This document shows positions 1 through 40,104 of a stretch of 40,104 bases of DNA, one piece after another. The notes under the pieces are model-generated. The model saw nothing but the letters and a program-made list of their open reading frames with translations. It was not told where the DNA came from and ran no database searches. The stretch is from an uncultured bacterium. Lineage in GTDB: Bacteria > Auribacterota > Erginobacteria > Erginobacterales > DAOSXE01. Where the stretch lies: positions 1 to 40,104 of the forward strand of contig CAZIEA010000003.1 in the NCBI GenBank assembly GCA_964538495.1, read 5' to 3'. Each line of letters starts with the position of its first letter. Position 1 is the first letter of the stretch. The position numbers and the translations under genes are program-made.

Positions 1-2
1 AA

Positions 3-1418
3 ATAACCGTGATCGTGGAGGCCGGGCCGGCCGGCCTGGCGGCCGCCCGGGAGTTGTCGCTGGCGGGGCGGCGGGTGCTTGTTCTCGACCGCCGCCGACA
101 CGTCGGCGGCCTGGCGCGCACCGTGCAGCAGGACGGCTGCCGTTTTGACATCGGTCCCCATCGTTTTTTCAGCAAGTCCGAGGAGATCAACCGGCTATGG
201 AGAGAAGAACTGGGGGAAGATTTTATCCGGGTTGAGCGGCTGACGCGGATTTTTTACCGAGGCCGGTTTTTTCATTATCCCCTGAAAGTATTCAGCACCG
301 TGCGCGGCCTCGGGCCCTGGGGTTCCCTGCGGGCCCTTGCCAGTTATTTTATCCGTCCCCGGCGGCCCGGTGTCTCCTACGAAGATTACATCCGCGGGGC
401 GTTCGGCCAGGTTCTCTACGAGACCTTCTTCAAGTCCTACTCCGAAAAGATCTGGGGCATCCCCTGCGGCATGATCTCGCCGGATTTCGCGGTGCAACGA
501 ATCCACGGGCTTTCTTTCTGGTCGGCGGTTAAAAATGCCCTGGTCGCCGAGAAGCGGGGCTTGCCTTCGCGGGTAAAATCCCTGGTCTCTTCTTTTCACT
601 ATCCGCGCCAGGGCAGCGGTTCTTTTTGCGAAAAAATCGCCCGGGGAGTGAGAGAGCGGGGAGGGGATATTCTGACGGGTTGGAAGGTGGAGAGTTGGAA
701 TTTTTCTTCTTCCGGGGGTCGCCTGGAATCGGTGACCGCCGTACACGGGCAGGAAAGAAGAGAGTTCCGCGGCCGGGACTTCATCTCCACCGTGCCGATC
801 AACGATCTGATTTTTTCGTGTTTTCCCCGGGTCCCCGAACCGGTGCTGGAAGCGGCTCGGGCGCTGCGATTTCGCCACCATATCTCCGTCAATCTTTTGG
901 TCAAGGCTCCCAAAATTTTTCCCGACCAGTGGATTTACCTCCACGACCCAGGAATTGCCGCCGCCCGGGTCGCCAATTACCGCAATTTCAGTCCCGCCAT
1001 GAGCGAACGGGATGGAGTCTATCCGATCACTTTGGAGTATTTCTGTTCTCCGGACGACCCCCTGTGGATGGAGAAAGACGAGATGCTGATCAAATTGGGA
1101 ATCGGAGAGCTGGGGGAAAAAATTGCCGGCGACGACTGCGAAGTGGTCGGCGGCTTTGTCATCCGGGAAGCGAACGCCTACCCGGTGTACTTCCTCAACT
1201 ATCAGCCCTTCCTGAAAATCATCCGCGAGTTCTTAGGCGACATCCACAATCTCCAGGTGGCGGGGCGGGCTGGTCTTTACCGCTACAACAACATGGACCA
1301 TTCCCTGCTCACGGGGATTTATGCCGCCCGCAATTTCCTGGGGCAGGAACACGATGTCTGGTCAGTCAACGCCGACGAGGAATATCTGGAGCAGGTACGC
1401 GAGCAGGATAGTTATTGA
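3..1418 (+). CDS. FAD/NAD(P)-binding oxidoreductase (amine-oxidase / protoporphyrinogen-oxidase-like fold), 5' end probably cut by window edge
   Basis: Frame is open from base 3. N-terminal dinucleotide-binding motif ITVIVEAGPAGLAAARELS...VLVLDRRRHVGG (GxGxxG plus acidic end of beta2). 469-aa ORF with GC-rich third positions, stop at 1416-1418. A GTG at 9 would leave too short a beta1, so the true start is likely off-window. Confidence 0.75.
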   Translation: MTVIVEAGPAGLAAARELSLAGRRVLVLDRRRHVGGLARTVQQDGCRFDIGPHRFFSKSEEINRLWREELGEDFIRVERLTRIFYRGRFFHYPLKVFSTVRGLGPWGSLRALASYFIRPRRPGVSYEDYIRGAFGQVLYETFFKSYSEKIWGIPCGMISPDFAVQRIHGLSFWSAVKNALVAEKRGLPSRVKSLVSSFHYPRQGSGSFCEKIARGVRERGGDILTGWKVESWNFSSSGGRLESVTAVHGQERREFRGRDFISTVPINDLIFSCFPRVPEPVLEAARALRFRHHISVNLLVKAPKIFPDQWIYLHDPGIAAARVANYRNFSPAMSERDGVYPITLEYFCSPDDPLWMEKDEMLIKLGIGELGEKIAGDDCEVVGGFVIREANAYPVYFLNYQPFLKIIREFLGDIHNLQVAGRAGLYRYNNMDHSLLTGIYAARNFLGQEHDVWSVNADEEYLEQVREQDSY

Positions 1419-1422
1419 GGCG

Positions 1423-1464
1423 CGGAAATTGTGTTGTCCCCTTGTCGGTTTTCGACAATTTCCG
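1423..1464. other. 10-bp inverted repeat just after the oxidoreductase stop
   Basis: CGGAAATTGT (1423-1432) pairs with ACAATTTCCG (1455-1464). A nested alternative pairing is TTGTCG / CGACAA (1442-1447 / 1453-1458). No T tract follows. Confidence 0.4.
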
Positions 1465-1530
1465 GGCTACAATGTTTCGCAGAATGTGCGCGGACCTAAA
1501 AACGATTACGGTGGGGAATGAGATTCGGGA

Positions 1531-3603
1531 ATGCTTTTCCCGGTCTCCTGTATTTTCCGAAGACGCGCAAATGCCGCTGGTAAGCTGATGAATCCTGTTT
1601 GGGGTGTCTTTGCGGCCGCCTGTTTTTTGGTCGGCGCGCTTGCTTGGTGCCGGGTGCTCAGGCCTGGGAAAACCCCGGCGCAAGCGGCGTTTTTTTTCGC
1701 CTTCCTTACCGCTCAGATCTTAGCGGCGGGCTTTGCCCTCTCCACCGTCAACCGACTGGCTTCGAGTTTTGCCTGGGCGGTTGCCGGCCTGTTCCTGGCC
1801 GCGCCGGCTGTGACGGCGGAGAGGGTCTGGAGGCCGTCTCCGGAACCGTCCGACTCCCGGCGGATGGCGGCATGGAAGAGTTGGTGGCAAGGGTTGCCTC
1901 TTCTGGAGAGAAAGGTTCTGGCCACAGTCCTGGTCACGGTGGCGGCGGTCGGCCTGCTCAACGCGGCGGTCGTTCTCTTCTCGGCGCCGCATACCTGGGA
2001 TAATCTGGCATATCGCCTGGCCCGAATGGCTTACTATCTTCAGCATGGCAACCTGGGATACTTCGACGCCAACTATGTGCAGCAGGTGGCGGTTCAGCGG
2101 AATTGCTCGATCCTGATGTTGTTTGTCCTGGTTGCTTCCGGGCGCAACGAGAACCTGGCCCAGTTCTGGCAGTTCTTCGCTTACTGGACTTCGGCGGCCT
2201 GCGTGTTCGGGATCTCCCGGGAGATCGGCTTGAAGCGTTCCGCCGCCCTTCTGGCCTCGGGAATCTTCGCCCTGCTCACGGTTTGCCTGATGCAGGCTAC
2301 CACCGCCCAGAGCGATATGCTTCTGGCCGCCTGCGCCGGCTGTTCCGTCTATTCGCTGCTGGCCTGGCGGAATCGGCCCCGTGTCGCCTTCCTGTTTGTA
2401 GCCGCGCTCGGGATCGGTTTGGGATTCGGGATCAAGGGGTCTTTTACCCTTTTCATTCCTTCATTTCTACTCATATGGGTTTACGCATTCGGTGGCGGCC
2501 GGCCGGGGTTGCGGCTTCGGGGCATGGTCTTTTTCGGCATATTCGCGCTGTTGGCGGCAGCGGTTTTTGCCCTGCCGTCCGCCTACCTTTCCAACTGGCG
2601 GCTTTTCAATAATCCCATGGGGCCGGAGGAATTCCGCCGGGTGAATTCCTACGAGGGTAAACCGGTTCCCTTCATTCTGGGCGCGGGCGGGAAGCACCTG
2701 ATGCGGCACGGTTTCGATTTCCTCACCCTCGACGGCTTGCCCGCCCTACCCTGGGTGTGGAAAGCGCAAAATGCCTTGCGCTATCCGGCCCGGGCCTTGA
2801 CTAGGGCGACAGGCATCGATCTCGAGAAAGACCTGGCGCACCCCTGGTTTTATTTTCCGCCCCCGCACAGCCACGAAGATTATTCTTCCTGGGGAATCCT
2901 GGGTTGGTCGCTGGTCTGGCCGGCTTTGCTTTGGGCCGTAGTCGGAGTACGACAGCGCCGGGGGCCGGGGCTGCTGGCGCTTAGCGCCCTGGTTTTTATC
3001 GTGGTTCACGCTTTCAGCGGAGTTTATGATTTCGGCGGCCGGGCGAGATATCTTCTGCCCGCGGCCGTGCTGGCGGCGCCGGCGGCGGGCTGGTGGTTTT
3101 ACTTTCGTTCCCGGGCGTTAAAGATCTGGCTGATTGTTTTTGCCGCCCTGGGGTGCCTCTCCGCGGTCACGGCGGTGCTTTTTCGCTACCGCAGCCCGGT
3201 CTGGTTCGATCAGTCCGTTTTTTTCCGAGGGCGGCTGACCCCCGCCCAAGCGGAGGCCTGGCCGTTGCCGGCCCGGATGGATTCAATTTTTCTGAGGGAC
3301 CGGATGAGCCAGGTTTTACGCGACGCGCCGATCTTTGAAGAAGCGATCAGGAACTACGAGCGGGTCGTTCCTCCCGGAGCCCGGGTGGCGGCCGCCCTTA
3401 ACCCCAACTCGGTCGAGTATCTTCTCTTCGGCCCGCGGCTTACCCGCCGGATTTATCCGCTTAATTCGTTTCATCGCGGCCTGCAGCCGATCCCGCCGGA
3501 GGCGGACTATCTTCTCTGGACCGACGACTTCGACGAGATTTTCAATCGTGGGGAGGGAGACATTCACCTGGGCAAGGATTGGTGGCTGCGGAGGTTGCGA
3601 TGA
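1531..3603 (+). CDS. polytopic membrane protein, GT-C-like (PMT/ArnT-type glycosyltransferase-like architecture) with soluble C-terminal domain
   Basis: 690-aa ORF with many hydrophobic helices over roughly the first 520 aa, then a soluble tail of about 150 aa. Loop motif HTWDNLAYRLARMAYYLQHG follows an early TM. Its stop overlaps the next start (ATGA at 3600-3603). Family assignment rests on architecture only. Confidence 0.5.
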   Translation: MLFPVSCIFRRRANAAGKLMNPVWGVFAAACFLVGALAWCRVLRPGKTPAQAAFFFAFLTAQILAAGFALSTVNRLASSFAWAVAGLFLAAPAVTAERVWRPSPEPSDSRRMAAWKSWWQGLPLLERKVLATVLVTVAAVGLLNAAVVLFSAPHTWDNLAYRLARMAYYLQHGNLGYFDANYVQQVAVQRNCSILMLFVLVASGRNENLAQFWQFFAYWTSAACVFGISREIGLKRSAALLASGIFALLTVCLMQATTAQSDMLLAACAGCSVYSLLAWRNRPRVAFLFVAALGIGLGFGIKGSFTLFIPSFLLIWVYAFGGGRPGLRLRGMVFFGIFALLAAAVFALPSAYLSNWRLFNNPMGPEEFRRVNSYEGKPVPFILGAGGKHLMRHGFDFLTLDGLPALPWVWKAQNALRYPARALTRATGIDLEKDLAHPWFYFPPPHSHEDYSSWGILGWSLVWPALLWAVVGVRQRRGPGLLALSALVFIVVHAFSGVYDFGGRARYLLPAAVLAAPAAGWWFYFRSRALKIWLIVFAALGCLSAVTAVLFRYRSPVWFDQSVFFRGRLTPAQAEAWPLPARMDSIFLRDRMSQVLRDAPIFEEAIRNYERVVPPGARVAAALNPNSVEYLLFGPRLTRRIYPLNSFHRGLQPIPPEADYLLWTDDFDEIFNRGEGDIHLGKDWWLRRLR

Positions 3604-4610
3604 GCGAAGAGGCCCCGTTTTTTTCGATCGTAATCCCGGTTCATAATGAGGAGGAAAATGTCGCGGCGGCTCTAAAATCCATCCGCGTTTCCACCTTCGG
3701 CGCTTTTGAAGTGATTGTCGTCGATGACTGCTCCACTGACGGCTCCGTCGAAGCGGCCCGGGCTTTTCCGGTCCGGATCCTGCGCCAGGAGCGGAATTTG
3801 GGCCCGTCGCTGGCCCGCAACCGGGGCGCGGCTGCGGCCCGGGGAAAGTTTATCGTCTTTACCGACGCCGACTGTCTTTTTTCCCCCGATCTTCTGGAGC
3901 AAACGGCGCGTCGCCTTCGAGAAGAACGTTTACAAGTGCTGGGGGGGACTTACCAGAAAATTTCAGTCGACGGCACTTTCGCCGCCGACTTCCAAGCCAT
4001 CATGGATCACTTCTACGAAACCCGAAAGCCCGCCGCCGATTACCTGGCTGCCCACTACCTGGTGATCGAACGGGAACTTTTCGCCCGCACCGGCGGATTC
4101 AGGTGCGACGAATTGATCGGCCGCGCCGCCGCCTGCGAGGACCTGGAGTTAAGCCGCCGGTTGATACAAATGGGATTTTTGCTCCGGGTTTTCCCGGATC
4201 TCGCGGTGGGGCATTATTTCGGTTTCGGCCTCCGCCGTGCCCTGGCCAACGCCTTTCGCAAAAGCCGGCACTGGGTCAAGTATCTTTCCGCCGCCGGGCG
4301 GCTGGCCGGCGATACCGGCGTCGGTTCCCGGGAGTTGAAAACAAGCGTCGCGCTGCTTCTTGTTTTCATGGCCAGCTTGCCGGTCCTGATCTGGAGCCGG
4401 TGGGGAGCGGCCTTGGCCGCCGCGTCCGTGTTGATGATGGCCGGAGTCAACTTGGCTTTGTTGAGTTTCATCAAGCGTGAGCGCGGATTTCCGTTCGCAT
4501 TCAAGTCTTTTGTCTATTACTGCTTTCCCTATGCCTTCTTTACCGGACTGGGCGCGGCCGCCGCCGGGGGCGAAATCGCCCGCGGCCTGTTTAGGAGAGG
4601 CAAGCGATGA
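3600..4610 (+). CDS. family-2 glycosyltransferase (GT-A fold) with C-terminal TM helices; GtrB/CsbB-like polyprenyl-phosphate-sugar synthase candidate
   Basis: FFSIVIPVHNEEENV...EVIVVDDCSTDGS...FTDADC (DxD) is the classic GT2 signature. Two C-terminal hydrophobic helices (VALLLVFMASLPVLIW..., FVYYCFPYAFFTGLGAAAAG). The ATG at 3600 overlaps the upstream stop. The track ORF begins earlier at 3579, but 3600 gives the ATGA coupling. Confidence 0.8.
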   Translation: MSEEAPFFSIVIPVHNEEENVAAALKSIRVSTFGAFEVIVVDDCSTDGSVEAARAFPVRILRQERNLGPSLARNRGAAAARGKFIVFTDADCLFSPDLLEQTARRLREERLQVLGGTYQKISVDGTFAADFQAIMDHFYETRKPAADYLAAHYLVIERELFARTGGFRCDELIGRAAACEDLELSRRLIQMGFLLRVFPDLAVGHYFGFGLRRALANAFRKSRHWVKYLSAAGRLAGDTGVGSRELKTSVALLLVFMASLPVLIWSRWGAALAAASVLMMAGVNLALLSFIKRERGFPFAFKSFVYYCFPYAFFTGLGAAAAGGEIARGLFRRGKR

Positions 4611-5689
4611 TTCGCTACCTGAAATTTTTGCCCCGGGTATTTCTGAAAGGGACGAGCCCGCTTCACCTGACCTACTTCGTTACCGATGTCTGCGATTCCC
4701 GCTGCGCTTACTGCTTTTCCCGCCGCCGGTCCGGGGCGGAAGGGAAGGTATTAAGCGCGGCCGAAGTGGAGAAGGTGGCCCGTTCTCTTTCCTCCCCGCT
4801 GCTCTGGCTGCTCTTGTCCGGGGGCGAGCCTTTTTTGCATCCCGAGATCGAGGATATTTGTGCTGCCTTCTACCGCCATGCCCGGCCCGCCTTTCTCGTG
4901 ATTCCCACCAACTGCCTGCGGCCGGACGCGATTGTCCGCAGCCTGGAGAAAATCGCCGTCTCCTGTCCCCGTTCCACCGTGGTTTTGAAACTCTCGCTCG
5001 ACGGCTGGGGGGAGGATCACGACCGTTTGCGCGGCGTGCCCGGAAATTTCGAAGGCTTTCTGGCCACCGGCGCGGCCGCGGCCCGGGTCCGGCTTCGCCA
5101 CCCCAATCTGGTGCTGGGAGTGAACACGGTGATCTTGCCGCAAAACTTCTCCCGGCTGTCCGAGCTCAAGAGAAAAGTCGTCGGACTGCCCTGGGTGAAT
5201 TACCATAATTTCTCCCTGGCGCGGGGCGCGGGGGTGGATTCCCGCTGGACTGATGTCGACCCGGACGAGTATCGCCGCTTCAGCCTCCGCCTGCGGGAGG
5301 AAGGCCGGCGCGCCGCCCGGGGGCTTTTTAGCGGCGAGAAGTTCAAAGCCGCTCAGGACTTCCGCCAGCGGGAGATAGTTTTCCGCGTTTTGCAGGAGAA
5401 CCGGAGGCAACTGCCCTGTTACGCTGGGCGGCTGAATCTGGTGTTGGGCGAGCGTGGAGACGTGTATCCTTGCGAAATGCTGCCCTGGAAGCTGGGAAAC
5501 GTCAGGGAAAGCGGATACGATCTCAAAGCCATTATCTCCGGGGAGGAAGCCCGAAAATGCCGGCGGGCGATCGCGGATGGGCTGGAAGCCTGCGACCGCT
5601 GCACCAACGAGTGTTACCTGATCACCAACATACTTTTCAACCCGCGGGAACTTTTCCGAGTCTGGCGGTCCGCCCTCGGATTGCCGTGA
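4607..5689 (+). CDS. radical SAM enzyme with C-terminal SPASM-type cysteine cluster
   Basis: CxxxCxxC motif (VCDSRCAYCF) near the N-terminus, followed by GGEPFL and SLDG..EDHDRLRG. C-terminal cluster C-x12-G-x4-C (PCYAGRLNLVLGERGDVYPC) plus CRRAIADGLEACDRCTNEC. SD AGGAGAGG at 4593-4600. ATGA overlap with upstream stop at 4607-4610. Confidence 0.85.
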   Translation: MIRYLKFLPRVFLKGTSPLHLTYFVTDVCDSRCAYCFSRRRSGAEGKVLSAAEVEKVARSLSSPLLWLLLSGGEPFLHPEIEDICAAFYRHARPAFLVIPTNCLRPDAIVRSLEKIAVSCPRSTVVLKLSLDGWGEDHDRLRGVPGNFEGFLATGAAAARVRLRHPNLVLGVNTVILPQNFSRLSELKRKVVGLPWVNYHNFSLARGAGVDSRWTDVDPDEYRRFSLRLREEGRRAARGLFSGEKFKAAQDFRQREIVFRVLQENRRQLPCYAGRLNLVLGERGDVYPCEMLPWKLGNVRESGYDLKAIISGEEARKCRRAIADGLEACDRCTNECYLITNILFNPRELFRVWRSALGLP

Positions 5690-5695
5690 ACCGAG

Positions 5696-7186
5696 ATGGA
5701 CCTGCTATTGATAAATCCTTATCCCGAAGGGGCCAAAGGGATCAACGAGGGCACGATCGAGCCGCCGTTGGGCCTAGCCTACCTGGCGGCGTCGGCCCGC
5801 GCTCGCGGACGGCGGGTGGACCTGATTGACGCCAATGCCTTGAGGGTCGGGGCGGACGACCTTCGGGAGCACATACTCGAAATTCGCCCCGCCGTGGTCG
5901 GGATCTCCACCAACGTGGTCACCCATCCGGCCGGCACGATCCTGGCTGAGAAACTGCGGGAATCCGGATTCCGGGGGGTGATAGTCCTGGGCGGCCCCCT
6001 GCCCTCGGCTATTCCCGAGTACTGCCTCTCTTCCCGGGCGGTGGACGGAATCGCAGCCGGGGAAGGGGAGGAGACTCTCTCCGAGATCCTGGACAATGTC
6101 GTTGCCGGGCGGGAAGAGCCGTTCCGCGGGGTCAGGGGCTGCTTCTGGCGCGACCGCGCGGGTCTGATCGTCCGGGAAGCCCCGCGGCCGCTGATCGCCG
6201 ACCTGGATTCCCTGCCCCTTCCCGCCTGGGACCTCCTGCCTCCCTTCGCTTATTACAAGTCGCGCGCCCGCCGCCGACCCATCGGCGCGGTCATCTGCAG
6301 CCGGGGCTGTCCTTACCAATGCACTTACTGCAACAAGAGCATCTTCGGTAGCCGCTACCGGCGTTACTCCGTCGCGAGGGTGTTGCAGGAAGTGGAATTG
6401 CTGGCCGCCGATTTCGGGATCCGCCAACTGGACATTCTCGACGACAACCTGACGCTGGAGCTGGATTGGGCCAAGGAACTTTTCCGGCGCCTGATCCCCT
6501 TCGGGCTGGCCATCAACCTCCAGAACGGAATCCGGGCCGACCACTGCGACGAGGAACTGCTCGATTTGATGAAGGCGGCGGGGGTTTTCAAGCTTTCGCT
6601 CGGGGTGGAAAGCGGCTGTCCGGAAATGCAGTTGCGGATCAAGAAAAACGTGGATCTCGAAAAGGTCGTGCAAACGTGCCGGTGGGCCCGAAGCCGCGGG
6701 ATCGTGGTTTATGGAAACTTTATCTTGGGCCTGCCGCACGATTCGGCCGAGACGATGAGCCGGACCGTGGAGTTCGCCCTGCGGATGGATCCGGACGCGG
6801 CCACGTTCAACTTTCTTTTGCCCCTGCCGGGGACGGAGGTTTGGACCGAGATCGAGCAAAACGGCAAAATCGATTTTCGGCTCGACGACCCCGAAGCCGC
6901 CGGTTTTTACGGCGCGGGCCTTCGCTACCGGCTTCCGGGGATGGACAACGCGGAGGTATCGTTCTGGTACCGGCGGGCTTACCGGCGGTTTTATCTGCGC
7001 CCGCGAAAAATCCTGGGCCTCTTCCTGCGCTCGCTTCATCCCGGCGAGCTGGGCTGGCTCCTGGAGACCATCCTGGGCGTCCTGGGTCTTTCCATGCCGG
7101 CCGGCTCCCGCTATCGCACGGCCGCTTCCCGCCGGATCGGGCTGAAAAGCGTCTCGCCGGCCGATAAAACCCGGATGGGGAAATGA
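5696..7186 (+). CDS. B12-binding-domain radical SAM enzyme (class B)
   Basis: N-terminal Rossmann-like B12-binding-type region (MDLLLINPYP...LGLAYLAASARARGRRVDLIDAN). CxxxCxxC motif (CSRGCPYQCTYCN) at about aa 200. 496 aa. Only 6 nt separate it from the upstream stop. Confidence 0.85.
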   Translation: MDLLLINPYPEGAKGINEGTIEPPLGLAYLAASARARGRRVDLIDANALRVGADDLREHILEIRPAVVGISTNVVTHPAGTILAEKLRESGFRGVIVLGGPLPSAIPEYCLSSRAVDGIAAGEGEETLSEILDNVVAGREEPFRGVRGCFWRDRAGLIVREAPRPLIADLDSLPLPAWDLLPPFAYYKSRARRRPIGAVICSRGCPYQCTYCNKSIFGSRYRRYSVARVLQEVELLAADFGIRQLDILDDNLTLELDWAKELFRRLIPFGLAINLQNGIRADHCDEELLDLMKAAGVFKLSLGVESGCPEMQLRIKKNVDLEKVVQTCRWARSRGIVVYGNFILGLPHDSAETMSRTVEFALRMDPDAATFNFLLPLPGTEVWTEIEQNGKIDFRLDDPEAAGFYGAGLRYRLPGMDNAEVSFWYRRAYRRFYLRPRKILGLFLRSLHPGELGWLLETILGVLGLSMPAGSRYRTAASRRIGLKSVSPADKTRMGK

Positions 7187-9513
7187 CCGGGGAAAAGCCG
7201 AAAAACTTCGGGTTCAGGAAGCCGCCGGCCCTGGCGGCGTTTTTCATATTCGCCCTGGCGTTTGCGTCCTTTTATTTCAGTTCCTACTTCTCGGCCGGCT
7301 ACCGGGGAATGCTCGGCTACGAGACCAAGGACACGCTCACCCAGTTGCAGGCCTATTTCAACTCCTCTCGGCAGGGGGCCGCGCTTTACTGGGATCCCAT
7401 TTACTTTCAATATAACCCGCGAGTCCCGCAAGCCCCCATCGCTTCCCCGGTGACGCAGTTTTTCGTCGGCCTGGCCCGGCTGGGATTCTTCAACGATTTG
7501 AAGAGTTTCATGCCGCCTTATCTCCTGGTGCTGGCCCTGCTGCAGGTCGGCTGCGGTTTGACGATGTATTGGTTTTTGCGCCGGGAGGGTTTCGGGTTTT
7601 GGCCCGCGGTGACGGGCGGCTTGGTTTACGCCTATAACCACCAGACCTTCGCCTTCGGGATCAGGCACGGCTATGAAAGAATCAGCGCCGTGCTGCTGGC
7701 GCCGTTGTTTATAGGGACGTTTTTTCGCCTCCTGGAAAGCCCTCCGTCCTCCCCCCGCCGGCGCTTTTTCACCGCCGCCACCGGCCTGCTCGTGGGTCTG
7801 GCCCTGATCTGCAACGGGGACATCAAGCCGACGATCTTTTTTTGCGCTTTCCTGGTCCTGGCGGCGGTTTTTTCCCGGCCGTTTTCCTTCAGGAACCTGG
7901 CGGCCCTGGCGGTCGTCTTCATTCTGGCAGGGGGAATATTCGCGGCGCAGGGGCTCCCTACCGTCTATTCGCTGCCCGAACAGGGAAGGGGCGAGGAATC
8001 GGCGGAGCAGGCGATGGATTACTCCCTATCTCCCGCAAAGCTGTTGTTGACCCACTTCTGGACCGGGCTTACCCCCCGCCCGGATTATCCCTGGGAGAAC
8101 ACGGCGGAATTCTCGATGGTTCTGATGCCGCTGGTCGTGCTGGGTTTGTTCAATCTCGGCCGGCAGCGCCGGCGAAACGTCATTCTGGCCGGCTTGATAT
8201 TTTCCTGTCTCTGGATGATGGGGAAATATCTTCCTACCGCGCCGGCCCAGGGGTGGTTGATGCGCCTGCTGGCCGTCCGCCACCCCAACCGGATGGCGAT
8301 CCTGCTTTATTTCTGCTACGGGTTTCTGGCGGCGGCGGGACTGCGGGGACTGATGAAGGAGGGGATCAGCCGCGTCCTGGCCGCCTGCCTGCTGCTGATT
8401 CCCGCCTCCATGCTGGCGCTGCGGCTGGGCGGGGCCGGCGATATTCCCGGGCGTTTCATTGTTTTCTCCTTCCTGTCCTGTTTTCTCCTGATCGGAATTT
8501 CGCGACGCCTTTTTCCGGCCCGCGCGGTCGTTTTGCTCGCACTCTTTTTTATACTGGAAAGAACGACGGTTTTTCAGCCGGCTGAAAAAATCCCCGGAAA
8601 CGACCCTACCGCTTATTACACATTTGACGAGATTTACCGGGCCCAACCCCGGGTCAAGGCGATCCTGGACGATCCGGATCATCGCCGCTGGCGGGCTTTT
8701 TTCGGGAGCAAGGATTACCCCGACCTTTTCTCCCACAATCTTTACCTCAACGCGTACCGGGACGGCATCCGCCCCATCTTCCCGTATTTCTACATCGACG
8801 AAGAATTCCGGCGGGTGCGGAAAATCCAGGAGGTGATTTTTTCCGACTGGTCCCACCCGATGTGGAGTCTGCTCAACGTGAAATATTTCGTGGACCTGGA
8901 AGGCTATTTCGCCTCCTGGGACGAGGAGGACACCAGCCGGGCGGGGTTGGATGCGCTGGTTTCCCTGGACGAACACGTCCGCGTCAATCCCGGAGCGGAA
9001 GACGAACTCTTCCTGCGCTACCGCCGAGCGCGCTCCTCATCGGATGAGCAATTTTTAGAGGGACTTCGGGCGGGGAACCTATCGGTCGAGTCCACAGCGT
9101 ACCTGGACGAGCTCGATCCGGCGTTGATCTTTGTTCCGGATAATGTTGTTGCCGCTGAAGAGGCGAAAATACAAATCGTGAATCGCAAACCCGACGGGAT
9201 CACGGCTCAAGTGTCCCTGTCGCATCCGGGCGTTCTGGTCTTTTCCGAGTTCTGGTTTTTCCCCTGGCGGGTGACGGTCGACGGCTTGCCGCGTTCCTTG
9301 AGGAGGGCTTACCTCGTCCTGCAGGCGGTCGAACTCGAACCGGGAGAGCATCTGGTCAGCTTCTACTTTGACGCCCGCCATCCCCTTTTTCTGGTTCCGG
9401 GGGCGGTTTCGGCGCTTCTGATCCTTTTGTCCTGCCTCTATTGTCTCCGCCAGTACCGGACGATTAAAAACTCCGGCCGGACGAGAATATTCTCCGGGAA
9501 GGGTCAGAACTGA
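7183..9513 (+). CDS. YfhO-family polytopic membrane protein (GT-C glycosyltransferase-like)
   Basis: 776 aa, many TM helices and a terminal TM. C-terminal block GVLVFSEFWFFPWRVTVDGLPRSLRRAYLVLQAVELEPGEHLVSFYF matches the conserved YfhO C-terminus and the two paralogs at 28407-30956 and 31203-33659. ATGA overlap at 7183-7186. Confidence 0.75.
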   Translation: MTGEKPKNFGFRKPPALAAFFIFALAFASFYFSSYFSAGYRGMLGYETKDTLTQLQAYFNSSRQGAALYWDPIYFQYNPRVPQAPIASPVTQFFVGLARLGFFNDLKSFMPPYLLVLALLQVGCGLTMYWFLRREGFGFWPAVTGGLVYAYNHQTFAFGIRHGYERISAVLLAPLFIGTFFRLLESPPSSPRRRFFTAATGLLVGLALICNGDIKPTIFFCAFLVLAAVFSRPFSFRNLAALAVVFILAGGIFAAQGLPTVYSLPEQGRGEESAEQAMDYSLSPAKLLLTHFWTGLTPRPDYPWENTAEFSMVLMPLVVLGLFNLGRQRRRNVILAGLIFSCLWMMGKYLPTAPAQGWLMRLLAVRHPNRMAILLYFCYGFLAAAGLRGLMKEGISRVLAACLLLIPASMLALRLGGAGDIPGRFIVFSFLSCFLLIGISRRLFPARAVVLLALFFILERTTVFQPAEKIPGNDPTAYYTFDEIYRAQPRVKAILDDPDHRRWRAFFGSKDYPDLFSHNLYLNAYRDGIRPIFPYFYIDEEFRRVRKIQEVIFSDWSHPMWSLLNVKYFVDLEGYFASWDEEDTSRAGLDALVSLDEHVRVNPGAEDELFLRYRRARSSSDEQFLEGLRAGNLSVESTAYLDELDPALIFVPDNVVAAEEAKIQIVNRKPDGITAQVSLSHPGVLVFSEFWFFPWRVTVDGLPRSLRRAYLVLQAVELEPGEHLVSFYFDARHPLFLVPGAVSALLILLSCLYCLRQYRTIKNSGRTRIFSGKGQN

Positions 9514-10934
9514 AAATAGATGAAGTAATTGGGCTTATTGACGCCGAGGATGAGGATCGAAAAGACCAGAAGAAGGATGGCAAATATGCGCAGCGTCGCG
9601 GGCCAGGCGCGGACGATCTCGAGGTTGTCGGTGCGGTACTGACAGAACTCGATGGCCAGCAGCGCCCAGAGATAGATCGCCATGAGCAGGGCGTCCGGCC
9701 GCCATCCGGGGTAGGCCGCGAAACTGAAGTTATGGAGCAGCCCGCCCAGCATCTGCTGAATCTGCTGGAGGGACTGGGCCCGGAAGAAGAGCCAGCTCAG
9801 GCAGATCAGGTGGAAAAAAAAGACGACGCGGACGGTCTTCCAGGCGGCGGCCGCCGGCCGCCGCCGGAGCGGCTTGACGGCTTCCAGTTGCGGTTGGATC
9901 AGGCGGTGGAGAATGAGAAGAATTCCCCAGTAAGCTCCCCAGAGCACGAAGTTCCAGGCCGCTCCGTGCCAGAGGCCGCCCAGGAGCATGGTTATCGCCA
10001 GGTTGCGGTAGGTGAGAATGGTCCCCCGCCGGTTGCCTCCCAGGGGGATGTACAGGTAGTCCTTGAGCCAGGTGGAAAGGCTGATGTGCCAGCGCTGCCA
10101 GAACTCGCGCGGGCTGGTGGAAGCGTAGGGCAGATTGAAATTGACCATGATTTCGAAGCCCAGGCACTTGCCCAGACCGCGAGCGATGGTGGAGTAGCCA
10201 GCGAAATCGCAGTAGATCTGAAAGGCGAAGGCGTAGAGAGCGAACAGGACCCGGGCGCCGTTGTATGGGCCGGGATCGGCGAATACCGGGTCGACCAGGC
10301 GGCCCAGGTTGTCGGCCACGAAGATCTTTTGGAACAGCCCCCAGAGGATGAGATAGCACCCTTGAGAGACTTTCTCCCTGGTCACCGTCCGGGGCGCGAG
10401 CATCTGGGGCAGGAGATGGATCGCGCGTTCGATCGGGCCGGCCACCAGTTGCGGAAAGAAGGCCACGAAGAGGGCGAAATCGAGGAAGTTTCTGGTCGGG
10501 CGCATCCGCCCCCGGTAGACGTCGATGGTGTAGCTCATGGTCTGGAAGGTGTAGAAGGAGATGCCCACCGGAAGCACGATATTGAGATACAATAACGGGA
10601 TAACAATGCCGAAGCTTCCGAGCAGGACCTGCAGGTTCGCGGCGAAAAAGTTGTAGTACTTGAAAAAGCCGAGAATCGAAAGGTTGCCGGCGATGCTTAA
10701 GGCGAGATAGCGCTTTTTCCGGTTTGTCTCGGCCGCTGCCCCGATTCCCAGGGCGCAGAGATAGTCGAGTACCGTCGAGGCCAGGATCAGGGAAAGGTAT
10801 CTCCAGTCCCAGGCGCCGTAGAAGACGTAGCTGGCCAGGAGCAGCATCCGGTTCTGGCCGCGCCGACTGAGAACGAGGTAGAGGGCAAAGACGACGGCGA
10901 AAAAGGCGGCGAACTGGAGTGAGTTGAAGAGCAT
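9504..10934 (-). CDS. MBOAT-family membrane O-acyltransferase (AlgI/DltB/PatA-like)
   Basis: N-terminus MLFNSLQFAAFFAVVFALYL, and the conserved His block REFWQRWHISLSTWLKDYLYIPLGGNRRG. About 476 aa and polytopic. I prefer the ATG at 10934 over the track start at 10952. Confidence 0.9.
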   Translation of the reverse strand: MLFNSLQFAAFFAVVFALYLVLSRRGQNRMLLLASYVFYGAWDWRYLSLILASTVLDYLCALGIGAAAETNRKKRYLALSIAGNLSILGFFKYYNFFAANLQVLLGSFGIVIPLLYLNIVLPVGISFYTFQTMSYTIDVYRGRMRPTRNFLDFALFVAFFPQLVAGPIERAIHLLPQMLAPRTVTREKVSQGCYLILWGLFQKIFVADNLGRLVDPVFADPGPYNGARVLFALYAFAFQIYCDFAGYSTIARGLGKCLGFEIMVNFNLPYASTSPREFWQRWHISLSTWLKDYLYIPLGGNRRGTILTYRNLAITMLLGGLWHGAAWNFVLWGAYWGILLILHRLIQPQLEAVKPLRRRPAAAAWKTVRVVFFFHLICLSWLFFRAQSLQQIQQMLGGLLHNFSFAAYPGWRPDALLMAIYLWALLAIEFCQYRTDNLEIVRAWPATLRIFAILLLVFSILILGVNKPNYFIYFQF

Positions 10935-10964
10935 GGCGTCAATATAGCGCAAGAGTTCCCAGCC

Positions 10965-13097
10965 ATGAATTTCAAAATATCTTCACGCCGGGCCGGCTTG
11001 GCCGCCTTCGCGATTTTGGCCGCGGTTGGGCTTCTGGAAGTGTTCCTTCGCCTGGGCGGCGAGGTCTTTTACCTGGAGCAGGAAAAGGTAAACCGGGTCG
11101 CTCTCGCTCGCCGGGGGAGCTATGTGATCCTCTGCCTGGGGGAATCCATGACCGCCGGCGGCGGGTTATCCTCTTATCCCAGGCAACTGGAGGACACTCT
11201 CAATGCCCTGGGTCTGGCGATCCCGGTTGCCGTTGTTAACCTCGGCATTCCCTCGGCCAACAGCGGAATGATCGTCGCCCGCCTGGAGGAAGACCTCGAC
11301 GCTTACCGGCCGGACATGGTGGTCTTGATGATGGGGATCAATGATGAAATGGCCCCCCTGGATCTGGCGGCGGGGGCGAAAACGGAACGCCCCAACCCGT
11401 TTCTGGAGCGGTCCCGGGCGCACGAATTCATTCGGGATACCTGGAGAAACCTGCTCTCCGGGAGAGGGATGGCCGGGATTGGCGGAGAGGGGAGGGAAGA
11501 GCATGCCGCGGAAATAGCCGTCGCCGGCGGCGACTCCGAGCGGGCGCGCCGGGTCAACTTCTATCTCAAGCGGGGGGATTGGCATTTTGACGAAGATAGC
11601 GACCTGGCCGTGAATCGCCGTCGGGCGATCGAGATGTATGAAAAAGCCTTGGCCCTGAACCCCGAAATTCCGACGGCGATTCTTAAGACAGGGATTTCCC
11701 ACCGGGAATTAGGCGAGCGAAGTTTTGCCCTTGCTTCCTTTGAAAAAGCCTGCGCTTACCCGTCCGTCAGGTGCCGTGCCCTGGCCGAGCTCGGCAACCT
11801 TTATCGGGATGAGAGAAACTGGGACGAGGCAAAGCGCTGTTACGGCGAAGCCTCCCGCTTCTGCCCGGATTCGGCGGTCCCTTTTCTGGAATGGAGCCGG
11901 CTTTACCAAATCCGCGGAGAGTGGGAAAGAGCCGCCGGGAAACTTGTGGAGGCGCTGGGCGCCGAGCCCTTTAATCGTCTCCCTTACCAAGAGGCGGAGA
12001 AGCTGCTTGAGATCGACGAAGCCCGCGAGGGAGCGGAAACGGCGCTCCGAGCGGCTCTGGCTTCCGCCCCGTTTTCGCTCAGCCTGAATATGCTGCTTGC
12101 CGATCTTTACGAAAGACAAGAAAGACAAGAAGCCGCCGAAGAACTTTATCGATTCATCATTGGCCACAATTCCGAAGCCTTCTGGGCCTATACGGCTCTG
12201 GGAAATTTATATCGGCGCTGGGGAAAGGAAGACTTGGCCCGGAACCTTTACCGGGAGGCCGATGAGCGGCGTTTCCACCACACCGCCACCAAGATCAACT
12301 ACCGACGGCTCAAAGAAATTGTTCTCGGCCGAGGGATACAGTTGGTCTGTGCACAATATCCCCTAGCGCCGGTTAGCGAACTGATCGGGATGGTCGGGGA
12401 GCATGACGGGATAACTTTCGTTGACAATGAGCGGGTGTTCCGGGAGGCCGTACAAGCGCGTTCTTACGAGTATTATTTTTTTCATATTTTCCCCGGACAA
12501 ATTTTCGGGCACTGTACTCCCCGCGGCAACCGCTTACTGGCCGAAAACATCGCGCGCGCCCTGATTGCCGGTCCCTTACGACGGCTGGCCGGACCCGTTT
12601 CGCTGGAGAAAATGGCCGCGTTGGCGGCGGAGGATTTTCCCCTTCTCCGCAACCTTCTATCCGACCCTTTGGTGGCCGTCTCCACCGTTTCCATCGACTC
12701 CGCGGGGCGCACGGCCGACCGCCTGATTGAACTGGAAGAAGAGTCCGGCCGCCGCGTATTCTGGGAGAGGTTCGGGTCGGCGGCACGAGTGAGGGTGGAC
12801 TTTGGGAACGGCCGCGATCGTGTCGTCCGCGCCGTCGCTTCTCATCATCCCCGGGATCCGGATCATTTGGCTATGTCGGAACACTATTTTCAAGGCGCGG
12901 AAATTTACGGCAGCAGCGATGGGGTTACATGGCACTTGGTTGCTTCTGCCGACCATTACGAATATCCCGGCGAGGGCGGTTGGCGTATTTGGAGTTTTGC
13001 CAACGCCGTTCCATTCCGCCATTATGAACTAAGACTTCCGGCCGGCGCCCCCAGCGGGGATTTCCGCCAGTCCAACGAAATCGCCCTCTTCGAATGA
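10965..13097 (+). CDS. membrane-anchored SGNH/GDSL-like esterase/acyltransferase interrupted by a TPR block, with C-terminal discoidin-like domain
   Basis: N-terminal TM (LAAFAILAAVGLLEVFL). SGNH blocks I (ILCLGESMTAGGG), II (VVNLGIPSANSG) and III (VVLMMGINDE). Block V-like FGHCTPRGNRLLAENIA appears only about 390 aa later. TPR-like repeats fill roughly 11550-12290. The last 130 aa or so align with the 198-aa discoidin proteins (VRVDFGNG..VRAVA, GSSDGVTW, WRIWSFAN, EIALFE*). Confidence 0.65.
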   Translation: MNFKISSRRAGLAAFAILAAVGLLEVFLRLGGEVFYLEQEKVNRVALARRGSYVILCLGESMTAGGGLSSYPRQLEDTLNALGLAIPVAVVNLGIPSANSGMIVARLEEDLDAYRPDMVVLMMGINDEMAPLDLAAGAKTERPNPFLERSRAHEFIRDTWRNLLSGRGMAGIGGEGREEHAAEIAVAGGDSERARRVNFYLKRGDWHFDEDSDLAVNRRRAIEMYEKALALNPEIPTAILKTGISHRELGERSFALASFEKACAYPSVRCRALAELGNLYRDERNWDEAKRCYGEASRFCPDSAVPFLEWSRLYQIRGEWERAAGKLVEALGAEPFNRLPYQEAEKLLEIDEAREGAETALRAALASAPFSLSLNMLLADLYERQERQEAAEELYRFIIGHNSEAFWAYTALGNLYRRWGKEDLARNLYREADERRFHHTATKINYRRLKEIVLGRGIQLVCAQYPLAPVSELIGMVGEHDGITFVDNERVFREAVQARSYEYYFFHIFPGQIFGHCTPRGNRLLAENIARALIAGPLRRLAGPVSLEKMAALAAEDFPLLRNLLSDPLVAVSTVSIDSAGRTADRLIELEEESGRRVFWERFGSAARVRVDFGNGRDRVVRAVASHHPRDPDHLAMSEHYFQGAEIYGSSDGVTWHLVASADHYEYPGEGGWRIWSFANAVPFRHYELRLPAGAPSGDFRQSNEIALFE

Positions 13098-13208
13098 AAT
13101 GATCATCAGCCGGCCGCGGGATGGGCGATCTTTTCAGCGAAAGTCCGTACCGTCGGGTCGGGCGCCGTATCTCGATGTAAAATCGGAGAACAGGGTATAA
13201 TTGAAATC

Positions 13209-14633
13209 GTGAAAATCGCTTTTCTGCAGAAATACCCCTTCCCGTATTTCGGGATCATGTCCTTGAGCGCCGGATTGCCGGAGCGTTATCAACGCCAAGT
13301 TTTCATCGGCGATCTGGAGAAAAACCCGGTCGCGGAGGTGGAGGCCTGGCGGCCGGACGTTCTGGCGGTCCCGCTGATGGCGCTGGAATACCACTGGTTT
13401 CTGGAGACCGCCGCCGCCATCAAAAGACGGCTGCCGGCGCTGAAGGTCGTTGTCGGCTACATTCACGCTTCTTCCTGCCCGGAAATAGTCTCGCAACCGG
13501 CGATTGACGCCGTCGGCCTGGGCGAGGGGGACTACTCTTTCCCCCGCTACATCGGGAATCTGGAGGCGGGAAGGGGGGATGAGCCGATCCCCGGCTTCCT
13601 GATCAAGACCCCCTCCGGCGTGGTCTCCTCTCCCGAGCCCAACCTGGTCCCGGACCTGGACGCCCTCCCCGAAGAAGACCGGGCCCTTTACTATGACAAG
13701 TATCCCTCCCTGGGGGCCGAGAAGCTCAAGCACTTCATGGCTTCCCGGGGCTGCCCTTTCTCCTGCAACTTCTGCTGCCACCAGGTTTACCGCCGGATCT
13801 ACTCCGGCCACGGGCCTTACGTGCGGCGGAAATCCCCGTCGCGGACGGTCAGGGAGATTCTCTCGGTCCGGGAGCGCTGGGGGCTGCAAAGCGTCTGCTT
13901 TCTCGACGATGTCTTCGTGATGGACGCGCCCTGGCTGCGGGAATTTGCCGCTCTTTACCGGGAAAAGGTGGGGCTGCCTTACTTCTGCGCCGTGACCCCG
14001 CCGCATATGACCGAGGAGATTGCCCGGCTTCTGGCCGAATCCGGCTGCCACACCGTCAACTTCGGGGTGGAGACCGCCGACCAGAAGAAGCGCTTCGAGA
14101 TCCTGAACAAGAAGGTGACCGACGCGCAGATGTTCGAGTGCGCCCGGCTGGTGAAAAAGCACGGAATGAAGCTCCAGACCACCGTCCTCTTCGGCCTCCC
14201 GGGCGAGACGGTGGAGGAGGCCTTCGAGAACATAGCCTTCAACATCAGGCTGGGGGCGGATTACATGGGCTCCAACGTCCTTTTGCCCTTTCCCAACACG
14301 GGGATCGAGAAGCTCGCCCTGGAATCGGGCGTGCTGGAGCCGGGGTACCTGGAGAGAGAGGATTACCTGGGGATCCACCTGGGGAGCGTCTTCAAGTTCA
14401 AGGACATTGAGGTGATCGAGCGGGTGCAGAAGATCTCGCAACTGGCCCTCAGGTTCCCCTTTCTCATCCCCTTTTTCCGGAAACTGGTCCGGGTCCGGAG
14501 CCGGAAACTGTTTTTTGTCTTCTACGTGTTCTCCTCGATGTGGCGCTACAAGTCGGAGAAGCCCATTTCCTGGCCCGAGGTGTTCAGGGTATTCTGGCGG
14601 GCCCGGAAAAATTACCTGCGCTATGTCTCCTGA
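13209..14633 (+). CDS. B12-binding-domain radical SAM enzyme (class B), second copy
   Basis: N-terminal B12-binding-type region (MKIAFLQKYPFP...). CxxxCxxC motif (ASRGCPFSCNFCCH). 474 aa. The antisense 435-aa ORF (13134-14441) is a GC shadow. Confidence 0.85.
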   Translation: MKIAFLQKYPFPYFGIMSLSAGLPERYQRQVFIGDLEKNPVAEVEAWRPDVLAVPLMALEYHWFLETAAAIKRRLPALKVVVGYIHASSCPEIVSQPAIDAVGLGEGDYSFPRYIGNLEAGRGDEPIPGFLIKTPSGVVSSPEPNLVPDLDALPEEDRALYYDKYPSLGAEKLKHFMASRGCPFSCNFCCHQVYRRIYSGHGPYVRRKSPSRTVREILSVRERWGLQSVCFLDDVFVMDAPWLREFAALYREKVGLPYFCAVTPPHMTEEIARLLAESGCHTVNFGVETADQKKRFEILNKKVTDAQMFECARLVKKHGMKLQTTVLFGLPGETVEEAFENIAFNIRLGADYMGSNVLLPFPNTGIEKLALESGVLEPGYLEREDYLGIHLGSVFKFKDIEVIERVQKISQLALRFPFLIPFFRKLVRVRSRKLFFVFYVFSSMWRYKSEKPISWPEVFRVFWRARKNYLRYVS

Positions 14634-14645
14634 AACGGTTTCATA

Positions 14646-15305
14646 ATGAATAAGGTTGCGCTCATTTTGTTGCTAGGGACTTGGTTGTCGGCGTTGCCGG
14701 CCTATGCCGGGGGCGAAATAGACTTGTTCAAGGCAGCCGGGGACAATTCCGCGGGGGAACTGAAGGCGTTCATTGCCGCCGGAGGGGATGTCGGCATTCG
14801 AAACCGGAACGGCTGGACGGCGCTTATGGCGGCGGCGGCGGCGGGAAACCTCGAAGCGGTCGAAATTCTGCTAGCGGCGGGCGCCGATCCTTCCGCCGCT
14901 TCCCGGACCGAATACTACTCCGGGTTCACCCCGCTGATGGCGGCCGCTTATAACGGCCACGCCGAAGTGGTGGCGGCCCTGGCGTCCGCCGGCGCCGATC
15001 TCGACGCCGCCGACAACCACTATTACGGCGAAACCGCCCTGATGCTGGCGGTAAAAAGCGGCAACGCCGAAAGCGTGAAGGCCCTCGTTGAGGCCGGCGC
15101 CGATGTCAATCTGGCCAACCGGCGCGGCGTGACCGCGCTGATGTACGCGGCCTCGTATGGCCGGTTGGAAATGATGAAACTTCTTCTCGCGGCCGGCGCC
15201 GATAGGGATATCAGGGACGACGCCGGCTTGACCGCTCTGCGTTGGTCGGCCTTGGCTGGCCCCGAGGCCTCCGCCGCCCGCCGCCTTCTGGAGTCGGAAG
15301 AATGA
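14646..15305 (+). CDS. secreted ankyrin-repeat protein
   Basis: Signal peptide MNKVALILLLGTWLSALPAYAGG. About five ankyrin repeats follow (GWTALMAAAAAGNLEAVEILLAAGADP, FTPLMAAAYNGHAEVVAALASAGADL, ETALMLAVKSGNAESVKALVEAGADV, VTALMYAASYGRLEMMKLLLAAGAD). Confidence 0.85.
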   Translation: MNKVALILLLGTWLSALPAYAGGEIDLFKAAGDNSAGELKAFIAAGGDVGIRNRNGWTALMAAAAAGNLEAVEILLAAGADPSAASRTEYYSGFTPLMAAAYNGHAEVVAALASAGADLDAADNHYYGETALMLAVKSGNAESVKALVEAGADVNLANRRGVTALMYAASYGRLEMMKLLLAAGADRDIRDDAGLTALRWSALAGPEASAARRLLESEE

Positions 15306-15309
15306 TCAG

Positions 15310-15380
15310 CCGGTCACTCTTGACCGGGACGCGCGGGCGTCTTGCCCCGGCGCGCGGCCGCAATTTTCGTCTTTTTCCGG
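15310..15380 (+). terminator. possible stem-loops plus T-rich tract after the ankyrin gene
   Basis: Hairpin CCGGTC-actctt-GACCGG (15310-15327). A GC-rich imperfect hairpin at 15331-15355. Then AATTTTCGTCTTTTT (15362-15376). The T tract is not adjacent to the stem, so this call is weak. Confidence 0.3.
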
Positions 15381-15453
15381 TCTTGCCCCCGGTAAATCGG
15401 TATAATCCGGACCCGCGGCGGTTGGAATTTTTTCCCGCGCCGGAGGAATCGGG

Positions 15454-16428
15454 ATGATCATAACCAGGACGCCTTTCAGAATCAGTTTCGTGGGGGGGGG
15501 GACCGACCTGCCCGTTTTCTACCGGGAGCACGGGGGGGCGGTGGCCGCCACCGCGATAGACAAGTATGTTTACATTACGGTCAACAAGGCCTTCTGCCGG
15601 AAGATCCGCGTCAGTTACTCCCGGACCGAAATTGTGGACGATGTTTCCGACGTACAGCACCCCTTGGTCCGGGAGGCGATGAAGCTGACCGGGGTGACCG
15701 AAGGGGTGGAGATCACTTCGATCGCGGACATCCCTTCCCAGGGAACCGGCTTGGGGTCTTCCAGCTCTTACACGGTGGGTTTGCTCAAGGCACTCTGGGC
15801 TTACCGGGGGAAATTGAAATCGTCCTGGGAACTGGCCGAGGAAGCCTGCCGGATCGAGATGGACTTTCTCCAGGAACCGATCGGGAAGCAGGACCAGTAT
15901 ATCGCCGCCTTCGGGGGTCTGAAATACATGGAGTTCCAGACGGACGACTCCGTGCTGGTGGAACCCCTGCTCTGCCCCTCGGAGCGCTTGGAGAACCTTG
16001 CCCGCAGCTTGATGTTGTTTTATACCGGCTTGGTCCGTTCGTCCCGCGACATCCTCTCGCGCCAGCGCCGGGAGGCTCCCGGCAAGACCGCGTCTTTGCG
16101 CCGGATGAAAGAACTGGCCCGCGAAATGAAAGACGGCCTGCTCGCCGGCGCCGACCTCAGTCTGGTGGGAGGACTCCTCCACGAAAACTGGGAACTCAAG
16201 CGCCGGTTGGCTCCGGGCATCACCAGCCCGGAAATCGATGCCTTCTACGAGCGGGGCATTCGGGCAGGCGCGCTGGGGGGCAAGCTGCTCGGGGCCGGCG
16301 GGGGGGGCTTCCTCTTGTTTTATGTCCCGTATCCCCGGCAACCGATGGTCCGGGAGGCCCTGGCCGATCTCAGGGAAATCCCTTTTCGGATGGAGCCCCA
16401 GGGCAGCGCAATCATCTATACCGAATAG
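15454..16428 (+). CDS. GHMP-family sugar kinase (HddA/WcbL-like, e.g. heptose-7-phosphate kinase type)
   Basis: N-terminus MIITRTPFRISFVGGGTDLPVFYREHGGAVAATAIDKYVYITV. GHMP motif II DIPSQGTGLGSSSSYTVGLL. C-terminal GGKLLGAGGGGFLLFY. Confidence 0.85.
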   Translation: MIITRTPFRISFVGGGTDLPVFYREHGGAVAATAIDKYVYITVNKAFCRKIRVSYSRTEIVDDVSDVQHPLVREAMKLTGVTEGVEITSIADIPSQGTGLGSSSSYTVGLLKALWAYRGKLKSSWELAEEACRIEMDFLQEPIGKQDQYIAAFGGLKYMEFQTDDSVLVEPLLCPSERLENLARSLMLFYTGLVRSSRDILSRQRREAPGKTASLRRMKELAREMKDGLLAGADLSLVGGLLHENWELKRRLAPGITSPEIDAFYERGIRAGALGGKLLGAGGGGFLLFYVPYPRQPMVREALADLREIPFRMEPQGSAIIYTE

Positions 16429-16447
16429 GCCGCTGCGAACATTCTTT

Positions 16448-16560
16448 TCCACAGATTACATGGATTTTCATAGATTTTTTTTCTTCATGCTCTTCATGAT
16501 CTTCATGGTGAGAAAAGTATTTTCTCTGTGGCCTCTGTTGCCTCTGTGCGTTCTGTGCTG
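16448..16560 (+). repeat. partial mosaic-element copy (A/B modules) plus CTCTGTG-type tandem words
   Basis: TTCCACAGATTACATGGATTTTCATAGATTTTTTTT then CTTCATGCT CTTCATGAT CTTCATGGT (three 9-nt units, against two in other copies). It is followed by ttCTCTGTGg cCTCTGTTg cCTCTGTGcg tTCTGTGctg. Confidence 0.8.
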
Positions 16561-16653
16561 AGATAGCGAGCGAAACCTTAAGCACTGCCCGCATAAAACG
16601 GAAGAGAGCCAAAAATCAAAATAGACGTTTGCGGACCGATTAAGGAGAGAAGG

Positions 16654-17352
16654 ATGCAGCAGCACGGACAGGAAGACCCCTGGTATTCGCCCTCGGACCT
16701 GGAGGCGGCCCTGGAGGAATACCGGCGGCGGCAGGAGAAGGTCTGCCGGCCCTACGCCGACGAGCTCCTGGTGGTGGACGGGCATTCCACCGACGACACC
16801 CGCGAGATCGCCGAATCCCTGGGTTGCCGGGTGGTCCTGGACGCCGGGAAGGGCAAGGGCTGTGGGATCCGGCAGGCTATCGCCGAGGTGACGGGCGACA
16901 TTGTGGTCTTCATTGACGCCGACTACTCCCACCGGCCCGCCGACATCCCGCGGCTGGTGGTCCCCATCCTGCGGGGCGAGGCCGAGCACGTGGTCGGTTC
17001 CCGGCCCCGGGGCGGCTCCGACGAGCTGCACGGGGACCTGGAAAAGTTCGCGCGGATGATCGGCAGCGACATCATCACCCTGGGGATCAACTACCGCTTC
17101 GGGGTGAGATTGAGCGAATCCCAGAACGGTTTCCGGGCCCTCCGGACCGAGGTCGCCCGCCAGCTCGATCTCAAGGAGAACATCACCACCATCGAGCAGG
17201 AGATGACGATCAAGACCCTGGCCCGGGGCTACCGGATCGTCGAGGTGCCCACCCACGAGTATGCCCGGCGCTTCGGGGAATCCAAGATCAGGCTCCCGCG
17301 GGTCTTTTTCCGCTATCTCTTCAGCTGGCTGAAGTACCTGGCCTTTCCCTGA
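16654..17352 (+). CDS. short family-2 glycosyltransferase (DPM1/GtrB-like catalytic domain) with atypical N-terminus
   Basis: LLVVDGHSTDDTREIA...GKGKGCGIRQAI...IVVFIDADYSHRPADIPRLV...VVGSR...NGFRAL. Strong SD AAGGAGAG sits 5-6 nt before the ATG. The usual first strand and motif (xVVIPxxNE) is replaced by EDPWYSPSDLEA. Confidence 0.7.
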   Translation: MQQHGQEDPWYSPSDLEAALEEYRRRQEKVCRPYADELLVVDGHSTDDTREIAESLGCRVVLDAGKGKGCGIRQAIAEVTGDIVVFIDADYSHRPADIPRLVVPILRGEAEHVVGSRPRGGSDELHGDLEKFARMIGSDIITLGINYRFGVRLSESQNGFRALRTEVARQLDLKENITTIEQEMTIKTLARGYRIVEVPTHEYARRFGESKIRLPRVFFRYLFSWLKYLAFP

Positions 17353-17363
17353 GGGGCGGGGCG

Positions 17364-18431
17364 ATGAAGCCGCCGCCCTTTTGCAACCTGGCCCGCCGGG
17401 CGATCGGGGCCCGCTTCGGGACTCCTTCCGCCCCTTTCAAGCTGACCTGGGCGGTGACCTGGCGCTGCAACAGCCGCTGCGCTTCCTGCCGGATCTGGCA
17501 GCGTTCGCCGGGTCCGGAGCTGCCGGTCTCGGATTTCGAGGAAGTTTTTCGAAAAACCCCCTCCCTGGCCTGGATTGACTTGACCGGGGGAGAGCCGACC
17601 CTGCGCGAGGATCTCGCCGAAATCGGCCGGGCGGCGGTTTCCCTCCTGCCCGGGCTCGACCTCCTGCACTTTCCCACCAACGGGCTCCTGCCCGCGCGGC
17701 TGGCGTCGGCGGTGCAGGACATTCTCCGGGCCCGCCCCCGCAAACTCGTGGTCACGGTGAGTCTGGACGGCCCGGAAGCGGTCCACGACCGGCTCCGGGG
17801 CGGGGAGGGTTTTTTCGCCCGTTCGCTCGAGTCCCTGCGCCGGCTCAAAGCTTTGGAATCCCGGCATTTCCGGGTTTTCCCCGGGATGACGCTCTCGGCG
17901 GAGAATTTTCACTTGGTGGGGGAGACTGCCCGGATGCTGGAGAGGGAACTGGAGGGATTCGCCCCGGCCGATCTTCACGTTAACATCGGCGAGATCTCCG
18001 AGCATTTTTACGGGAACGCCGGCTTCGACCTTTCCTTCCGCCCGGTCGCCCTGGAGGAAGTCCGGCGCCACTCCGCCCGGGGGGGCTTCGCCCGGCGCCT
18101 GAGCCCGGCCGGGCTCCTGGAGCGGGCCTATCTCCGGCTGGCCGAAAAATACCTGGCATTGGGGAAGACCCCGATCCCCTGCCGCTCCGGTTCGGTCTCC
18201 TGCTTCATTGATCCCGCCGGGGAGATCTACCCCTGCGCCGTGGAGCCGGAGCGATTGGGAAATATCCGCGAGTACGGATACGACTTGAGGAAAGCCTGGA
18301 AGTCGGAAAAGTTCGCCAGGGCCCGGGCGAGGATTTCCCGCGGCGACTGCCCCCAGTGCTGGACCCCCTGCGAGGCTTACCAGACCTTGCTCTCCGATTT
18401 CCCCGTTCTGCTCTCCCGGGGCCTCTTCTGA
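17364..18431 (+). CDS. radical SAM enzyme with SPASM-type cluster, paralog of 4607-5689
   Basis: CxxxCxxC motif (WRCNSRCASCRIW), then GGEPTL and SLDGPEAVHDRLRG. C-terminal PCRSGSVSCFIDPAGEIYPC...GDCPQCWTPCE. Same length class (355 vs 360 aa) and collinear motifs with 4607-5689. Confidence 0.85.
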   Translation: MKPPPFCNLARRAIGARFGTPSAPFKLTWAVTWRCNSRCASCRIWQRSPGPELPVSDFEEVFRKTPSLAWIDLTGGEPTLREDLAEIGRAAVSLLPGLDLLHFPTNGLLPARLASAVQDILRARPRKLVVTVSLDGPEAVHDRLRGGEGFFARSLESLRRLKALESRHFRVFPGMTLSAENFHLVGETARMLERELEGFAPADLHVNIGEISEHFYGNAGFDLSFRPVALEEVRRHSARGGFARRLSPAGLLERAYLRLAEKYLALGKTPIPCRSGSVSCFIDPAGEIYPCAVEPERLGNIREYGYDLRKAWKSEKFARARARISRGDCPQCWTPCEAYQTLLSDFPVLLSRGLF

Positions 18432-18455
18432 ATCATTCATATGTAGGCCGTGTAA

Positions 18456-18566
18456 AAATTCGAAATTCGAATGACGAAACTCGAATGAAATTCGAAGTCC
18501 GAATGAAGAAATTCGAAACCACTGAGAAGAGTATGTTCCGAGTTTCTGATTTCGAGTTTCGAATTT
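18456..18566. repeat. array of TTCGAA palindromes with 7/14-nt spacing, plus an 11-bp inverted repeat
   Basis: Perfect TTCGAA at 18459, 18466, 18491, 18512 and 18558. One-mismatch variants at 18480, 18498 and 18551. AAATTCGAAAC (18509-18519) is the reverse complement of GTTTCGAATTT (18556-18566). Confidence 0.8.
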
Positions 18567-18573
18567 ATTGGGT

Positions 18574-18639
18574 CTCCTGACTCCTGACTCCTGTTTCCTG
18601 GGTTTTGCCGGATTACGGATCACTGATTACTGATTACGG
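18574..18639 (+). repeat. mosaic-element modules F (CTCCTGA heptads) and E' (GATTACG/GATCACT heptads) upstream of 18675 start
   Basis: CTCCTGA CTCCTGA CTCCTGT TTCCTGG (18574-18601), then gttttgcc, then GGATTACGGATCACTGATTACTGATTACGG (18610-18639), then TTTT and ccagaacc. Same order and orientation as 35903-36000. Confidence 0.8.
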
Positions 18640-18674
18640 TTTTCCAGAACCATTCGTACGGGTCGGGATAGATT

Positions 18675-20216
18675 ATGGGTGCGAGAAAAAGAAAGGCCGG
18701 ACCGGCGCTGTACTTCTGTCTTCTCTTCGCCGTCCTGGGCGTTGTCTACGGTCCGACCTTCCGGTACCCGCCCCGGAGCGACTATTGGTCGGCTTTTTAC
18801 GTTTTCCAGAAGGCCGACGCGGCTGGGCCGATGGGTTGGACTGAGATCCTGGCCTTCGACCTCTGGGGACACGGGACTTACCGGCCCCTCTCGCACCTGG
18901 TGCCGTATTTGCAGCACCGGCTCTTCAGCCCCGATTTCGTCTGGAACCACATCCTCAATTTCGCCTTCTATGGTCTGAGCATCGTCCTGCTTTACCTATT
19001 AGCGGCTAAGCTAGGTCTGGACCGGGTGGTGACCGCGCTCTTCCTGACTGTGTTCGCCTTTCTCTTCTCCCACTTCGACATTCTGGGCTGGAGTTTCCAG
19101 CTTTTCAGTATTCTGGGGTTCTGTTCCTTTCTGTTCGGCTTCATCCTCTACCTGGGCTGGCTGGAATCGGGCCGGAAGGGCATCTTGCCAATCGTGGGAG
19201 GGTTGTTCATTTTCGGGATGCTTCTTTCCGAGGCCTACGCCCTCTGGCCCCTGGCCGTCCTCATTCTTCCCTGGGCCCTCCCCGGCCGGGTTCCCCGCCG
19301 CGGGAAAGCGACCGGATTGCTCCTGGGCGCGGTTTACCTGCTTTACCTGGGGGGATTCGTCCTGCACCGCGCCGCCGCCGTCACCACCGGCGAGCTTCCC
19401 GCCCCTATCCTCGGGCAGATGATGGCCGGGATCTTCGCGAGTTTTTTCAACCTCCTTTACAACGGAATTTTGGTCAACGCCTATCCCCCGCTGGCCCTGC
19501 CGCTCTACTACGACGACAATATGAACCTGGGAGGGGCGCTGCTCAAGATGGGGTCGAACCTGGAGGGGACGGCGTTCTGGTCCGGGGTGGGGGTTTTCGT
19601 CCTGCTCGGCCTGGGGTTTTGGCTCCTGGCCCGGGAGCGGAAAACCCGTGCTCTCGGGTTGTTGGGTTTTGTGCTTTTTCTTTACCTGGCAAATTTCACC
19701 ACCGTGACCGTTGCCCGCCTGACCACCAACCTTGCCCTTTATCCGCTCTCGCAGTTCCGCTACCAGTATGTCCCCAACGCCCTGCTGGGGCTGCTTCTGG
19801 CGGCGGTTTTCGGGGGACTCCGGCCCGGGAAAAGGGGGAAGCTGGTCCTGGGGCTGGTTCTGGCCCCGGTTTTAGCCTTGAACATAGCTGTTTCCCATCG
19901 CCAGGTCGTTTACTTGGGGCAAAGACTTGCTCCGCTGGGAGCGATGCTGGTGAATATCCGCCAGGAGATGGAGGAAGGCCGGATAAGCGGGGAGCGGCCG
20001 CTCTACATCGGCCCGGGCGTGGAAAGGCTGATCCCCTCTCCGGGCTGGAACCGGAGCATGGCCCGGTTCATGAAGGGGAACTTTCAGTGGTTCTTTCCCG
20101 CCTCCGAGCAGGGAAAGTTCACCCTCGACCCTGATGCGGCTTCCTGGGTCGTGACTCCGGAGAGCTTTCCCGCGATCCGGGAAAAGGCGACGCCGCTATC
20201 CCCGAATTCGAACTAA
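18675..20216 (+). CDS. polytopic membrane protein, TMTC/PMT_2-like GT-C candidate (no TPR domain)
   Basis: 513 aa with about 11 or more hydrophobic helices. N-terminal loop PPRSDYWSAFY...WGHGTYRPLSHLVPYLQHRLF...VWNHILNFAFYG shows the YRPL...H..N pattern seen in TMTC/PMT_2-type proteins. Paralog of 24020-25714; both end in PNSN*. Confidence 0.55.
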   Translation: MGARKRKAGPALYFCLLFAVLGVVYGPTFRYPPRSDYWSAFYVFQKADAAGPMGWTEILAFDLWGHGTYRPLSHLVPYLQHRLFSPDFVWNHILNFAFYGLSIVLLYLLAAKLGLDRVVTALFLTVFAFLFSHFDILGWSFQLFSILGFCSFLFGFILYLGWLESGRKGILPIVGGLFIFGMLLSEAYALWPLAVLILPWALPGRVPRRGKATGLLLGAVYLLYLGGFVLHRAAAVTTGELPAPILGQMMAGIFASFFNLLYNGILVNAYPPLALPLYYDDNMNLGGALLKMGSNLEGTAFWSGVGVFVLLGLGFWLLARERKTRALGLLGFVLFLYLANFTTVTVARLTTNLALYPLSQFRYQYVPNALLGLLLAAVFGGLRPGKRGKLVLGLVLAPVLALNIAVSHRQVVYLGQRLAPLGAMLVNIRQEMEEGRISGERPLYIGPGVERLIPSPGWNRSMARFMKGNFQWFFPASEQGKFTLDPDAASWVVTPESFPAIREKATPLSPNSN

Positions 20217-20268
20217 AATTTTGCAGATTTGTTCTTGCGCCACGGCGCCAAGATCGCAAAGGCTTTTA

Positions 20269-20362
20269 CTCTATGCTCTATGCTCTATGCCCTCTGCTCT
20301 ATGCTGAAGCATGTCCACAGATTTCACAGATTTTAACTTCATGTTCTTCATGGTGATAAAAG
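20269..20362 (+). repeat. CTCTATG heptad run followed by A/B modules of the mosaic element
   Basis: CTCTATG x3, CCCTCTG, CTCTATG (20269-20303). Then GTCCACAGATTTCACAGATTTTAACTTCATGTTCTTCATGGTGATAAAAG (20313-20362). Confidence 0.85.
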
Positions 20363-20459
20363 CGGCGGGCCAATCCTCATACCGCATGCTTCACGACGTT
20401 TTCACAGAGAAATCAGATTCAATCAGGCGAAAGATTTGCGCATCCCGAAACCTGATTTT

Positions 20460-20512
20460 TCAGTTGAAGAGGGCCAGCTCGGCCAGGGAGTAGAAATTGT
20501 AGCGGCTGCCGT
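20460..20512 (-). pseudogene. relic 3' end of a third discoidin-domain gene
   Basis: The reverse strand reads ..LNGSRYNFYSLAELALFN*. By my hand alignment about 80% of nucleotides match the 3' end of 23139-23735 (..DGSRYNFYSLAELALFK*). There is no upstream coding body, and the fragment abuts the stop of the TPR ORF at 20513. Confidence 0.6.
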
Positions 20513-21013
20513 TCAGTTTATATAACCCAAAGCTTTCAATTGTTTTATTGTTTCTCGGCTGGGTGTAAAACTTTTCGTATAATCATTTTCATAGAATGCC
20601 AGAAAACTTTCAGTTTCACTGCGAACTTTTTCAGCGAGTGTGCGCATATCGCTCAAGATATCATTCCTGAGGAAAAGATTATTTTGCTCCTTCTTGTCTT
20701 TATCGTTGTCAAAAAGAGACATATCTTCATATTCCCAGCGCCAGGAAGGACGGAGCGCTACCGCTTTGCGGCCCATATCCGCGGCTTTCGCAGGATTTCC
20801 TTCTTTATGGTAAAGATATGATAGCTCAACATATACTTGGGATTCGTCTGCCCCCAATCTCAAAGCCTTGTAAAAAGTCTGTTCGGCGTCTGAAAACCTA
20901 TTGGTTTCACGATAAAGCCGCCCCCACGCTATCTGCAATTCTCCATTGTCCGGGTCAATGGTCTCGGCTTTCCGGTAGATTGTTTTCGCCTGATCGTACT
21001 TTTTGCTTCGCAA
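20513..21013 (-). CDS. TPR-repeat ORF, most likely the frameshifted C-terminal part of the sulfatase-TPR gene 21067-23067
   Basis: The TPR repeat continues upstream of the listed start in the same frame (..TYRKLIASDPNNSLGYLLLGNTYLRSKKYDQAKTIYRKAETIDPDN). It ends ..LKALGYIN*, resembling ..LRSLGYL* at the end of sulfatase paralog 25896-27797. Confidence 0.7.
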   Translation of the reverse strand: MRSKKYDQAKTIYRKAETIDPDNGELQIAWGRLYRETNRFSDAEQTFYKALRLGADESQVYVELSYLYHKEGNPAKAADMGRKAVALRPSWRWEYEDMSLFDNDKDKKEQNNLFLRNDILSDMRTLAEKVRSETESFLAFYENDYTKSFTPSRETIKQLKALGYIN

Positions 21014-21066
21014 ATAGGTATTTCCCAGGAGCAGGTATCCCAGACTGTTGTTCGGATCGGAAGCAA

Positions 21067-23067
21067 TCAGTTTTCTGTAAGTTTTTTTTCTTCGTCTATC
21101 TGCTCGTGTTTTTCGTAGTAATTTCCCAGCGCTTGATAAAGCCAGGTTTGAGCGGGATCCAACTTTAATAAATCATGACCCGTTTGTATCGCATTTTCGA
21201 TCATCCCGAGAGTCCGGCAAACAGTTGTGTACTCTTTAAAGATCCAAATGGCGCCCGGGTTTTTCTTTAAGATCTCTTTATACTCGCTGATCGACAGTTC
21301 ATACTCCCTTTGCTCCTTATAAAGTCTAGCCAGGGCAACATGATAGTCGATTTGGGCGGAAGCCAGCTCGGCGGCTTTCTTGTAAGCCGATTCCGCTTCC
21401 TGGTATTTCTCCTGAAGTTCATAAATCCTTCCCTCTTCAAAGTATGCCCGGGGGTCGCAAGGTTCCAGGCGTTGGGCATCTTTCAGGATTTTTAACGCTT
21501 TCTCGAATTGATTAAGTTCAATTGAACAGCGCCCCCATTCGAGGAATGCAAGGTAGCTCTCGGGGTCGATTTCCAGCGCTTTGGCCAGCAGAAGCTCGGC
21601 TTCCGGGGTGCGATTTAACTCTCGGCAACAGGCTGCCATTTGTACGTATATCCAGGTATCTGTCTGTGAGAAAAACAAGGCTTGTTTATACATCTCAAAA
21701 GCATTTCCGAAATCGTCTATTCTGAAACATGAATTACCAGTGGAAATATAACCCAAGGAGGCGGCATTTGCGGTGGTTGCTCCTGGTTGTACAAAAGCCT
21801 CAACGGCTCCAGTTTCTTCCGCTTGGGAAAAATCAAGCAAAGCATCAGTGGGATCATTGTGGTCAATAAATGTATAGTCGTCGTTATGTATTCTCAGCGA
21901 GTAAGTTTTGATAACCTCGTGATGGGATTTTGTCCCGTAGCTGGCTATGATCGGCTTATAAATTCCCCGCTTTGTCAGTAAGGGGAGAAACGAAATTCCC
22001 TGAACCGGTCGTTCGAGGGGAATATTAAGCCATTCGAGAACCGTCGGCATGACATCCATTGTCCGTACAGATTCCTCTATCACCATGCCTGCAAACTTGC
22101 CGCCGGGAAACTTGACTATCAAGGGAACCTGGACGTGCTCAATCCATAAAAATCCGTGCAGCTTTCCGCCGTGTTCGTTGAATTCCTCCCCGTGATCGGA
22201 AAGAAGTATGATCATGGAATCGTCGTATATATCTTCTTCTTTCAGGATCTCGACCAGTTTTTTGAAAACGTAGTCGGAATAAAACACGCCGCCTTCATAG
22301 AGGGAGACAATATATTGAAGGTGGGCGGGATCATCCAGGTTGATTCCTTGCCAAAACGATTCCGAGGAAATATTTTTCCAATGTCCATTTGCCGGATCGG
22401 CCGGCAAAGGCAACCCTATTACGCCTTTTTCGAGGAAATGGGTCCGAATCTCGCTCGGCCCCTTCAAGTAAGGATCATGGCAGAGGTAATGATGAAGAAA
22501 AAGAAAGAGCGGGAGTCCTTTTTCTCGACAATCCCGAAGTCGTTTTTTGATGCGCCCGGTCACCATGTCGAGTTGGTCAGGACGTGCTCCCAAGTTTTCC
22601 CAATTGCCGAATAGCGGCAAATATTCATCGAAGCCACGACTGAACCCCAATTCGCCGGCAACTTGGCCGCCGCCGTGAAACCCGACATTTAAATACCCGG
22701 CTTTTTTTAGCACCTGGGGCAGGGTCGTAATATTTTCGCCAAGAATATGGTTAATGCCTTCAGGGGAAATATTATTAACCCTGTGAACTGGAGAAGACAA
22801 AGAAGTAAAAATCGACATATGGGCAGGGGTGGTGATAGGTGCTTGACTGAAAGCCTTGGCGAATAAAACGGAGTCATTTGCAAATTCGTCGATGGATGGC
22901 GATGTTTTTTTTCGGTATCCATAGCGGCTTAAAAAATCGGCGCGCAGAGTGTCGATCGAGAACAGAATGATATTCGGCCGCTTAGGCGCCGAGGAAGCGC
23001 CCGGAAGATCCTTGGCTTCAGCCCCGGACAACGAGTATAAAACAAACAAAATTAAGATATATTTCAT
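21067..23067 (-). CDS. secreted sulfatase-fold (alkaline-phosphatase superfamily) protein fused to TPR repeats; Thr at nucleophile position
   Basis: Signal peptide MKYILILFVLYSLSGAEA. PNIILFSIDTLRADFL, APITTPAHMSIFTS and LLSDHGEEFNEHGG motifs. The C-terminal half is TPR-like. Markedly AT-richer than its neighbours. Confidence 0.85.
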   Translation of the reverse strand: MKYILILFVLYSLSGAEAKDLPGASSAPKRPNIILFSIDTLRADFLSRYGYRKKTSPSIDEFANDSVLFAKAFSQAPITTPAHMSIFTSLSSPVHRVNNISPEGINHILGENITTLPQVLKKAGYLNVGFHGGGQVAGELGFSRGFDEYLPLFGNWENLGARPDQLDMVTGRIKKRLRDCREKGLPLFLFLHHYLCHDPYLKGPSEIRTHFLEKGVIGLPLPADPANGHWKNISSESFWQGINLDDPAHLQYIVSLYEGGVFYSDYVFKKLVEILKEEDIYDDSMIILLSDHGEEFNEHGGKLHGFLWIEHVQVPLIVKFPGGKFAGMVIEESVRTMDVMPTVLEWLNIPLERPVQGISFLPLLTKRGIYKPIIASYGTKSHHEVIKTYSLRIHNDDYTFIDHNDPTDALLDFSQAEETGAVEAFVQPGATTANAASLGYISTGNSCFRIDDFGNAFEMYKQALFFSQTDTWIYVQMAACCRELNRTPEAELLLAKALEIDPESYLAFLEWGRCSIELNQFEKALKILKDAQRLEPCDPRAYFEEGRIYELQEKYQEAESAYKKAAELASAQIDYHVALARLYKEQREYELSISEYKEILKKNPGAIWIFKEYTTVCRTLGMIENAIQTGHDLLKLDPAQTWLYQALGNYYEKHEQIDEEKKLTEN
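21082..21089 (-). other. A8 (T8 on + strand) homopolymer at the frame break between 21067-23067 and 20513-21013
   Basis: The coding strand reads GAA GAA AAA AAA CTT ACA GAA AAC TGA. One extra A, or a -1 slip, gives ..EEKK TYRKLIASDPNN.. continuing into the downstream TPR ORF. Confidence 0.7.
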
Positions 23068-23138
23068 TGATAAACCTGTTTTTGATAAGAATCAGGAGGC
23101 AGCCGCTGCCGGTTATTAGGGGATGTAAAAAATAATTA

Positions 23139-23735
23139 TCATTTGAACAACGCGAGTTCGGCCAGGGAGTAGAAGTTGTAGCGGCTTCCGTCCTCGTGTC
23201 CTTTGAGGATTGTCAGGCGCCAGTAACGGAAAGCGCGGTCGTTGGCGAAGTCCCACTTCCACCAAACGGCCTTGCCCGGGGTTTCCCTCAGGACGATATC
23301 AGCCACCTTTTCCCAGGACTCCCCATCGTCGCTTCCGGCGAGCTCGGCTTGGCGCAGGAACTGCCGGGGCAGGTCGGCCCGGGGGAGGGCGGCCAGGGCC
23401 CGCACCGTTTGTTTTTTCCCCTCTCCGAAATCCACGGCCACCCAGGCGAGCTTGCCCACCTCATCGAGCTCGATGTGCCAGAAGGAGTTGGGGTTGCCGT
23501 CGTTGAGTTTGGCCGCGGATTCGTTGGCGGAATTTTGGGAAGAAGCGGAGAGGATGGCCTCCGGTTGCCTGAGCAAATTCGCGCCAGCGTCGAGATCCGG
23601 GACTGTCCGCGCCTCCAGGCCGGAAAGCCCGATCCCGAAAAGATCGAGCCGGGTCGCCACCTGGACGACGATGGCGGCGAAGATGAGCAGGATGATTCCC
23701 AGGGCTATTTTTTCCGCGCGGCTGAACTTTTCCAT
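23139..23735 (-). CDS. single-pass membrane-anchored discoidin (F5/8 type C-like) domain protein, 198 aa
   Basis: SD AAGGAGG lies 6 nt before the ATG at 23735. N-terminal TM (IALGIILLIFAAIVVQV). Domain motifs NDGNPNSFWH, VAVDFGEGKKQTVRAL, GSDDGESW, FRYWRL, SLAELALFK*. Collinear and gap-free with 27814-28410. Confidence 0.8.
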   Translation of the reverse strand: MEKFSRAEKIALGIILLIFAAIVVQVATRLDLFGIGLSGLEARTVPDLDAGANLLRQPEAILSASSQNSANESAAKLNDGNPNSFWHIELDEVGKLAWVAVDFGEGKKQTVRALAALPRADLPRQFLRQAELAGSDDGESWEKVADIVLRETPGKAVWWKWDFANDRAFRYWRLTILKGHEDGSRYNFYSLAELALFK

Positions 23736-23753
23736 TTCACACCTCCTTTTCTC

Positions 23754-23989
23754 GCATAGAGCATAGGGCAAAGGGCATAGAGTTTAAAAAACAGAATACA
23801 GGAGTCAGGAGTCGGAAAAAAATCGTAATCCGTGATCAGTGATCCGTAATCCGTCGAAACCCGGGATACAGGAAACAGGATTCAGAAGGCATAGGAATCC
23901 AGAATACAGAATCCAGAATTCAGAATGCGCAAGAATCCGTAAAATCTGTGAAATCTGTGGATAAGAAATAATCTGCGAAATCTGCGTAA
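23754..23989 (-). repeat. mosaic-element modules in reverse-complement orientation (sense relative to the - strand genes)
   Basis: The + strand shows CATAGAG-type heptads (23754-23782), ACAGAATACAGGAGTCAGGAGTCGG (23791-23815) and A7. Then CGTAATCCGTGATCAGTGATCCGTAATCCG (23824-23853) and GGGATACAGGAAACAGGATTCAG (23863-23885). Then GAATCCA/GAATACA heptads (23894-23929), AAAATCTGTGAAATCTGTGG (module A rc, within 23936-23966) and AATCTGCGAAATCTGCG (23970-23986). Confidence 0.85.
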
Positions 23990-24019
23990 TCTTAGTTTTG
24001 TAGTTCAAGCCGCGAAATC

Positions 24020-25714
24020 TCAGTTCGAATTCGGGCAATTCGTAGACAGCGGTTGGAGGCGGAGATCGCAAGTATCCACCGTCCAGGCGGCTTCCCCGGG
24101 GCTGAAGGCGAAACTCCCGATCTGCTCCGGGGGGAAGAGCCACTGGTAAGTCCCCTGCATATAGGGGGCCAGGTTCACGTTCCAGCAGAGGTGGGGGAGG
24201 CTCTCCGGCAGCGAATCGTCCAGGTAAAGCCGGTTTTCCGGACCGACTCGCCCGTCGGCGATTCCCGTTTTGATGTTGGAGATCAAAGTTCCCAGGGGCG
24301 CCATCTGGCGGTTCACTTTCTTCAGGTGGGCGTTCAGGACCAGGAGGTTCAGGGCCAGGACTATGCCCAGTAGCGCATAAACCCAGAGCCGAAGCCGGGG
24401 GAAAGCCTTGAGCAGCCGGTCGGCCCCCAGGATGCCGAGCAGGGCGAGCAGGGCGTTGGGGACATACTGATACCTGAACTCGAGCAGGACATAAACCGGG
24501 AGGTTGGTGGCCATCCGCCCGTGGTAGAGGGCGAAGGTCCCGCTCAGGAGCAGGTAAAGAACGAAAATAAAAGGCAGTGGTTTATTGGGCAGGCGCTTCT
24601 TCCGGAGCAGCGCCACCCCGGCGATTCCCAGCAGGATGAGCAGGCACCCGGCAATTCCCAGGACACGGTTTATCCCGGTTTCGGTTTCCCACCAGAGAGT
24701 GTCCAGGTCGGCCCCCTTGCTGATGGAAAGAGGGGGTTCCGCCAGGGAAGGGGGCTTCCCGTGCCGCTGGCGGGCTAGCGCCTCCCGCAGGACGGGGCTG
24801 GCCTGGATCAGGATCCCGCCCCGGCTGATGTTGTCGCGGATGATTCCCGGGGAGAAAAGGAGAGGGTCCAGGTTGGAGACTATCCCGTTGATGAATAGCC
24901 CGGAAGCGGTGACGGCGAGACTGTAAGAAAGGGAGGAAGGGGAGAGGAAGTCGGGCGGCGTCCCCGACAATCCCTCGACGGGCGCGCGGGTCCGGGTGAA
25001 AGAGAGGATGCCGGCATAAAGAGCGTATAAGCCGGCCAGGGTGAGGGCGGTGGAGCGGAGCGCGGTCCTGAACCGGGGAATCGGCCAGACCTCCTTTCGG
25101 CAGAAGAGGAGGATGAAGACGGCGGGTGGCCAGGGGATGAAGGTCTCGTAGCAGAGTATTCCCGCCAGGAAGGCCGCGGCTGTCCCCAGCAGAATCGGAA
25201 GTCGTCTAGTTCGAATGTATGACAGGTAGGCCAGGAAACCGAGCAGGAGAAGACAGAACCCGGCGATGAGTCCGATATGGAAGGTCCAGGTCACGATGTC
25301 GAAATGAGAGAAGAGCAGGGCGAAGACGGCCAGCCCCGCCAGGATAATCCCGCGCCCGGCCCCCAGCGCCCTGCCCAAACGGTAGAGCAGGAAGATACCC
25401 AGGCAGTAAAAGCCGAAGTTGGCCGCGTGGAACCAGAAGTAGTCCGCCCCGAAGAGAAGGTGCATCCAGTAGAGCGGGACGTGGAAAAGCGGTCGGTAGG
25501 TGCCGTGGGCGCAGACGTCGTAGTTGACTACCGCCAGTGTTCGCTCGAGAGCGGGGAGTTCCCGGTAGGAGTGGAAGTGGTAGAGCAGGGCCCACCAGTC
25601 GCTCCGGGGCGGGTTGGAAAAGCCGGGCAGGAAGACCGCCAGCAGCGCCACGAACAGGACCAGGAACCCCCCGGATGTCTTTGTCCTCTTCACGCTATTC
25701 ACATCGCAATTCAC
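24020..25714 (-). CDS. polytopic membrane protein, TMTC/PMT_2-like GT-C candidate, paralog of 18675-20216
   Basis: NPPRSDWWALLYHF...CAHGTYRPLFHVPLYWMHLLF...WFHAANFGFYC is collinear with 18675-20216, and it ends ..CPNSN*. The start is uncertain: GTG at 25714, or GTG at 25693 giving MKRTKTSGGFLVLF. The first codons lie within a 12-nt tandem repeat (ATGTGAATTGCG ATGTGAATAGCG). Confidence 0.55.
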   Translation of the reverse strand: MNCDVNSVKRTKTSGGFLVLFVALLAVFLPGFSNPPRSDWWALLYHFHSYRELPALERTLAVVNYDVCAHGTYRPLFHVPLYWMHLLFGADYFWFHAANFGFYCLGIFLLYRLGRALGAGRGIILAGLAVFALLFSHFDIVTWTFHIGLIAGFCLLLLGFLAYLSYIRTRRLPILLGTAAAFLAGILCYETFIPWPPAVFILLFCRKEVWPIPRFRTALRSTALTLAGLYALYAGILSFTRTRAPVEGLSGTPPDFLSPSSLSYSLAVTASGLFINGIVSNLDPLLFSPGIIRDNISRGGILIQASPVLREALARQRHGKPPSLAEPPLSISKGADLDTLWWETETGINRVLGIAGCLLILLGIAGVALLRKKRLPNKPLPFIFVLYLLLSGTFALYHGRMATNLPVYVLLEFRYQYVPNALLALLGILGADRLLKAFPRLRLWVYALLGIVLALNLLVLNAHLKKVNRQMAPLGTLISNIKTGIADGRVGPENRLYLDDSLPESLPHLCWNVNLAPYMQGTYQWLFPPEQIGSFAFSPGEAAWTVDTCDLRLQPLSTNCPNSN

Positions 25715-25737
25715 ATGTAGACATGTAGGACATGTAG
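25713..25737. repeat. ACATGTAG tandem words at the 5' edge of 24020-25714
   Basis: ACATGTAG ACATGTAG GACATGTAG. A related CACATGTAAGCATGT occurs at 38717-38731. Confidence 0.7.
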
Positions 25738-25784
25738 AAATTTCTTTTTTTACGCAGAGCTCCCGCAGGGGGCGAAGCCCAGGG

Positions 25785-25876
25785 ATTGAACTACGAATTA
25801 CGCGAATTTCGCGAATTCAGGTAACGGATTACTGATCACTGATTACGGACTACCGGTTTTTCCTGAACCCTGACCC
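25785..25876 (+). repeat. mosaic-element modules D-E'-T5-G, oriented antisense to the flanking - strand genes
   Basis: ATTGAACTACGAATTACGCGAATTTCGCGAATTC (25785-25818). CGGATTACTGATCACTGATTACGG (25825-25848). TTTTT, then CCTGAACCCTGACCC (25862-25876). Confidence 0.8.
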
Positions 25877-25895
25877 ATTGCGTTCCCCTGTGCTG

Positions 25896-27797
25896 TTAGA
25901 GATAGCCCAGGGAACGCAGGCCGTCTTTCCTCTTCTGGTATTCGTTGTCGGCTGGGGAAGATGCTTTATCCGCTTCTAGGGCACCGGCCGGGTCGAAGCG
26001 GATGAGATGGACAAAGAGCGCCCCGGCGGCGGAATGGGCCTGCAGCTCGAACGCGAAGCGGTTTTCCTTTACGGCCACCTCTCCCCAGTCGAGGTGGAAG
26101 ATGTTCGCTTCCTGCCAGGGTATTGTCGAAAAGGGATCGTGGAATGGCTCTTGTGGGGAGAACCGGCCCTGGAGGCCGATTTTGCCCGGGAGGGTCTTGC
26201 GCGAAGGGTCCAGGACTTCGACCAGGGCCGAGACCCGGTAAGTTCCGTCCGGGAGCGCGGCCGAGAGTTGGAGCGGAGCGGCGGTTTCCCAGTCCGGGAA
26301 GTAAAAAAGCCCGCTTTGGTGGTCGGAGTTGTTGACGACCCAGGGTTTCCGGGGGGAGATTGTCTTCAGGATCGTCTTGGGATCGTGAGTTATGTCCGCG
26401 GACTCGAAGGCATTCTCGGGGGCGAATTCGAATTCTTTGAGCGGAAGGTAGAAAGAGTAATCAGGCGGAGCCGACTTCCGGGCGGCCCGGTAACGCTCCC
26501 GGAAAGGTCTCAGGAAGCGCCGGAGCCTTGAATCCATCCGCTTTTTCAATTCCGGTCGCCGCCGGGCGATGTCGAGAATTTCGCCTGGGTCCCGGGCGAG
26601 ATTGAAGAGCAGGGACCCATCCTCGTCGTAGATGAATTTATATCCTTCGGTGCGGATGGACTCTTGCGTGTAAACCGTCTTCTTGCCTTGTCCGGGGTTT
26701 TCGAGGAAGGGGCGGAGGCTTATCCCATCGAAGGTCTTGCCCGCTGGGACTTTCAATCCGCCGAGGTCGGCGATGGTGGGGAGGAGGTCTATGAGCTCGA
26801 CCAGGCCCTCGACCCTGGTCCCGGCGGGGATCTTTTCCGGCCAGACCAGGATCAGGGGGATATGGATGCCGCTGTCAAAGGCCTGGCCTCCGTGGTTGAG
26901 GTGGTTGTGCTCGCCCAGGTGTTCGGCGTGGTCGGCGGTGACGATGAAAAGGGTGTTCTCGGCCAGCTTGTGCTTTTCCAGGTGGGAGTAAAGTTTCCCG
27001 ATCCGGGCGTCGGTATGGCGGAGGTTGCCGTCGTAAATGGCGCGCAGAACCTCGATTTCCCGCTCGCTCCAGCCCTCGCAAGACTCGTTGGGCTTGGCCT
27101 CGAACTTGGTCCGGACCGCCGCCGCCTCCAGCAGCCTTCGGGCCGCCCCCAGCCCCTTCCCTCCGAGAAATACCAAGTCGTCCTCCTTGGGCGGGTAGGG
27201 CTGGTGGGGGGACATCATGTGCAGGTAAAGGAAGAAAGGGCGGGTCCGTTCGCGGCCGATCCACCTGATCGCTTCCTGGACCAGGGCGTCGTCGGTGGGC
27301 TGGGTAGCGCGGACGTGGAAGTTTTGCTCGAAACTCGCGACGAAGTCGGTTTGGGGCATGAACCACCAGTGGTCGTGGACGATCGCGGTCAGGTAGCCGT
27401 TGTTTTTGAGCAGTTCGGGCAGGAATATTTGCTCTTGGTCGAAATCCTGGAAAATGGCCGCCGCGCTCTCCCGGCGCAGTTCCCAGCGCCAGGTGTCTTT
27501 AGGGAAGATCTCCTTGGAGAAGTAGCGGGAGCTCATGATTAGGGGCATCGACTCGTGGGTCTGCATTCCGGGGGCGAAGGCATTGAGGAAAACTGCGCCC
27601 TGAGCGGCGATCTTGTCGATGGCGGGGGTGGTGGGCTTGGGGTAGCCGTAGCAGCCGAAATGGTCGGCCCGGGCCGCGTCCAGGAGGACGAAGACGATGT
27701 TGGGCGGCCGCGTCGGGGGCCCGCTTGCTGCTTCATCCCCGGCGCGGGCGGTCGCGGCGGCCAGAAGCGTCGTCATGATTGCCGGGAAGCATTTCAC
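25896..27797 (-). CDS. secreted sulfatase-fold (alkaline-phosphatase superfamily) protein with about 200-aa C-terminal beta-rich extension; Thr at nucleophile position
   Basis: Signal peptide (M)KCFPAIMTTLLAAATARAG. PNIVFVLLDAARADHFGCYGY, APGMQTHESMPLIMSS and VTADHAEHLGEHNHLNHGG motifs. GTG start with AGGGGA about 10 nt upstream. Ends LRSLGYL*. Confidence 0.8.
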   Translation of the reverse strand: MKCFPAIMTTLLAAATARAGDEAASGPPTRPPNIVFVLLDAARADHFGCYGYPKPTTPAIDKIAAQGAVFLNAFAPGMQTHESMPLIMSSRYFSKEIFPKDTWRWELRRESAAAIFQDFDQEQIFLPELLKNNGYLTAIVHDHWWFMPQTDFVASFEQNFHVRATQPTDDALVQEAIRWIGRERTRPFFLYLHMMSPHQPYPPKEDDLVFLGGKGLGAARRLLEAAAVRTKFEAKPNESCEGWSEREIEVLRAIYDGNLRHTDARIGKLYSHLEKHKLAENTLFIVTADHAEHLGEHNHLNHGGQAFDSGIHIPLILVWPEKIPAGTRVEGLVELIDLLPTIADLGGLKVPAGKTFDGISLRPFLENPGQGKKTVYTQESIRTEGYKFIYDEDGSLLFNLARDPGEILDIARRRPELKKRMDSRLRRFLRPFRERYRAARKSAPPDYSFYLPLKEFEFAPENAFESADITHDPKTILKTISPRKPWVVNNSDHQSGLFYFPDWETAAPLQLSAALPDGTYRVSALVEVLDPSRKTLPGKIGLQGRFSPQEPFHDPFSTIPWQEANIFHLDWGEVAVKENRFAFELQAHSAAGALFVHLIRFDPAGALEADKASSPADNEYQKRKDGLRSLGYL

Positions 27798-27813
27798 GGT
27801 TAGTTTTTCCCCT

Positions 27814-28410
27814 TTACTCGAAGAGGGCGAGTTCCGCCATGGAGAGAAAGTTGTAGCGGACCCCGTCTTCGTGGCCGTTGATGATGCGCAGACGCCAGAA
27901 GCGGTAGGCCCGGTCGTTGGCGAAATCCCACTTCCGCCAATTGGCTTTTTCCGGGACGTCCCGCAGGACGATAACGGCTACGGGCTGCCAGGATGATCCG
28001 TCCTCGCTCCCGGATAATTCGGCCTGACGCAGGAACTGCCGGGGAATGTCGGCCCGGGGCCGGGCCGCCAGGGCGCGGATGGTTTTTGTTTCCTCCGGCC
28101 CGAAGTCCACCGTCAGGGAGGCCGGCTTGCCGATCTCGGCGACCGCCACGTGCCAGAATGTGTCGGGGTTATTGTCGGTCAGCCGATCCACGGCTTCATT
28201 TTCCTGGTTGTGGGAGGAGGCGGTCAGGGATGGGTCGTCCCGTTTCAGGAGATTGGCCTGGGTATCCAGTTCCGTGAATTCTTGCGGGATGACGCCGGGA
28301 AGTCCGAGATTGAACAATTCGAAGCGGGTTGTCACCTGGATGACGACGATGACCAGGATCAGGAGGATGAGGCCCAAGGCGATTTTTTCCATCCGGCTGA
28401 GATCTTTCAT
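27814..28410 (-). CDS. single-pass membrane-anchored discoidin (F5/8 type C-like) domain protein, 198 aa, paralog of 23139-23735
   Basis: SD AAGGAGG before the ATG at 28410. That ATG overlaps the TGA of the upstream YfhO gene (ATGA, 28407-28410). TM helix IALGLILLILVIVVIQV. Motifs TDNNPDTFWH, LTVDFGPEETKTIRAL, GSEDGSSW, YRFWRL, SMAELALFE*. Confidence 0.8.
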   Translation of the reverse strand: MKDLSRMEKIALGLILLILVIVVIQVTTRFELFNLGLPGVIPQEFTELDTQANLLKRDDPSLTASSHNQENEAVDRLTDNNPDTFWHVAVAEIGKPASLTVDFGPEETKTIRALAARPRADIPRQFLRQAELSGSEDGSSWQPVAVIVLRDVPEKANWRKWDFANDRAYRFWRLRIINGHEDGVRYNFLSMAELALFE

Positions 28411-30956
28411 TTTGCCTCCTTGGCGCACGATGTTTGGTGAAGACATTTCCAGCCCACCCGGCCCAGGCCGACCAGGAGCAAGAGGGCCCAGGAGAGGCCG
28501 GTGACCGTTAACCCGATCCGCCAGGCCCGGGGATGGAAGACGAGTTCCACCCGGTGCTCTCCCCGGGGGAGAACGATTCCCCGCTGCAAGTAATTTACCC
28601 GGTGGAGTTCAGCGGGTTGCCCGTCCATTTGCGCCTTCCAGCCGGGATACCAGGCCTCGGTCAGAACCAGCATGGCGGGGCGGAAAATCTCCACCTCGAT
28701 TTCCACCCGGTTGGGATCGCTGAAATCGAGGCGGGTGACCGGGCTGTCGGCCTGAATCGCCGCGAAACGGGCATAGTCCTTGTCCGGCTCGGAAGGGGGA
28801 AGGGACGCGTAATTCGTGATCCGTAATCCGTGATCCGTAACCGCCGTCGGAAGGGGTTCCTCGATGAATACGGCTCGTCGGAGGTCGCCCTGGGTCAGTT
28901 CCCGCGAAGCCTCCTCTTCGGAGCAGAGGACGATCCGGTCCAGGGCGAACGCTCGGGGCAGGGGCCGGGGGTTCCGGTGCAGGTAGAAACCGGCCTCCGA
29001 CCCCAGGGGAATTGTCTCCCCGCCGGGGAAGAGATTTTCGCTCCGGGAATCGAGCAGGGTTTCAACCGACATGTTGCTTAAAAAAGCGCCCGACTCCGGC
29101 CGGGGAAAATCCCAGTAGATCGGCCAGTCCGGGACCGTCCCATAGGCGTCGGCAAAGGCGCGGCGGAAACGCCGCTCCAGCGGCTTCATGTCGTAGCCCA
29201 TGAAAGCGAAGCTCCCCTCCAGGCGGGCGAAGTTGTCGTGGAAAGGCTGGTCGGTGGCCCAGCGCAGCGTAGGGTCTTCCCGGAAAGCGGCCAGCGAATG
29301 CACAACCCGCTCGATCATGGGGTGGGTGGAGGGGCTGCGGCTGCGGCGTTGCTGGGGCTTAGGTTCGTCAAAGCGGAAGATGCAGAAGTAGAAGGCGGCC
29401 CAGGCCAGGATGAAGGTTTCCAGCATCACCAGAGCCGCGGCGGCCGCGGCTCGTTCCCGGCCGCGGAAAATCCTCCAGACCGCGGCCAGGCAGAAGGCCG
29501 CTCCCAGGAAGTAGAGGACCGGCCCGCCCAGGAACCAATCCAGGGCGTCCCGGCGGAGGATCTCCTCCAGGCCGGGCAGGTAAAGACGGCCTCTCAGCAA
29601 AGCCTTGACCCCTTCCTTGCCGGCCAGGGCGGCCGGAAAGGTCAGGGCCGCTAAAGCCAGGTAACCCCAGACCAGCTTCCGGGGCCAGCCATCCGTGGCC
29701 TTGTCCCCGGCCAGGAGATACTCCGTGCCGAGCCCGGCCAGAATCGCGGCGGCGACTACTTGGAGCAGGCGGTAGCGGATGGGGAAAGGAAACAGAGAAA
29801 GCCCGGGGACGATTTCATAAAATATCCGATAAAACGGCGTATGCCTACCCAGGACGCAGAGGATGGAGAAGACCCAGATCCCTGCCGCGAAAATCGCCCA
29901 GAAGCGCAGCCGCCCTGGCCGGAGACGGTTGCGGACGAGAAAAACTCCCCCCAGCGCCAGGAAGGTAAGCAGCAGCCCCCCGCTCAGGTTGGCGTCCCAG
30001 AACCGGACTCCCTGGGTGACGGATTCCACCCAGTTGCGGCTGTTGAAACCGTTTACCGTGCCGAAAAGGTCGGGGACAAACAGGGTGGCGAGATAGAGCG
30101 GCGGGGCGCTTCCATCCGCTCCGGTCATGCCTTCGTAGGTCCTAGGCAGATGCTGCTCGGCATGAGTGTCGCCTTCAAGAGCGGAAAGCCAGAATACGGC
30201 CGAAAGCGCCAGCCCCAGGAGCGTTGCCAGCGCCAGTCCCAGGGGCGCCCGGAAGAAGAGCGCTTTCCGCCCGCGGCTTAAGCGGCGTAGTCCCAACCCC
30301 AGGGCCAGGAATCCGCTCAAGAGCATGCTGTAGCCGACGTGGGGAGGTTGAGCGGCGAACAGCATCAGGGCAATGATGATTCCCCCGCCGGCGATTTTCC
30401 CCCAGGTCAACCCGCGGTCCAGCGCGACCACGATGAGCAGCAGCCAGGGCAGCCAGGCCTGGACGTGCACCACCACCGACCAGACGTAGGAGTAGGAGAA
30501 AGCCGGGCTGAAGAGATAGACCCAGGCGGTGACGAAGGCGCTCAGCGGCCGCAGGCGGATTCCCCGGCGGGCGAAAAAATACATCCCGATCGCGGCCAGG
30601 CAGTAATGAAGCAGGAGCGGGATCGTGCTGATCATCAGGCAGGACTGATCGAGATCGTCGAGCCGGCTGAGCAGGTAGAAAGGCCAGTAGGGAAAATACC
30701 AGGTGTCGGCGTAGTAGCGGGCGTAGAAAGGGATGGCCCCGCACCAGGTGTCGGGTTCCCAACGGGGGACGATCCCGTTCTGGATGTGCCGGGCCAGGAA
30801 AAAATGCCAGGGGAATTCCGCCATGGCCAGGTCGTCGTGAAATATCCCGGACCGCCCGACCAGGACGGGCAGAAAAAGTACCAGAACCGCGAGGACCAGG
30901 AGAATGAGGGCCCCGGCGTCCGCCCGTTTCCGGGTTTGTTTTTTGCTGTTACGCAT
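28407..30956 (-). CDS. YfhO-family polytopic membrane protein (GT-C glycosyltransferase-like)
   Basis: 849 aa and polytopic. C-terminal block PAMLVLTEAWYPGWKAQMDGQPAELHRVNYLQRGIVLPRGEHRVELVFHP, then a terminal TM. Confidence 0.75.
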   Translation of the reverse strand: MRNSKKQTRKRADAGALILLVLAVLVLFLPVLVGRSGIFHDDLAMAEFPWHFFLARHIQNGIVPRWEPDTWCGAIPFYARYYADTWYFPYWPFYLLSRLDDLDQSCLMISTIPLLLHYCLAAIGMYFFARRGIRLRPLSAFVTAWVYLFSPAFSYSYVWSVVVHVQAWLPWLLLIVVALDRGLTWGKIAGGGIIIALMLFAAQPPHVGYSMLLSGFLALGLGLRRLSRGRKALFFRAPLGLALATLLGLALSAVFWLSALEGDTHAEQHLPRTYEGMTGADGSAPPLYLATLFVPDLFGTVNGFNSRNWVESVTQGVRFWDANLSGGLLLTFLALGGVFLVRNRLRPGRLRFWAIFAAGIWVFSILCVLGRHTPFYRIFYEIVPGLSLFPFPIRYRLLQVVAAAILAGLGTEYLLAGDKATDGWPRKLVWGYLALAALTFPAALAGKEGVKALLRGRLYLPGLEEILRRDALDWFLGGPVLYFLGAAFCLAAVWRIFRGRERAAAAAALVMLETFILAWAAFYFCIFRFDEPKPQQRRSRSPSTHPMIERVVHSLAAFREDPTLRWATDQPFHDNFARLEGSFAFMGYDMKPLERRFRRAFADAYGTVPDWPIYWDFPRPESGAFLSNMSVETLLDSRSENLFPGGETIPLGSEAGFYLHRNPRPLPRAFALDRIVLCSEEEASRELTQGDLRRAVFIEEPLPTAVTDHGLRITNYASLPPSEPDKDYARFAAIQADSPVTRLDFSDPNRVEIEVEIFRPAMLVLTEAWYPGWKAQMDGQPAELHRVNYLQRGIVLPRGEHRVELVFHPRAWRIGLTVTGLSWALLLLVGLGRVGWKCLHQTSCAKEAK
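28808..28842. repeat. five-unit heptad block of the intergenic E' word family embedded inside the YfhO coding sequence
   Basis: The + strand reads CGTAATT CGTGATC CGTAATC CGTGATC CGTAACC. The 14-mer CGTAATCCGTGATC is identical to 23824-23837. On the coding strand it encodes ..AVTDHGLRITNYA.. in a region that does not align with the paralog 31203-33659. Confidence 0.8.
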
Positions 30957-31105
30957 TGCCGGTTGCTGGGTCGTAGCGCAGGGCGTCAGCCCTGATTAAA
31001 AATCTTACCACGGATTCAGCCGCCGGTCGCCGCCGGTTTTGCTGGCCCTTCACAAACGGATTAGCCAAAATAACCTTGTCCGCGGATTTCCCGGATTCGC
31101 TTTTT

Positions 31106-31188
31106 GTGGACGATATGGACGATGTGGACTGAGTGGACCGGAGAAGCCCTGAGGCGCTCGCGTCCTGAACCCTGAATCCTGAACCCTG
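31106..31188 (+). repeat. 9-nt (GTGGACGAT-type) and 7-nt (CCTGAAC) tandem words in the divergent YfhO/YfhO spacer
   Basis: GTGGACGAT ATGGACGAT GTGGACTGA GTGGACCGG (31106-31141). CCTGAAC CCTGAAT CCTGAAC CCTGC (31164-31188), ending 14 nt before the ATG at 31203. Confidence 0.8.
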
Positions 31189-31202
31189 CTATTTCGACTT
31201 CG

Positions 31203-33659
31203 ATGCAAGAGAGGCGCAAGGACATCCTGGGGGCGGGAATCCTGCTGGGGCTGATCGGGGTATTTTTTCTGCCCCTGGCGACGGGCTGGGGCCGTTTTTT
31301 CTTCGACGACCTCGCTTTTACTTTTTATCCCCAGCAGGAGTACCTGGCTTCCCTCCTCCGGCAGGGTCTTTTCCCTCTCTGGGACCCGGCGGTCTGCGCC
31401 GGGGCGACGCCTTTTTTCTCCCGGCTCTTTTCGGCGGCTTATTACCCGGTTAACTGGATCTTTCTTCTGCTCGGGCGGGGGTCCTTTCCCGGGCTGGTTC
31501 TCCTCCCGCTTTATCTTCATTATCTGGCGGCCGCGCTCTTTTCTTACCTCCTGGCCCGACAAGGCTGGGAGCTTAACCGGCCGGGTTCGGGAGTCTTTGC
31601 CCTGGCTTATACCCTCTCTCCCTCCATGATCTACATGGCCACTTTTCCCCCCGAGATCTTCGTGCAGAGCTGGCTGCCGCTGCTTATCCTGCTCAGTCTC
31701 CGTTTTTCCCGGCGCGGCGGCCGGGGCTGGCTCCTGCTCGGTTCCGTGGTTTTTACCCTGGCCGCCAGCGCGGGCGACGTCCCTTTCGTCTTTCACTTGC
31801 TCTTTCTCTGGGGGCTCTCCGTTTTGGGCTGGGCTCTTTGGGCTTTCGGGACCGGGCGAAGGCGCCAAGCCGCCCGAGTCCTCCTGGGGACCTCGGTGAT
31901 GATCCTGATCGGGGGGCTCCTGGCCGGGGTTTATCTTTCCAACATAGCCGCGGGCTTGCGGATGCTTTCCGCCGATGACCCGGGAGTGGTGGAAGACCTC
32001 TGTTCCATCCGGCAGAGCCTGCACCCGCTTTACCTGCTTACCCTCCTGATCCCCGATTTCTTCGGAGGAGTGGATCTCCATCACTCCTGGGGCGCGGCCT
32101 GGGAATCTCACTGCACCCTCAACGACGGCAACCTCCTGGGCGGCCTGGCCGCCATTATCCTGGTTCTCCTGTCTCTCTCCCGGGTTGGGAAGGAGCGTGC
32201 CGCCCGCCCCGGGCTTCCTTCTCCGCGGGCTCTTTTTCTGTTTTTCGCCACGGTTGTGCTGCTGGGAACAGTCATGGTCCTGGGACCGTATACTCCCCTC
32301 TATGGAATCCTCAAGGCGCTGAACCCGTATTTTGGCATGCCCTATCCCTTGCGCTACCGGATCATCCAGAACTTCGGGATGGCGGGGCTGCTGGGGGTAT
32401 CGGCTTCCGTCCTCTGGGCCCGGCCCGCTGGCCCCCGCCTCCGGCGGGTCGTTCTCTACCTGGGGGTGGCGGCCGCCGGGGCTCTGCTGGCCCTGGTCTG
32501 GGCGTACCGGGTTGGCGACGACGAAATCCTGGCCGGTTATTCTCACTTGGCGTGGCTGAAGGATTACGGCTGGTTCTTCTCCGTGATCGGCGGTTATGTT
32601 TTGGCCGCGGGGGGGCTTTTGCTGATTTTTACCAGATTTTTTCCCCGGTATTTCGGCAGATTCCTGACGATTCTGGTCGCGGCCGAGCTGATCCTTTTCG
32701 CCGCCCAGGCCTGTTACCGCAACCGCGTCCTCAACCGCCGTTACCAGGACATGTCAGCCGAGCGCTACCGGGGGCCCGGGGATCATCCCGTCTACCTGAT
32801 GGTTCGGGAGTTTCATCGAATTTGCCCGGAGGATCCCTCCCGGAGCCGCCGGGGATATTACCGCTCCTCGCTGGACAACCTGGGCTGGGTCTTCGGGTCC
32901 AACTCCGCTCTCGGGGTTGACGTCAAGCCCATGATAGCGGATTTTGCCGCTGTCATCTCCGAAGCGGCCCCGGGCTATCCTTACGAGCTCCGGCCGGCCG
33001 ACTGGACGGCGCGTTTCTGGAAGAACATGTCGGTGGGAAGTTTCGTTTCCGACCGGCCGGTCCCGGACCCGGAGGCGGAGTTGCGGAGCCGTTTCGGAAC
33101 GTTCTACTTTTATCGCTATCCGGGAGCTCTGCCCCGAGCCTACTTTCAGGACCGCTGGAGCGTTTCCGATCGGGCCGGTGAGCGTCAGGCCCTGCTCGAA
33201 TACGACCTCCGTCATGTCGGTTATCTCCCCTCCGAGGCGTGGATTTTACGCCCCCAGGGTGAAAGCTACCCTGGGCAGGAAGAAAACGGCCGGGCCGAGG
33301 GCAGCGCGAGCTTTCTCCTCTTCCAGGAGGAAAACCCGATCGGAAGGGCTGATTTTTCCTCCCCCAACCGAATGGAATTGGAGATCCTGAACCGGAGCCC
33401 GGGAATGCTGGTACTCACCGACGTCTGGCATCCGGACTGGCGGGCTACCGTGAACGGCCGGGAAGAAACCATTCACCGGGTCAACTACCTCCAGCGCGGG
33501 GTCTGGCTCCAATCGGGGAGCAACCTGGTGGTGATGGAGTTTCTCCCCTCTTCCCTGGGGCCGGGGCTGGCGGCAACGGCGGCCGGCCTGCTCGGGTTGG
33601 TTCTGCTTGCGGTTTCAACCTTTAAGACTCGATCGGCGGGGGGGACGCCGAAGAGTTAA
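31203..33659 (+). CDS. YfhO-family polytopic membrane protein (GT-C glycosyltransferase-like)
   Basis: 818 aa and polytopic. C-terminal block PGMLVLTDVWHPDWRATVNGREETIHRVNYLQRGVWLQSGSNLVVMEFLP, then a terminal TM. The 498-aa antisense ORF is a GC shadow. Confidence 0.75.
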   Translation: MQERRKDILGAGILLGLIGVFFLPLATGWGRFFFDDLAFTFYPQQEYLASLLRQGLFPLWDPAVCAGATPFFSRLFSAAYYPVNWIFLLLGRGSFPGLVLLPLYLHYLAAALFSYLLARQGWELNRPGSGVFALAYTLSPSMIYMATFPPEIFVQSWLPLLILLSLRFSRRGGRGWLLLGSVVFTLAASAGDVPFVFHLLFLWGLSVLGWALWAFGTGRRRQAARVLLGTSVMILIGGLLAGVYLSNIAAGLRMLSADDPGVVEDLCSIRQSLHPLYLLTLLIPDFFGGVDLHHSWGAAWESHCTLNDGNLLGGLAAIILVLLSLSRVGKERAARPGLPSPRALFLFFATVVLLGTVMVLGPYTPLYGILKALNPYFGMPYPLRYRIIQNFGMAGLLGVSASVLWARPAGPRLRRVVLYLGVAAAGALLALVWAYRVGDDEILAGYSHLAWLKDYGWFFSVIGGYVLAAGGLLLIFTRFFPRYFGRFLTILVAAELILFAAQACYRNRVLNRRYQDMSAERYRGPGDHPVYLMVREFHRICPEDPSRSRRGYYRSSLDNLGWVFGSNSALGVDVKPMIADFAAVISEAAPGYPYELRPADWTARFWKNMSVGSFVSDRPVPDPEAELRSRFGTFYFYRYPGALPRAYFQDRWSVSDRAGERQALLEYDLRHVGYLPSEAWILRPQGESYPGQEENGRAEGSASFLLFQEENPIGRADFSSPNRMELEILNRSPGMLVLTDVWHPDWRATVNGREETIHRVNYLQRGVWLQSGSNLVVMEFLPSSLGPGLAATAAGLLGLVLLAVSTFKTRSAGGTPKS

Positions 33660-33790
33660 GACCATCTTTGCTGCCTTCTCCGGCGGCTCTGGCGATGACG
33701 GCAACTCCGAAGAACCTGAATTTAATCCCCGAGGGGGAAGGGAGGCTTTGAAACGTAACAGTAATTTATACTGAAAAAGCCCTGCCTATA

Positions 33791-33847
33791 AAAATCCGGC
33801 CCAAAATCCGGCCTGACTTGACAAAATGGCTCCTTACCCTTGATAAT
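33791..33847 (+). promoter_or_regulatory. sigma70-like promoter preceded by an 11-nt direct repeat
   Basis: TTGACA (33818-33823), an 18-nt spacer, then GATAAT (33842-33847). Immediately upstream, AAAATCCGGCC occurs twice (33791-33801 and 33803-33813). It lies about 35 nt upstream of the GTG at 33882. Confidence 0.5.
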
Positions 33848-33881
33848 ATTTAGAAGAACCGGTGTATCCCGGAGGGGTGGA

Positions 33882-34523
33882 GTGCGTCATTCGACAGGAA
33901 TAAAACTGTTTATCGGGGCGGTCGTTCTGGGACATGTGTTGGCGGCCGGATGCGGCGGGCGGGCTCCCTCTGGGGGCGAGCTCGCCGAGATCGAGAGGGT
34001 GGGATCCTTTACCGGGATCATCGAGGTTGCTTATCCCGACGGCAAGACCGGCCGTCTTTCCCCCGGCCAAGAACAAATTTTCTTCCTTCCCGGAACCCGG
34101 ATTGCGGTGATCGAAGGCGAGTGCGTCGCTTACCTGGGCGGGACCAAGGTTATCCTGTCCCGGGGGCATTCCGCCCGGGTGATCCCCCCCCTGACCGTGA
34201 TCGACTCGATCATCGCCCATTCCGGGAGCTTCCGGGCCTTTCTCCCGGACGCTTCCGAGATCCTGGTGGCGGCCGGGGAGGAAATTCCCTCGCTCCCGGC
34301 GGGGACCTTGATCCTGGTGGCCGAGGGCGAAGTCATGATCTTTTCCCGGGGGAGCCGGCTGGCTCTTTCCCGGGGCGAAGTCGGGCGCCTGGACCGGGCG
34401 CTCGAGCGGGGGGCGCGCCAGCCCGTTCCTTCACCAACCGCGCTCCGGCCGGTGATACTTTCCGGCGCGGCCGGGTTGGTGGGGCCCACGCCGCTTTCGG
34501 CCAGCCCTTACTTGCCGGATTGA
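33882..34523 (+). CDS. lipoprotein of unknown function with internal duplication (FecR-like beta motif)
   Basis: GTG at 33882 follows GGAGG (33871-33875). Lipobox LAAGC in (M)RHSTGIKLFIGAVVLGHVLAAGCGG. Two similar segments (GS-F..., ..PG/AGT.I.V.EGE...., SRG...). The track ORF starts at 33840. Confidence 0.5.
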   Translation: MRHSTGIKLFIGAVVLGHVLAAGCGGRAPSGGELAEIERVGSFTGIIEVAYPDGKTGRLSPGQEQIFFLPGTRIAVIEGECVAYLGGTKVILSRGHSARVIPPLTVIDSIIAHSGSFRAFLPDASEILVAAGEEIPSLPAGTLILVAEGEVMIFSRGSRLALSRGEVGRLDRALERGARQPVPSPTALRPVILSGAAGLVGPTPLSASPYLPD

Positions 34524-34524
34524 T

Positions 34525-35715
34525 ATGCGTTTCTGGAAAAAACGTGCACTTGCCCTGGGGCTGGCGCTCCTGACCGCCTCCCCGATCTCCGCCGCCGGAT
34601 TGTCGGTGGGAGAGCCGGGCCGGGGGATCAGCTACGGCAACCTCCTGCTCACTCCCCGGCTCTGGCTTTCCGGCGGTTACGAGAGCAATATCTACTGGAC
34701 CGAGACCGACGAGGAGAGCGATTACCTGGCTACGGTCAGTCCCGGGATCAGCCTGAAGCTTCCCTGGGAGCACGAACGCAACCTCCTGGAAATTTCCTAC
34801 CGGGCCGACCTGATCTATTACCGGGACCACCCGCTGGAGAACCATCAGGATAACAATCTAGACGGCTATCTGCGCTACCGGCTGATGCGTGAATACACCC
34901 TGGAAATCGGGGACAACTACCAGAGAACTTCCTCCCGTTTCGACACCGAGTTCCGCGAGCGCATCCCCCGCACCGACAACACATTCTGGGGCCGGGTTTC
35001 CGGGGACTACAATTCCTTCGGTTTTGAGGCGGGGTACCGCAACTTTTACCGGAATTTCCATACCGACCGCTACGAACAATACGACCGGGTCGAAAACGCC
35101 GGGATTTTTGCTCTGCTCTACCGGGTCGCCCCCAAAACCCAAGCCCTGGTCGAGTATGTCTATAACCAGATCGACTACCGAACCGCCGACGAGCGCGACG
35201 GGCACTACCACGAAATCCTGGGCGGGTTCCGGGGCGAGCTTACCCCCCGCTTGAGCGGGACCGCCAAGGTCGGTTACCAGATCCGTCGCTACGACCAGCC
35301 TTACTGGAACGACTTCGAGGGTTTGGTCGGGTACCTTTCCCTGGAGCAGGTTTTCTCCGCCCATACCAACCTCCGCCTGGGCTGGGAACGTTCGCTGCAG
35401 GAGTCGACTTACGCCGGGAACAGCTATTACGAGGTAAACCGGGTCTGGGCCCGTCTCAACCAACAGCTGGCCCGCAAGCTCAGCGGCTTCGCCGAGTTCG
35501 GCTACGGCAACTATATGTATCCCAACCCCGATTTGGTCCCCGGGGGGAGGCGCCGTATTGACGATACTTACAACTTTGCCGTTGGCGTCACCTACAGCCT
35601 GCAGGAATGGCTGGAATTCTCCCTGCGCTACGCCTGGCGCCGGCGGGAATCGACCGTTGCCGATCTCGGCTACGTGGACAACTACCTCGGGTTCACGGTT
35701 TACGCCTGGTACTGA
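34525..35715 (+). CDS. outer-membrane beta-barrel protein (EpsL / polysaccharide-export-associated barrel type)
   Basis: Signal peptide MRFWKKRALALGLALLTASPISAAG. Alternating hydrophobic and Y/R/G-rich strands throughout. C-terminal aromatic signature ..YLGFTVYAWY*. Sits immediately upstream of wza/wzc. Confidence 0.65.
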   Translation: MRFWKKRALALGLALLTASPISAAGLSVGEPGRGISYGNLLLTPRLWLSGGYESNIYWTETDEESDYLATVSPGISLKLPWEHERNLLEISYRADLIYYRDHPLENHQDNNLDGYLRYRLMREYTLEIGDNYQRTSSRFDTEFRERIPRTDNTFWGRVSGDYNSFGFEAGYRNFYRNFHTDRYEQYDRVENAGIFALLYRVAPKTQALVEYVYNQIDYRTADERDGHYHEILGGFRGELTPRLSGTAKVGYQIRRYDQPYWNDFEGLVGYLSLEQVFSAHTNLRLGWERSLQESTYAGNSYYEVNRVWARLNQQLARKLSGFAEFGYGNYMYPNPDLVPGGRRRIDDTYNFAVGVTYSLQEWLEFSLRYAWRRRESTVADLGYVDNYLGFTVYAWY

Positions 35716-35755
35716 GCGTCGAACCCGATCCGCGGATTAAGCCGCCCGCCAGTTT

Positions 35756-36000
35756 GTCCACAGATTTCACAGATTTTATCTTCATGATCTTCATGGTGTA
35801 AAAACAGGCTGAAGACTGAAGGAACCGACGCACCGATTGAACCGCGAATCTCGCGAATCCACACGGATCAAGGTGACTGATTACTGATTACGGTTTACGG
35901 GTGAATCCTGACTCCTGTTTCCTGTATCCTTAAACTTTGCCTGATTACGGATCACTGATCACGGATTACTGGTTTTTCCTGAACCCTGAACCCTGAACCC
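35756..36000 (+). repeat. full copy of modular intergenic mosaic element (A-B-C-D-E-F-E'-T5-G)
   Basis: - A: CACAGATTT x2
- B: CTTCATGAT CTTCATGGT
- C: CTGAAGA CTGAAGG
- D: GATTGAACCGCGAATCTCGCGAATCC
- E: GACTGATTACTGATTACGG (35875-35893)
- F: GAATCCTGACTCCTGTTTCCTGTATCC (35903-35929)
- E': CTGATTACGGATCACTGATCACGGATTACTGG (35941-35972)
- T5, then G: CCTGAAC x3 (35978-36000), abutting the TTG start at 36002. Confidence 0.85.
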
Positions 36001-36001
36001 T

Positions 36002-36619
36002 TTGATCAAGAAGCTCGCCTTTACAATCCTACTGGGGTATTTGCTCCCGGCTCTGGCCGGTTGCGGGTCGGTTCCGCCCTCGCCCCCGGCCGAACCCGAG
36101 GAGACCGTCCTTCCGCCGGCCCGGGACACCTTCGTGATCGGCTCGGGCAACATCCTCGAGATCACGGTGTTCGGGGAACCCGAGCTCTCCCTGCCGGCCC
36201 GGGTCACGGAGTCGGGATTCATTTCCTATCCTCTTCTGGGCGAGGTCAAGGTTGCGGGTTATACCCCGATGGAGTTGGAGCGGCGTCTGGAAGCGCTTTT
36301 GGGACGGGATTACCTGGTCTCTCCCCGGGTGACTGTATTTGTCCGGGAATACGGCACGATTTCGGTGCTCGGGCAGGTCAAGAAACCCGGGGCTTATCAA
36401 TACCGGGAACTCCTCTCGGTCACCGAGGCTATCGCCCTGGGCGGAGGCTTGACCGATATTGCCAAGCCCAATAGCACCCAGATCATCCGCAACGACCCGG
36501 AGACCGGAAAAACGGTGATCCGGGTCCGGATGGCCGACATTCTGGAGAAGGACGAGGGGGAAAAGGACATCCTGCTCAAACCCGGCGACATCGTTTTCGT
36601 TCCCGAAAGTTTTTTTTAG
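36002..36619 (+). CDS. wza: short outer-membrane polysaccharide export (OPX) lipoprotein, Wza-like (Poly_export + one SLBB, no C-terminal OM helix)
   Basis: Lipoprotein signal (M)IKKLAFTILLGYLLPALAGC. FVIGSGNILEITVFGEPELS...SGFISYPLLGEVKVAGYTPMELERRLEALLGRDYLVSPRVTVFVREY, then ISVLGQVKKPGAY. Only 205 aa. TTG start with no SD. Confidence 0.85.
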   Translation: MIKKLAFTILLGYLLPALAGCGSVPPSPPAEPEETVLPPARDTFVIGSGNILEITVFGEPELSLPARVTESGFISYPLLGEVKVAGYTPMELERRLEALLGRDYLVSPRVTVFVREYGTISVLGQVKKPGAYQYRELLSVTEAIALGGGLTDIAKPNSTQIIRNDPETGKTVIRVRMADILEKDEGEKDILLKPGDIVFVPESFF

Positions 36620-36635
36620 CGGCGGAGAAAAGGTT

Positions 36636-38687
36636 ATGGCCATATCGAGCGAATGGATCGGCTTGCGGGAAAAAGCCTATATCGTTCTCAAGCGCAAGTG
36701 GGTGCTCGTCACCTTCCTGGTCGTGGTCATGACCGTGGTCACGATAGCCACCTTTACCTCCACCCCGATTTACCGGGCCAGCGCCCGGATCATCATCGAG
36801 CCGCTGATGCCCAAGGTGATGCCTTTCGAGGAACTGTTCAGCATCGGCGGGCGCCAGCTCGATTATTACAACACCCAGTATAAGATCCTTACCAGCCCCT
36901 CCCTGGCGGAGAAGGTGGCTGAGGATCTGAAGGCCCGCAAGACCGCCTTGAAGCTTTCCCGAAGACAATTCGAAGACCTGACTTCCGATCGGCTTCTGGG
37001 GATGGTCAATATCAAGCCCATCGCCCAGAGCTATATGGTGGACATCCAGGTGATCGGACCCGATCCCCGCCTGGCCGCCCTGATCGCGAATTCCTGGGCC
37101 GAGCAATACAACCGGCACGAAATCGAGGCTAAGCTCGACAGCACCCGGCAGGCCTTGAGCCAGCTCGAACACCGCCTGCAGGAACAGAGCTTGAAAGTCC
37201 AGGAAGCCCAGCGAATTCTTCAGGACTACAAGGAAAAGGAAAAAATCGTCTCGCTGGAAAACCGGCAGAGCATCATCGAACGGGACCTGGCCGAGCTGAG
37301 TTCCCTTTACCTCAAGGCCCGCCAGGAGCGGACCAACAAGGAGCATGAACTAGGCCAGCTCCAGAAGTACCGGGGCGGGGACGAGTCCATCGAAGCTCTT
37401 TCGGTGATCATGCGCAATCCGATCATTCAGCGGCTCAAGAGCCAGATGGTCAGCCTGCAAGGGAGCCTTTCGGAATACTCTCAGCGCTACAAGGCCCAGC
37501 ACCCGAAAATCCAGCAGATCGAGGCCGAGATCGCCGCCTTGAGGAAAAACCTGGAGGAAGAGATCGGGAAAATCATCGAAGGGACGCGCAAGGAATACGA
37601 AATCGCCTCCGCCAACGAGGAGAAGATCGTTTCCGAGTTGGAGAGTTTGAAGGTCCTTTCCCTGGAGATGGCCCGCAAGAACATTCTTTACAGCGCGCTT
37701 TCGGACCAGGTCACCAGTTCCCGCAAGATCTACGAGGCCTTGCTGTCCCGGGTTAACGAGACCAGCATGAGCGGGCAGATCGAGGTGACCAATATCCGGG
37801 TTCTGGATTACGCCCCGGAACCCCGGCAACCCTTCAAGCCCCGCAAGGGGTTTAACCTGGCCATGGGGCTGGCGGTGGGGATCTTCGGGGGGCTCGGGCT
37901 GGTCTTTCTGCTCGAGAATCTCGACGACACCCTCAAGACCACCCAGGACGTCAAGAACCACCTCAAGCTTCCCATTCTGGGGCTGATCCCGATTTACGAG
38001 CAGATCAACGACCGTTCCCAGGATCGGCTTCCGATTCAGGAGAAACCGATGGGGGTGGTCGCGGAATCTTTTCGGGCCATCCGGACCGGGATTCAGTTTT
38101 CCGGTTCCGAAAACCCCTGCCGGGTCCTGCTGGTGACCAGTTCCGTCCCGGGGGAGGGGAAAACCGATATTGCCGCCCAACTGGCCCTGACTTTCGCCCA
38201 GTCCGGGGAAAAAGTCCTCCTGGTGGACAGCGACCTGCGCCGCCCCCGGCTGAACCGTATCTTCCCCGGCTTGGAGGACGGGCCGGGATTGAGCGAGTAC
38301 CTGCAGGGGGCCGCTGCCCTGGATGACATCTTCCGGCCGGTGGCGGAGGGGAAAATCACCCTGGTCCCCAGCGGCCGTTCCCCCGAGACCCCGGCGGAAC
38401 TCCTGAATTCGCGCCTTTTTTTGGAATTTCTCGAGCGCGCGCGCGCCGGCTGGCAGAGGATTATTCTCGATTCTCCGCCCCTGATCTCGGTGACCGATGC
38501 CGCTCTGCTGGGAAGAATGTCCGATGGGGTGCTTTTCACGGTCCGGGCCGGGGCGGTGAGCTGGAAAAAAACCATTCACGGCCGCGACCAGCTCGTGGCG
38601 GTCCAGGCCCGCATTCTCGGGGTGATCTTCAACGCCGTGGACGTCAACCGCAGCGAGTACTACCACTACTACCGCAACTACTACTGA
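36636..38687 (+). CDS. wzc: polysaccharide co-polymerase / BY-kinase (Wzc/GumC/EpsB type) with C-terminal tyrosine cluster
   Basis: Wzz-like N-terminus with TM, and a long coiled-coil periplasmic region. Walker A VTSSVPGEGKT, then VLLVDSDLRRP. Walker B IILDSPP. Tail SEYYHYYRNYY* has 6 Tyr in its last 9 residues (38658-38684). Confidence 0.9.
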   Translation: MAISSEWIGLREKAYIVLKRKWVLVTFLVVVMTVVTIATFTSTPIYRASARIIIEPLMPKVMPFEELFSIGGRQLDYYNTQYKILTSPSLAEKVAEDLKARKTALKLSRRQFEDLTSDRLLGMVNIKPIAQSYMVDIQVIGPDPRLAALIANSWAEQYNRHEIEAKLDSTRQALSQLEHRLQEQSLKVQEAQRILQDYKEKEKIVSLENRQSIIERDLAELSSLYLKARQERTNKEHELGQLQKYRGGDESIEALSVIMRNPIIQRLKSQMVSLQGSLSEYSQRYKAQHPKIQQIEAEIAALRKNLEEEIGKIIEGTRKEYEIASANEEKIVSELESLKVLSLEMARKNILYSALSDQVTSSRKIYEALLSRVNETSMSGQIEVTNIRVLDYAPEPRQPFKPRKGFNLAMGLAVGIFGGLGLVFLLENLDDTLKTTQDVKNHLKLPILGLIPIYEQINDRSQDRLPIQEKPMGVVAESFRAIRTGIQFSGSENPCRVLLVTSSVPGEGKTDIAAQLALTFAQSGEKVLLVDSDLRRPRLNRIFPGLEDGPGLSEYLQGAAALDDIFRPVAEGKITLVPSGRSPETPAELLNSRLFLEFLERARAGWQRIILDSPPLISVTDAALLGRMSDGVLFTVRAGAVSWKKTIHGRDQLVAVQARILGVIFNAVDVNRSEYYHYYRNYY

Positions 38688-38857
38688 AAAGGCTGAAGGG
38701 ACTGCCGCCGCATTTCACATGTAAGCATGTTTTGGCATAGAGCATAGAGTCACCCGGGTTTCAGGGGCGAATTGGGGTCGGGCTCGGGATCGCTATCGAG
38801 CGCGCGCAATAATCACACAAAGGCGCAGAGGCGCAAAGACGCCAAGGAAACCGATTC

Positions 38858-39043
38858 GTCCACAGATTTCCACGGATTTTTTTCTTCATGCTCTTCATGG
38901 TGTAAAAAACAGGCTGAAGACTGAAGACTGAAGGAACCGACGCACCGATTGAACCGCGAATCTCGCGAATCCGCGCCAATTCAGGCGAATGCCTACTGCT
39001 TACTGCTCACTGGTTTTCCGCCGGATTACGGATTACCGACCGG
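38858..39043 (+). repeat. second long copy of the mosaic element (A-B-C-D core near-identical to 35756-35860, divergent 3' half)
   Basis: GTCCACAGATTTCCACGGATTTTTTTCTTCATGCTCTTCATGGTGTAAAAAACAGGCTGAAGACTGAAGACTGAAGGAACCGACGCACCGATTGAACCGCGAATCTCGCGAATCC (38858-38972). Then CTACTG CTTACTG CTCACTG G (38993-39013), TTTTCC and GCCGGATTACGGATTACCGACCGG. Confidence 0.85.
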
Positions 39044-39072
39044 AAAGCCGGCTGAAGAAAAGACCGGGAATT

Positions 39073-40104
39073 ATGGAAATGACAACGACCAAGGAAAGCT
39101 CTTTCCGGGGCCGCCGGGTCCTGGTCACCGGGGGGGCCGGGGCGATCGGGAGCAACCTGGTCCGGGCCTTATCTTCTTCCGGGGCGAGCTTGGTGATCGT
39201 CCTGGATGACCTCTCCGCCTCGAAGGCCTGGAACGTGCCCTCCCTGCCCAATGTCCTCTTTGTGGAGGGCAGCGTCCTGGACGAAGAAGCGCTCCGGCGG
39301 GTTTTCCACGAGGGGATTGAGGACGTTTTCCACTTGGCCGCCTTTTTCGCCAACCAGAACTCGGTGGATTACCCCGAACGCGACCTCTCCGTCAACGGGC
39401 TGGGCATCCTCAGGGTCCTGGAATACTCGAGACTCTCCGGAATCGAGCGTTTCGTTTACGCTTCCTCCGGTTGCGCCATCTATCCGCCCGACGCCCCGCT
39501 TCCCCTTACGGAGGAAAACACCACCCTGCGCCTGGGCTCTCCCTACCAGATCACCAAGATGCTGGGCGAGCTTTACTGCAACTATTTTCACTCCCAGTAC
39601 GGGATGAAGGTTTTCAAGGCGCGCTTCTTCAACTCCTACGGCCCCGGGGAAGTGCCCGGCCGTTACCGCAACGTCATCCCCAACTTTATTTACTGGGCCC
39701 TGCGCGGGGAGCCATTGCCAATTACCGGCAGCGGCGCGGAGACGCGCGACTTCACCTTTGTCGGGGACATTGTGGCGGGGATGATGAAGGCGGCGGAGAC
39801 CTCCTCGGCGGCGGGGGAATCCTTCAACCTCGGCGCGGGAACCGAAACCAGGGTGATCGACCTGGCCGAAATGATTAACCGCAAGACCGGAAACCGCGCC
39901 GGGGTGCGCCACATCCCCCGGCGGCGCTGGGACCACAAGGACCGCTTGCTTGCCTCCACCGCCAAGGCCGAAAAGCTCTTCGGCTACCGGCCCCAAACCG
40001 GGTTCGAGGCGGGGCTCGACGCCGTCATTGCCTGGTTTCGGGAAAACTGGAACCGGATCGAGGAAGCGGCCGACTTTCCCCCCGGCCTCTCCCCCGCCCT
40101 CAAC
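39073..40104 (+). CDS. NAD-dependent epimerase/dehydratase (extended SDR; UDP-sugar epimerase / decarboxylase type), 3' end off-window
   Basis: The frame is open from the ATG at 39073 to the window end (344 codons), so it is absent from the stop-delimited ORF track. Rossmann motif VLVTGGAGAIGSNL. YASSGCAIY. Catalytic YxxxK in SPYQITKMLGE. NSYGPGE. Confidence 0.85.
   Translation, partial: MEMTTTKESSFRGRRVLVTGGAGAIGSNLVRALSSSGASLVIVLDDLSASKAWNVPSLPNVLFVEGSVLDEEALRRVFHEGIEDVFHLAAFFANQNSVDYPERDLSVNGLGILRVLEYSRLSGIERFVYASSGCAIYPPDAPLPLTEENTTLRLGSPYQITKMLGELYCNYFHSQYGMKVFKARFFNSYGPGEVPGRYRNVIPNFIYWALRGEPLPITGSGAETRDFTFVGDIVAGMMKAAETSSAAGESFNLGAGTETRVIDLAEMINRKTGNRAGVRHIPRRRWDHKDRLLASTAKAEKLFGYRPQTGFEAGLDAVIAWFRENWNRIEEAADFPPGLSPALN

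Follow-up and report, generated by a model that had tools for sequence, protein, structure and literature searches.

Our main finding is that the gene for a membrane-anchored GT2 glycosyltransferase and the gene for a radical SAM (rSAM) enzyme with a SPASM domain form a conserved unit, which is often accompanied by a GT-C glycosyltransferase of the PMT_2 type and by a pair consisting of a flavoprotein and a B12-binding rSAM enzyme. The window analysed here is a stretch of 40,104 nucleotides from an uncultured bacterium of the PVC group, in which this unit forms the core of a compact operon (Table 1). Judged by its gene content, the surrounding DNA is a large locus for the export and decoration of an envelope polysaccharide. 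We propose that the SPASM enzyme docks to GT2 and tailors the sugar that GT2 transfers to a membrane-held acceptor, a proposal that we hold to be about evenly balanced between right and wrong.

Table 1. Features of the cassette and of related genes in the window, with the evidence used to assign them.
Feature	Position	Strand	Basis and remarks
UDP-galactopyranose-mutase-like FAD protein	9..1418	+	NCBIfam, structure alignments; 5' end cut by window edge
Remnant of a deleted B12 rSAM gene (last 27 codons and TAA)	1500..1583	+	blastx
PMT_2-like polytopic GT-C	1588..3603	+	Pfam (borderline), hydropathy, homologue annotation
Membrane-anchored GT2, minimal cellulose-synthase-like fold (predicted)	3600..4610	+	Pfam, AF2, Foldseek, motifs; ATGA start overlap
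rSAM enzyme with SPASM/twitch-type C-terminal Fe-S domain	4607..5689	+	Pfam, Cys conservation, AF2; coupled to GT2
B12-binding rSAM enzyme	5696..7186	+	Pfam, motif; starts 6 nt after the SPASM gene
YfhO-family GT-C membrane protein	7183..9513	+	Pfam, hydropathy; closes the unit; ATGA overlap with the B12 gene
Second, divergent B12-binding rSAM enzyme	13209..14633	+	Pfam; same locus
Second triad: soluble GT2 (16654-17352), SPASM rSAM paralogue (17364-18431), polytopic protein (18675-20216)	16654..20216	+	

The preliminary description of this DNA had read five genes on one strand as a compact operon, and this reading is upheld. The open reading frames on the forward strand are at 1531-3603, 3579/3600-4610, 4607-5689, 5696-7186 and 7183-9513, so that the unit spans 1531/1588 to 9513, and the five domain assignments (GT-C-like, GT2, SPASM rSAM, B12 rSAM and YfhO) all hold in Pfam, the first of them as a weak PMT_2 GT-C. 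The ATGA overlaps described at 3600-3603, 4607-4610 and 7183-7186 are all present in the junction sequences. The first junction reads GCGATGA and has GGAGG 7-11 nt on its 5' side, the second also reads GCGATGA and has AGGAGAGG upstream, and the third reads AAATGA. The SPASM gene ends with TGA at 5687-5689, followed by ACCGAG and then by the ATG of the B12 rSAM gene at 5696, which gives the 6-nt spacer (5690-5695) noted earlier. Four-base overlaps of this kind are frequent in bacterial operons and are a sign of co-translation, but by themselves are unremarkable.

The start of the first gene needs correction, being more likely the ATG at 1588 than position 1531, since the equivalent methionine starts the orthologues. 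No promoter-like site was seen on the forward strand within 1419-9513, and the start of the unit is probably the flavoprotein gene, which is directly upstream, outside the coordinates considered previously, and is a conserved member of the cassette. The 3' limit of the operon is at 9513, where it overlaps by 10 nt with a convergent MBOAT gene (9504-10952, reverse strand).

Conservation was examined in 80 species-level GTDB genomes that contain a homologue of the SPASM enzyme, including a subset of 36 in which each flank extends for 8 kb or more (full-flank loci). The SPASM gene is directly preceded by the GT2 gene, in the same orientation, in 76/80 loci and in all 36 of the full-flank loci. 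Start and stop overlap in 36/80, among them 21 loci with an overlap of 4 nt and 10 with one of 1 nt; in a further 35 loci the two genes are 1-60 nt apart. Other partners are less constant, namely a PMT_2-type GT-C (39/80), a B12 rSAM enzyme (44/80) and a UGM-like flavoprotein (26/80). In the full-flank subset a GT-C gene lies beside the pair in 21 loci, and 11 have GT2 and the SPASM gene alone, with no GT-C, B12 or flavoprotein gene detected. The pair is found in the PVC group, Nitrospirota, Thermoleophilia, Alpha-, Beta- and Gammaproteobacteria, Desulfobulbaceae and Rokubacteria, and in the archaea Hydrothermarchaeota/Pyrohabitans; one carrier, Desulfurivibrio sp. D14AmB, is in culture. In sulfur-metabolising lineages the pair sits among genes for a YeeE-like transporter, TusA and rhodanese.

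The gene order of the window does recur in other genomes, and two relatives (L012 and L013) retain the order flavoprotein, PMT_2, GT2, SPASM, B12, YfhO, with insertions. It is however only GT2 and the SPASM enzyme that make up the conserved core. YfhO, which had been described as an outer bracket of the unit, has orthologues near the cassette (53-68% identity) only in three PVC-group relatives, L012, L013 and L014, where extra genes intervene between it and the B12 gene. A literature search found no published precedent for the gene order.

In other lineages the pair also occurs as a single polypeptide, in either order. Among the best 150 representatives of the SPASM homologues, 14 are longer than 600 aa. 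All six of the fusions tested that have a C-terminal rSAM domain are GT2-rSAM proteins; the others comprise one rSAM-GT2 protein, one fusion with a GT4-like domain and one with WecG/TagA. The fused GT2 halves can be aligned with the GT2 of the window through the membrane region, and the fusions were found on many independent contigs.

The surrounding locus encodes Wza/Wzc-like export proteins, a pair of MBOAT and GDSL acylation proteins and two further YfhO proteins. Four GT-C proteins are encoded in the window in total, and the GT2 of the cassette is its only membrane-anchored GT2. Further downstream there is a second triad (Table 1), whose polytopic protein has no match in Pfam. The two SPASM paralogues of the window are 30% identical over 343 residues, and the second GT2 and second SPASM enzyme are 73% and 44% identical, respectively, to the products of genes on the 3' side of the cassette in L012.

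The GT2 protein matches Glycos_transf_2 in Pfam with 123 bits, and is also matched by Glyco_tranf_2_3 and Glyco_transf_21. Its AF2 model (pLDDT 94.9) has helices spanning residues 244-335, and hydropathy predicts two strong C-terminal transmembrane (TM) helices, at 246-264 and 270-288. The conserved motifs are DDxSxD, DxD (D89xD91, invariant), E180-D181 (also invariant), H205 and FRKSxxW225. The best match in Foldseek is the membrane mannosyltransferase PcManGT (6yv7, E 2.7e-15), and BcsA is matched with a TMq of 0.66, while the best 50 folds include neither GtrB nor DPMS nor ArnC. In a profile search of the PDB, the structures of DPMS, ArnC and GtrB align only with the N-terminal, nucleotide-binding half of the protein (residues ~5-123), whereas the alignments with chondroitin synthase and PcManGT extend through E180-D181. 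An invariant catalytic-base ED combined with a QxxRW-like FRKSxxW helix is typical of GT2 enzymes that glycosylate hydroxyls rather than phosphates. In the alignment with chondroitin synthase, the ED of the present protein coincides with the region of the catalytic base, and this Asp is the acceptor-activating base in inverting GT-A enzymes (PMC12595478). By predicted fold and by motifs, GT2 is a minimal cellulose-synthase-like enzyme and, given this fold, the ED motif and the FRKSxxW helix, it is more likely to glycosylate a hydroxyl of a membrane-held acceptor. Its earlier assignment to the GtrB/CsbB type is thus borne out by the DxD-containing GT-A domain and the C-terminal TM anchor, but not by curated-profile membership or nearest fold.

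The first of the two GT-C proteins of the operon is borderline in Pfam (PMT_2 23.7 bits, cut-off 26.1; PMT 22.7 bits, cut-off 22.7), with about 12 hydrophobic segments by hydropathy; precomputed annotations assign PF13231/PF02366 to homologues that are 34-68% identical, and homologues at 36-38% identity also exist without the cassette. It has no sequence match in the PDB, profile search included. The YfhO protein matches its Pfam family with 39.5 bits (cut-off 28.5) over residues 102-461, has about 12 hydrophobic segments and a C-terminal anchor by hydropathy, and has no solved homologue by sequence.

An alternative function for the operon, that of the preliminary description, would resemble the one of ArnC/ArnT or CsbB/YfhO. 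GT2 would make a polyprenyl-phosphate monosaccharide, which the rSAM enzymes would tailor at the cytoplasmic face and which, after flipping, the GT-C enzymes would transfer to an envelope polymer. The known GT-C enzymes of the PMT_2 and YfhO types take polyprenyl-monophosphate sugars as donors. The recurrence of GT-C genes beside the pair is consistent with this alternative, as are the translational coupling of the PMT_2 gene to GT2 both in the window and in locus L003, the GtrB-like layout of GT2 (a GT-A domain and two C-terminal TM helices), and the lack in the window of any other membrane-anchored GT2 that could make the donor for four GT-C proteins. Against it stand not only the fold matches, alignments and hydroxyl-acceptor motifs described above, but also the scores of GT2 with the curated models for ArnC (PRK10714; 22.9 bits, cut-off 529), PpgS (28 bits, cut-off 370) and Dol-P-hexose transferase (26 bits, cut-off 375). 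Moreover, the rSAM domain has GT4-like and GT26 fusion partners as well, and enzymes of these kinds make no polyprenyl-phosphate sugars. There is no place for a GtrA-like flippase gene, given that no unassigned small membrane ORF is left in the window, and the 80 loci likewise show no GtrA-sized cluster that recurs, although a flippase gene at a distance is conceivable. We therefore regard synthesis of a polyprenyl-phosphate sugar as possible but unlikely.

The B12 enzyme of the operon matches both of its expected Pfam families (B12-binding, PF02310, 65.5 bits, cut-off 32.1; Radical_SAM, PF04055, 78 bits, cut-off 29.5) and contains the CX3CX2C motif, as CPYQCTYC at residue 205. Its scores with curated families are far below the cut-offs: BchE 168 bits (481), HpnJ 159 (578), ApyD 136 (750), AprD4 92 (500), and likewise HpnR; the cut-offs of the P- and C-methyltransferase families are not reached either. 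The nearest solved structure is AprD4 (82 bits). Its orthologues in L012 and L013 are 76-78% identical, and a rough NJ tree places those of the PVC clade apart from the B12 enzymes of other phyla. The second B12 enzyme of the locus shares 26% identity with the first; its orthologue in L014 is 65% identical.

HpnJ, which ranks second among the curated families matched by the B12 enzyme, raises the alternative of glycolipid head-group remodelling, in which GT2 would glycosylate a membrane lipid and the rSAM enzymes would convert the sugar head group, the GT-C proteins being either unrelated or adding further sugars. Two of the Pfam families that match GT2, Glyco_transf_21 and Glyco_tranf_2_3, include lipid glycosyltransferases. 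The best curated match of GT2 is a membrane GT2, MftF (105 bits, cut-off 280), and the 11 full-flank loci that carry the pair without GT-C are compatible with a lipid product. Sugar ring contraction driven by rSAM enzymes on lipid head groups is documented for HpnJ and Cds (PMC13459092). The low scores with HpnJ and HpnR, however, argue against such a role. So does the setting in a polysaccharide locus, with no genes for the synthesis of hopanoids, carotenoids or other lipids in the window, and so does the occurrence of the cassette in both archaea and bacteria, which differ in their membrane lipids. The fusion with WecG/TagA points instead to the assembly of a polyprenyl-diphosphate-linked glycan. 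Glycolipid remodelling is consequently rather improbable.

The SPASM enzyme matches Radical_SAM with 48 bits and SPASM with 33.7 bits (cut-off 21.5) in Pfam. In 26 sequences, C29/C33/C36 (CX3CX2C) and the SAM-binding G72-G73-E74 are invariant, as are five C-terminal cysteines, C271, C289, C329, C332 and C336, in the arrangement CX12GX4C...CX2CX3C. A canonical SPASM domain has seven cysteines; the five that are invariant here would suffice for one full auxiliary cluster, and any second one would be incompletely ligated. The AF2 model (pLDDT 91) has as its nearest folds SkfB, SuiB, CteB, anSME, BlsE and DesII, at 15-20% identity. The best match in NCBIfam is TIGR04053 (68 bits, cut-off 395). AhbD (52 bits, cut-off 500), MftC (33.5 bits, cut-off 265) and the PqqE, sactipeptide and ranthipeptide models are all far under their cut-offs, and the anSME model is absent from the best 25 of 37 curated-family matches. 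A profile search gave 2074 cluster representatives at E ≤ 1e-30, a number that does not imply family membership for all of them. For both rSAM enzymes, the curated families with a known unrelated function all score below their cut-offs, a result that supports the preliminary description, and neither enzyme is covered by a searchable paper, a curated family or a solved structure, or has a close characterised relative. On this sequence evidence, the SPASM enzyme belongs to a family not yet characterised.

It is very improbable that the SPASM enzyme is a maturase of RiPPs or other peptides, an anaerobic sulfatase-maturating enzyme or a cofactor-biosynthesis enzyme that is next to GT2 incidentally: peptide maturases and anSME are indeed among its nearest folds, sulfatase-family genes occur in the window and adjoin the flavoprotein gene in relatives, and GT2 weakly matches the S-glycosyltransferase SunS, but the operon leaves no space for a precursor peptide gene, both sulfatase-family proteins of the window lack the C/S-x-P-x-R maturation site, the curated maturase and cofactor models score far too low, and an adjacency to glycosyltransferases that is near-universal and repeatedly becomes a fusion is not incidental.

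In the mechanism that we prefer, GT2 would move a sugar from a nucleotide sugar to a hydroxyl of an acceptor held in the membrane. At the cytoplasmic face this acceptor would most likely be an intermediate of a glycan linked to polyprenyl diphosphate. The SPASM enzyme, produced in step with GT2 and probably docked to it, would abstract a hydrogen atom from this sugar, immediately after its transfer or, alternatively, on the donor immediately beforehand, with the result that the sugar is epimerised, dehydrated, oxidised or rearranged. The B12 enzyme could make a second change, by C-methylation or rearrangement, and the PMT_2-like and YfhO proteins might then attach the tailored unit to an envelope polymer, or extend it there, at the outer face of the membrane. 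Against this mechanism weigh the 11 full-flank loci that have GT2 and the SPASM gene alone, the PMT_2 homologues that exist without the cassette, the separate grouping of the B12 enzymes of the PVC clade, and the donor requirement of known GT-C enzymes, which favours the polyprenyl-phosphate alternative. More speculatively, and with clearly less confidence, the pair may be a widespread and so far unrecognised unit, sometimes in one polypeptide, for radical chemistry on a sugar bound to a lipid carrier, with GT-C enzymes delivering the product. In the sulfur-metabolising lineages the product may be a sulfur-containing sugar, a suggestion that comes from the gene neighbourhood of the pair there. 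To our knowledge, the sugar-acting rSAM enzymes characterised so far all use soluble sugars, nucleotide- or aglycone-linked, and one acting on a lipid-linked glycan would therefore lack precedent.

Comparison with known systems shows partial similarities. GtrA/GtrB/GtrC, CsbB/GtcA/YfhO and ArnC/ArnT likewise combine a membrane GT2 with a neighbouring GT-C of the YfhO or PMT_2/ArnT-like type for decoration of envelope polymers, but the GT2 here is of another lineage by profile and fold, the window has no GtrA-type flippase, and one or two rSAM enzymes are built in, which is the case in none of those systems. In HpnI-HpnK-HpnJ (hopanoid cyclitol ether) and in the glycosyltransferase with Cds (calditol), a membrane GT2-type enzyme is similarly followed by an rSAM enzyme that remodels the sugar. 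HpnJ is a B12-domain rSAM enzyme, whereas the conserved partner here is of the SPASM type; the context of lipid-core biosynthesis is missing, and GT-C proteins and a UGM-like flavoprotein accompany the pair. The twitch/SPASM enzymes BlsE, DesII, BtrN and AbmM and the B12-domain dehydratase AprD4 are of the same fold class and act on sugar rings by hydrogen-atom abstraction. The SPASM enzyme has BlsE and DesII among its best structural matches, and for the B12 enzyme no solved structure matches better than AprD4; identity is however only 15-20%, their substrates are soluble nucleotide- or aglycone-linked sugars of antibiotic pathways, and all of them lack a membrane glycosyltransferase as partner or fused domain.

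PcManGT, from Pyrobaculum calidifontis, is the best full-length structural match of GT2. It shares with GT2 and with the cellulose-synthase core a GT-A domain, a base of the ED type, a small number of TM helices and interface helices of which one carries a Trp, but is only 19% identical and has no rSAM partner. The mycofactocin proteins MftC and MftF are likewise a SPASM rSAM enzyme and a membrane GT2; both scores are below the cut-offs, no peptide or chaperone genes of the MftA/MftB type are present, and the gene context here is that of a polysaccharide, not a redox cofactor.

As far as we know, sugar tailoring by rSAM enzymes comes almost exclusively from antibiotic pathways, with soluble intermediates, while envelope glycosylation by GT2 and GT-C enzymes is thought to employ ordinary sugars. 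The pairing of GT2 with an rSAM enzyme points to an undescribed chemical tailoring of envelope sugars. If the more speculative reading is true, this would be the first rSAM enzyme on a lipid-linked glycan intermediate. A conserved, repeatedly fused glycosyltransferase-rSAM unit, ranging from archaea to proteobacteria, would amount to a new family of enzymes, and one would then expect unusual envelope sugars in many anaerobes, such as C-methylated, deoxy, epimerised, carbocyclic or thio-sugars, for which Desulfurivibrio sp. D14AmB and the natural fusions are tractable test systems. For the window alone the result is more modest, namely a well-supported operon within a polysaccharide locus.

The flavoprotein at the probable start of the unit matches NCBIfam NF005548 with 493 bits (cut-off 389), and its residues 2-443 align over the full length with structures of eukaryote-type UGM (AfUGM 15-475). 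Given the low bit score of this alignment (45), it is described as UGM-like rather than as a proven UGM. Conserved in it are the GPH sequence of the His loop and, towards the C-terminus, GRxGxxRY..NxDHS (here GRAGLYRY..NMDHS), and orthologues precede the cassette in L012-L014 (66-76% identity). The ancestral role of this protein may have been to supply a furanose donor, together with a B12 partner of its own. In the present genome its GxGxxG motif is not intact, having Glu in place of the first Gly (VEAGPAG, compared to VGAGPAG in orthologues), which could be a genuine change or an assembly error. In the remnant downstream of it, 15 of 27 residues are identical by blastx to residues 447-473 of the 473-residue product of L012 5498-6916, and the remnant ends 4 nt on the 5' side of the ATG at 1588. 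Its intact counterpart is found between the flavoprotein and PMT_2 genes in L012 and L013, and the sub-module of flavoprotein and B12 enzyme seems to be decaying in this genome.

The SPASM radical SAM (rSAM) enzyme has more than 1200 word-indexed homologues, and a profile search with it gave 2074 cluster representatives at E≤1e-30. Its loci were compared in 80 species-level genomes (L012 to L091) from PVC, Nitrospirota, Thermoleophilia, Alpha-, Beta- and Gammaproteobacteria, Desulfobulbaceae, Rokubacteria and two archaeal groups. A GT2 gene lies on the same strand immediately upstream of the SPASM gene in 76 of the 80 loci; in the other four, a contig ends or a gene is broken. The two genes overlap by 4 nt in 21 cases and by 1 nt in 10, and are 1-60 nt apart in a further 35. 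Where at least 8 kb is available on both sides (36 loci), the GT2 gene is found in 36/36, a B12 rSAM gene in 21/36, a PMT_2-type GT-C gene in 21/36, and the flavoprotein gene in 11/36. The flavoprotein and B12 genes are mostly adjacent and overlapping. Of the gene order noted in the preliminary description, the GT2-SPASM pairing is thus widely kept in other genomes, but a YfhO gene is close to the cassette (the pair with its frequent partners) only in three PVC relatives. The PMT_2 protein was considered as a cassette-specific family and rejected, because homologues of 36-38% identity occur in ordinary polysaccharide or unrelated contexts.

The two proteins also occur as single polypeptides. 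Fourteen of the best 150 representatives are longer than 600 aa, and all six long representatives with a C-terminal rSAM that were tested against Pfam have the arrangement GT2-rSAM/SPASM. Pfam gave one example each of rSAM-GT2, of rSAM with a GT4-like domain, and of rSAM with WecG/TagA (GT26). The N-terminal halves of the fusions align with the window GT2 through the membrane region, while the C-terminal halves are 29-34% identical to the window SPASM enzyme. Fusions were found repeatedly, on many independent contigs. They are strong evidence that transferase and rSAM function together, as a single unit, on the cytoplasmic side of the membrane.

The AlphaFold2 model of the GT2 is confident (pLDDT 94.9). 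Its best full-length fold match is PcManGT, a minimal cellulose-synthase-like mannosyltransferase, and the highest TM-score is with BcsA. Residues invariant in the family are DDxSxD, DxD, E180-D181, H205, and FRKSxxW on the helix after the catalytic domain. When the PDB was searched with a profile, the ED pair fell on the part of chondroitin synthase that holds the catalytic base, while matches to DPMS, ArnC and GtrB end at about residue 123. With curated models of polyprenyl-phosphate transferases, the scores are 23-28 bits. The GT2 is therefore not classed as a GtrB/CsbB-type enzyme, as had been proposed from the sequence alone. GT-C enzymes normally require polyprenyl-monophosphate sugar donors, and the window contains no other anchored GT2; both points favor an ArnC/ArnT-like pathway, in which the GT2 would make a lipid-linked sugar for the rSAM enzymes to tailor. 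Given the profile and fold results, we consider that pathway less likely than the preferred reading given below, yet the leading alternative to it. The catalytic base and the Trp helix, together with general knowledge of GT2 enzymes and a published study (PMC12595478), suggest instead an acceptor that bears sugar and offers a hydroxyl for the transfer.

Both CX3CX2C and GGE are present in the SPASM enzyme, as are five cysteines in its C-terminal part that are invariant (model pLDDT 91). It is about equally similar to SkfB, SuiB, CteB, anSME, BlsE and DesII, at 15-20% identity, so its fold does not by itself give the reaction. BchE, HpnJ and AprD4 come closest to the B12 enzyme, at scores well under their cut-offs; the chemistry of this enzyme could be methylation, rearrangement or dehydration. 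A glycolipid head-group pathway resembling HpnI/HpnJ or Cds is a possible but improbable alternative. A role in peptide or sulfatase maturation, or a cofactor role, is very improbable, given the curated family scores (the SPASM enzyme reached no NCBIfam cut-off) and the lack of a C/S-x-P-x-R formylglycine site in both sulfatase-family proteins of the window, which read TTPAH and QTHES. An anSME function was rejected on the latter ground, as no formylglycine maturase is needed, and a RiPP maturase because no curated maturase family was reached and there is no room for a precursor gene.

The reading that we prefer, and to which we give an even chance, is that the GT2-rSAM unit both attaches a sugar to a glycan intermediate held at the membrane and tailors that sugar by radical chemistry. 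A further modification would come from the B12 enzyme, and both GT-C proteins would work outside the membrane. Neither the PMT_2-like nor the YfhO protein has a sequence match in the PDB, even with a profile. The components are of known kinds (GT2, GT-C and sugar-type rSAM enzymes), while the conserved combination and the fusion appear to be undescribed: in the literature, whose coverage was incomplete, we came across no account of the pair, the fusions, the cassette, PRK07208 or the flavoprotein/B12 pair.

The five reading frames of the operon are present as originally described, with ATGA overlaps confirmed from the junction sequences at 3600-3603, 4607-4610 and 7183-7186, and 6 nt separating the remaining stop codon (TGA, 5687-5689) from the next start (ATG, 5696). 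Such overlaps are frequent in operons, being a sign of coupling and nothing out of the ordinary. The second and third starts each have a Shine-Dalgarno-like motif in front of them (GGAGG and AGGAGAGG, respectively), no promoter-like site was found within the unit, and the last 10 nt of the unit are shared with the MBOAT gene, which is convergent. A look for transcript data turned up no RNA run. The GT2, Radical_SAM plus SPASM, B12-binding plus Radical_SAM, and YfhO domains are all above Pfam gathering scores; the first protein is polytopic and only borderline PMT_2/PMT, with homologues that carry PF13231.

The first gene had been given a start at 1531, which is probably wrong. Its orthologues begin at a Met matching the ATG at 1588, and a remnant of a B12 rSAM gene lies just upstream, encoding in another frame the last 27 residues and stop (15/27 identical). 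The 1531 codon falls within this remnant region. In the closest relatives, L012 and L013, the gene is intact and is flanked by those for the flavoprotein and PMT_2, and it is concluded that this B12 gene has been deleted in the present lineage. The flavoprotein can be aligned from end to end with UDP-galactopyranose mutases of the eukaryote type, and it retains their His loop and C-terminal motif, suggesting a pyranose-to-furanose step. Its codon at window 18-20 is GAG (Glu); in three orthologues the residue at this place is the Gly that opens the GxGxxG motif for FAD binding. The change could reflect inactivation or an assembly error. Together with loss of the B12 partner, this indicates that the flavoprotein sub-module may be decaying here.

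In L012 and L013 the order is flavoprotein, (B12), PMT_2, GT2, SPASM, B12, YfhO, the last of these being set apart by one to three additional genes. Thermoleophilia (L010 and about 12 further loci, e.g., L019, L025, L031) have B12 rSAM, GT2, SPASM, PMT_2, followed on the 3' side by two or three further B12 rSAM genes, a corrinoid protein and a URO-D/MtaA-like methyltransferase. The window B12 enzyme was considered as a possible orthologue of the flavoprotein-paired B12 enzymes of other phyla, but in a rough neighbor-joining tree the PVC copies form their own clade. Genes for a YeeE-like sulfur transporter, TusA, a periplasmic rhodanese and Usp surround the cassette outside the PVC clade (loci L006, L008 and L092, and 15-21 of L012 to L091), Hydrothermarchaeota/Pyrohabitans archaea included. 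In those lineages the product may contain sulfur. A phmmer search with the recurrent sulfur-gene clusters (YeeE-like, TusA, rhodanese, Usp) gave no match in the window, and a sulfur link was dropped for the window itself.

The window is a polysaccharide locus, whose features are listed in the table.

Features of the window, with coordinates where available
Feature	Position	Strand	Remarks
UGM-like flavoprotein	9-1418		5' end cut by window edge; belongs to same conserved set as operon
B12 rSAM remnant	1500-1583		ends 4 nt before 1588
PMT_2-like GT-C	1588-3603	+	
GT2	3600-4610	+	
SPASM rSAM	4607-5689	+	
B12 rSAM	5696-7186	+	
YfhO	7183-9513	+	
MBOAT and GDSL-lipase/TPR protein	9504-13097		divergent neighbors; MBOAT DltB/AlgI-like, 163 bits to DltB model, below cut-off
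Ankyrin-repeat protein	14646-15305		free-standing
Second triad	16654-20216		soluble GT2; SPASM rSAM paralogue (30% identical); polytopic protein, no Pfam match
Polytopic protein, no Pfam match	24020-25714	-	33% identical to that of second triad
Two Thr-type sulfatase-superfamily proteins	21067-23067; 25896-27797	-; -	one with TPR repeats
Second B12 rSAM; GHMP kinase			
Two F5/8-type-C proteins; two more YfhO proteins			
Beta-barrel porin; Wza-like protein; Wzc-like protein			
Low-GC segment	20001-23000		GC 0.46-0.48, against about 0.60 elsewhere
Long antisense ORFs	31050-32546; 5774-7039; 13134-14441	-; -; -	last two are examples of others; antisense to annotated genes, in 60% GC sequence; no family matches where tested

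An MBOAT beside a GDSL-type protein is typical of polysaccharide O-acylation systems. The two "sulfatases" are probably not sulfatases but transferases or hydrolases with a Thr nucleophile, within the alkaline-phosphatase superfamily. Elsewhere, a homologue of the PMT_2-like protein at 66% identity, P0381 (894 aa), carries fused ankyrin repeats, suggesting that the PMT_2-like and ankyrin proteins interact. The low-GC segment, which spans a TPR gene and the sulfatase-TPR gene, may be recently acquired, and the long antisense ORFs are probably not genes. The closest genomes carry the label 'PVC group bacterium', and the metagenomes holding the sequence come from lagoon, wastewater, sludge and bioreactor samples.

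Follow-up and report, generated by a model that had tools for sequence, protein, structure and literature searches.

GT-C, discoidin and Thr-type sulfatase-fold proteins that probably cooperate in polymer decoration in an uncultivated bacterium

In a 40,104-nucleotide stretch of DNA from an uncultivated bacterium (the window), GT-C membrane proteins, small discoidin proteins and sulfatase-like proteins from a surface-polysaccharide gene cluster probably cooperate in decorating a polymer outside the cytoplasm. We infer this cooperation from their recurrence together and their mutual fusions in other genomes. A preliminary description of this DNA had proposed a functionally linked, extracytoplasmic machine, and both parts of that proposal gained support: the GT-C proteins are polytopic, the discoidin proteins carry a transmembrane (TM) anchor, the sulfatase-fold enzyme has a signal peptide, and fusions among the families occur elsewhere.

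The region is best read as the part of a large locus for an exported polysaccharide (Wza/Wzc/BBP2 export) that serves periplasmic tailoring, in a PVC-group bacterium with a probable relationship to Auribacterota. Export genes at 34525-38687 (+ strand) encode a BBP2_2 outer-membrane barrel, a Wza-like Poly_export/SLBB protein and a Wzc-like Wzz/GNVR/P-loop protein, and other content includes PMT_2, three YfhO-like proteins, two GT2 proteins, MBOAT and SGNH-TPR proteins, B12/radical-SAM enzymes and a heptose-type GHMP kinase. A GT2 protein resembling polyprenyl-phosphate-hexose synthases (16654-17352, + strand; ortholog 72% identical in related locus L018) probably makes the lipid-linked sugar donor used by the GT-C enzymes; it matches the NCBIfam models for AglJ (E 3.4e-38), Dol-P-hexose transferase (E 4.5e-19) and PpgS (E 8.7e-12), each under the curated cut-off. 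Within the window, no phospho-donor pathway was identifiable and no GtrA/GtcA-type flippase was seen.

The first of two cassettes recognized earlier, on the - strand, comprises genes for a YfhO-like GT-C membrane glycosyltransferase (28407-30956; 849 aa, ~12 TM segments), discoidin protein 1 (27814-28410) and a secreted sulfatase-fold enzyme (25896-27797; 633 aa). The Pfam YfhO match scores 33.5 bits (cut-off 28.5) and covers only the C-terminal part of the first protein, which also faintly matches PgfM1/PgfM2 (15 bits against 1400-1500). As reported before, the ATG of discoidin protein 1 overlaps the YfhO stop (ATGA, 28407-28410), which is translational coupling, and a 16-nt gap precedes the GTG of the sulfatase-like gene at 27797. 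Orthologs of the YfhO-like protein (52-60% identity) occur in L016, L022, L025 and L018. Discoidin protein 1 has no ortholog at its position in the first three of these loci, and there the stop of the YfhO ortholog and the start of the sulfatase-like gene overlap. In the same three, the YfhO ortholog adjoins an ortholog of a further YfhO-like GT-C paralog, which in the window is divergently transcribed (31203-33659, + strand; 818 aa, 32% identical to 28407-30956).

The enzyme encoded at 25896-27797 matches Pfam Sulfatase (PF00884, E 2.8e-50) and has a signal peptide, a C-terminal beta-sandwich domain and no TM segment. The nearest structures to its AF2 model (pLDDT 92) are S1 sulfatases, and its catalytic domain is structurally nearer to true S1 sulfatases than to LtaS or EptA. 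Its earlier assignment to a Thr-type sulfatase fold was correct: the Thr aligns with the formylglycine position, and Thr stands at the nucleophile position in 117 of 121 homologs. D33, T73, H191, D282 and H283 are near-invariant in the family, and the sulfate-binding Lys is replaced by His in 62 of 69 sequences. Since both S1 sulfatase signatures (PS00523 and PS00149) are absent, a sulfo-group, one of the substrates first suggested, is unlikely; the maturase recognition motif C/S-x-P-x-R is also missing. These mis-named 'sulfatases' probably handle phosphate groups. In the GacH precedent, Thr-nucleophile sulfatase-fold enzymes transfer glycerol-phosphate onto GT-C-installed GlcNAc (10.1101/337519). 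Some relatives are membrane-tethered, through an N-terminal polytopic domain (L007), a lipobox (P0039) or an N-terminal TM segment (P0180).

The GT-C-fold protein of the second cassette (24020-25714, - strand; 564 aa) had been labelled TMTC-like, a label we abandon: eight members of its family gave no Pfam match even at E<=10, and the family has no TPRs. A search of 5.8e9 proteins placed the family in 34 clusters, every one unnamed, and 24020-25714 had no PDB sequence match. Its AF2 model (pLDDT 87.6, pTM 0.90) retrieved exclusively GT-C proteins among the top 15 Foldseek matches (STT3, Pmt4, Pmt1/2, PglB, ArnT and ALG6), at modest TM-scores of 0.31-0.41. The predicted structure supports a GT-C fold and, with it, a new GT-C family. 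As ArnT and ALG6 score like the protein glycosyltransferases, the type of acceptor is unreadable from the fold. A PPRSD motif is conserved directly after TM1, and a TMTC-like HGTYRP motif lies in the first loop. What had been called a third TMTC-like protein (18675-20216, + strand; 513 aa), convergent with the run, is indeed a paralog of 24020-25714 (34% identity) and is matched in L016 and L007 by a gene at the same place and facing the same way, but the TMTC-like name falls for it too.

All open reading frames of the two cassettes exist on the - strand as described earlier, except that the Thr-type sulfatase-fold-TPR gene of the second (20513-23067) is not one frame. A stop at 21067-21069 splits it into 21067-23067, which matches Pfam Sulfatase (PF00884, E 7.1e-35), and 20513-21013. 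Intact homologs of 842-853 aa are found in L016, L006 and L010; those of 842 and 853 aa switch frame relative to this gene at about residue 654. The cause is a frameshift of one base in a run of eight A (21082-21089); adding a single A re-establishes the frame. With the second sulfatase-like gene broken, the window holds at most one complete cassette. Nor is cassette 2 a duplicate of cassette 1, because its sulfatase-TPR gene has a foreign GC3 (0.44-0.50, against ~0.78 in its neighbours; GC 0.41-0.52) and its product is just 27% identical to the cassette-1 enzyme. The previously noticed discoidin relic (20460-20512, - strand), a remnant of a gene's 3' end, was confirmed; it reads GSRYNFYSLAELALFN followed by a stop, and matches the 3' end of the discoidin protein 2 gene (23139-23735) at 84% of DNA positions and 15/16 residues. 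The relic and 23136-23191 are direct repeats of 56 bp (84% identity) and lie exactly at the two edges of the low-GC insert. Cassette 2 is a remodelled copy: a foreign sulfatase-TPR gene, which now carries a frameshift, entered it at the discoidin gene's 3' end. At this position the nearest relative has a YfhO-like gene of 1103 aa and, after it, a native sulfatase-TPR gene.

Discoidin proteins 1 and 2 (the latter also on the - strand) are, as first observed, equal in length (198 aa) and alignable without a gap; they share 59% identity. Each has a TM anchor (an N-terminal helix at residues 10-28 in protein 1) and a significant Pfam F5_F8_type_C match (E 3.7e-12 and 8.3e-15, respectively), in agreement with the predicted jelly-roll fold; that they bind carbohydrate is assumed from family membership. 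Discoidin protein 2 is the ortholog of the nearest relatives' single discoidin gene and shares 60-63% identity with the discoidin genes of L016 and L024 that lie 3' of GT-C. A fourth discoidin-type domain forms the C-terminal 165 aa (12597-13094, + strand) of an SGNH/GDSL-TPR protein (10965-13097); it was detected by tblastn (E 5e-18) and hhalign (probability 99.2%, E 7.5e-20), and terminates in ...EIALFE, as do the small discoidin proteins. The same SGNH-TPR-discoidin fusion occurs in L011, P0163, P0165, P0174 and P0175. The module is therefore not specific to the discoidin and sulfatase-fold pair pointed out at first.

Pairwise fusions of the three families are on record in all combinations. 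Discoidin is joined to polytopic GT-C proteins in L005 (9509-11965), L015 and L022, and to sulfatase-like proteins in P0039 (lipoprotein-discoidin-sulf1) and P0180 (sulf1-discoidin); P0121 is a PMT_2-sulfatase-like fusion that has a low-complexity middle and could itself have arisen through faulty assembly or gene calling. Among the 77 best representatives of the discoidin family, 31 are polytopic proteins and four are GDSL-TPR-discoidin proteins. Thirty of the polytopic fusions were scanned, with PMT_2 matches in nine and YfhO matches in two. Because the discoidin module is fused elsewhere to GT-C, sulfatase-like and SGNH-TPR enzymes, a functional linkage of the families is supported.

The trio is also co-conserved, as the preliminary description had anticipated: of 12 distinct related loci, from organisms with a GC of 0.45-0.67, seven contain all three families and four contain two (co-occurrence was recorded in L016/L006, L007/L008, L022, L005, L010, L021, L020, L024, L025 and L018). 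However, the three families do not form a fixed unit that repeats, and they are not obligate partners. Gene order and number vary; the nearest relative (L016/L006) reads YfhO>sulfatase-like>GT-C>discoidin>YfhO-like>sulfatase-TPR, and its lone discoidin gene does not separate YfhO from the sulfatase-like gene. Discoidin is absent from L025 and L018, the 19 kb of L024 show no sulfatase-like gene, no GT-C gene is shown in L020, and L023 has only the sulfatase-like family, its sulf1-like genes sitting in a classical Wzx/Wzy/Bac_transf polysaccharide cluster. Two adjacencies recur: the window, L016 and L024 share GT-C>discoidin, and L005, L020 and L007 share sulfatase-like>discoidin.

We give about an even chance to a scheme of periplasmic polysaccharide tailoring in which GT-C enzymes install side chains, Thr-type enzymes carry out phosphoryl transfer and discoidin is a shared module for both substrate targeting and tethering. 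GT-C enzymes would add side-chain sugars to the polymer at the outer face of the inner membrane, drawing on polyprenyl-phosphate sugars supplied by the locus's GT2 enzymes. The Thr-type enzymes, acting through a phospho-Thr intermediate, would add or remove a phosphodiester-linked substituent, for example glycerol-phosphate or phosphoethanolamine, and would not remove sulfate. The discoidin proteins would represent, in stand-alone form, a glycan-binding module able to recognize the polymer, and may tether or orient partner enzymes at the membrane.

The variable order and copy number among relatives, the dispensability of each family, the toxin-antitoxin, GIY-YIG and transposase genes in related loci and the foreign insertion that remodelled cassette 2 would all suit independent genes that form no functional triad and are neighbours only through belonging to one paralog-rich, recombination-prone glycan locus, with the discoidin proteins as free-standing surface lectins or adhesins. 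We consider this unlikely, given the ATGA overlap, the recurrent adjacencies and the independent fusion of one discoidin subfamily to three enzyme classes. Protein O- or N-glycosylation, in which the GT-C enzymes act on secreted or envelope proteins and the other two families are accessory factors or substrates, is less probable still. The new GT-C family's top structural matches (STT3, Pmt4, Pmt1/2 and PglB), its HGTYRP motif and the faint resemblance of the YfhO-like protein to PgfM1/PgfM2, glycosylators of adhesins, point that way; yet ArnT and ALG6 score comparably, the PgfM matches are far under cut-off, polysaccharide export genes are present as a complete set (Wza, Wzc and BBP2) and MBOAT and SGNH genes stand in the locus too, and sulf1-like genes are found in the Wzx/Wzy/Bac_transf cluster.

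Two further readings concern the sulfatase-fold proteins. They could be catabolic hydrolases that desulfate or dephosphorylate environmental glycans, with the discoidin proteins as their carbohydrate-binding modules: the source annotation is arylsulfatase A-like, carbohydrate sulfatases are the nearest fold, and glycan-degrading enzymes often carry CBM32-type discoidin domains. This reading is improbable when Thr replaces Cys/Ser and both formylglycine-sulfatase signatures are lacking, and when the neighbours are biosynthetic, with no glycoside hydrolase or uptake genes nearby. An Auribacterota genome study counts signal-peptide 'sulfatases' of this type as degradative (PMC9324843), whereas according to SulfAtlas such proteins cannot count as functional sulfatases (PMC5066984). 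A new kind of sulfatase, its Thr oxidized post-translationally to a keto residue analogous to formylglycine, is very improbable. The window does encode two radical-SAM/SPASM proteins (4607-5689 and 17364-18431), the L018 ortholog of the former lies directly upstream of a sulf1-like gene, and P0059 is a radical-SAM-sulfatase-like fusion, but of the B12-binding type rather than SPASM. NCBIfam places neither SPASM protein near the anaerobic sulfatase maturase (best matches TIGR04053, AhbD and MftC, far under cut-off), SPASM genes are absent from the vicinity in most related loci, the maturase motif is missing and the sulfate-binding Lys residues are replaced.

The preliminary description could name no described system of this composition, but several share the logic of the proposed polysaccharide tailoring: GacI/J/K/L with GacH, CsbB/GtcA/YfhO with LtaS, and AftD with its carbohydrate-binding modules, the closest precedents being GacL/GacH, YfhO/CsbB and AftD. 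LtaS, EptA and GacH each have their own membrane anchor, whereas the sulfatase-like enzyme here is soluble, and the discoidin proteins may supply the anchor for it.

The preliminary description had placed two consecutive copies of one triad (GT-C membrane protein, membrane-anchored discoidin protein and secreted sulfatase-fold protein) on the minus strand of the window. All of the minus-strand genes it named, and the plus-strand gene at 18675-20216, were recovered in our ORF list. Cassette 1 runs from a YfhO-like gene (28407-30956) through a discoidin gene (27814-28410) to a sulfatase-fold gene (25896-27797), and cassette 2 from a gene labelled TMTC-like (24020-25714, a paralogue of 18675-20216) through a second discoidin gene (23139-23735) to a sulfatase-TPR gene (20513-23067). 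Pfam confirmed an F5_F8_type_C domain in each small protein (E = 3.7e-12 for 27814-28410 and 8.3e-15 for 23139-23735; PF00754 scores 46.9 and 55.5 bits, cut-off 28.2), the sulfatase fold on both large secreted proteins (PF00884, E = 2.8e-50 for 25896-27797 and 7.1e-35 for the sulfatase-TPR gene, plus SGSH_C) and YfhO on 28407-30956 (33.5 bits, cut-off 28.5, C-terminal part only, residues 732-819). The finer details were also as described. Both discoidin proteins have 198 aa and align without gaps at 59% identity, the start of 27814-28410 overlaps the YfhO stop (aaggagg-N5-ATGA at 28407-28410), and 16 nt precede the GTG of 25896-27797. The discoidin relic at 20460-20512 translates as GSRYNFYSLAELALFN followed by a stop. 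A promoter and terminator scan of 20200-31250 gave counts at shuffle level.

The second cassette had appeared to duplicate the first, with 20513-23067 as a single ORF, but a stop at 21067-21069 interrupts that frame. Intact homologues (842 and 853 aa) match one frame to about residue 654 and a second frame beyond, and the switch sits in an A8 run (21082-21089), where one additional A restores the frame to read ...EEKKTYRKLIASDPNN..., in agreement with the homologues. The frameshift could stem from misassembly or mark a pseudogene, or the A8 run could be a phase-variable tract of a surface-glycan gene. The sulfatase-TPR gene has a GC3 of 0.44-0.50 compared with 0.77-0.81 in all neighbours; the low-GC stretch runs from just past the 23139-23735 stop codon to the stop codon of the sulfatase-TPR gene itself. 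Direct repeats of 56 bp from the discoidin 3' end (20457-20512 and 23136-23191, 84% identical) exactly flank this 2.6-kb segment (20513-23135), as if foreign DNA with a discoidin 3' end of its own had entered by a single crossover. The encoded protein shares only 27% identity with the cassette-1 enzyme. Given the foreign GC3, flanking repeats, frameshift and low identity, cassette 2 is therefore not a duplicate of cassette 1 but a remodelled region containing a foreign, currently broken gene. At the corresponding place, the related locus L016 carries a YfhO-like gene (1103 aa) and a native sulfatase-TPR gene. Among homologues of the window gene, the high-GC L016 copy is the nearest (54% identical), ahead of the low-GC copy in locus L010 (45%).

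The window as a whole is one large glycan locus. It encodes a PMT_2 GT-C (1531-3603) whose gene is overlapped by that of a GT2 enzyme (3579-4610), a second GT2 resembling polyprenyl-P-hexose synthases (16654-17352; similar to AglJ, Dol-P-hexose transferase and PpgS at E = 3e-38 to 9e-12, all under curated cut-offs) and three YfhO-like proteins (7183-9513, 28407-30956 and 31203-33659). Also present are radical-SAM/SPASM enzymes (4607-5689 and 17364-18431), B12-binding radical-SAM enzymes (5696-7186 and 13209-14633), an MBOAT (9504-10952), an SGNH/GDSL-TPR protein (10965-13097), an HddA-like sugar kinase (15454-16428), and BBP2_2 barrel, Wza-like and Wzc-like export proteins (34525-38687). A secreted, signal-peptide-bearing ankyrin-repeat protein is encoded mid-locus on the plus strand (14646-15305). 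No GtrA/GtcA-like flippase was noticed among the window ORFs inspected.

Most intergenic regions are occupied by short tandem arrays in which a unit of 7 nt (sometimes 9 nt) recurs in 3-5 copies and varies per array (for example, CGGATTA, CTCTATG, GAATCCA and CCTGAAC); sites include 18456-18639, 20269-20333, 23754-23992, 25713-25859, 31107-31188, 35759-36001 and 38735-39036. The nearest relative, L016, also has arrays (20316-20351 and 20765-20789). An Rfam scan of the window gave no match, so these repeat-rich regions correspond to no known RNA. Inverted repeats built from these heptamer and nonamer arrays are common to the flanks of 18675-20216 and the spacer that separates 24020-25714 from 23139-23735 (70 nt at 84% and 22 nt at 100% identity; pairs 18574-18643/23819-23888, 20314-20335/23940-23961 and 20267-20305/23760-23798). 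Inversion or recombination could act on these repeats around the GT-C genes.

Each small discoidin protein has a single TM helix at its N terminus (residues 10-28) and then an F5/8-type-C domain, with weak matches among PDB sequences to the lectin domains of galactose oxidase and sialidase. Family membership and fusion to glycan-active enzymes suggest that the domain binds carbohydrate. The stand-alone form is rare: we found one non-self cluster by word-index search, one genome locus and 10 metagenome loci. We nevertheless rejected the idea of a near-unique family, as the metagenome scan and an exhaustive HMMER search showed mostly a domain of larger proteins. HMMER against 1.84 billion representatives returned 184 relatives at E ≤ 1e-10, and we classified the best 77 of these 184 by architecture: 31 were polytopic proteins with the discoidin domain mostly at the extreme C terminus, 4 SGNH-TPR-discoidin proteins, 2 sulfatase-like-discoidin proteins, 4 TM-anchored stand-alone proteins of the window type, 9 short proteins (≤230 aa) with no TM segment that are possibly fragments, and 27 multi-discoidin or other proteins. 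Pfam analysis of 30 polytopic members detected F5_F8_type_C in 29, PMT_2 in 9 and YfhO in 2.

Several fusions link the three families. In database protein P0039 (789 aa), a lipoprotein signal, a discoidin domain and a relative of the cassette-1 sulfatase-fold enzyme (hereafter sulf1) form one uninterrupted sequence, and in P0180 sulf1 is followed by discoidin. In each of the related loci L005 (9509-11965), L015 (740-3091) and L022 (11919-13784), a polytopic protein carries discoidin at its C terminus. P0121 fuses PMT_2 to a Thr-type sulfatase-like domain (Thr at the sulfatase nucleophile position), although its low-complexity middle means that this fusion may be an artefact. The window itself holds a fourth discoidin copy (12597-13094), the last 165 residues of the SGNH/GDSL-TPR protein (tblastn E = 5e-18; hhalign probability 99.2%), which lies below Pfam detection at E ≤ 1e-3 and ends in ...EIALFE as the small proteins do. 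The gene for this protein adjoins the MBOAT gene, and the same fusion occurs in L011. On the class counts and fusions, stand-alone discoidin thus represents, as read from sequence, a rare 'split' version of a module usually built into periplasmic glycan-active enzymes.

The TMTC (GT105) label for 24020-25714 and 18675-20216 did not survive: eight members of the family had no Pfam match at E ≤ 10 and no TPRs, and among distant relatives only P0036 has TPRs. A PDB sequence search with the family gave no match, and hhalign aligned it to the window YfhO and PMT_2 families at 45% and 0.5% probability, respectively. Its 34 database relatives are all 'hypothetical' proteins, encoded in MAGs of the PVC group or of Ca. 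Erginobacter (Auribacterota). An AlphaFold (AF2) model built from the 34-sequence alignment (pLDDT 87.6, pTM 0.90) matched GT-C enzymes at all of Foldseek PDB ranks 1-15 (STT3, Pmt4, Pmt1/2, PglB, ArnT and ALG6; probability 0.96-1.00, with TM scores of only 0.31-0.41). A PPRSD motif lies right after TM1, with D39 in at least 90% of the 34 sequences, as expected for a GT-C catalytic loop, and D66 is invariant. Because sequence profiles were insufficient, the fold assignment comes from structure prediction and fold search; by this model-based evidence the two proteins are members of a new GT-C family rather than TMTCs. For the YfhO-like proteins, 28407-30956 has about 12 TM segments (among them 811-829), and its paralogue 7183-9513 matches the N-terminal core of YfhO (PF09586). 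A 1117-aa protein in locus L020, considered as a YfhO-like GT-C, was rejected, having no TM segments and no similarity.

Both window sulfatase-fold proteins start with a cleavable signal peptide and are free of TM segments, and they lack the N-terminal polytopic domain of the LtaS/EptA/GacH kind. Other family members are tethered by a polytopic N terminus (L007, 419-2482), a lipobox (P0039) or an N-terminal TM segment (P0180). The nearest structures to the AF2 model of 25896-27797 (pLDDT 92) were S1 carbohydrate sulfatases and phosphonate monoester hydrolase (PMH), with S1 sulfatases or PMH filling the Foldseek top 50. The model includes a further beta-sandwich at the C terminus that matched no Pfam family, and the catalytic domain dominated the whole-protein fold search. 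Thr-type proteins end in L-x-x-L-G-Y (90% or more of 69 sequences keep G and Y; for example, ...LRSLGYL in 25896-27797, ...LKALGYIN in 20513-21013, and also P0121 and P0039), whether the preceding insert is a beta-sandwich or TPRs. This motif is probably the last structural element packing back onto the catalytic domain.

The Thr-type designation was upheld, as Thr aligns with the formylglycine position of 4upi and is found in 117 of 121 aligned homologues. PS00523 (C/S-x-P/A-x-R...TG; SulfAtlas-updated and old PROSITE expressions) is absent from both window proteins and matched 3 of 120 homologues. PS00149 (G-Y-x-T-...-G-K-x-H) is likewise absent from both; G-Y-x-T is kept and the K/H positions vary. 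A His (H295) occupies the sulfate-binding Lys position after the DHG motif in 62 of 69 sequences. The conserved set comprises D33, T73, H186, H191, D282-H283, E285, E289, H290 and H295 (D33 and T73 each in 68/69; H191, D282 and H283 each in 69/69). A Thr nucleophile, an acidic residue and Asp-His metal ligands are present, matched to the E/T/D/H of LtaS/GacH by motif position rather than superposition. SulfAtlas defines formylglycine sulfatases by both PROSITE signatures and holds that PF00884 proteins with Thr cannot be regarded as sulfatases (PMC5066984). Alternatively, the radical-SAM/SPASM proteins of the locus might act as sulfatase maturases on the Thr-type enzymes. We consider this highly improbable, as NCBIfam gave these proteins no anSME-type assignment and does not class them as sulfatase maturases.

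We collected related loci from a metagenome scan with discoidin and further loci through partner genes, assigning identities by BLASTP to window proteins and by Pfam. Writing YfhO1 and YfhO2 for orthologues of 28407-30956 and 31203-33659, and sulfTPR for relatives of 20513-23067, the window order is YfhO1, discoidin, sulf1, new GT-C, discoidin and broken sulfTPR, faced by a second new GT-C. All three families also occur in six other loci. L016 (the same organism as L006 and L017; GC 0.63) reads YfhO1, sulf1, new GT-C, discoidin, the 1103-aa YfhO-like gene and sulfTPR (842 aa, native GC), faced by a new GT-C. L007/L008 reads YfhO1, new GT-C, polytopic sulfatase-like, discoidin and YfhO-like, again faced by a new GT-C. 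L022 (GC 0.49) has YfhO2, YfhO1, two sulf1 genes, the polytopic protein with C-terminal discoidin and a new GT-C; L005 (GC 0.50) has SGNH-TPR, sulf1, two discoidin genes, PaaX, PMT_2 with C-terminal discoidin and YfhO-like. L010 (GC 0.45) contains two new GT-C genes and, further on, a reversed sulfTPR and two consecutive discoidin genes, and L021 a discoidin-sulf1 fusion, discoidin and PMT_2. L024 carries two new GT-C genes, a discoidin gene and then new GT-C, discoidin and YfhO-like, with no sulfatase-like gene seen. L025 (YfhO2, YfhO1, sulf1, sulf-like and new GT-C) and L018 (synteny with the window's left half; YfhO, sulf1 and sulfTPR) have no discoidin, and L020 has sulf1, discoidin and an EEP phosphoesterase, with no GT-C seen. 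L023 has only the sulfatase-like family, a sulf1-like gene within a Wzx/Wzy/Bac_transf cluster.

All three families thus co-occur in 7 of 12 loci and two of three in 4 of 12, from few independent genomes that are phylogenetically clustered. The co-occurrence anticipated by the preliminary description stands; its constant repeated unit does not, as order and number vary across the 12 loci and discoidin between YfhO and sulf1 is peculiar to the window. The best-kept adjacencies are YfhO1 followed by sulf1 (with stop/start overlap in L016, L022 and L025) and new GT-C followed by discoidin (window, L016 and L024). In L018, an orthologue of the radical-SAM/SPASM gene 4607-5689 (8799-9935) lies directly upstream of a sulf1-like gene (10001-11914), and in P0059 (1091 aa) a B12-radical-SAM enzyme and a sulf1-like enzyme form a single protein. 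Adjoining discoidin genes in related loci are a PIN/FitA toxin-antitoxin pair, a GIY-YIG nuclease gene and a Mu-type transposase (L024, 8991-9622 and 12821-13108; L012, 2548-4053), which suggests that discoidin-bearing loci are recombination hot spots.

The identities of these proteins, their locations outside the cytoplasm, their co-occurrence and their fusions are established here, and they permit a proposal for how the parts work together. The GT-C enzymes would add side-chain sugars to the exported polymer, using polyprenyl-P-sugars from the GT2 enzymes of the locus. The Thr-type enzymes would perform phosphoryl transfer, putting on or taking off a phosphodiester-linked group; we propose this chemistry because sulfatases require formylglycine and the Thr nucleophiles of the superfamily (LtaS, GacH, EptA and NPP) act on phosphoesters. 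The discoidin module would bind the polymer and position or tether the enzymes. The soluble window enzyme could lean on the TM-anchored discoidin protein for work at the membrane surface, where the lipid donor would be, which fits with the different tethers of other family members. We give roughly an even chance to the overall reading, drawn from sequence, models and neighbourhoods, that GT-C, Thr-type enzyme and discoidin jointly tailor an exported polymer; the acceptor may be a polysaccharide or a protein, and the phospho chemistry appears less certain than the functional linkage. More tentatively, and on balance doubtfully, discoidin might be a shared 'address tag' that recruits GT-C enzymes, SGNH acyl-transferases/esterases and soluble Thr-type S1-fold enzymes to one polymer, with the Thr-type clade as new periplasmic glycan phosphotransferases/phosphodiesterases using a discoidin-borrowed anchor.

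The joint-tailoring reading gives a testable functional context to the Pfam-less GT-C family (about 34 clusters), the discoidin subfamily (184 representatives, E ≤ 1e-10) and the large Thr-type clade, of which 376 or more database members now carry an arylsulfatase annotation. As a matter of routine, Thr-type enzymes are labelled sulfatases and read as such in ecological work. Should they be glycan phosphotransferases/phosphodiesterases, metagenome sulfatase counts are inflated for PVC-group and other uncultivated bacteria. A study of Auribacterota MAGs counts signal-peptide 'sulfatases' as catabolic features per MAG (PMC9324843), a reading that needs revision if those proteins belong to the Thr-type clade. 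If the proposal is true, it would also represent a new phospho-decoration route for Gram-negative polysaccharides, and glyco-engineering could profit from the principle of one lectin subunit serving several tailoring enzymes.

Among the closest functional parallels is the streptococcal group A carbohydrate machinery, with GacI/GacJ (GT2), GacK, GacL (GT-C) and the glycerol-phosphate transferase GacH (10.1101/337519, 10.1101/180810). In both, a single polysaccharide locus encodes all the parts. In the Gac system, a polyprenyl-P-sugar synthase and an extracytoplasmic GT-C put on a side-chain sugar, and a metal-dependent Thr sulfatase-fold enzyme then phospho-modifies the glycan outside the cytoplasm (10.1101/337519); the same roles are predicted for the window proteins. 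However, GacH crosses the membrane with 11 TM helices and its catalytic domain is of the LtaS type, whereas the window enzymes are soluble and S1-like with an extra beta-sandwich or TPRs. The Gac system has no lectin-type subunit, uses other GT-C families and belongs to a Gram-positive host, in contrast to the outer-membrane export genes of the window. Three-component transmembrane glycosylation, as in CsbB/GtcA/YfhO (lipoteichoic acid) and GtrA/B/C (PMC5836110, PMC8035078, PMC11127046), is also similar: CsbB/GtcA/YfhO pairs a YfhO-family GT-C with GT2 polyprenyl-phosphate-sugar synthases and decorates the polymer post-export, as is proposed for the window. The window differs from it in having several GT-C paralogues and a new GT-C family, and both described systems are without discoidin or sulfatase-fold partners. 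Mycobacterial AftD (10.1101/2019.12.22.885152) and EmbC likewise combine a GT-C with a periplasmic lectin-type beta-sandwich that holds the glycan acceptor, and one discoidin-bearing polytopic relative has a weak CBM_AftD match. In the window, by contrast, the module is a separate TM-anchored protein, and its family is also found on sulfatase-fold and SGNH-TPR enzymes.

LtaS, EptA/MCR, OpgB/OpgE and BcsG are periplasmic transferases of phospho-substituents from the alkaline phosphatase superfamily, with N-terminal polytopic domains. The window enzymes share their Thr (or Ser) nucleophile and Asp/Glu plus Asp-His metal site. Their DH(G/A)E-LGE-x-...-H motif is similar to that of EptA/MCR, and there are weak NCBIfam matches to EptA/MCR/LtaS in the N-terminal and DHG regions. 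The window proteins, however, have a signal peptide only and are nearer in sequence and fold to S1 sulfatases and phosphonate monoester hydrolases. With S1 sulfatases (PMC5066984) they share the two-subdomain fold (Foldseek E ~1e-24, target TM 0.6-0.7), PF00884 and SGSH_C matches and conserved PH-x-P and DH motifs; they differ in lacking C/S-x-P/A-x-R and G-K-x-H, in the Thr nucleophile, in having His for Lys and in their biosynthetic genomic context. The addition of a sugar by a GT-C and then of a phospho-group by a Thr-type enzyme (Gac), the pairing of YfhO with GT2 and the combination of GT-C with lectin modules are thus already described. What is distinct here is a soluble S1-like putative phospho-enzyme, a new GT-C family and a separate anchored lectin-type module common to three enzyme classes, all in an outer-membrane-bearing, uncultivated PVC-group bacterium.

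What the first reader, a model, noticed from the sequence alone, without database searches (positions are those of the whole stretch)
35756..36000. Modular mosaic intergenic element shared by at least seven spacers; two copies have a near-identical core of about 105-115 nt
**Seen in sequence.**
- 35756-35860 and 38858-38972 align end to end: GTCCACAGATTT(C)CAC(A/G)GATTT.. CTTCATG(A/C)TCTTCATGGTGTAAAAA(A)CAGGCTGAAGACTGAAG(ACTGAAG)GAACCGACGCACCGATTGAACCGCGAATCTCGCGAATCC.
- They differ by only a few substitutions and small indels, including one extra 7-nt unit.
- The surrounding spacer sequence and the flanking genes are unrelated.
- Pieces of the same element occur at 16448-16518, 20313-20362, 23936-23989 (reverse complement), 25785-25876, 18574-18639 and 31164-31188.
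- I see no terminal inverted repeats, no target duplication, no transposase and no consistent ORF.
- The element is AT-richer than the genes.

**Inference.** This is a dispersed, non-autonomous element or a family of leader/sRNA-like sequences, comparable in concept to BIME/REP-type mosaics but with its own vocabulary. Nucleotide-level conservation of the core argues for selection or recent spread.
Basis: seen in the sequence. Interest (0 to 1): 0.8.

Follow-up and report, generated by a model that had tools for sequence, protein, structure and literature searches.

The report
Mosaic intergenic repeats of short arrays
The spacer is one copy of a very abundant, lineage-specific family of non-coding intergenic repeats, built like beads on a string from 2-4-copy tandem arrays of 9-nt and 7-nt words in a fixed order; one of these words (CTTCATG) also forms such arrays in many unrelated bacterial phyla, with no explanation I could find.

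Summary
Window 35753-35862 and 38855-38974 are near-identical, differing by one extra 7-nt unit, and the listed fragments in six other spacers are confirmed.

It is not a discrete element. It is a stretch of a genome-wide grammar of short tandem arrays:
- The 9-mer chain runs cgcgaat > cgcagatt > cacagatt > cttcatg > (ctctgtg) > ctgaag > catgtag/cgcaaag and lies nearer the upstream stop codon.
- Heptamer arrays (GATYACK, CCTGNNY) lie nearer the downstream start codon.

One related metagenome holds most of 95 further contigs carrying the composite.
- Modules are almost exclusively intergenic and 70-80% co-oriented with the downstream gene.
- They are absent from syntenic loci of relatives whose Wzc protein is 69-73% identical to the window's.
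- They are swapped module by module in a strain whose coding DNA is about 95-98% identical.

There is no Rfam match, no stable fold, no covariation, no TIR/TSD seen by inspection and no transposase among neighbouring genes. Array cores are invariant while the 2-nt spacers vary freely.

Best reading: a composite small interspersed repeat, BIME/BOX/STRR-like with new architecture, whose words are probably protein-recognition sites.

The CTTCATG 9-mer array also occurs in about ten phyla and some viral contigs, often as inverted pairs. No Rfam family or searchable paper matched it.

The parts
35716..36001 (+). Whole porin-wza spacer: a complete module chain, 9-mer arrays first, then heptamer arrays up to the TTG start of wza at 36002
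   Evidence: Sequence; TRF arrays; GC 0.48-0.56. The orthologous spacer is only 85-122 nt, with unrelated sequence, in relatives whose Wzc is 69-73% identical.
35756..35777 (+). cacagatt module: GTC-CACAGATTT-CACAGATTT-T (period 9, 2 units)
   Evidence: This module precedes cttcatg in 104 of the adjacent same-strand pairs counted.
35780..35804 (+). cttcatg module: CTTCATG-AT-CTTCATG plus tail GTGTAAAAA (period 9)
   Evidence: The core is invariant and the 2-nt spacer free across copies; the tail is GT[GA]A[GA]. The same array occurs in many phyla.
35806..35822 (+). ctgaag module: AGG-CTGAAGA-CTGAAGG (period 7, 2 units; 3 units in the second copy)
   Evidence: Unit number varies from 2 to 7 among 35 aligned copies.
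35821..35842 (+). Non-repetitive linker GGAACCGACGCACCGATTGAAC
   Evidence: Conserved GGAAC(C/T)GCCGCC-type linker after ctgaag arrays in most copies.
35843..35860 (+). cgcgaat module: CGCGAAT-CT-CGCGAAT-CC (period 9); end of the near-identical core
   Evidence: The same continuation (..CGCGAATCCACAC.ATCAAGG.GAC.GATTAC..) is seen in L166 and L170.
35873..35971 (+). Heptamer arrays: CTGATTA x2 (35876-35891), TCCTGNN x3-4 (35902-35930), GATYACK x4 (35941-35971)
   Evidence: TRF; the repeat finder D2/D9. Heptamer modules lie nearest the downstream start and are co-oriented with it (gatyac 38/9, cctgNNt 36/13).
35977..36001 (+). (CCTGAAC)3 array directly abutting the TTG start of the wza lipoprotein gene; no Shine-Dalgarno sequence visible on reading
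   Evidence: This is the only part of the spacer conserved in strain L209. The same array lies 14 nt upstream of the ATG at 31203.
38858..38972 (+). Second copy of the core: cacagatt, cttcatg, ctgaag x3, linker, cgcgaat
   Evidence: Alignment; sequence.
38688..39072 (+). Whole wzc-epimerase spacer. Order: ctgaag, degenerate catgtag, reverse-complement ctctatg, cgcaaag-like array (38818-38846), the core, then TACTGCT and GGATTAC heptads
   Evidence: In strain L209 only the first module after the stop codon is shared. In the 69-73% relatives this spacer is 13-15 nt and the epimerase gene is inverted.
16429..16653 (+). Spacer with cacagatt-like, cttcatg x3 and ctctgtg arrays
18432..18674 (+). Spacer with ttcgaa-type arrays, CTCCTGA x3 and GATYACK x4 heptads upstream of the ATG at 18675
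20217..20512 (+). Convergent spacer with cgcaaag-like, CTCTATG x5, cacagatt and cttcatg arrays; there is no downstream gene to serve
23772..24019 (-). Spacer with the chain on the minus strand (cgcagatt, cacagatt, GAATNCA, GATYACK, CTCCTGA, ctctatg), co-oriented with the minus-strand gene starting at 23771
25715..25895 (+). Spacer between two minus-strand genes carrying plus-strand catgtag, cgcgaat, GATYACK and CCTGAAC arrays; an anti-oriented exception
30957..31202 (+). Divergent spacer with TGGACGATN x3 and (CCTGAAC)3 arrays upstream of the ATG at 31203

Best explanation
The 35756-36000 feature is one instance of a genome-wide, lineage-specific family of composite small interspersed repeats. 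It is not a gene, a structured RNA or a discrete transposon.

Shown:
- Each spacer is a chain of modules. Each module is a 2-4-unit tandem array of a 7-nt word phased every 9 nt (or every 7 nt), usually closed by a short tail (GTRAR).
- The modules follow a preferred order and strand.
- Identical pieces of about 40-250 nt are shared between unrelated intergenic regions.
- Unit number varies from copy to copy.

Inferred:
- The family expands and reshuffles by recombination-like copying (gene conversion or template switching at shared words) plus unit gain and loss. An autonomous transposition cycle is not required.
- The chains are transcribed with the neighbouring genes. This would explain why they are tolerated mostly in one orientation and why 9-mer arrays sit nearer the upstream stop and heptamer arrays nearer the downstream start.
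- The invariance of the 7-nt cores next to freely varying 2-nt spacers indicates that the words are recognition sites for a sequence-specific DNA- or RNA-binding factor. That factor either drives their spread or makes them useful to the host.
- The two near-identical 110-nt copies in the window are a recent copying event between two spacers 3.1 kb apart.
For: Grammar:
- The transition matrix over the window plus 95 related contigs shows cgcgaat>cgcagatt (15), cgcagatt>cacagatt (36), cacagatt>cttcatg (104), cttcatg>ctctgtg (45) or >ctgaag (44), ctgaag>catgtag (50) or >cgcaaag (17), and cgcaaag>cacagatt (30).
- 87% of adjacent modules are on the same strand.
- Only 22 of about 990 module hits lie inside called genes, although 75% of the DNA is coding.

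Abundance:
- 95 further contigs carry the cacagatt+cttcatg composite, most of them from a single metagenome. One of them overlaps the window end at 92% identity.
- Period-9 arrays number 666 against 37 in shuffles; period-7 arrays 493 against 133.

Orientation and polarity:
- The composite is co-oriented with the downstream gene in 65 cases against 25. Ratios for other modules: gatyac 38/9, cgcagatt 25/5.
- 9-mer modules lie a median 60-135 nt after the upstream stop (ctctgtg 187). Heptamers lie a median 72-100 nt before the called start.

Lineage specificity and turnover:
- Syntenic 22-kb loci of relatives whose Wzc is 69-73% identical contain no modules and have short, unrelated spacers.
- In a strain with 96% identical Wzc, only the gene-proximal module of each spacer is kept and the rest is replaced by other modules.

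Copying in pieces:
- 1951 non-coding HSPs of at least 90% identity link unrelated loci. Median length is 56 nt, 95th percentile 92 nt, maximum 244 nt.

Word constraint:
- The middle unit of triple CTTCATG arrays is invariant in 62 of 62 cases, while the spacer positions carry 0.15 and 0.73 bits.
- The two spacers of an array are never identical: 0 of 62 against 11.6 expected, and 0 of 40 against 9.0 for CATGTAG.

Not RNA structure or a known family.

Neighbouring genes are functionally diverse and no transposase or multi-copy IS protein was found among those examined.
Against: - No copying or mobilising enzyme and no binding factor has been identified.
- Orientation bias is strong but not absolute: about 25% of copies are anti-oriented, including window 25715-25895, and 20217-20512 lies in a convergent spacer.
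- The contigs are too short to separate transcription-linked from replication-linked orientation.
- Only about 0.46 Mb of the lineage was sampled, chosen for containing the composite. Genome-wide numbers and the absence of a transposase are therefore provisional. Only a third of neighbouring proteins were scanned against Pfam, and only the 25 commonest families were visible.
- Copies within one genome share ancestry, so the spacer statistics overstate independence. Across phyla the depletion of identical spacers is weak (6 of 63 against 10 expected).
- Constraint on the cores fits a host function as well as a selfish one.
Confidence: 0.6

Rival explanations
1. Cis-regulatory arrays of the 5' UTR. 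[quoted passage not shown] This is what was proposed for TAACTGA repeats in Beggiatoaceae. The 9-mer chain would be an upstream regulatory or insulating region.
For: - Heptamer arrays are the modules closest to the downstream start and the most strongly co-oriented with it (gatyac 38/9, cctgaac 40/15, cctgNNt 36/13).
- (CCTGAAC)3 abuts the wza start at 36002 and lies 14 nt before the ATG at 31203. On reading the sequence I saw no Shine-Dalgarno motif at either start; this was not tested formally.
- (CCTGAAC)3 is the one part of the spacer kept in strain L209.
- The published precedent has the same features: forward orientation, directly upstream of starts, few canonical RBS (PMC4679880).
- Related words (TTACTGA, TCACTGA) form intergenic arrays in Mycetohabitans.
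Against: - About a quarter of arrays are anti-oriented or lie in convergent spacers.
- Orthologous genes in the 69-73% relatives lack the arrays altogether.
- The arrays upstream of the proximal one are swapped between near-identical strains.
- One GATYAC array sits inside a coding region.
- No expression data are available.
Confidence: 0.2
2. A family of miniature non-autonomous transposons (MITE- or REPIN-like). The 9-mer arrays would be subterminal transposase-binding repeats of the element ends. The mosaic would arise from nested and adjacent insertions, with mobilisation in trans by an enzyme encoded elsewhere in the genome.
For: - In other phyla the CTTCATG array very often occurs as an inverted pair 7-116 nt apart: 48 of 113 hits, median gap 31 nt.
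- Inverted cacagatt pairs and nested palindromic arrangements occur in related contigs (L174, L186, L197, L158, L202).
- 78 of 180 spacers carry modules on both strands.
- The arrays occur in viral contigs.
- The sequences are AT-rich, intergenic, patchily distributed and lineage-specific.
- Whole cassettes are sometimes repeated in tandem 140-230 nt apart.
Against: - The two copies in the window and most chains are not flanked by inverted repeats, and no target duplication is visible.
- Element length is not fixed. Shared segments are short and break at module borders.
- There is no stable fold.
- The spacer positions in inverted arms are not complementary above chance (30%).
- No transposase or multi-copy protein was found among the neighbours examined: about 350 called genes clustered for multi-copy families, about 117 of them scanned against Pfam, and ORFs of 106 cross-phylum loci clustered.
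Confidence: 0.13
3. A structured small RNA, leader or riboswitch-like element, repeated upstream of many genes.
For: - Sequence conservation between copies is high.
- Copies tend to be co-oriented with the downstream gene.
- A weak hairpin can form between the cttcatg and ctgaag arrays.
Against: - No Rfam hit, even at E<=1.
- Fold energies are not better than shuffles (z -0.8 and -1.1).
- The consensus fold over 35 copies is -7.2 kcal/mol with 0 compensatory pairs.
- Copies differ by whole-unit indels and module swaps.
- No terminator or promoter signal exceeds the shuffled controls.
Confidence: 0.04
4. An assembly artefact: a collapsed or duplicated repeat created by the assembler.
For: Short-read contigs of this lineage break at these spacers (L001 is 2614 nt, L209 is 2856 nt, and many Ga0068714 contigs end in arrays). 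Repeat-induced misjoins are therefore possible. Two contig pairs are 100% identical and then diverge at a repeat.
Against: - The two copies differ by substitutions and indels and have different flanks.
- Independent assemblies reproduce the spacer start (L001).
- Other strains and metagenomes carry the same grammar in more than 100 different gene contexts.
Confidence: 0.02

Closest known systems
BIMEs / REP (enterobacterial bacterial interspersed mosaic elements) and neisserial NIMEs
   Same: Extragenic. Hundreds of copies. Composite: several short motifs combined in a regular order. Co-transcribed with the flanking genes. Species- or lineage-restricted (definitions as summarised in PMC3049150).
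   Different: The BIME unit is a ~35-nt imperfect palindrome (hairpin) in alternating orientation. Here the units are direct tandem arrays of 7-nt words at 9- or 7-nt phase, with no significant folding. There is no sequence similarity. No RAYT was found in the sampled DNA.
Pneumococcal BOX elements (boxA-(boxB)n-boxC)
   Same: Ordered modular composite with a variable number of internal tandem units. Intergenic. Present in one species, rarer in its closest relative and absent beyond it, which Croucher et al. take as the signature of a parasitic rather than host-specialised sequence (PMC3049150). The same pattern is seen here.
   Different: BOX modules are 45-59 nt with terminal inverted repeats and extensive secondary structure, and they turn over slowly. 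Here the units are 7-9 nt, there is no TIR or structure, and turnover between near-identical strains is fast.
Heptanucleotide tandem repeats: cyanobacterial STRR, LSSR (Mrazek 2007), and TAACTGA repeats of Beggiatoaceae/Cyanobacteria/Bacteroidetes (MacGregor 2015, PMC4679880)
   Same: Short tandem heptamer arrays of 2-6 units. Intergenic. Forward orientation just upstream of start codons, often without a canonical RBS. Patchy cross-phylum distribution with no known transfer mechanism. The window's words TTACTGA and TCACTGA differ from TAACTGA by one base.
   Different: Those families are single-word arrays. Here about 15 different words, mostly 9-mers, are concatenated in a fixed order into 100-400-nt chains, and the chains themselves are copied. 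The STRR comparison rests on my own knowledge (Mazel et al. 1990); that paper was not read here.
MITEs / REPINs
   Same: AT-rich, non-coding and intergenic. In other phyla the CTTCATG arrays form inverted doublets separated by a short spacer, like REPINs.
   Different: In the window copies there is no TIR, TSD, fixed length or tight hairpin. REPINs are thought to be inherited vertically with their RAYT (my own knowledge), whereas the same array word occurs here in about ten phyla.

Membership tests
BIME/REP | The basic unit is an imperfect palindrome (REP/PU, ~35 nt) able to form a hairpin | tested here: not met
   Units are direct tandem arrays. Whole-spacer folds give z -0.8 and -1.1. The consensus fold of 35 copies is -7 kcal/mol with no covariation.
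BIME/REP | Mosaic of several motifs in a regular order, extragenic, many copies | tested here: met
   Transition matrix; 22 of about 990 module hits in genes; at least 112 composites.
BIME/REP | Associated RAYT (TnpA_REP) gene in the genome | tested here: inconclusive
   No transposase among the 25 commonest Pfam families of 117 neighbouring proteins, and no multi-copy enzyme among about 350 called genes. Only about 0.46 Mb of the lineage was available.
MITE | Terminal inverted repeats and target-site duplication bounding an element of defined length | tested here: not met
   The repeat search reports no inverted repeat flanking the two core copies and I saw no flanking direct repeat; TSDs were not searched systematically. 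Shared segments have variable ends, median 56 nt. Inverted pairs do exist in some related and cross-phylum copies.
MITE | Highly base-paired secondary structure | tested here: not met
Heptamer tandem repeats (STRR / LSSR / TAACTGA type) | Tandem arrays of a 7-nt unit in intergenic DNA, beyond chance | tested here: met
   Period-7 arrays 493 against 133 in shuffles in the lineage's contigs. TRF rows in the window.
Heptamer tandem repeats (STRR / LSSR / TAACTGA type) | Forward orientation immediately upstream of start codons (BOGUAY TAACTGA pattern) | tested here: inconclusive
   Co-orientation is 38/9, 40/15 and 36/13. Median distance to the called start is 72-100 nt, and the arrays abut the start at 36002 and 31203. 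Start-codon calls are approximate.
Heptamer tandem repeats (STRR / LSSR / TAACTGA type) | A single word (TAACTGA, or the STRR1-3 words) | tested here: not met
   The words here are GATYACK (including TTACTGA and TCACTGA), CCTGNNY, CTGAAGR, CTCTATG and GAATNCA. Most modules have period 9.
BOX-type composite repeat | Ordered modules with a variable number of internal tandem units | tested here: met
   (2-3 cacagatt units, 2-3 cttcatg, 2-7 ctgaag).
BOX-type composite repeat | Terminal modules (boxA/boxC) with inverted-repeat similarity to an IS element | tested here: not met
   No terminal inverted modules and no IS were found.
Rfam RNA families (including the JUMPstart motif of polysaccharide operons) | Match to a curated covariance model | tested here: not met
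   0 hits at gathering score in the window and in 20 cross-phylum loci; 0 hits at E<=1 in 35600-39200. That JUMPstart is among the Rfam models is my recollection. Neighbouring genes are not restricted to polysaccharide functions.

The most novel reading that the evidence does not exclude
The 9-mer arrays represent a previously undescribed, cross-phylum class of intergenic element. Its form is a 7-nt word of the type C-R-Y-R-R-A-K (CATGAAG, CACAGAG, CACGAAA, CGCAGAG, CATGTAG, CACGGAT and others), repeated two to four times at exact 9-nt phase with free 2-nt spacers, and headed by (T)T(A/C)ACC. The arrays are often paired in inverted orientation.

The identical CTTCATG array occurs in Lentisphaerota, Kiritimatiellia, Verrucomicrobiota, Phycisphaerae, Desulfobacterota, Nitrospirota, Acidobacteriota, Methylococcales (including cultured Methylotuvimicrobium), Chromatiales and some viral contigs.

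This would imply either a widely shared or horizontally mobile protein that reads these arrays (a recombinase, transposase or RNA/DNA-binding regulator), or a new super-family of mobile elements. The window's lineage would be an extreme case in which the system has filled most long spacers.
Probability: 0.3. Interest if true: 0.8.

Novelty: new variant of a known kind. Interest (0 to 1): 0.6.

Why it matters
- Repeat families of this kind (REP/BIME, BOX, Correia elements, STRR) shape operon expression, mRNA stability, genome rearrangement and assembly quality. None has been described for this uncultivated PVC-group lineage. Its nearest named relatives, at only 47-49% Wzc identity, are Candidatus Auribacterota.
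- About 5% of the window is made of these chains, and short-read assemblies of the lineage break at them.
- The architecture, ordered chains of very short tandem arrays with invariant cores and free spacers, differs from the hairpin-based families. It points to a sequence-specific reader protein that could be identified experimentally.
- The same array word occurs in many phyla, including the genetically tractable Methylotuvimicrobium buryatense. That makes an otherwise inaccessible question testable: what maintains or spreads such words across bacteria?

Tried and rejected
- Promoter or terminator. The sigma-70 and terminator scan of 35500-39300 gives nothing above shuffles. The only promoter-like hit (TTTACA-18-TAAAAT) is on the strand opposite the chain and is not conserved among copies.
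- DnaA-box resemblance of TT(N)TCCACA at the cacagatt junction. Only some copies fit the consensus, so I dropped it as coincidence (sequence inspection).
- Small ORFs. 9-nt periodicity preserves reading frame within a module, but junction lengths vary, so no consistent peptide results.
- Stops in all frames as an insulator. This holds for TGA-containing heptamers but not for most 9-mers (sequence inspection).
- Replication-strand-linked orientation. Too few informative contig pairs: 6 versus 6 when the genes differ.
- Hairpin selection in inverted CTTCATG pairs. Spacer positions are not complementary above chance.
- An EPS-specific JUMPstart-like signal. Neighbouring genes are diverse and Rfam has no hit.
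- A neighbouring mobilising gene. No recurrent protein family lies near the arrays in 106 cross-phylum loci, apart from families that merely contain the chance coding hit. The only multi-copy family in the lineage's contigs is made of FG-GAP-type, probably secreted, proteins.
- Exact 32-mer from the core in genome contigs: 0 hits.
- Exact 40-mer of the linker plus cgcgaat in all fetched loci: 0 hits; only diverged versions exist.
- Literature string searches for the array sequences: no relevant papers.
- Ortholog comparison through contig pairs in the two JGI metagenomes: the pairs turned out to be the same strain at 100% identity, so they were uninformative.
Full report
**1. The observation**

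A local alignment of the porin-wza spacer (35716-36001) with the wzc-epimerase spacer (38688-39072) runs 35753-35902 against 38855-39014. Its score is 173, against 17.9 +/- 2.4 for shuffles.

The first ~110 nt differ only by a few substitutions, 1-nt indels and one extra CTGAAGA unit. After ...CGCGAATCC the similarity decays.

All six further 'pieces' are present at the stated coordinates. Two of the shared words each occur four times in the window and never in 100 dinucleotide shuffles. The module-bearing spacers are AT-richer than the genes, at GC 0.42-0.55 against about 0.60.

The flanking genes are unrelated. They belong to a polysaccharide-export cluster: BBP2 porin, Wza, Wzc, epimerase, GT2, YfhO-like proteins, sulfatases.

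**2. Anatomy**

The spacers are not random AT-rich DNA carrying one shared element. They are almost wholly made of 2-5-unit tandem arrays of period 9 or 7 (TRF).

I scanned public metagenome contigs for the cacagatt+cttcatg composite. This returned 95 contigs, most of them from one JGI metagenome (Ga0068714) and its sister Ga0209164. One contig overlaps the end of the window at 92% identity, so a close relative of the window organism lives there.

The 112 composites show an ordered grammar:
- ..CGCGAATNTCGCGAATCC..
- AACTAAGATTACGCAGATTACCGCAGATT..
- GTC-CACAGATTT-CACAGATTT..
- CTTCATG-NN-CTTCATG-GTGAGAAAA..
- optionally CTCTGTG arrays ending GGTAAGGAAGTT
- AGG(CTGAAGR)2-7 GAAC(C/T)GCCGCC
- then CATGTAG arrays, or CGCAAAG arrays leading back to CACAGATTT, or CGCGAAT.

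A transition matrix quantifies this. Counts include cacagatt>cttcatg 104, cttcatg>ctctgtg 45 and >ctgaag 44, ctgaag>catgtag 50, and cgcaaag>cacagatt 30. In the same analysis 87% of adjacent modules share a strand. Only 22 of about 990 module hits lie in called genes, although 75% of the DNA is coding.

A second group of modules consists of heptamer arrays (GATYACK, CCTGNNT, CCTGAAC). These follow one another and lie nearer the downstream start.

The window's 35756-36000 is therefore a complete chain. The 'core' is the stretch cacagatt, cttcatg, ctgaag, linker, cgcgaat.

**3. Position and orientation**

I built a codon-usage gene caller trained on the window's Pfam-supported genes.
- The composite is co-oriented with the downstream gene in 65 cases and anti-oriented in 25. 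In tandem gene contexts the split is 44 to 11.
- Most modules show 70-80% co-orientation.
- 9-mer modules lie a median 60-135 nt from the upstream stop (ctctgtg 187).
- Heptamer modules lie a median 72-100 nt from the called start.

In the window, (CCTGAAC)3 abuts the TTG start of the wza lipoprotein gene and lies 14 nt before the ATG at 31203. On reading the sequence I saw no Shine-Dalgarno motif at either start.

There are exceptions. Window 25715-25895 is anti-oriented between two minus-strand genes, and 20217-20512 is a convergent spacer. The data cannot separate transcription-linked from replication-linked orientation.

**4. What it is not**

- Not a known RNA family. Rfam finds nothing at gathering score in the window or in 20 cross-phylum loci, and nothing at E<=1 in 35600-39200.
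- Not a stable structure. The whole spacers fold no better than shuffles, at z -0.8 and -1.1. An RNAalifold consensus over 35 copies of the core is -7.2 kcal/mol with no compensatory pair.
- Copies differ by whole-unit gains and losses and at the 2-nt spacer positions, not by compensatory changes.
- No promoter or terminator signal. Consensus hits do not exceed shuffles.
- Not a classical MITE. The repeat search reports no terminal inverted repeat around the two copies, and I saw no target duplication by inspection.
- No associated transposase was found. Neighbouring genes are functionally diverse: TPR proteins, epimerases, aminotransferases, ABC transporters, kinases. None of the commonest Pfam families among 117 neighbours is a transposase. 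The only multi-copy protein family in 0.46 Mb is made of FG-GAP-type, probably secreted, proteins.
- No blastn match in phages. The single plasmid match is an unrelated heptamer microsatellite, (TTACTGA)5(TTACTGG)3(TCACTGA)6..., in a Mycetohabitans megaplasmid.

**5. Evolutionary behaviour**

Wzc homologues give a graded series of relatives.

*Relatives at 69-73% Wzc identity.* The cluster is syntenic, but the 22-kb loci contain no modules. The porin-wza spacer is 85-122 nt of unrelated sequence. The wzc-epimerase spacer is 13-15 nt. These genomes are not wholly free of the words: one spacer in a contig from the same metagenome as the 69% relative carries them in a palindromic arrangement (L158/L196).

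*Strain at 96% Wzc identity (L209).* The coding DNA aligned here looks about 95-98% identical. Both spacers are filled, but with different module content.
- Upstream of wza, only (CCTGAAC)3 is shared. The GATYACK and CCTGNNT arrays are replaced by CTCTATG and TTCGAA arrays.
- After the wzc stop, both strains begin with ctgaag + GGAACYGCCGCC (with one extra unit in L209). They then diverge to cgcaaag + ctctatg in L209 and to catgtag + reverse-complement ctctatg in the window.

*Within the lineage.* 1951 non-coding segments of at least 90% identity link unrelated loci. Their median length is only 56 nt, the 95th percentile 92 nt and the maximum 244 nt. The window's 110-150-nt pair lies in the upper tail, consistent with a recent copying event between two spacers 3.1 kb apart.

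This pattern is dense in one lineage, sparse or absent in relatives, and turns over quickly. Croucher et al. used the same logic to call the pneumococcal BOX, RUP and SPRITE repeats parasitic rather than host-specialised (PMC3049150).

**6. Evidence for constraint on the words**

In triple CTTCATG arrays the middle unit's 7-nt core is invariant in 62 of 62 cases. The two spacer positions are almost free, at 0.15 and 0.73 bits.

The two spacers of an array are never the same: 0 of 62 against 11.6 expected. For CATGTAG the figure is 0 of 40 against 9.0 expected, spread over 23 and 18 different spacer pairs. Simple replication slippage would copy the spacer along with the core, so it cannot by itself explain these arrays. 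Either perfect repeats are lost or the spacers mutate freely while the cores are held.

Arrays of CTTCATG and CTCTGTG end in GT[GA]A[GA].

Read on one strand, most 9-mer words fit C-R-Y-R-R-A-K. Examples are CATGAAG, CACAGAG, CACAGAT, CGCAGAT, CGCGAAT and CGCAAAG (sequence inspection). This is what one expects of recognition sites for a sequence-specific nucleic-acid-binding factor. That interpretation is inference; no such factor was identified.

**7. An unexpected wider distribution**

CTTCATGNTCTTCATGGTG has 18 specified bases, so about 17 chance hits are expected in 596 Gb on both strands (my calculation).

Of 113 matches:
- 24 are plain hits inside long ORFs, which is about the chance level. 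Examples are FMIFMV in permeases and exosortases.
- 49 have a third unit.
- 48 have an inverted partner array (CATGAAGNNCATGAAG). Among the 40 inverted pairs measured, the gap is 7-116 nt with a median of 31.

Hosts include Lentisphaerota/Victivallales, Kiritimatiellia, Verrucomicrobiota, Phycisphaerae, many Desulfobacterota, Nitrospirota, Acidobacteriota, Methylococcales, Chromatiales and others. The Methylococcales include the cultured Methylotuvimicrobium buryatense 5G and the complete genome of strain KM1.

Neighbouring DNA in these genomes carries other arrays of the same style. Examples are CACAGAG, CACGAAR, CGCAGAG, CATGTAG, CGCGGATTA and CACGGATGA, often ending GGTTAA or GGTGAA. Period-9 arrays are enriched there too, 392 against 60 in shuffles, whereas period-7 arrays are not.

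About eight of 29 viral-contig hits are genuine arrays.

Further negatives:
- The window's other words (cacagatt, ctgaag, cgcgaat) do not recur in those loci.
- No protein family recurs next to the arrays.
- The spacer positions of inverted arms are not complementary above chance.
- No paper in the searchable library contains these strings.

I cannot say whether this reflects horizontal spread, which phage carriage would allow, or convergence on a shared reader.

**8. Comparison with known systems**

In concept this is a composite small interspersed repeat, like BIMEs, NIMEs and BOX. It fails the defining structural feature of BIME/REP (a palindromic unit) and of MITEs (TIR, TSD, tight fold).

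The heptamer part resembles the TAACTGA repeats of Beggiatoaceae, Cyanobacteria and Bacteroidetes. Those are forward-oriented, lie just upstream of starts that lack a canonical RBS, have a patchy cross-phylum distribution and have no known function (PMC4679880). It also resembles the LSSR and STRR heptamer arrays. Those families are single-word arrays, not ordered multi-word chains.

I therefore rate it a new variant of a known kind.

**9. Verdict**

The sRNA/leader reading is not supported, and 'element' should be replaced by 'grammar of modules'.

*Mechanism.* Shown: the order, orientation bias, intergenic restriction, lineage specificity, rapid module-level turnover, core constraint and absence of RNA structure. 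Inferred: spread by recombination-like copying plus unit gain and loss, co-transcription with neighbouring genes, and words acting as protein-recognition sites.

Confidence in this overall picture is 0.6. The main rival is a regulatory role for the start-proximal heptamers (0.2). The next is a MITE/REPIN-like mobile family (0.13).

Interest is 0.6. As a repeat family it is ordinary in kind. The architecture, the density and the cross-phylum recurrence of the array words are unusual and can be tested experimentally.

Noticed in passing
Genome-contig loci L004-L107 (e.g. L010:2602-2668, L018:2985-3100, L031, L086, L103): The CTTCATG 9-mer array occurs in non-coding DNA of about ten phyla, often as an inverted pair with a median gap of 31 nt. 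Hosts include cultured Methylotuvimicrobium. Other 9-mer arrays of the same style lie nearby (CACAGAG, CACGAAR, CGCAGAG, CATGTAG, CGCGGATTA). I found no literature or Rfam record.
   Followed up: partly
Viral-contig loci L212, L216, L218, L238 (4 arrays in 15 kb), L226, L234, L231, L228: Genuine CTTCATG arrays, some with inverted partners, sit between genes of IMG/VR viral contigs. About 13 other viral hits are one conserved phage coding sequence, so those are chance.
   Followed up: partly
window 28808-28840 (minus-strand gene 28407-30956): A GATYAC heptad array (GGTTACGGATCACGGATTACGGATCACGAATTACG on the coding strand) lies in frame inside the YfhO-like membrane protein gene. It encodes ..VTDHGLRITNY.. 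in a stretch that is not conserved in the paralogue at 31203-33659.
   Followed up: partly
L209:60-100 vs window 35977-36010: In the strain with 96% identical Wzc, the TTG start codon of wza is absent (CCTGAACCCTGAA-ATCAAGAAG versus CCTGAACCC-TTTG-ATCAAGAAG). The heptamer array runs straight into the coding sequence, so the start there must be a non-canonical codon (ATC) or an upstream in-frame CTG inside the array.
   Followed up: partly
window ~20400-23200: A low-GC island (0.41-0.51 against about 0.60) carries a TPR gene and a sulfatase-TPR gene. My codon-usage caller, trained on the rest of the window, does not recognise them. This is probably recently acquired DNA. One end abuts a module spacer (20217-20512).
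   Followed up: partly
window 20457-20512, 23136-23191, 27811-27866; also 23145-23444 vs 27820-28119: A 56-nt repeat in three copies corresponds to the 3' ends of the two paralogous F5/8-type-C genes (which are 74% identical over 300 nt). A third, orphan copy lies just past the stop of the TPR gene at 20513 and may be a gene remnant.
   Followed up: no
L210:590-740 (Mycetohabitans rhizoxinica megaplasmid NZ_CP062173.1, 139000-139140): An intergenic heptamer microsatellite, (TTACTGA)5(TTACTGG)3(TCACTGA)6(TCGTCGG)n, uses the same words as the window's GATYAC arrays. These words are one base away from the published TAACTGA repeat.
   Followed up: no
L001 (2614 nt), L209 (2856 nt), many Ga0068714 contigs; pairs L131/L170 and L187/L194: Short-read contigs of this lineage end in the repeat spacers. 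Two pairs of contigs from sister metagenomes are 100% identical and then diverge at a repeat, which suggests repeat-induced misjoins in public assemblies.
   Followed up: partly
L158:3500-4300 / L196 (metagenome of the relative with 69% identical Wzc): A GC-rich relative whose polysaccharide-export locus lacks modules nevertheless has one spacer with the same words in a nested palindromic arrangement: GGGTTCAGG.., GGTCCACAGA.., CTTCATG x3, ..TCTGTGGAC, CCTGAACCC... This is a possible low-density or ancestral state of the family.
   Followed up: no
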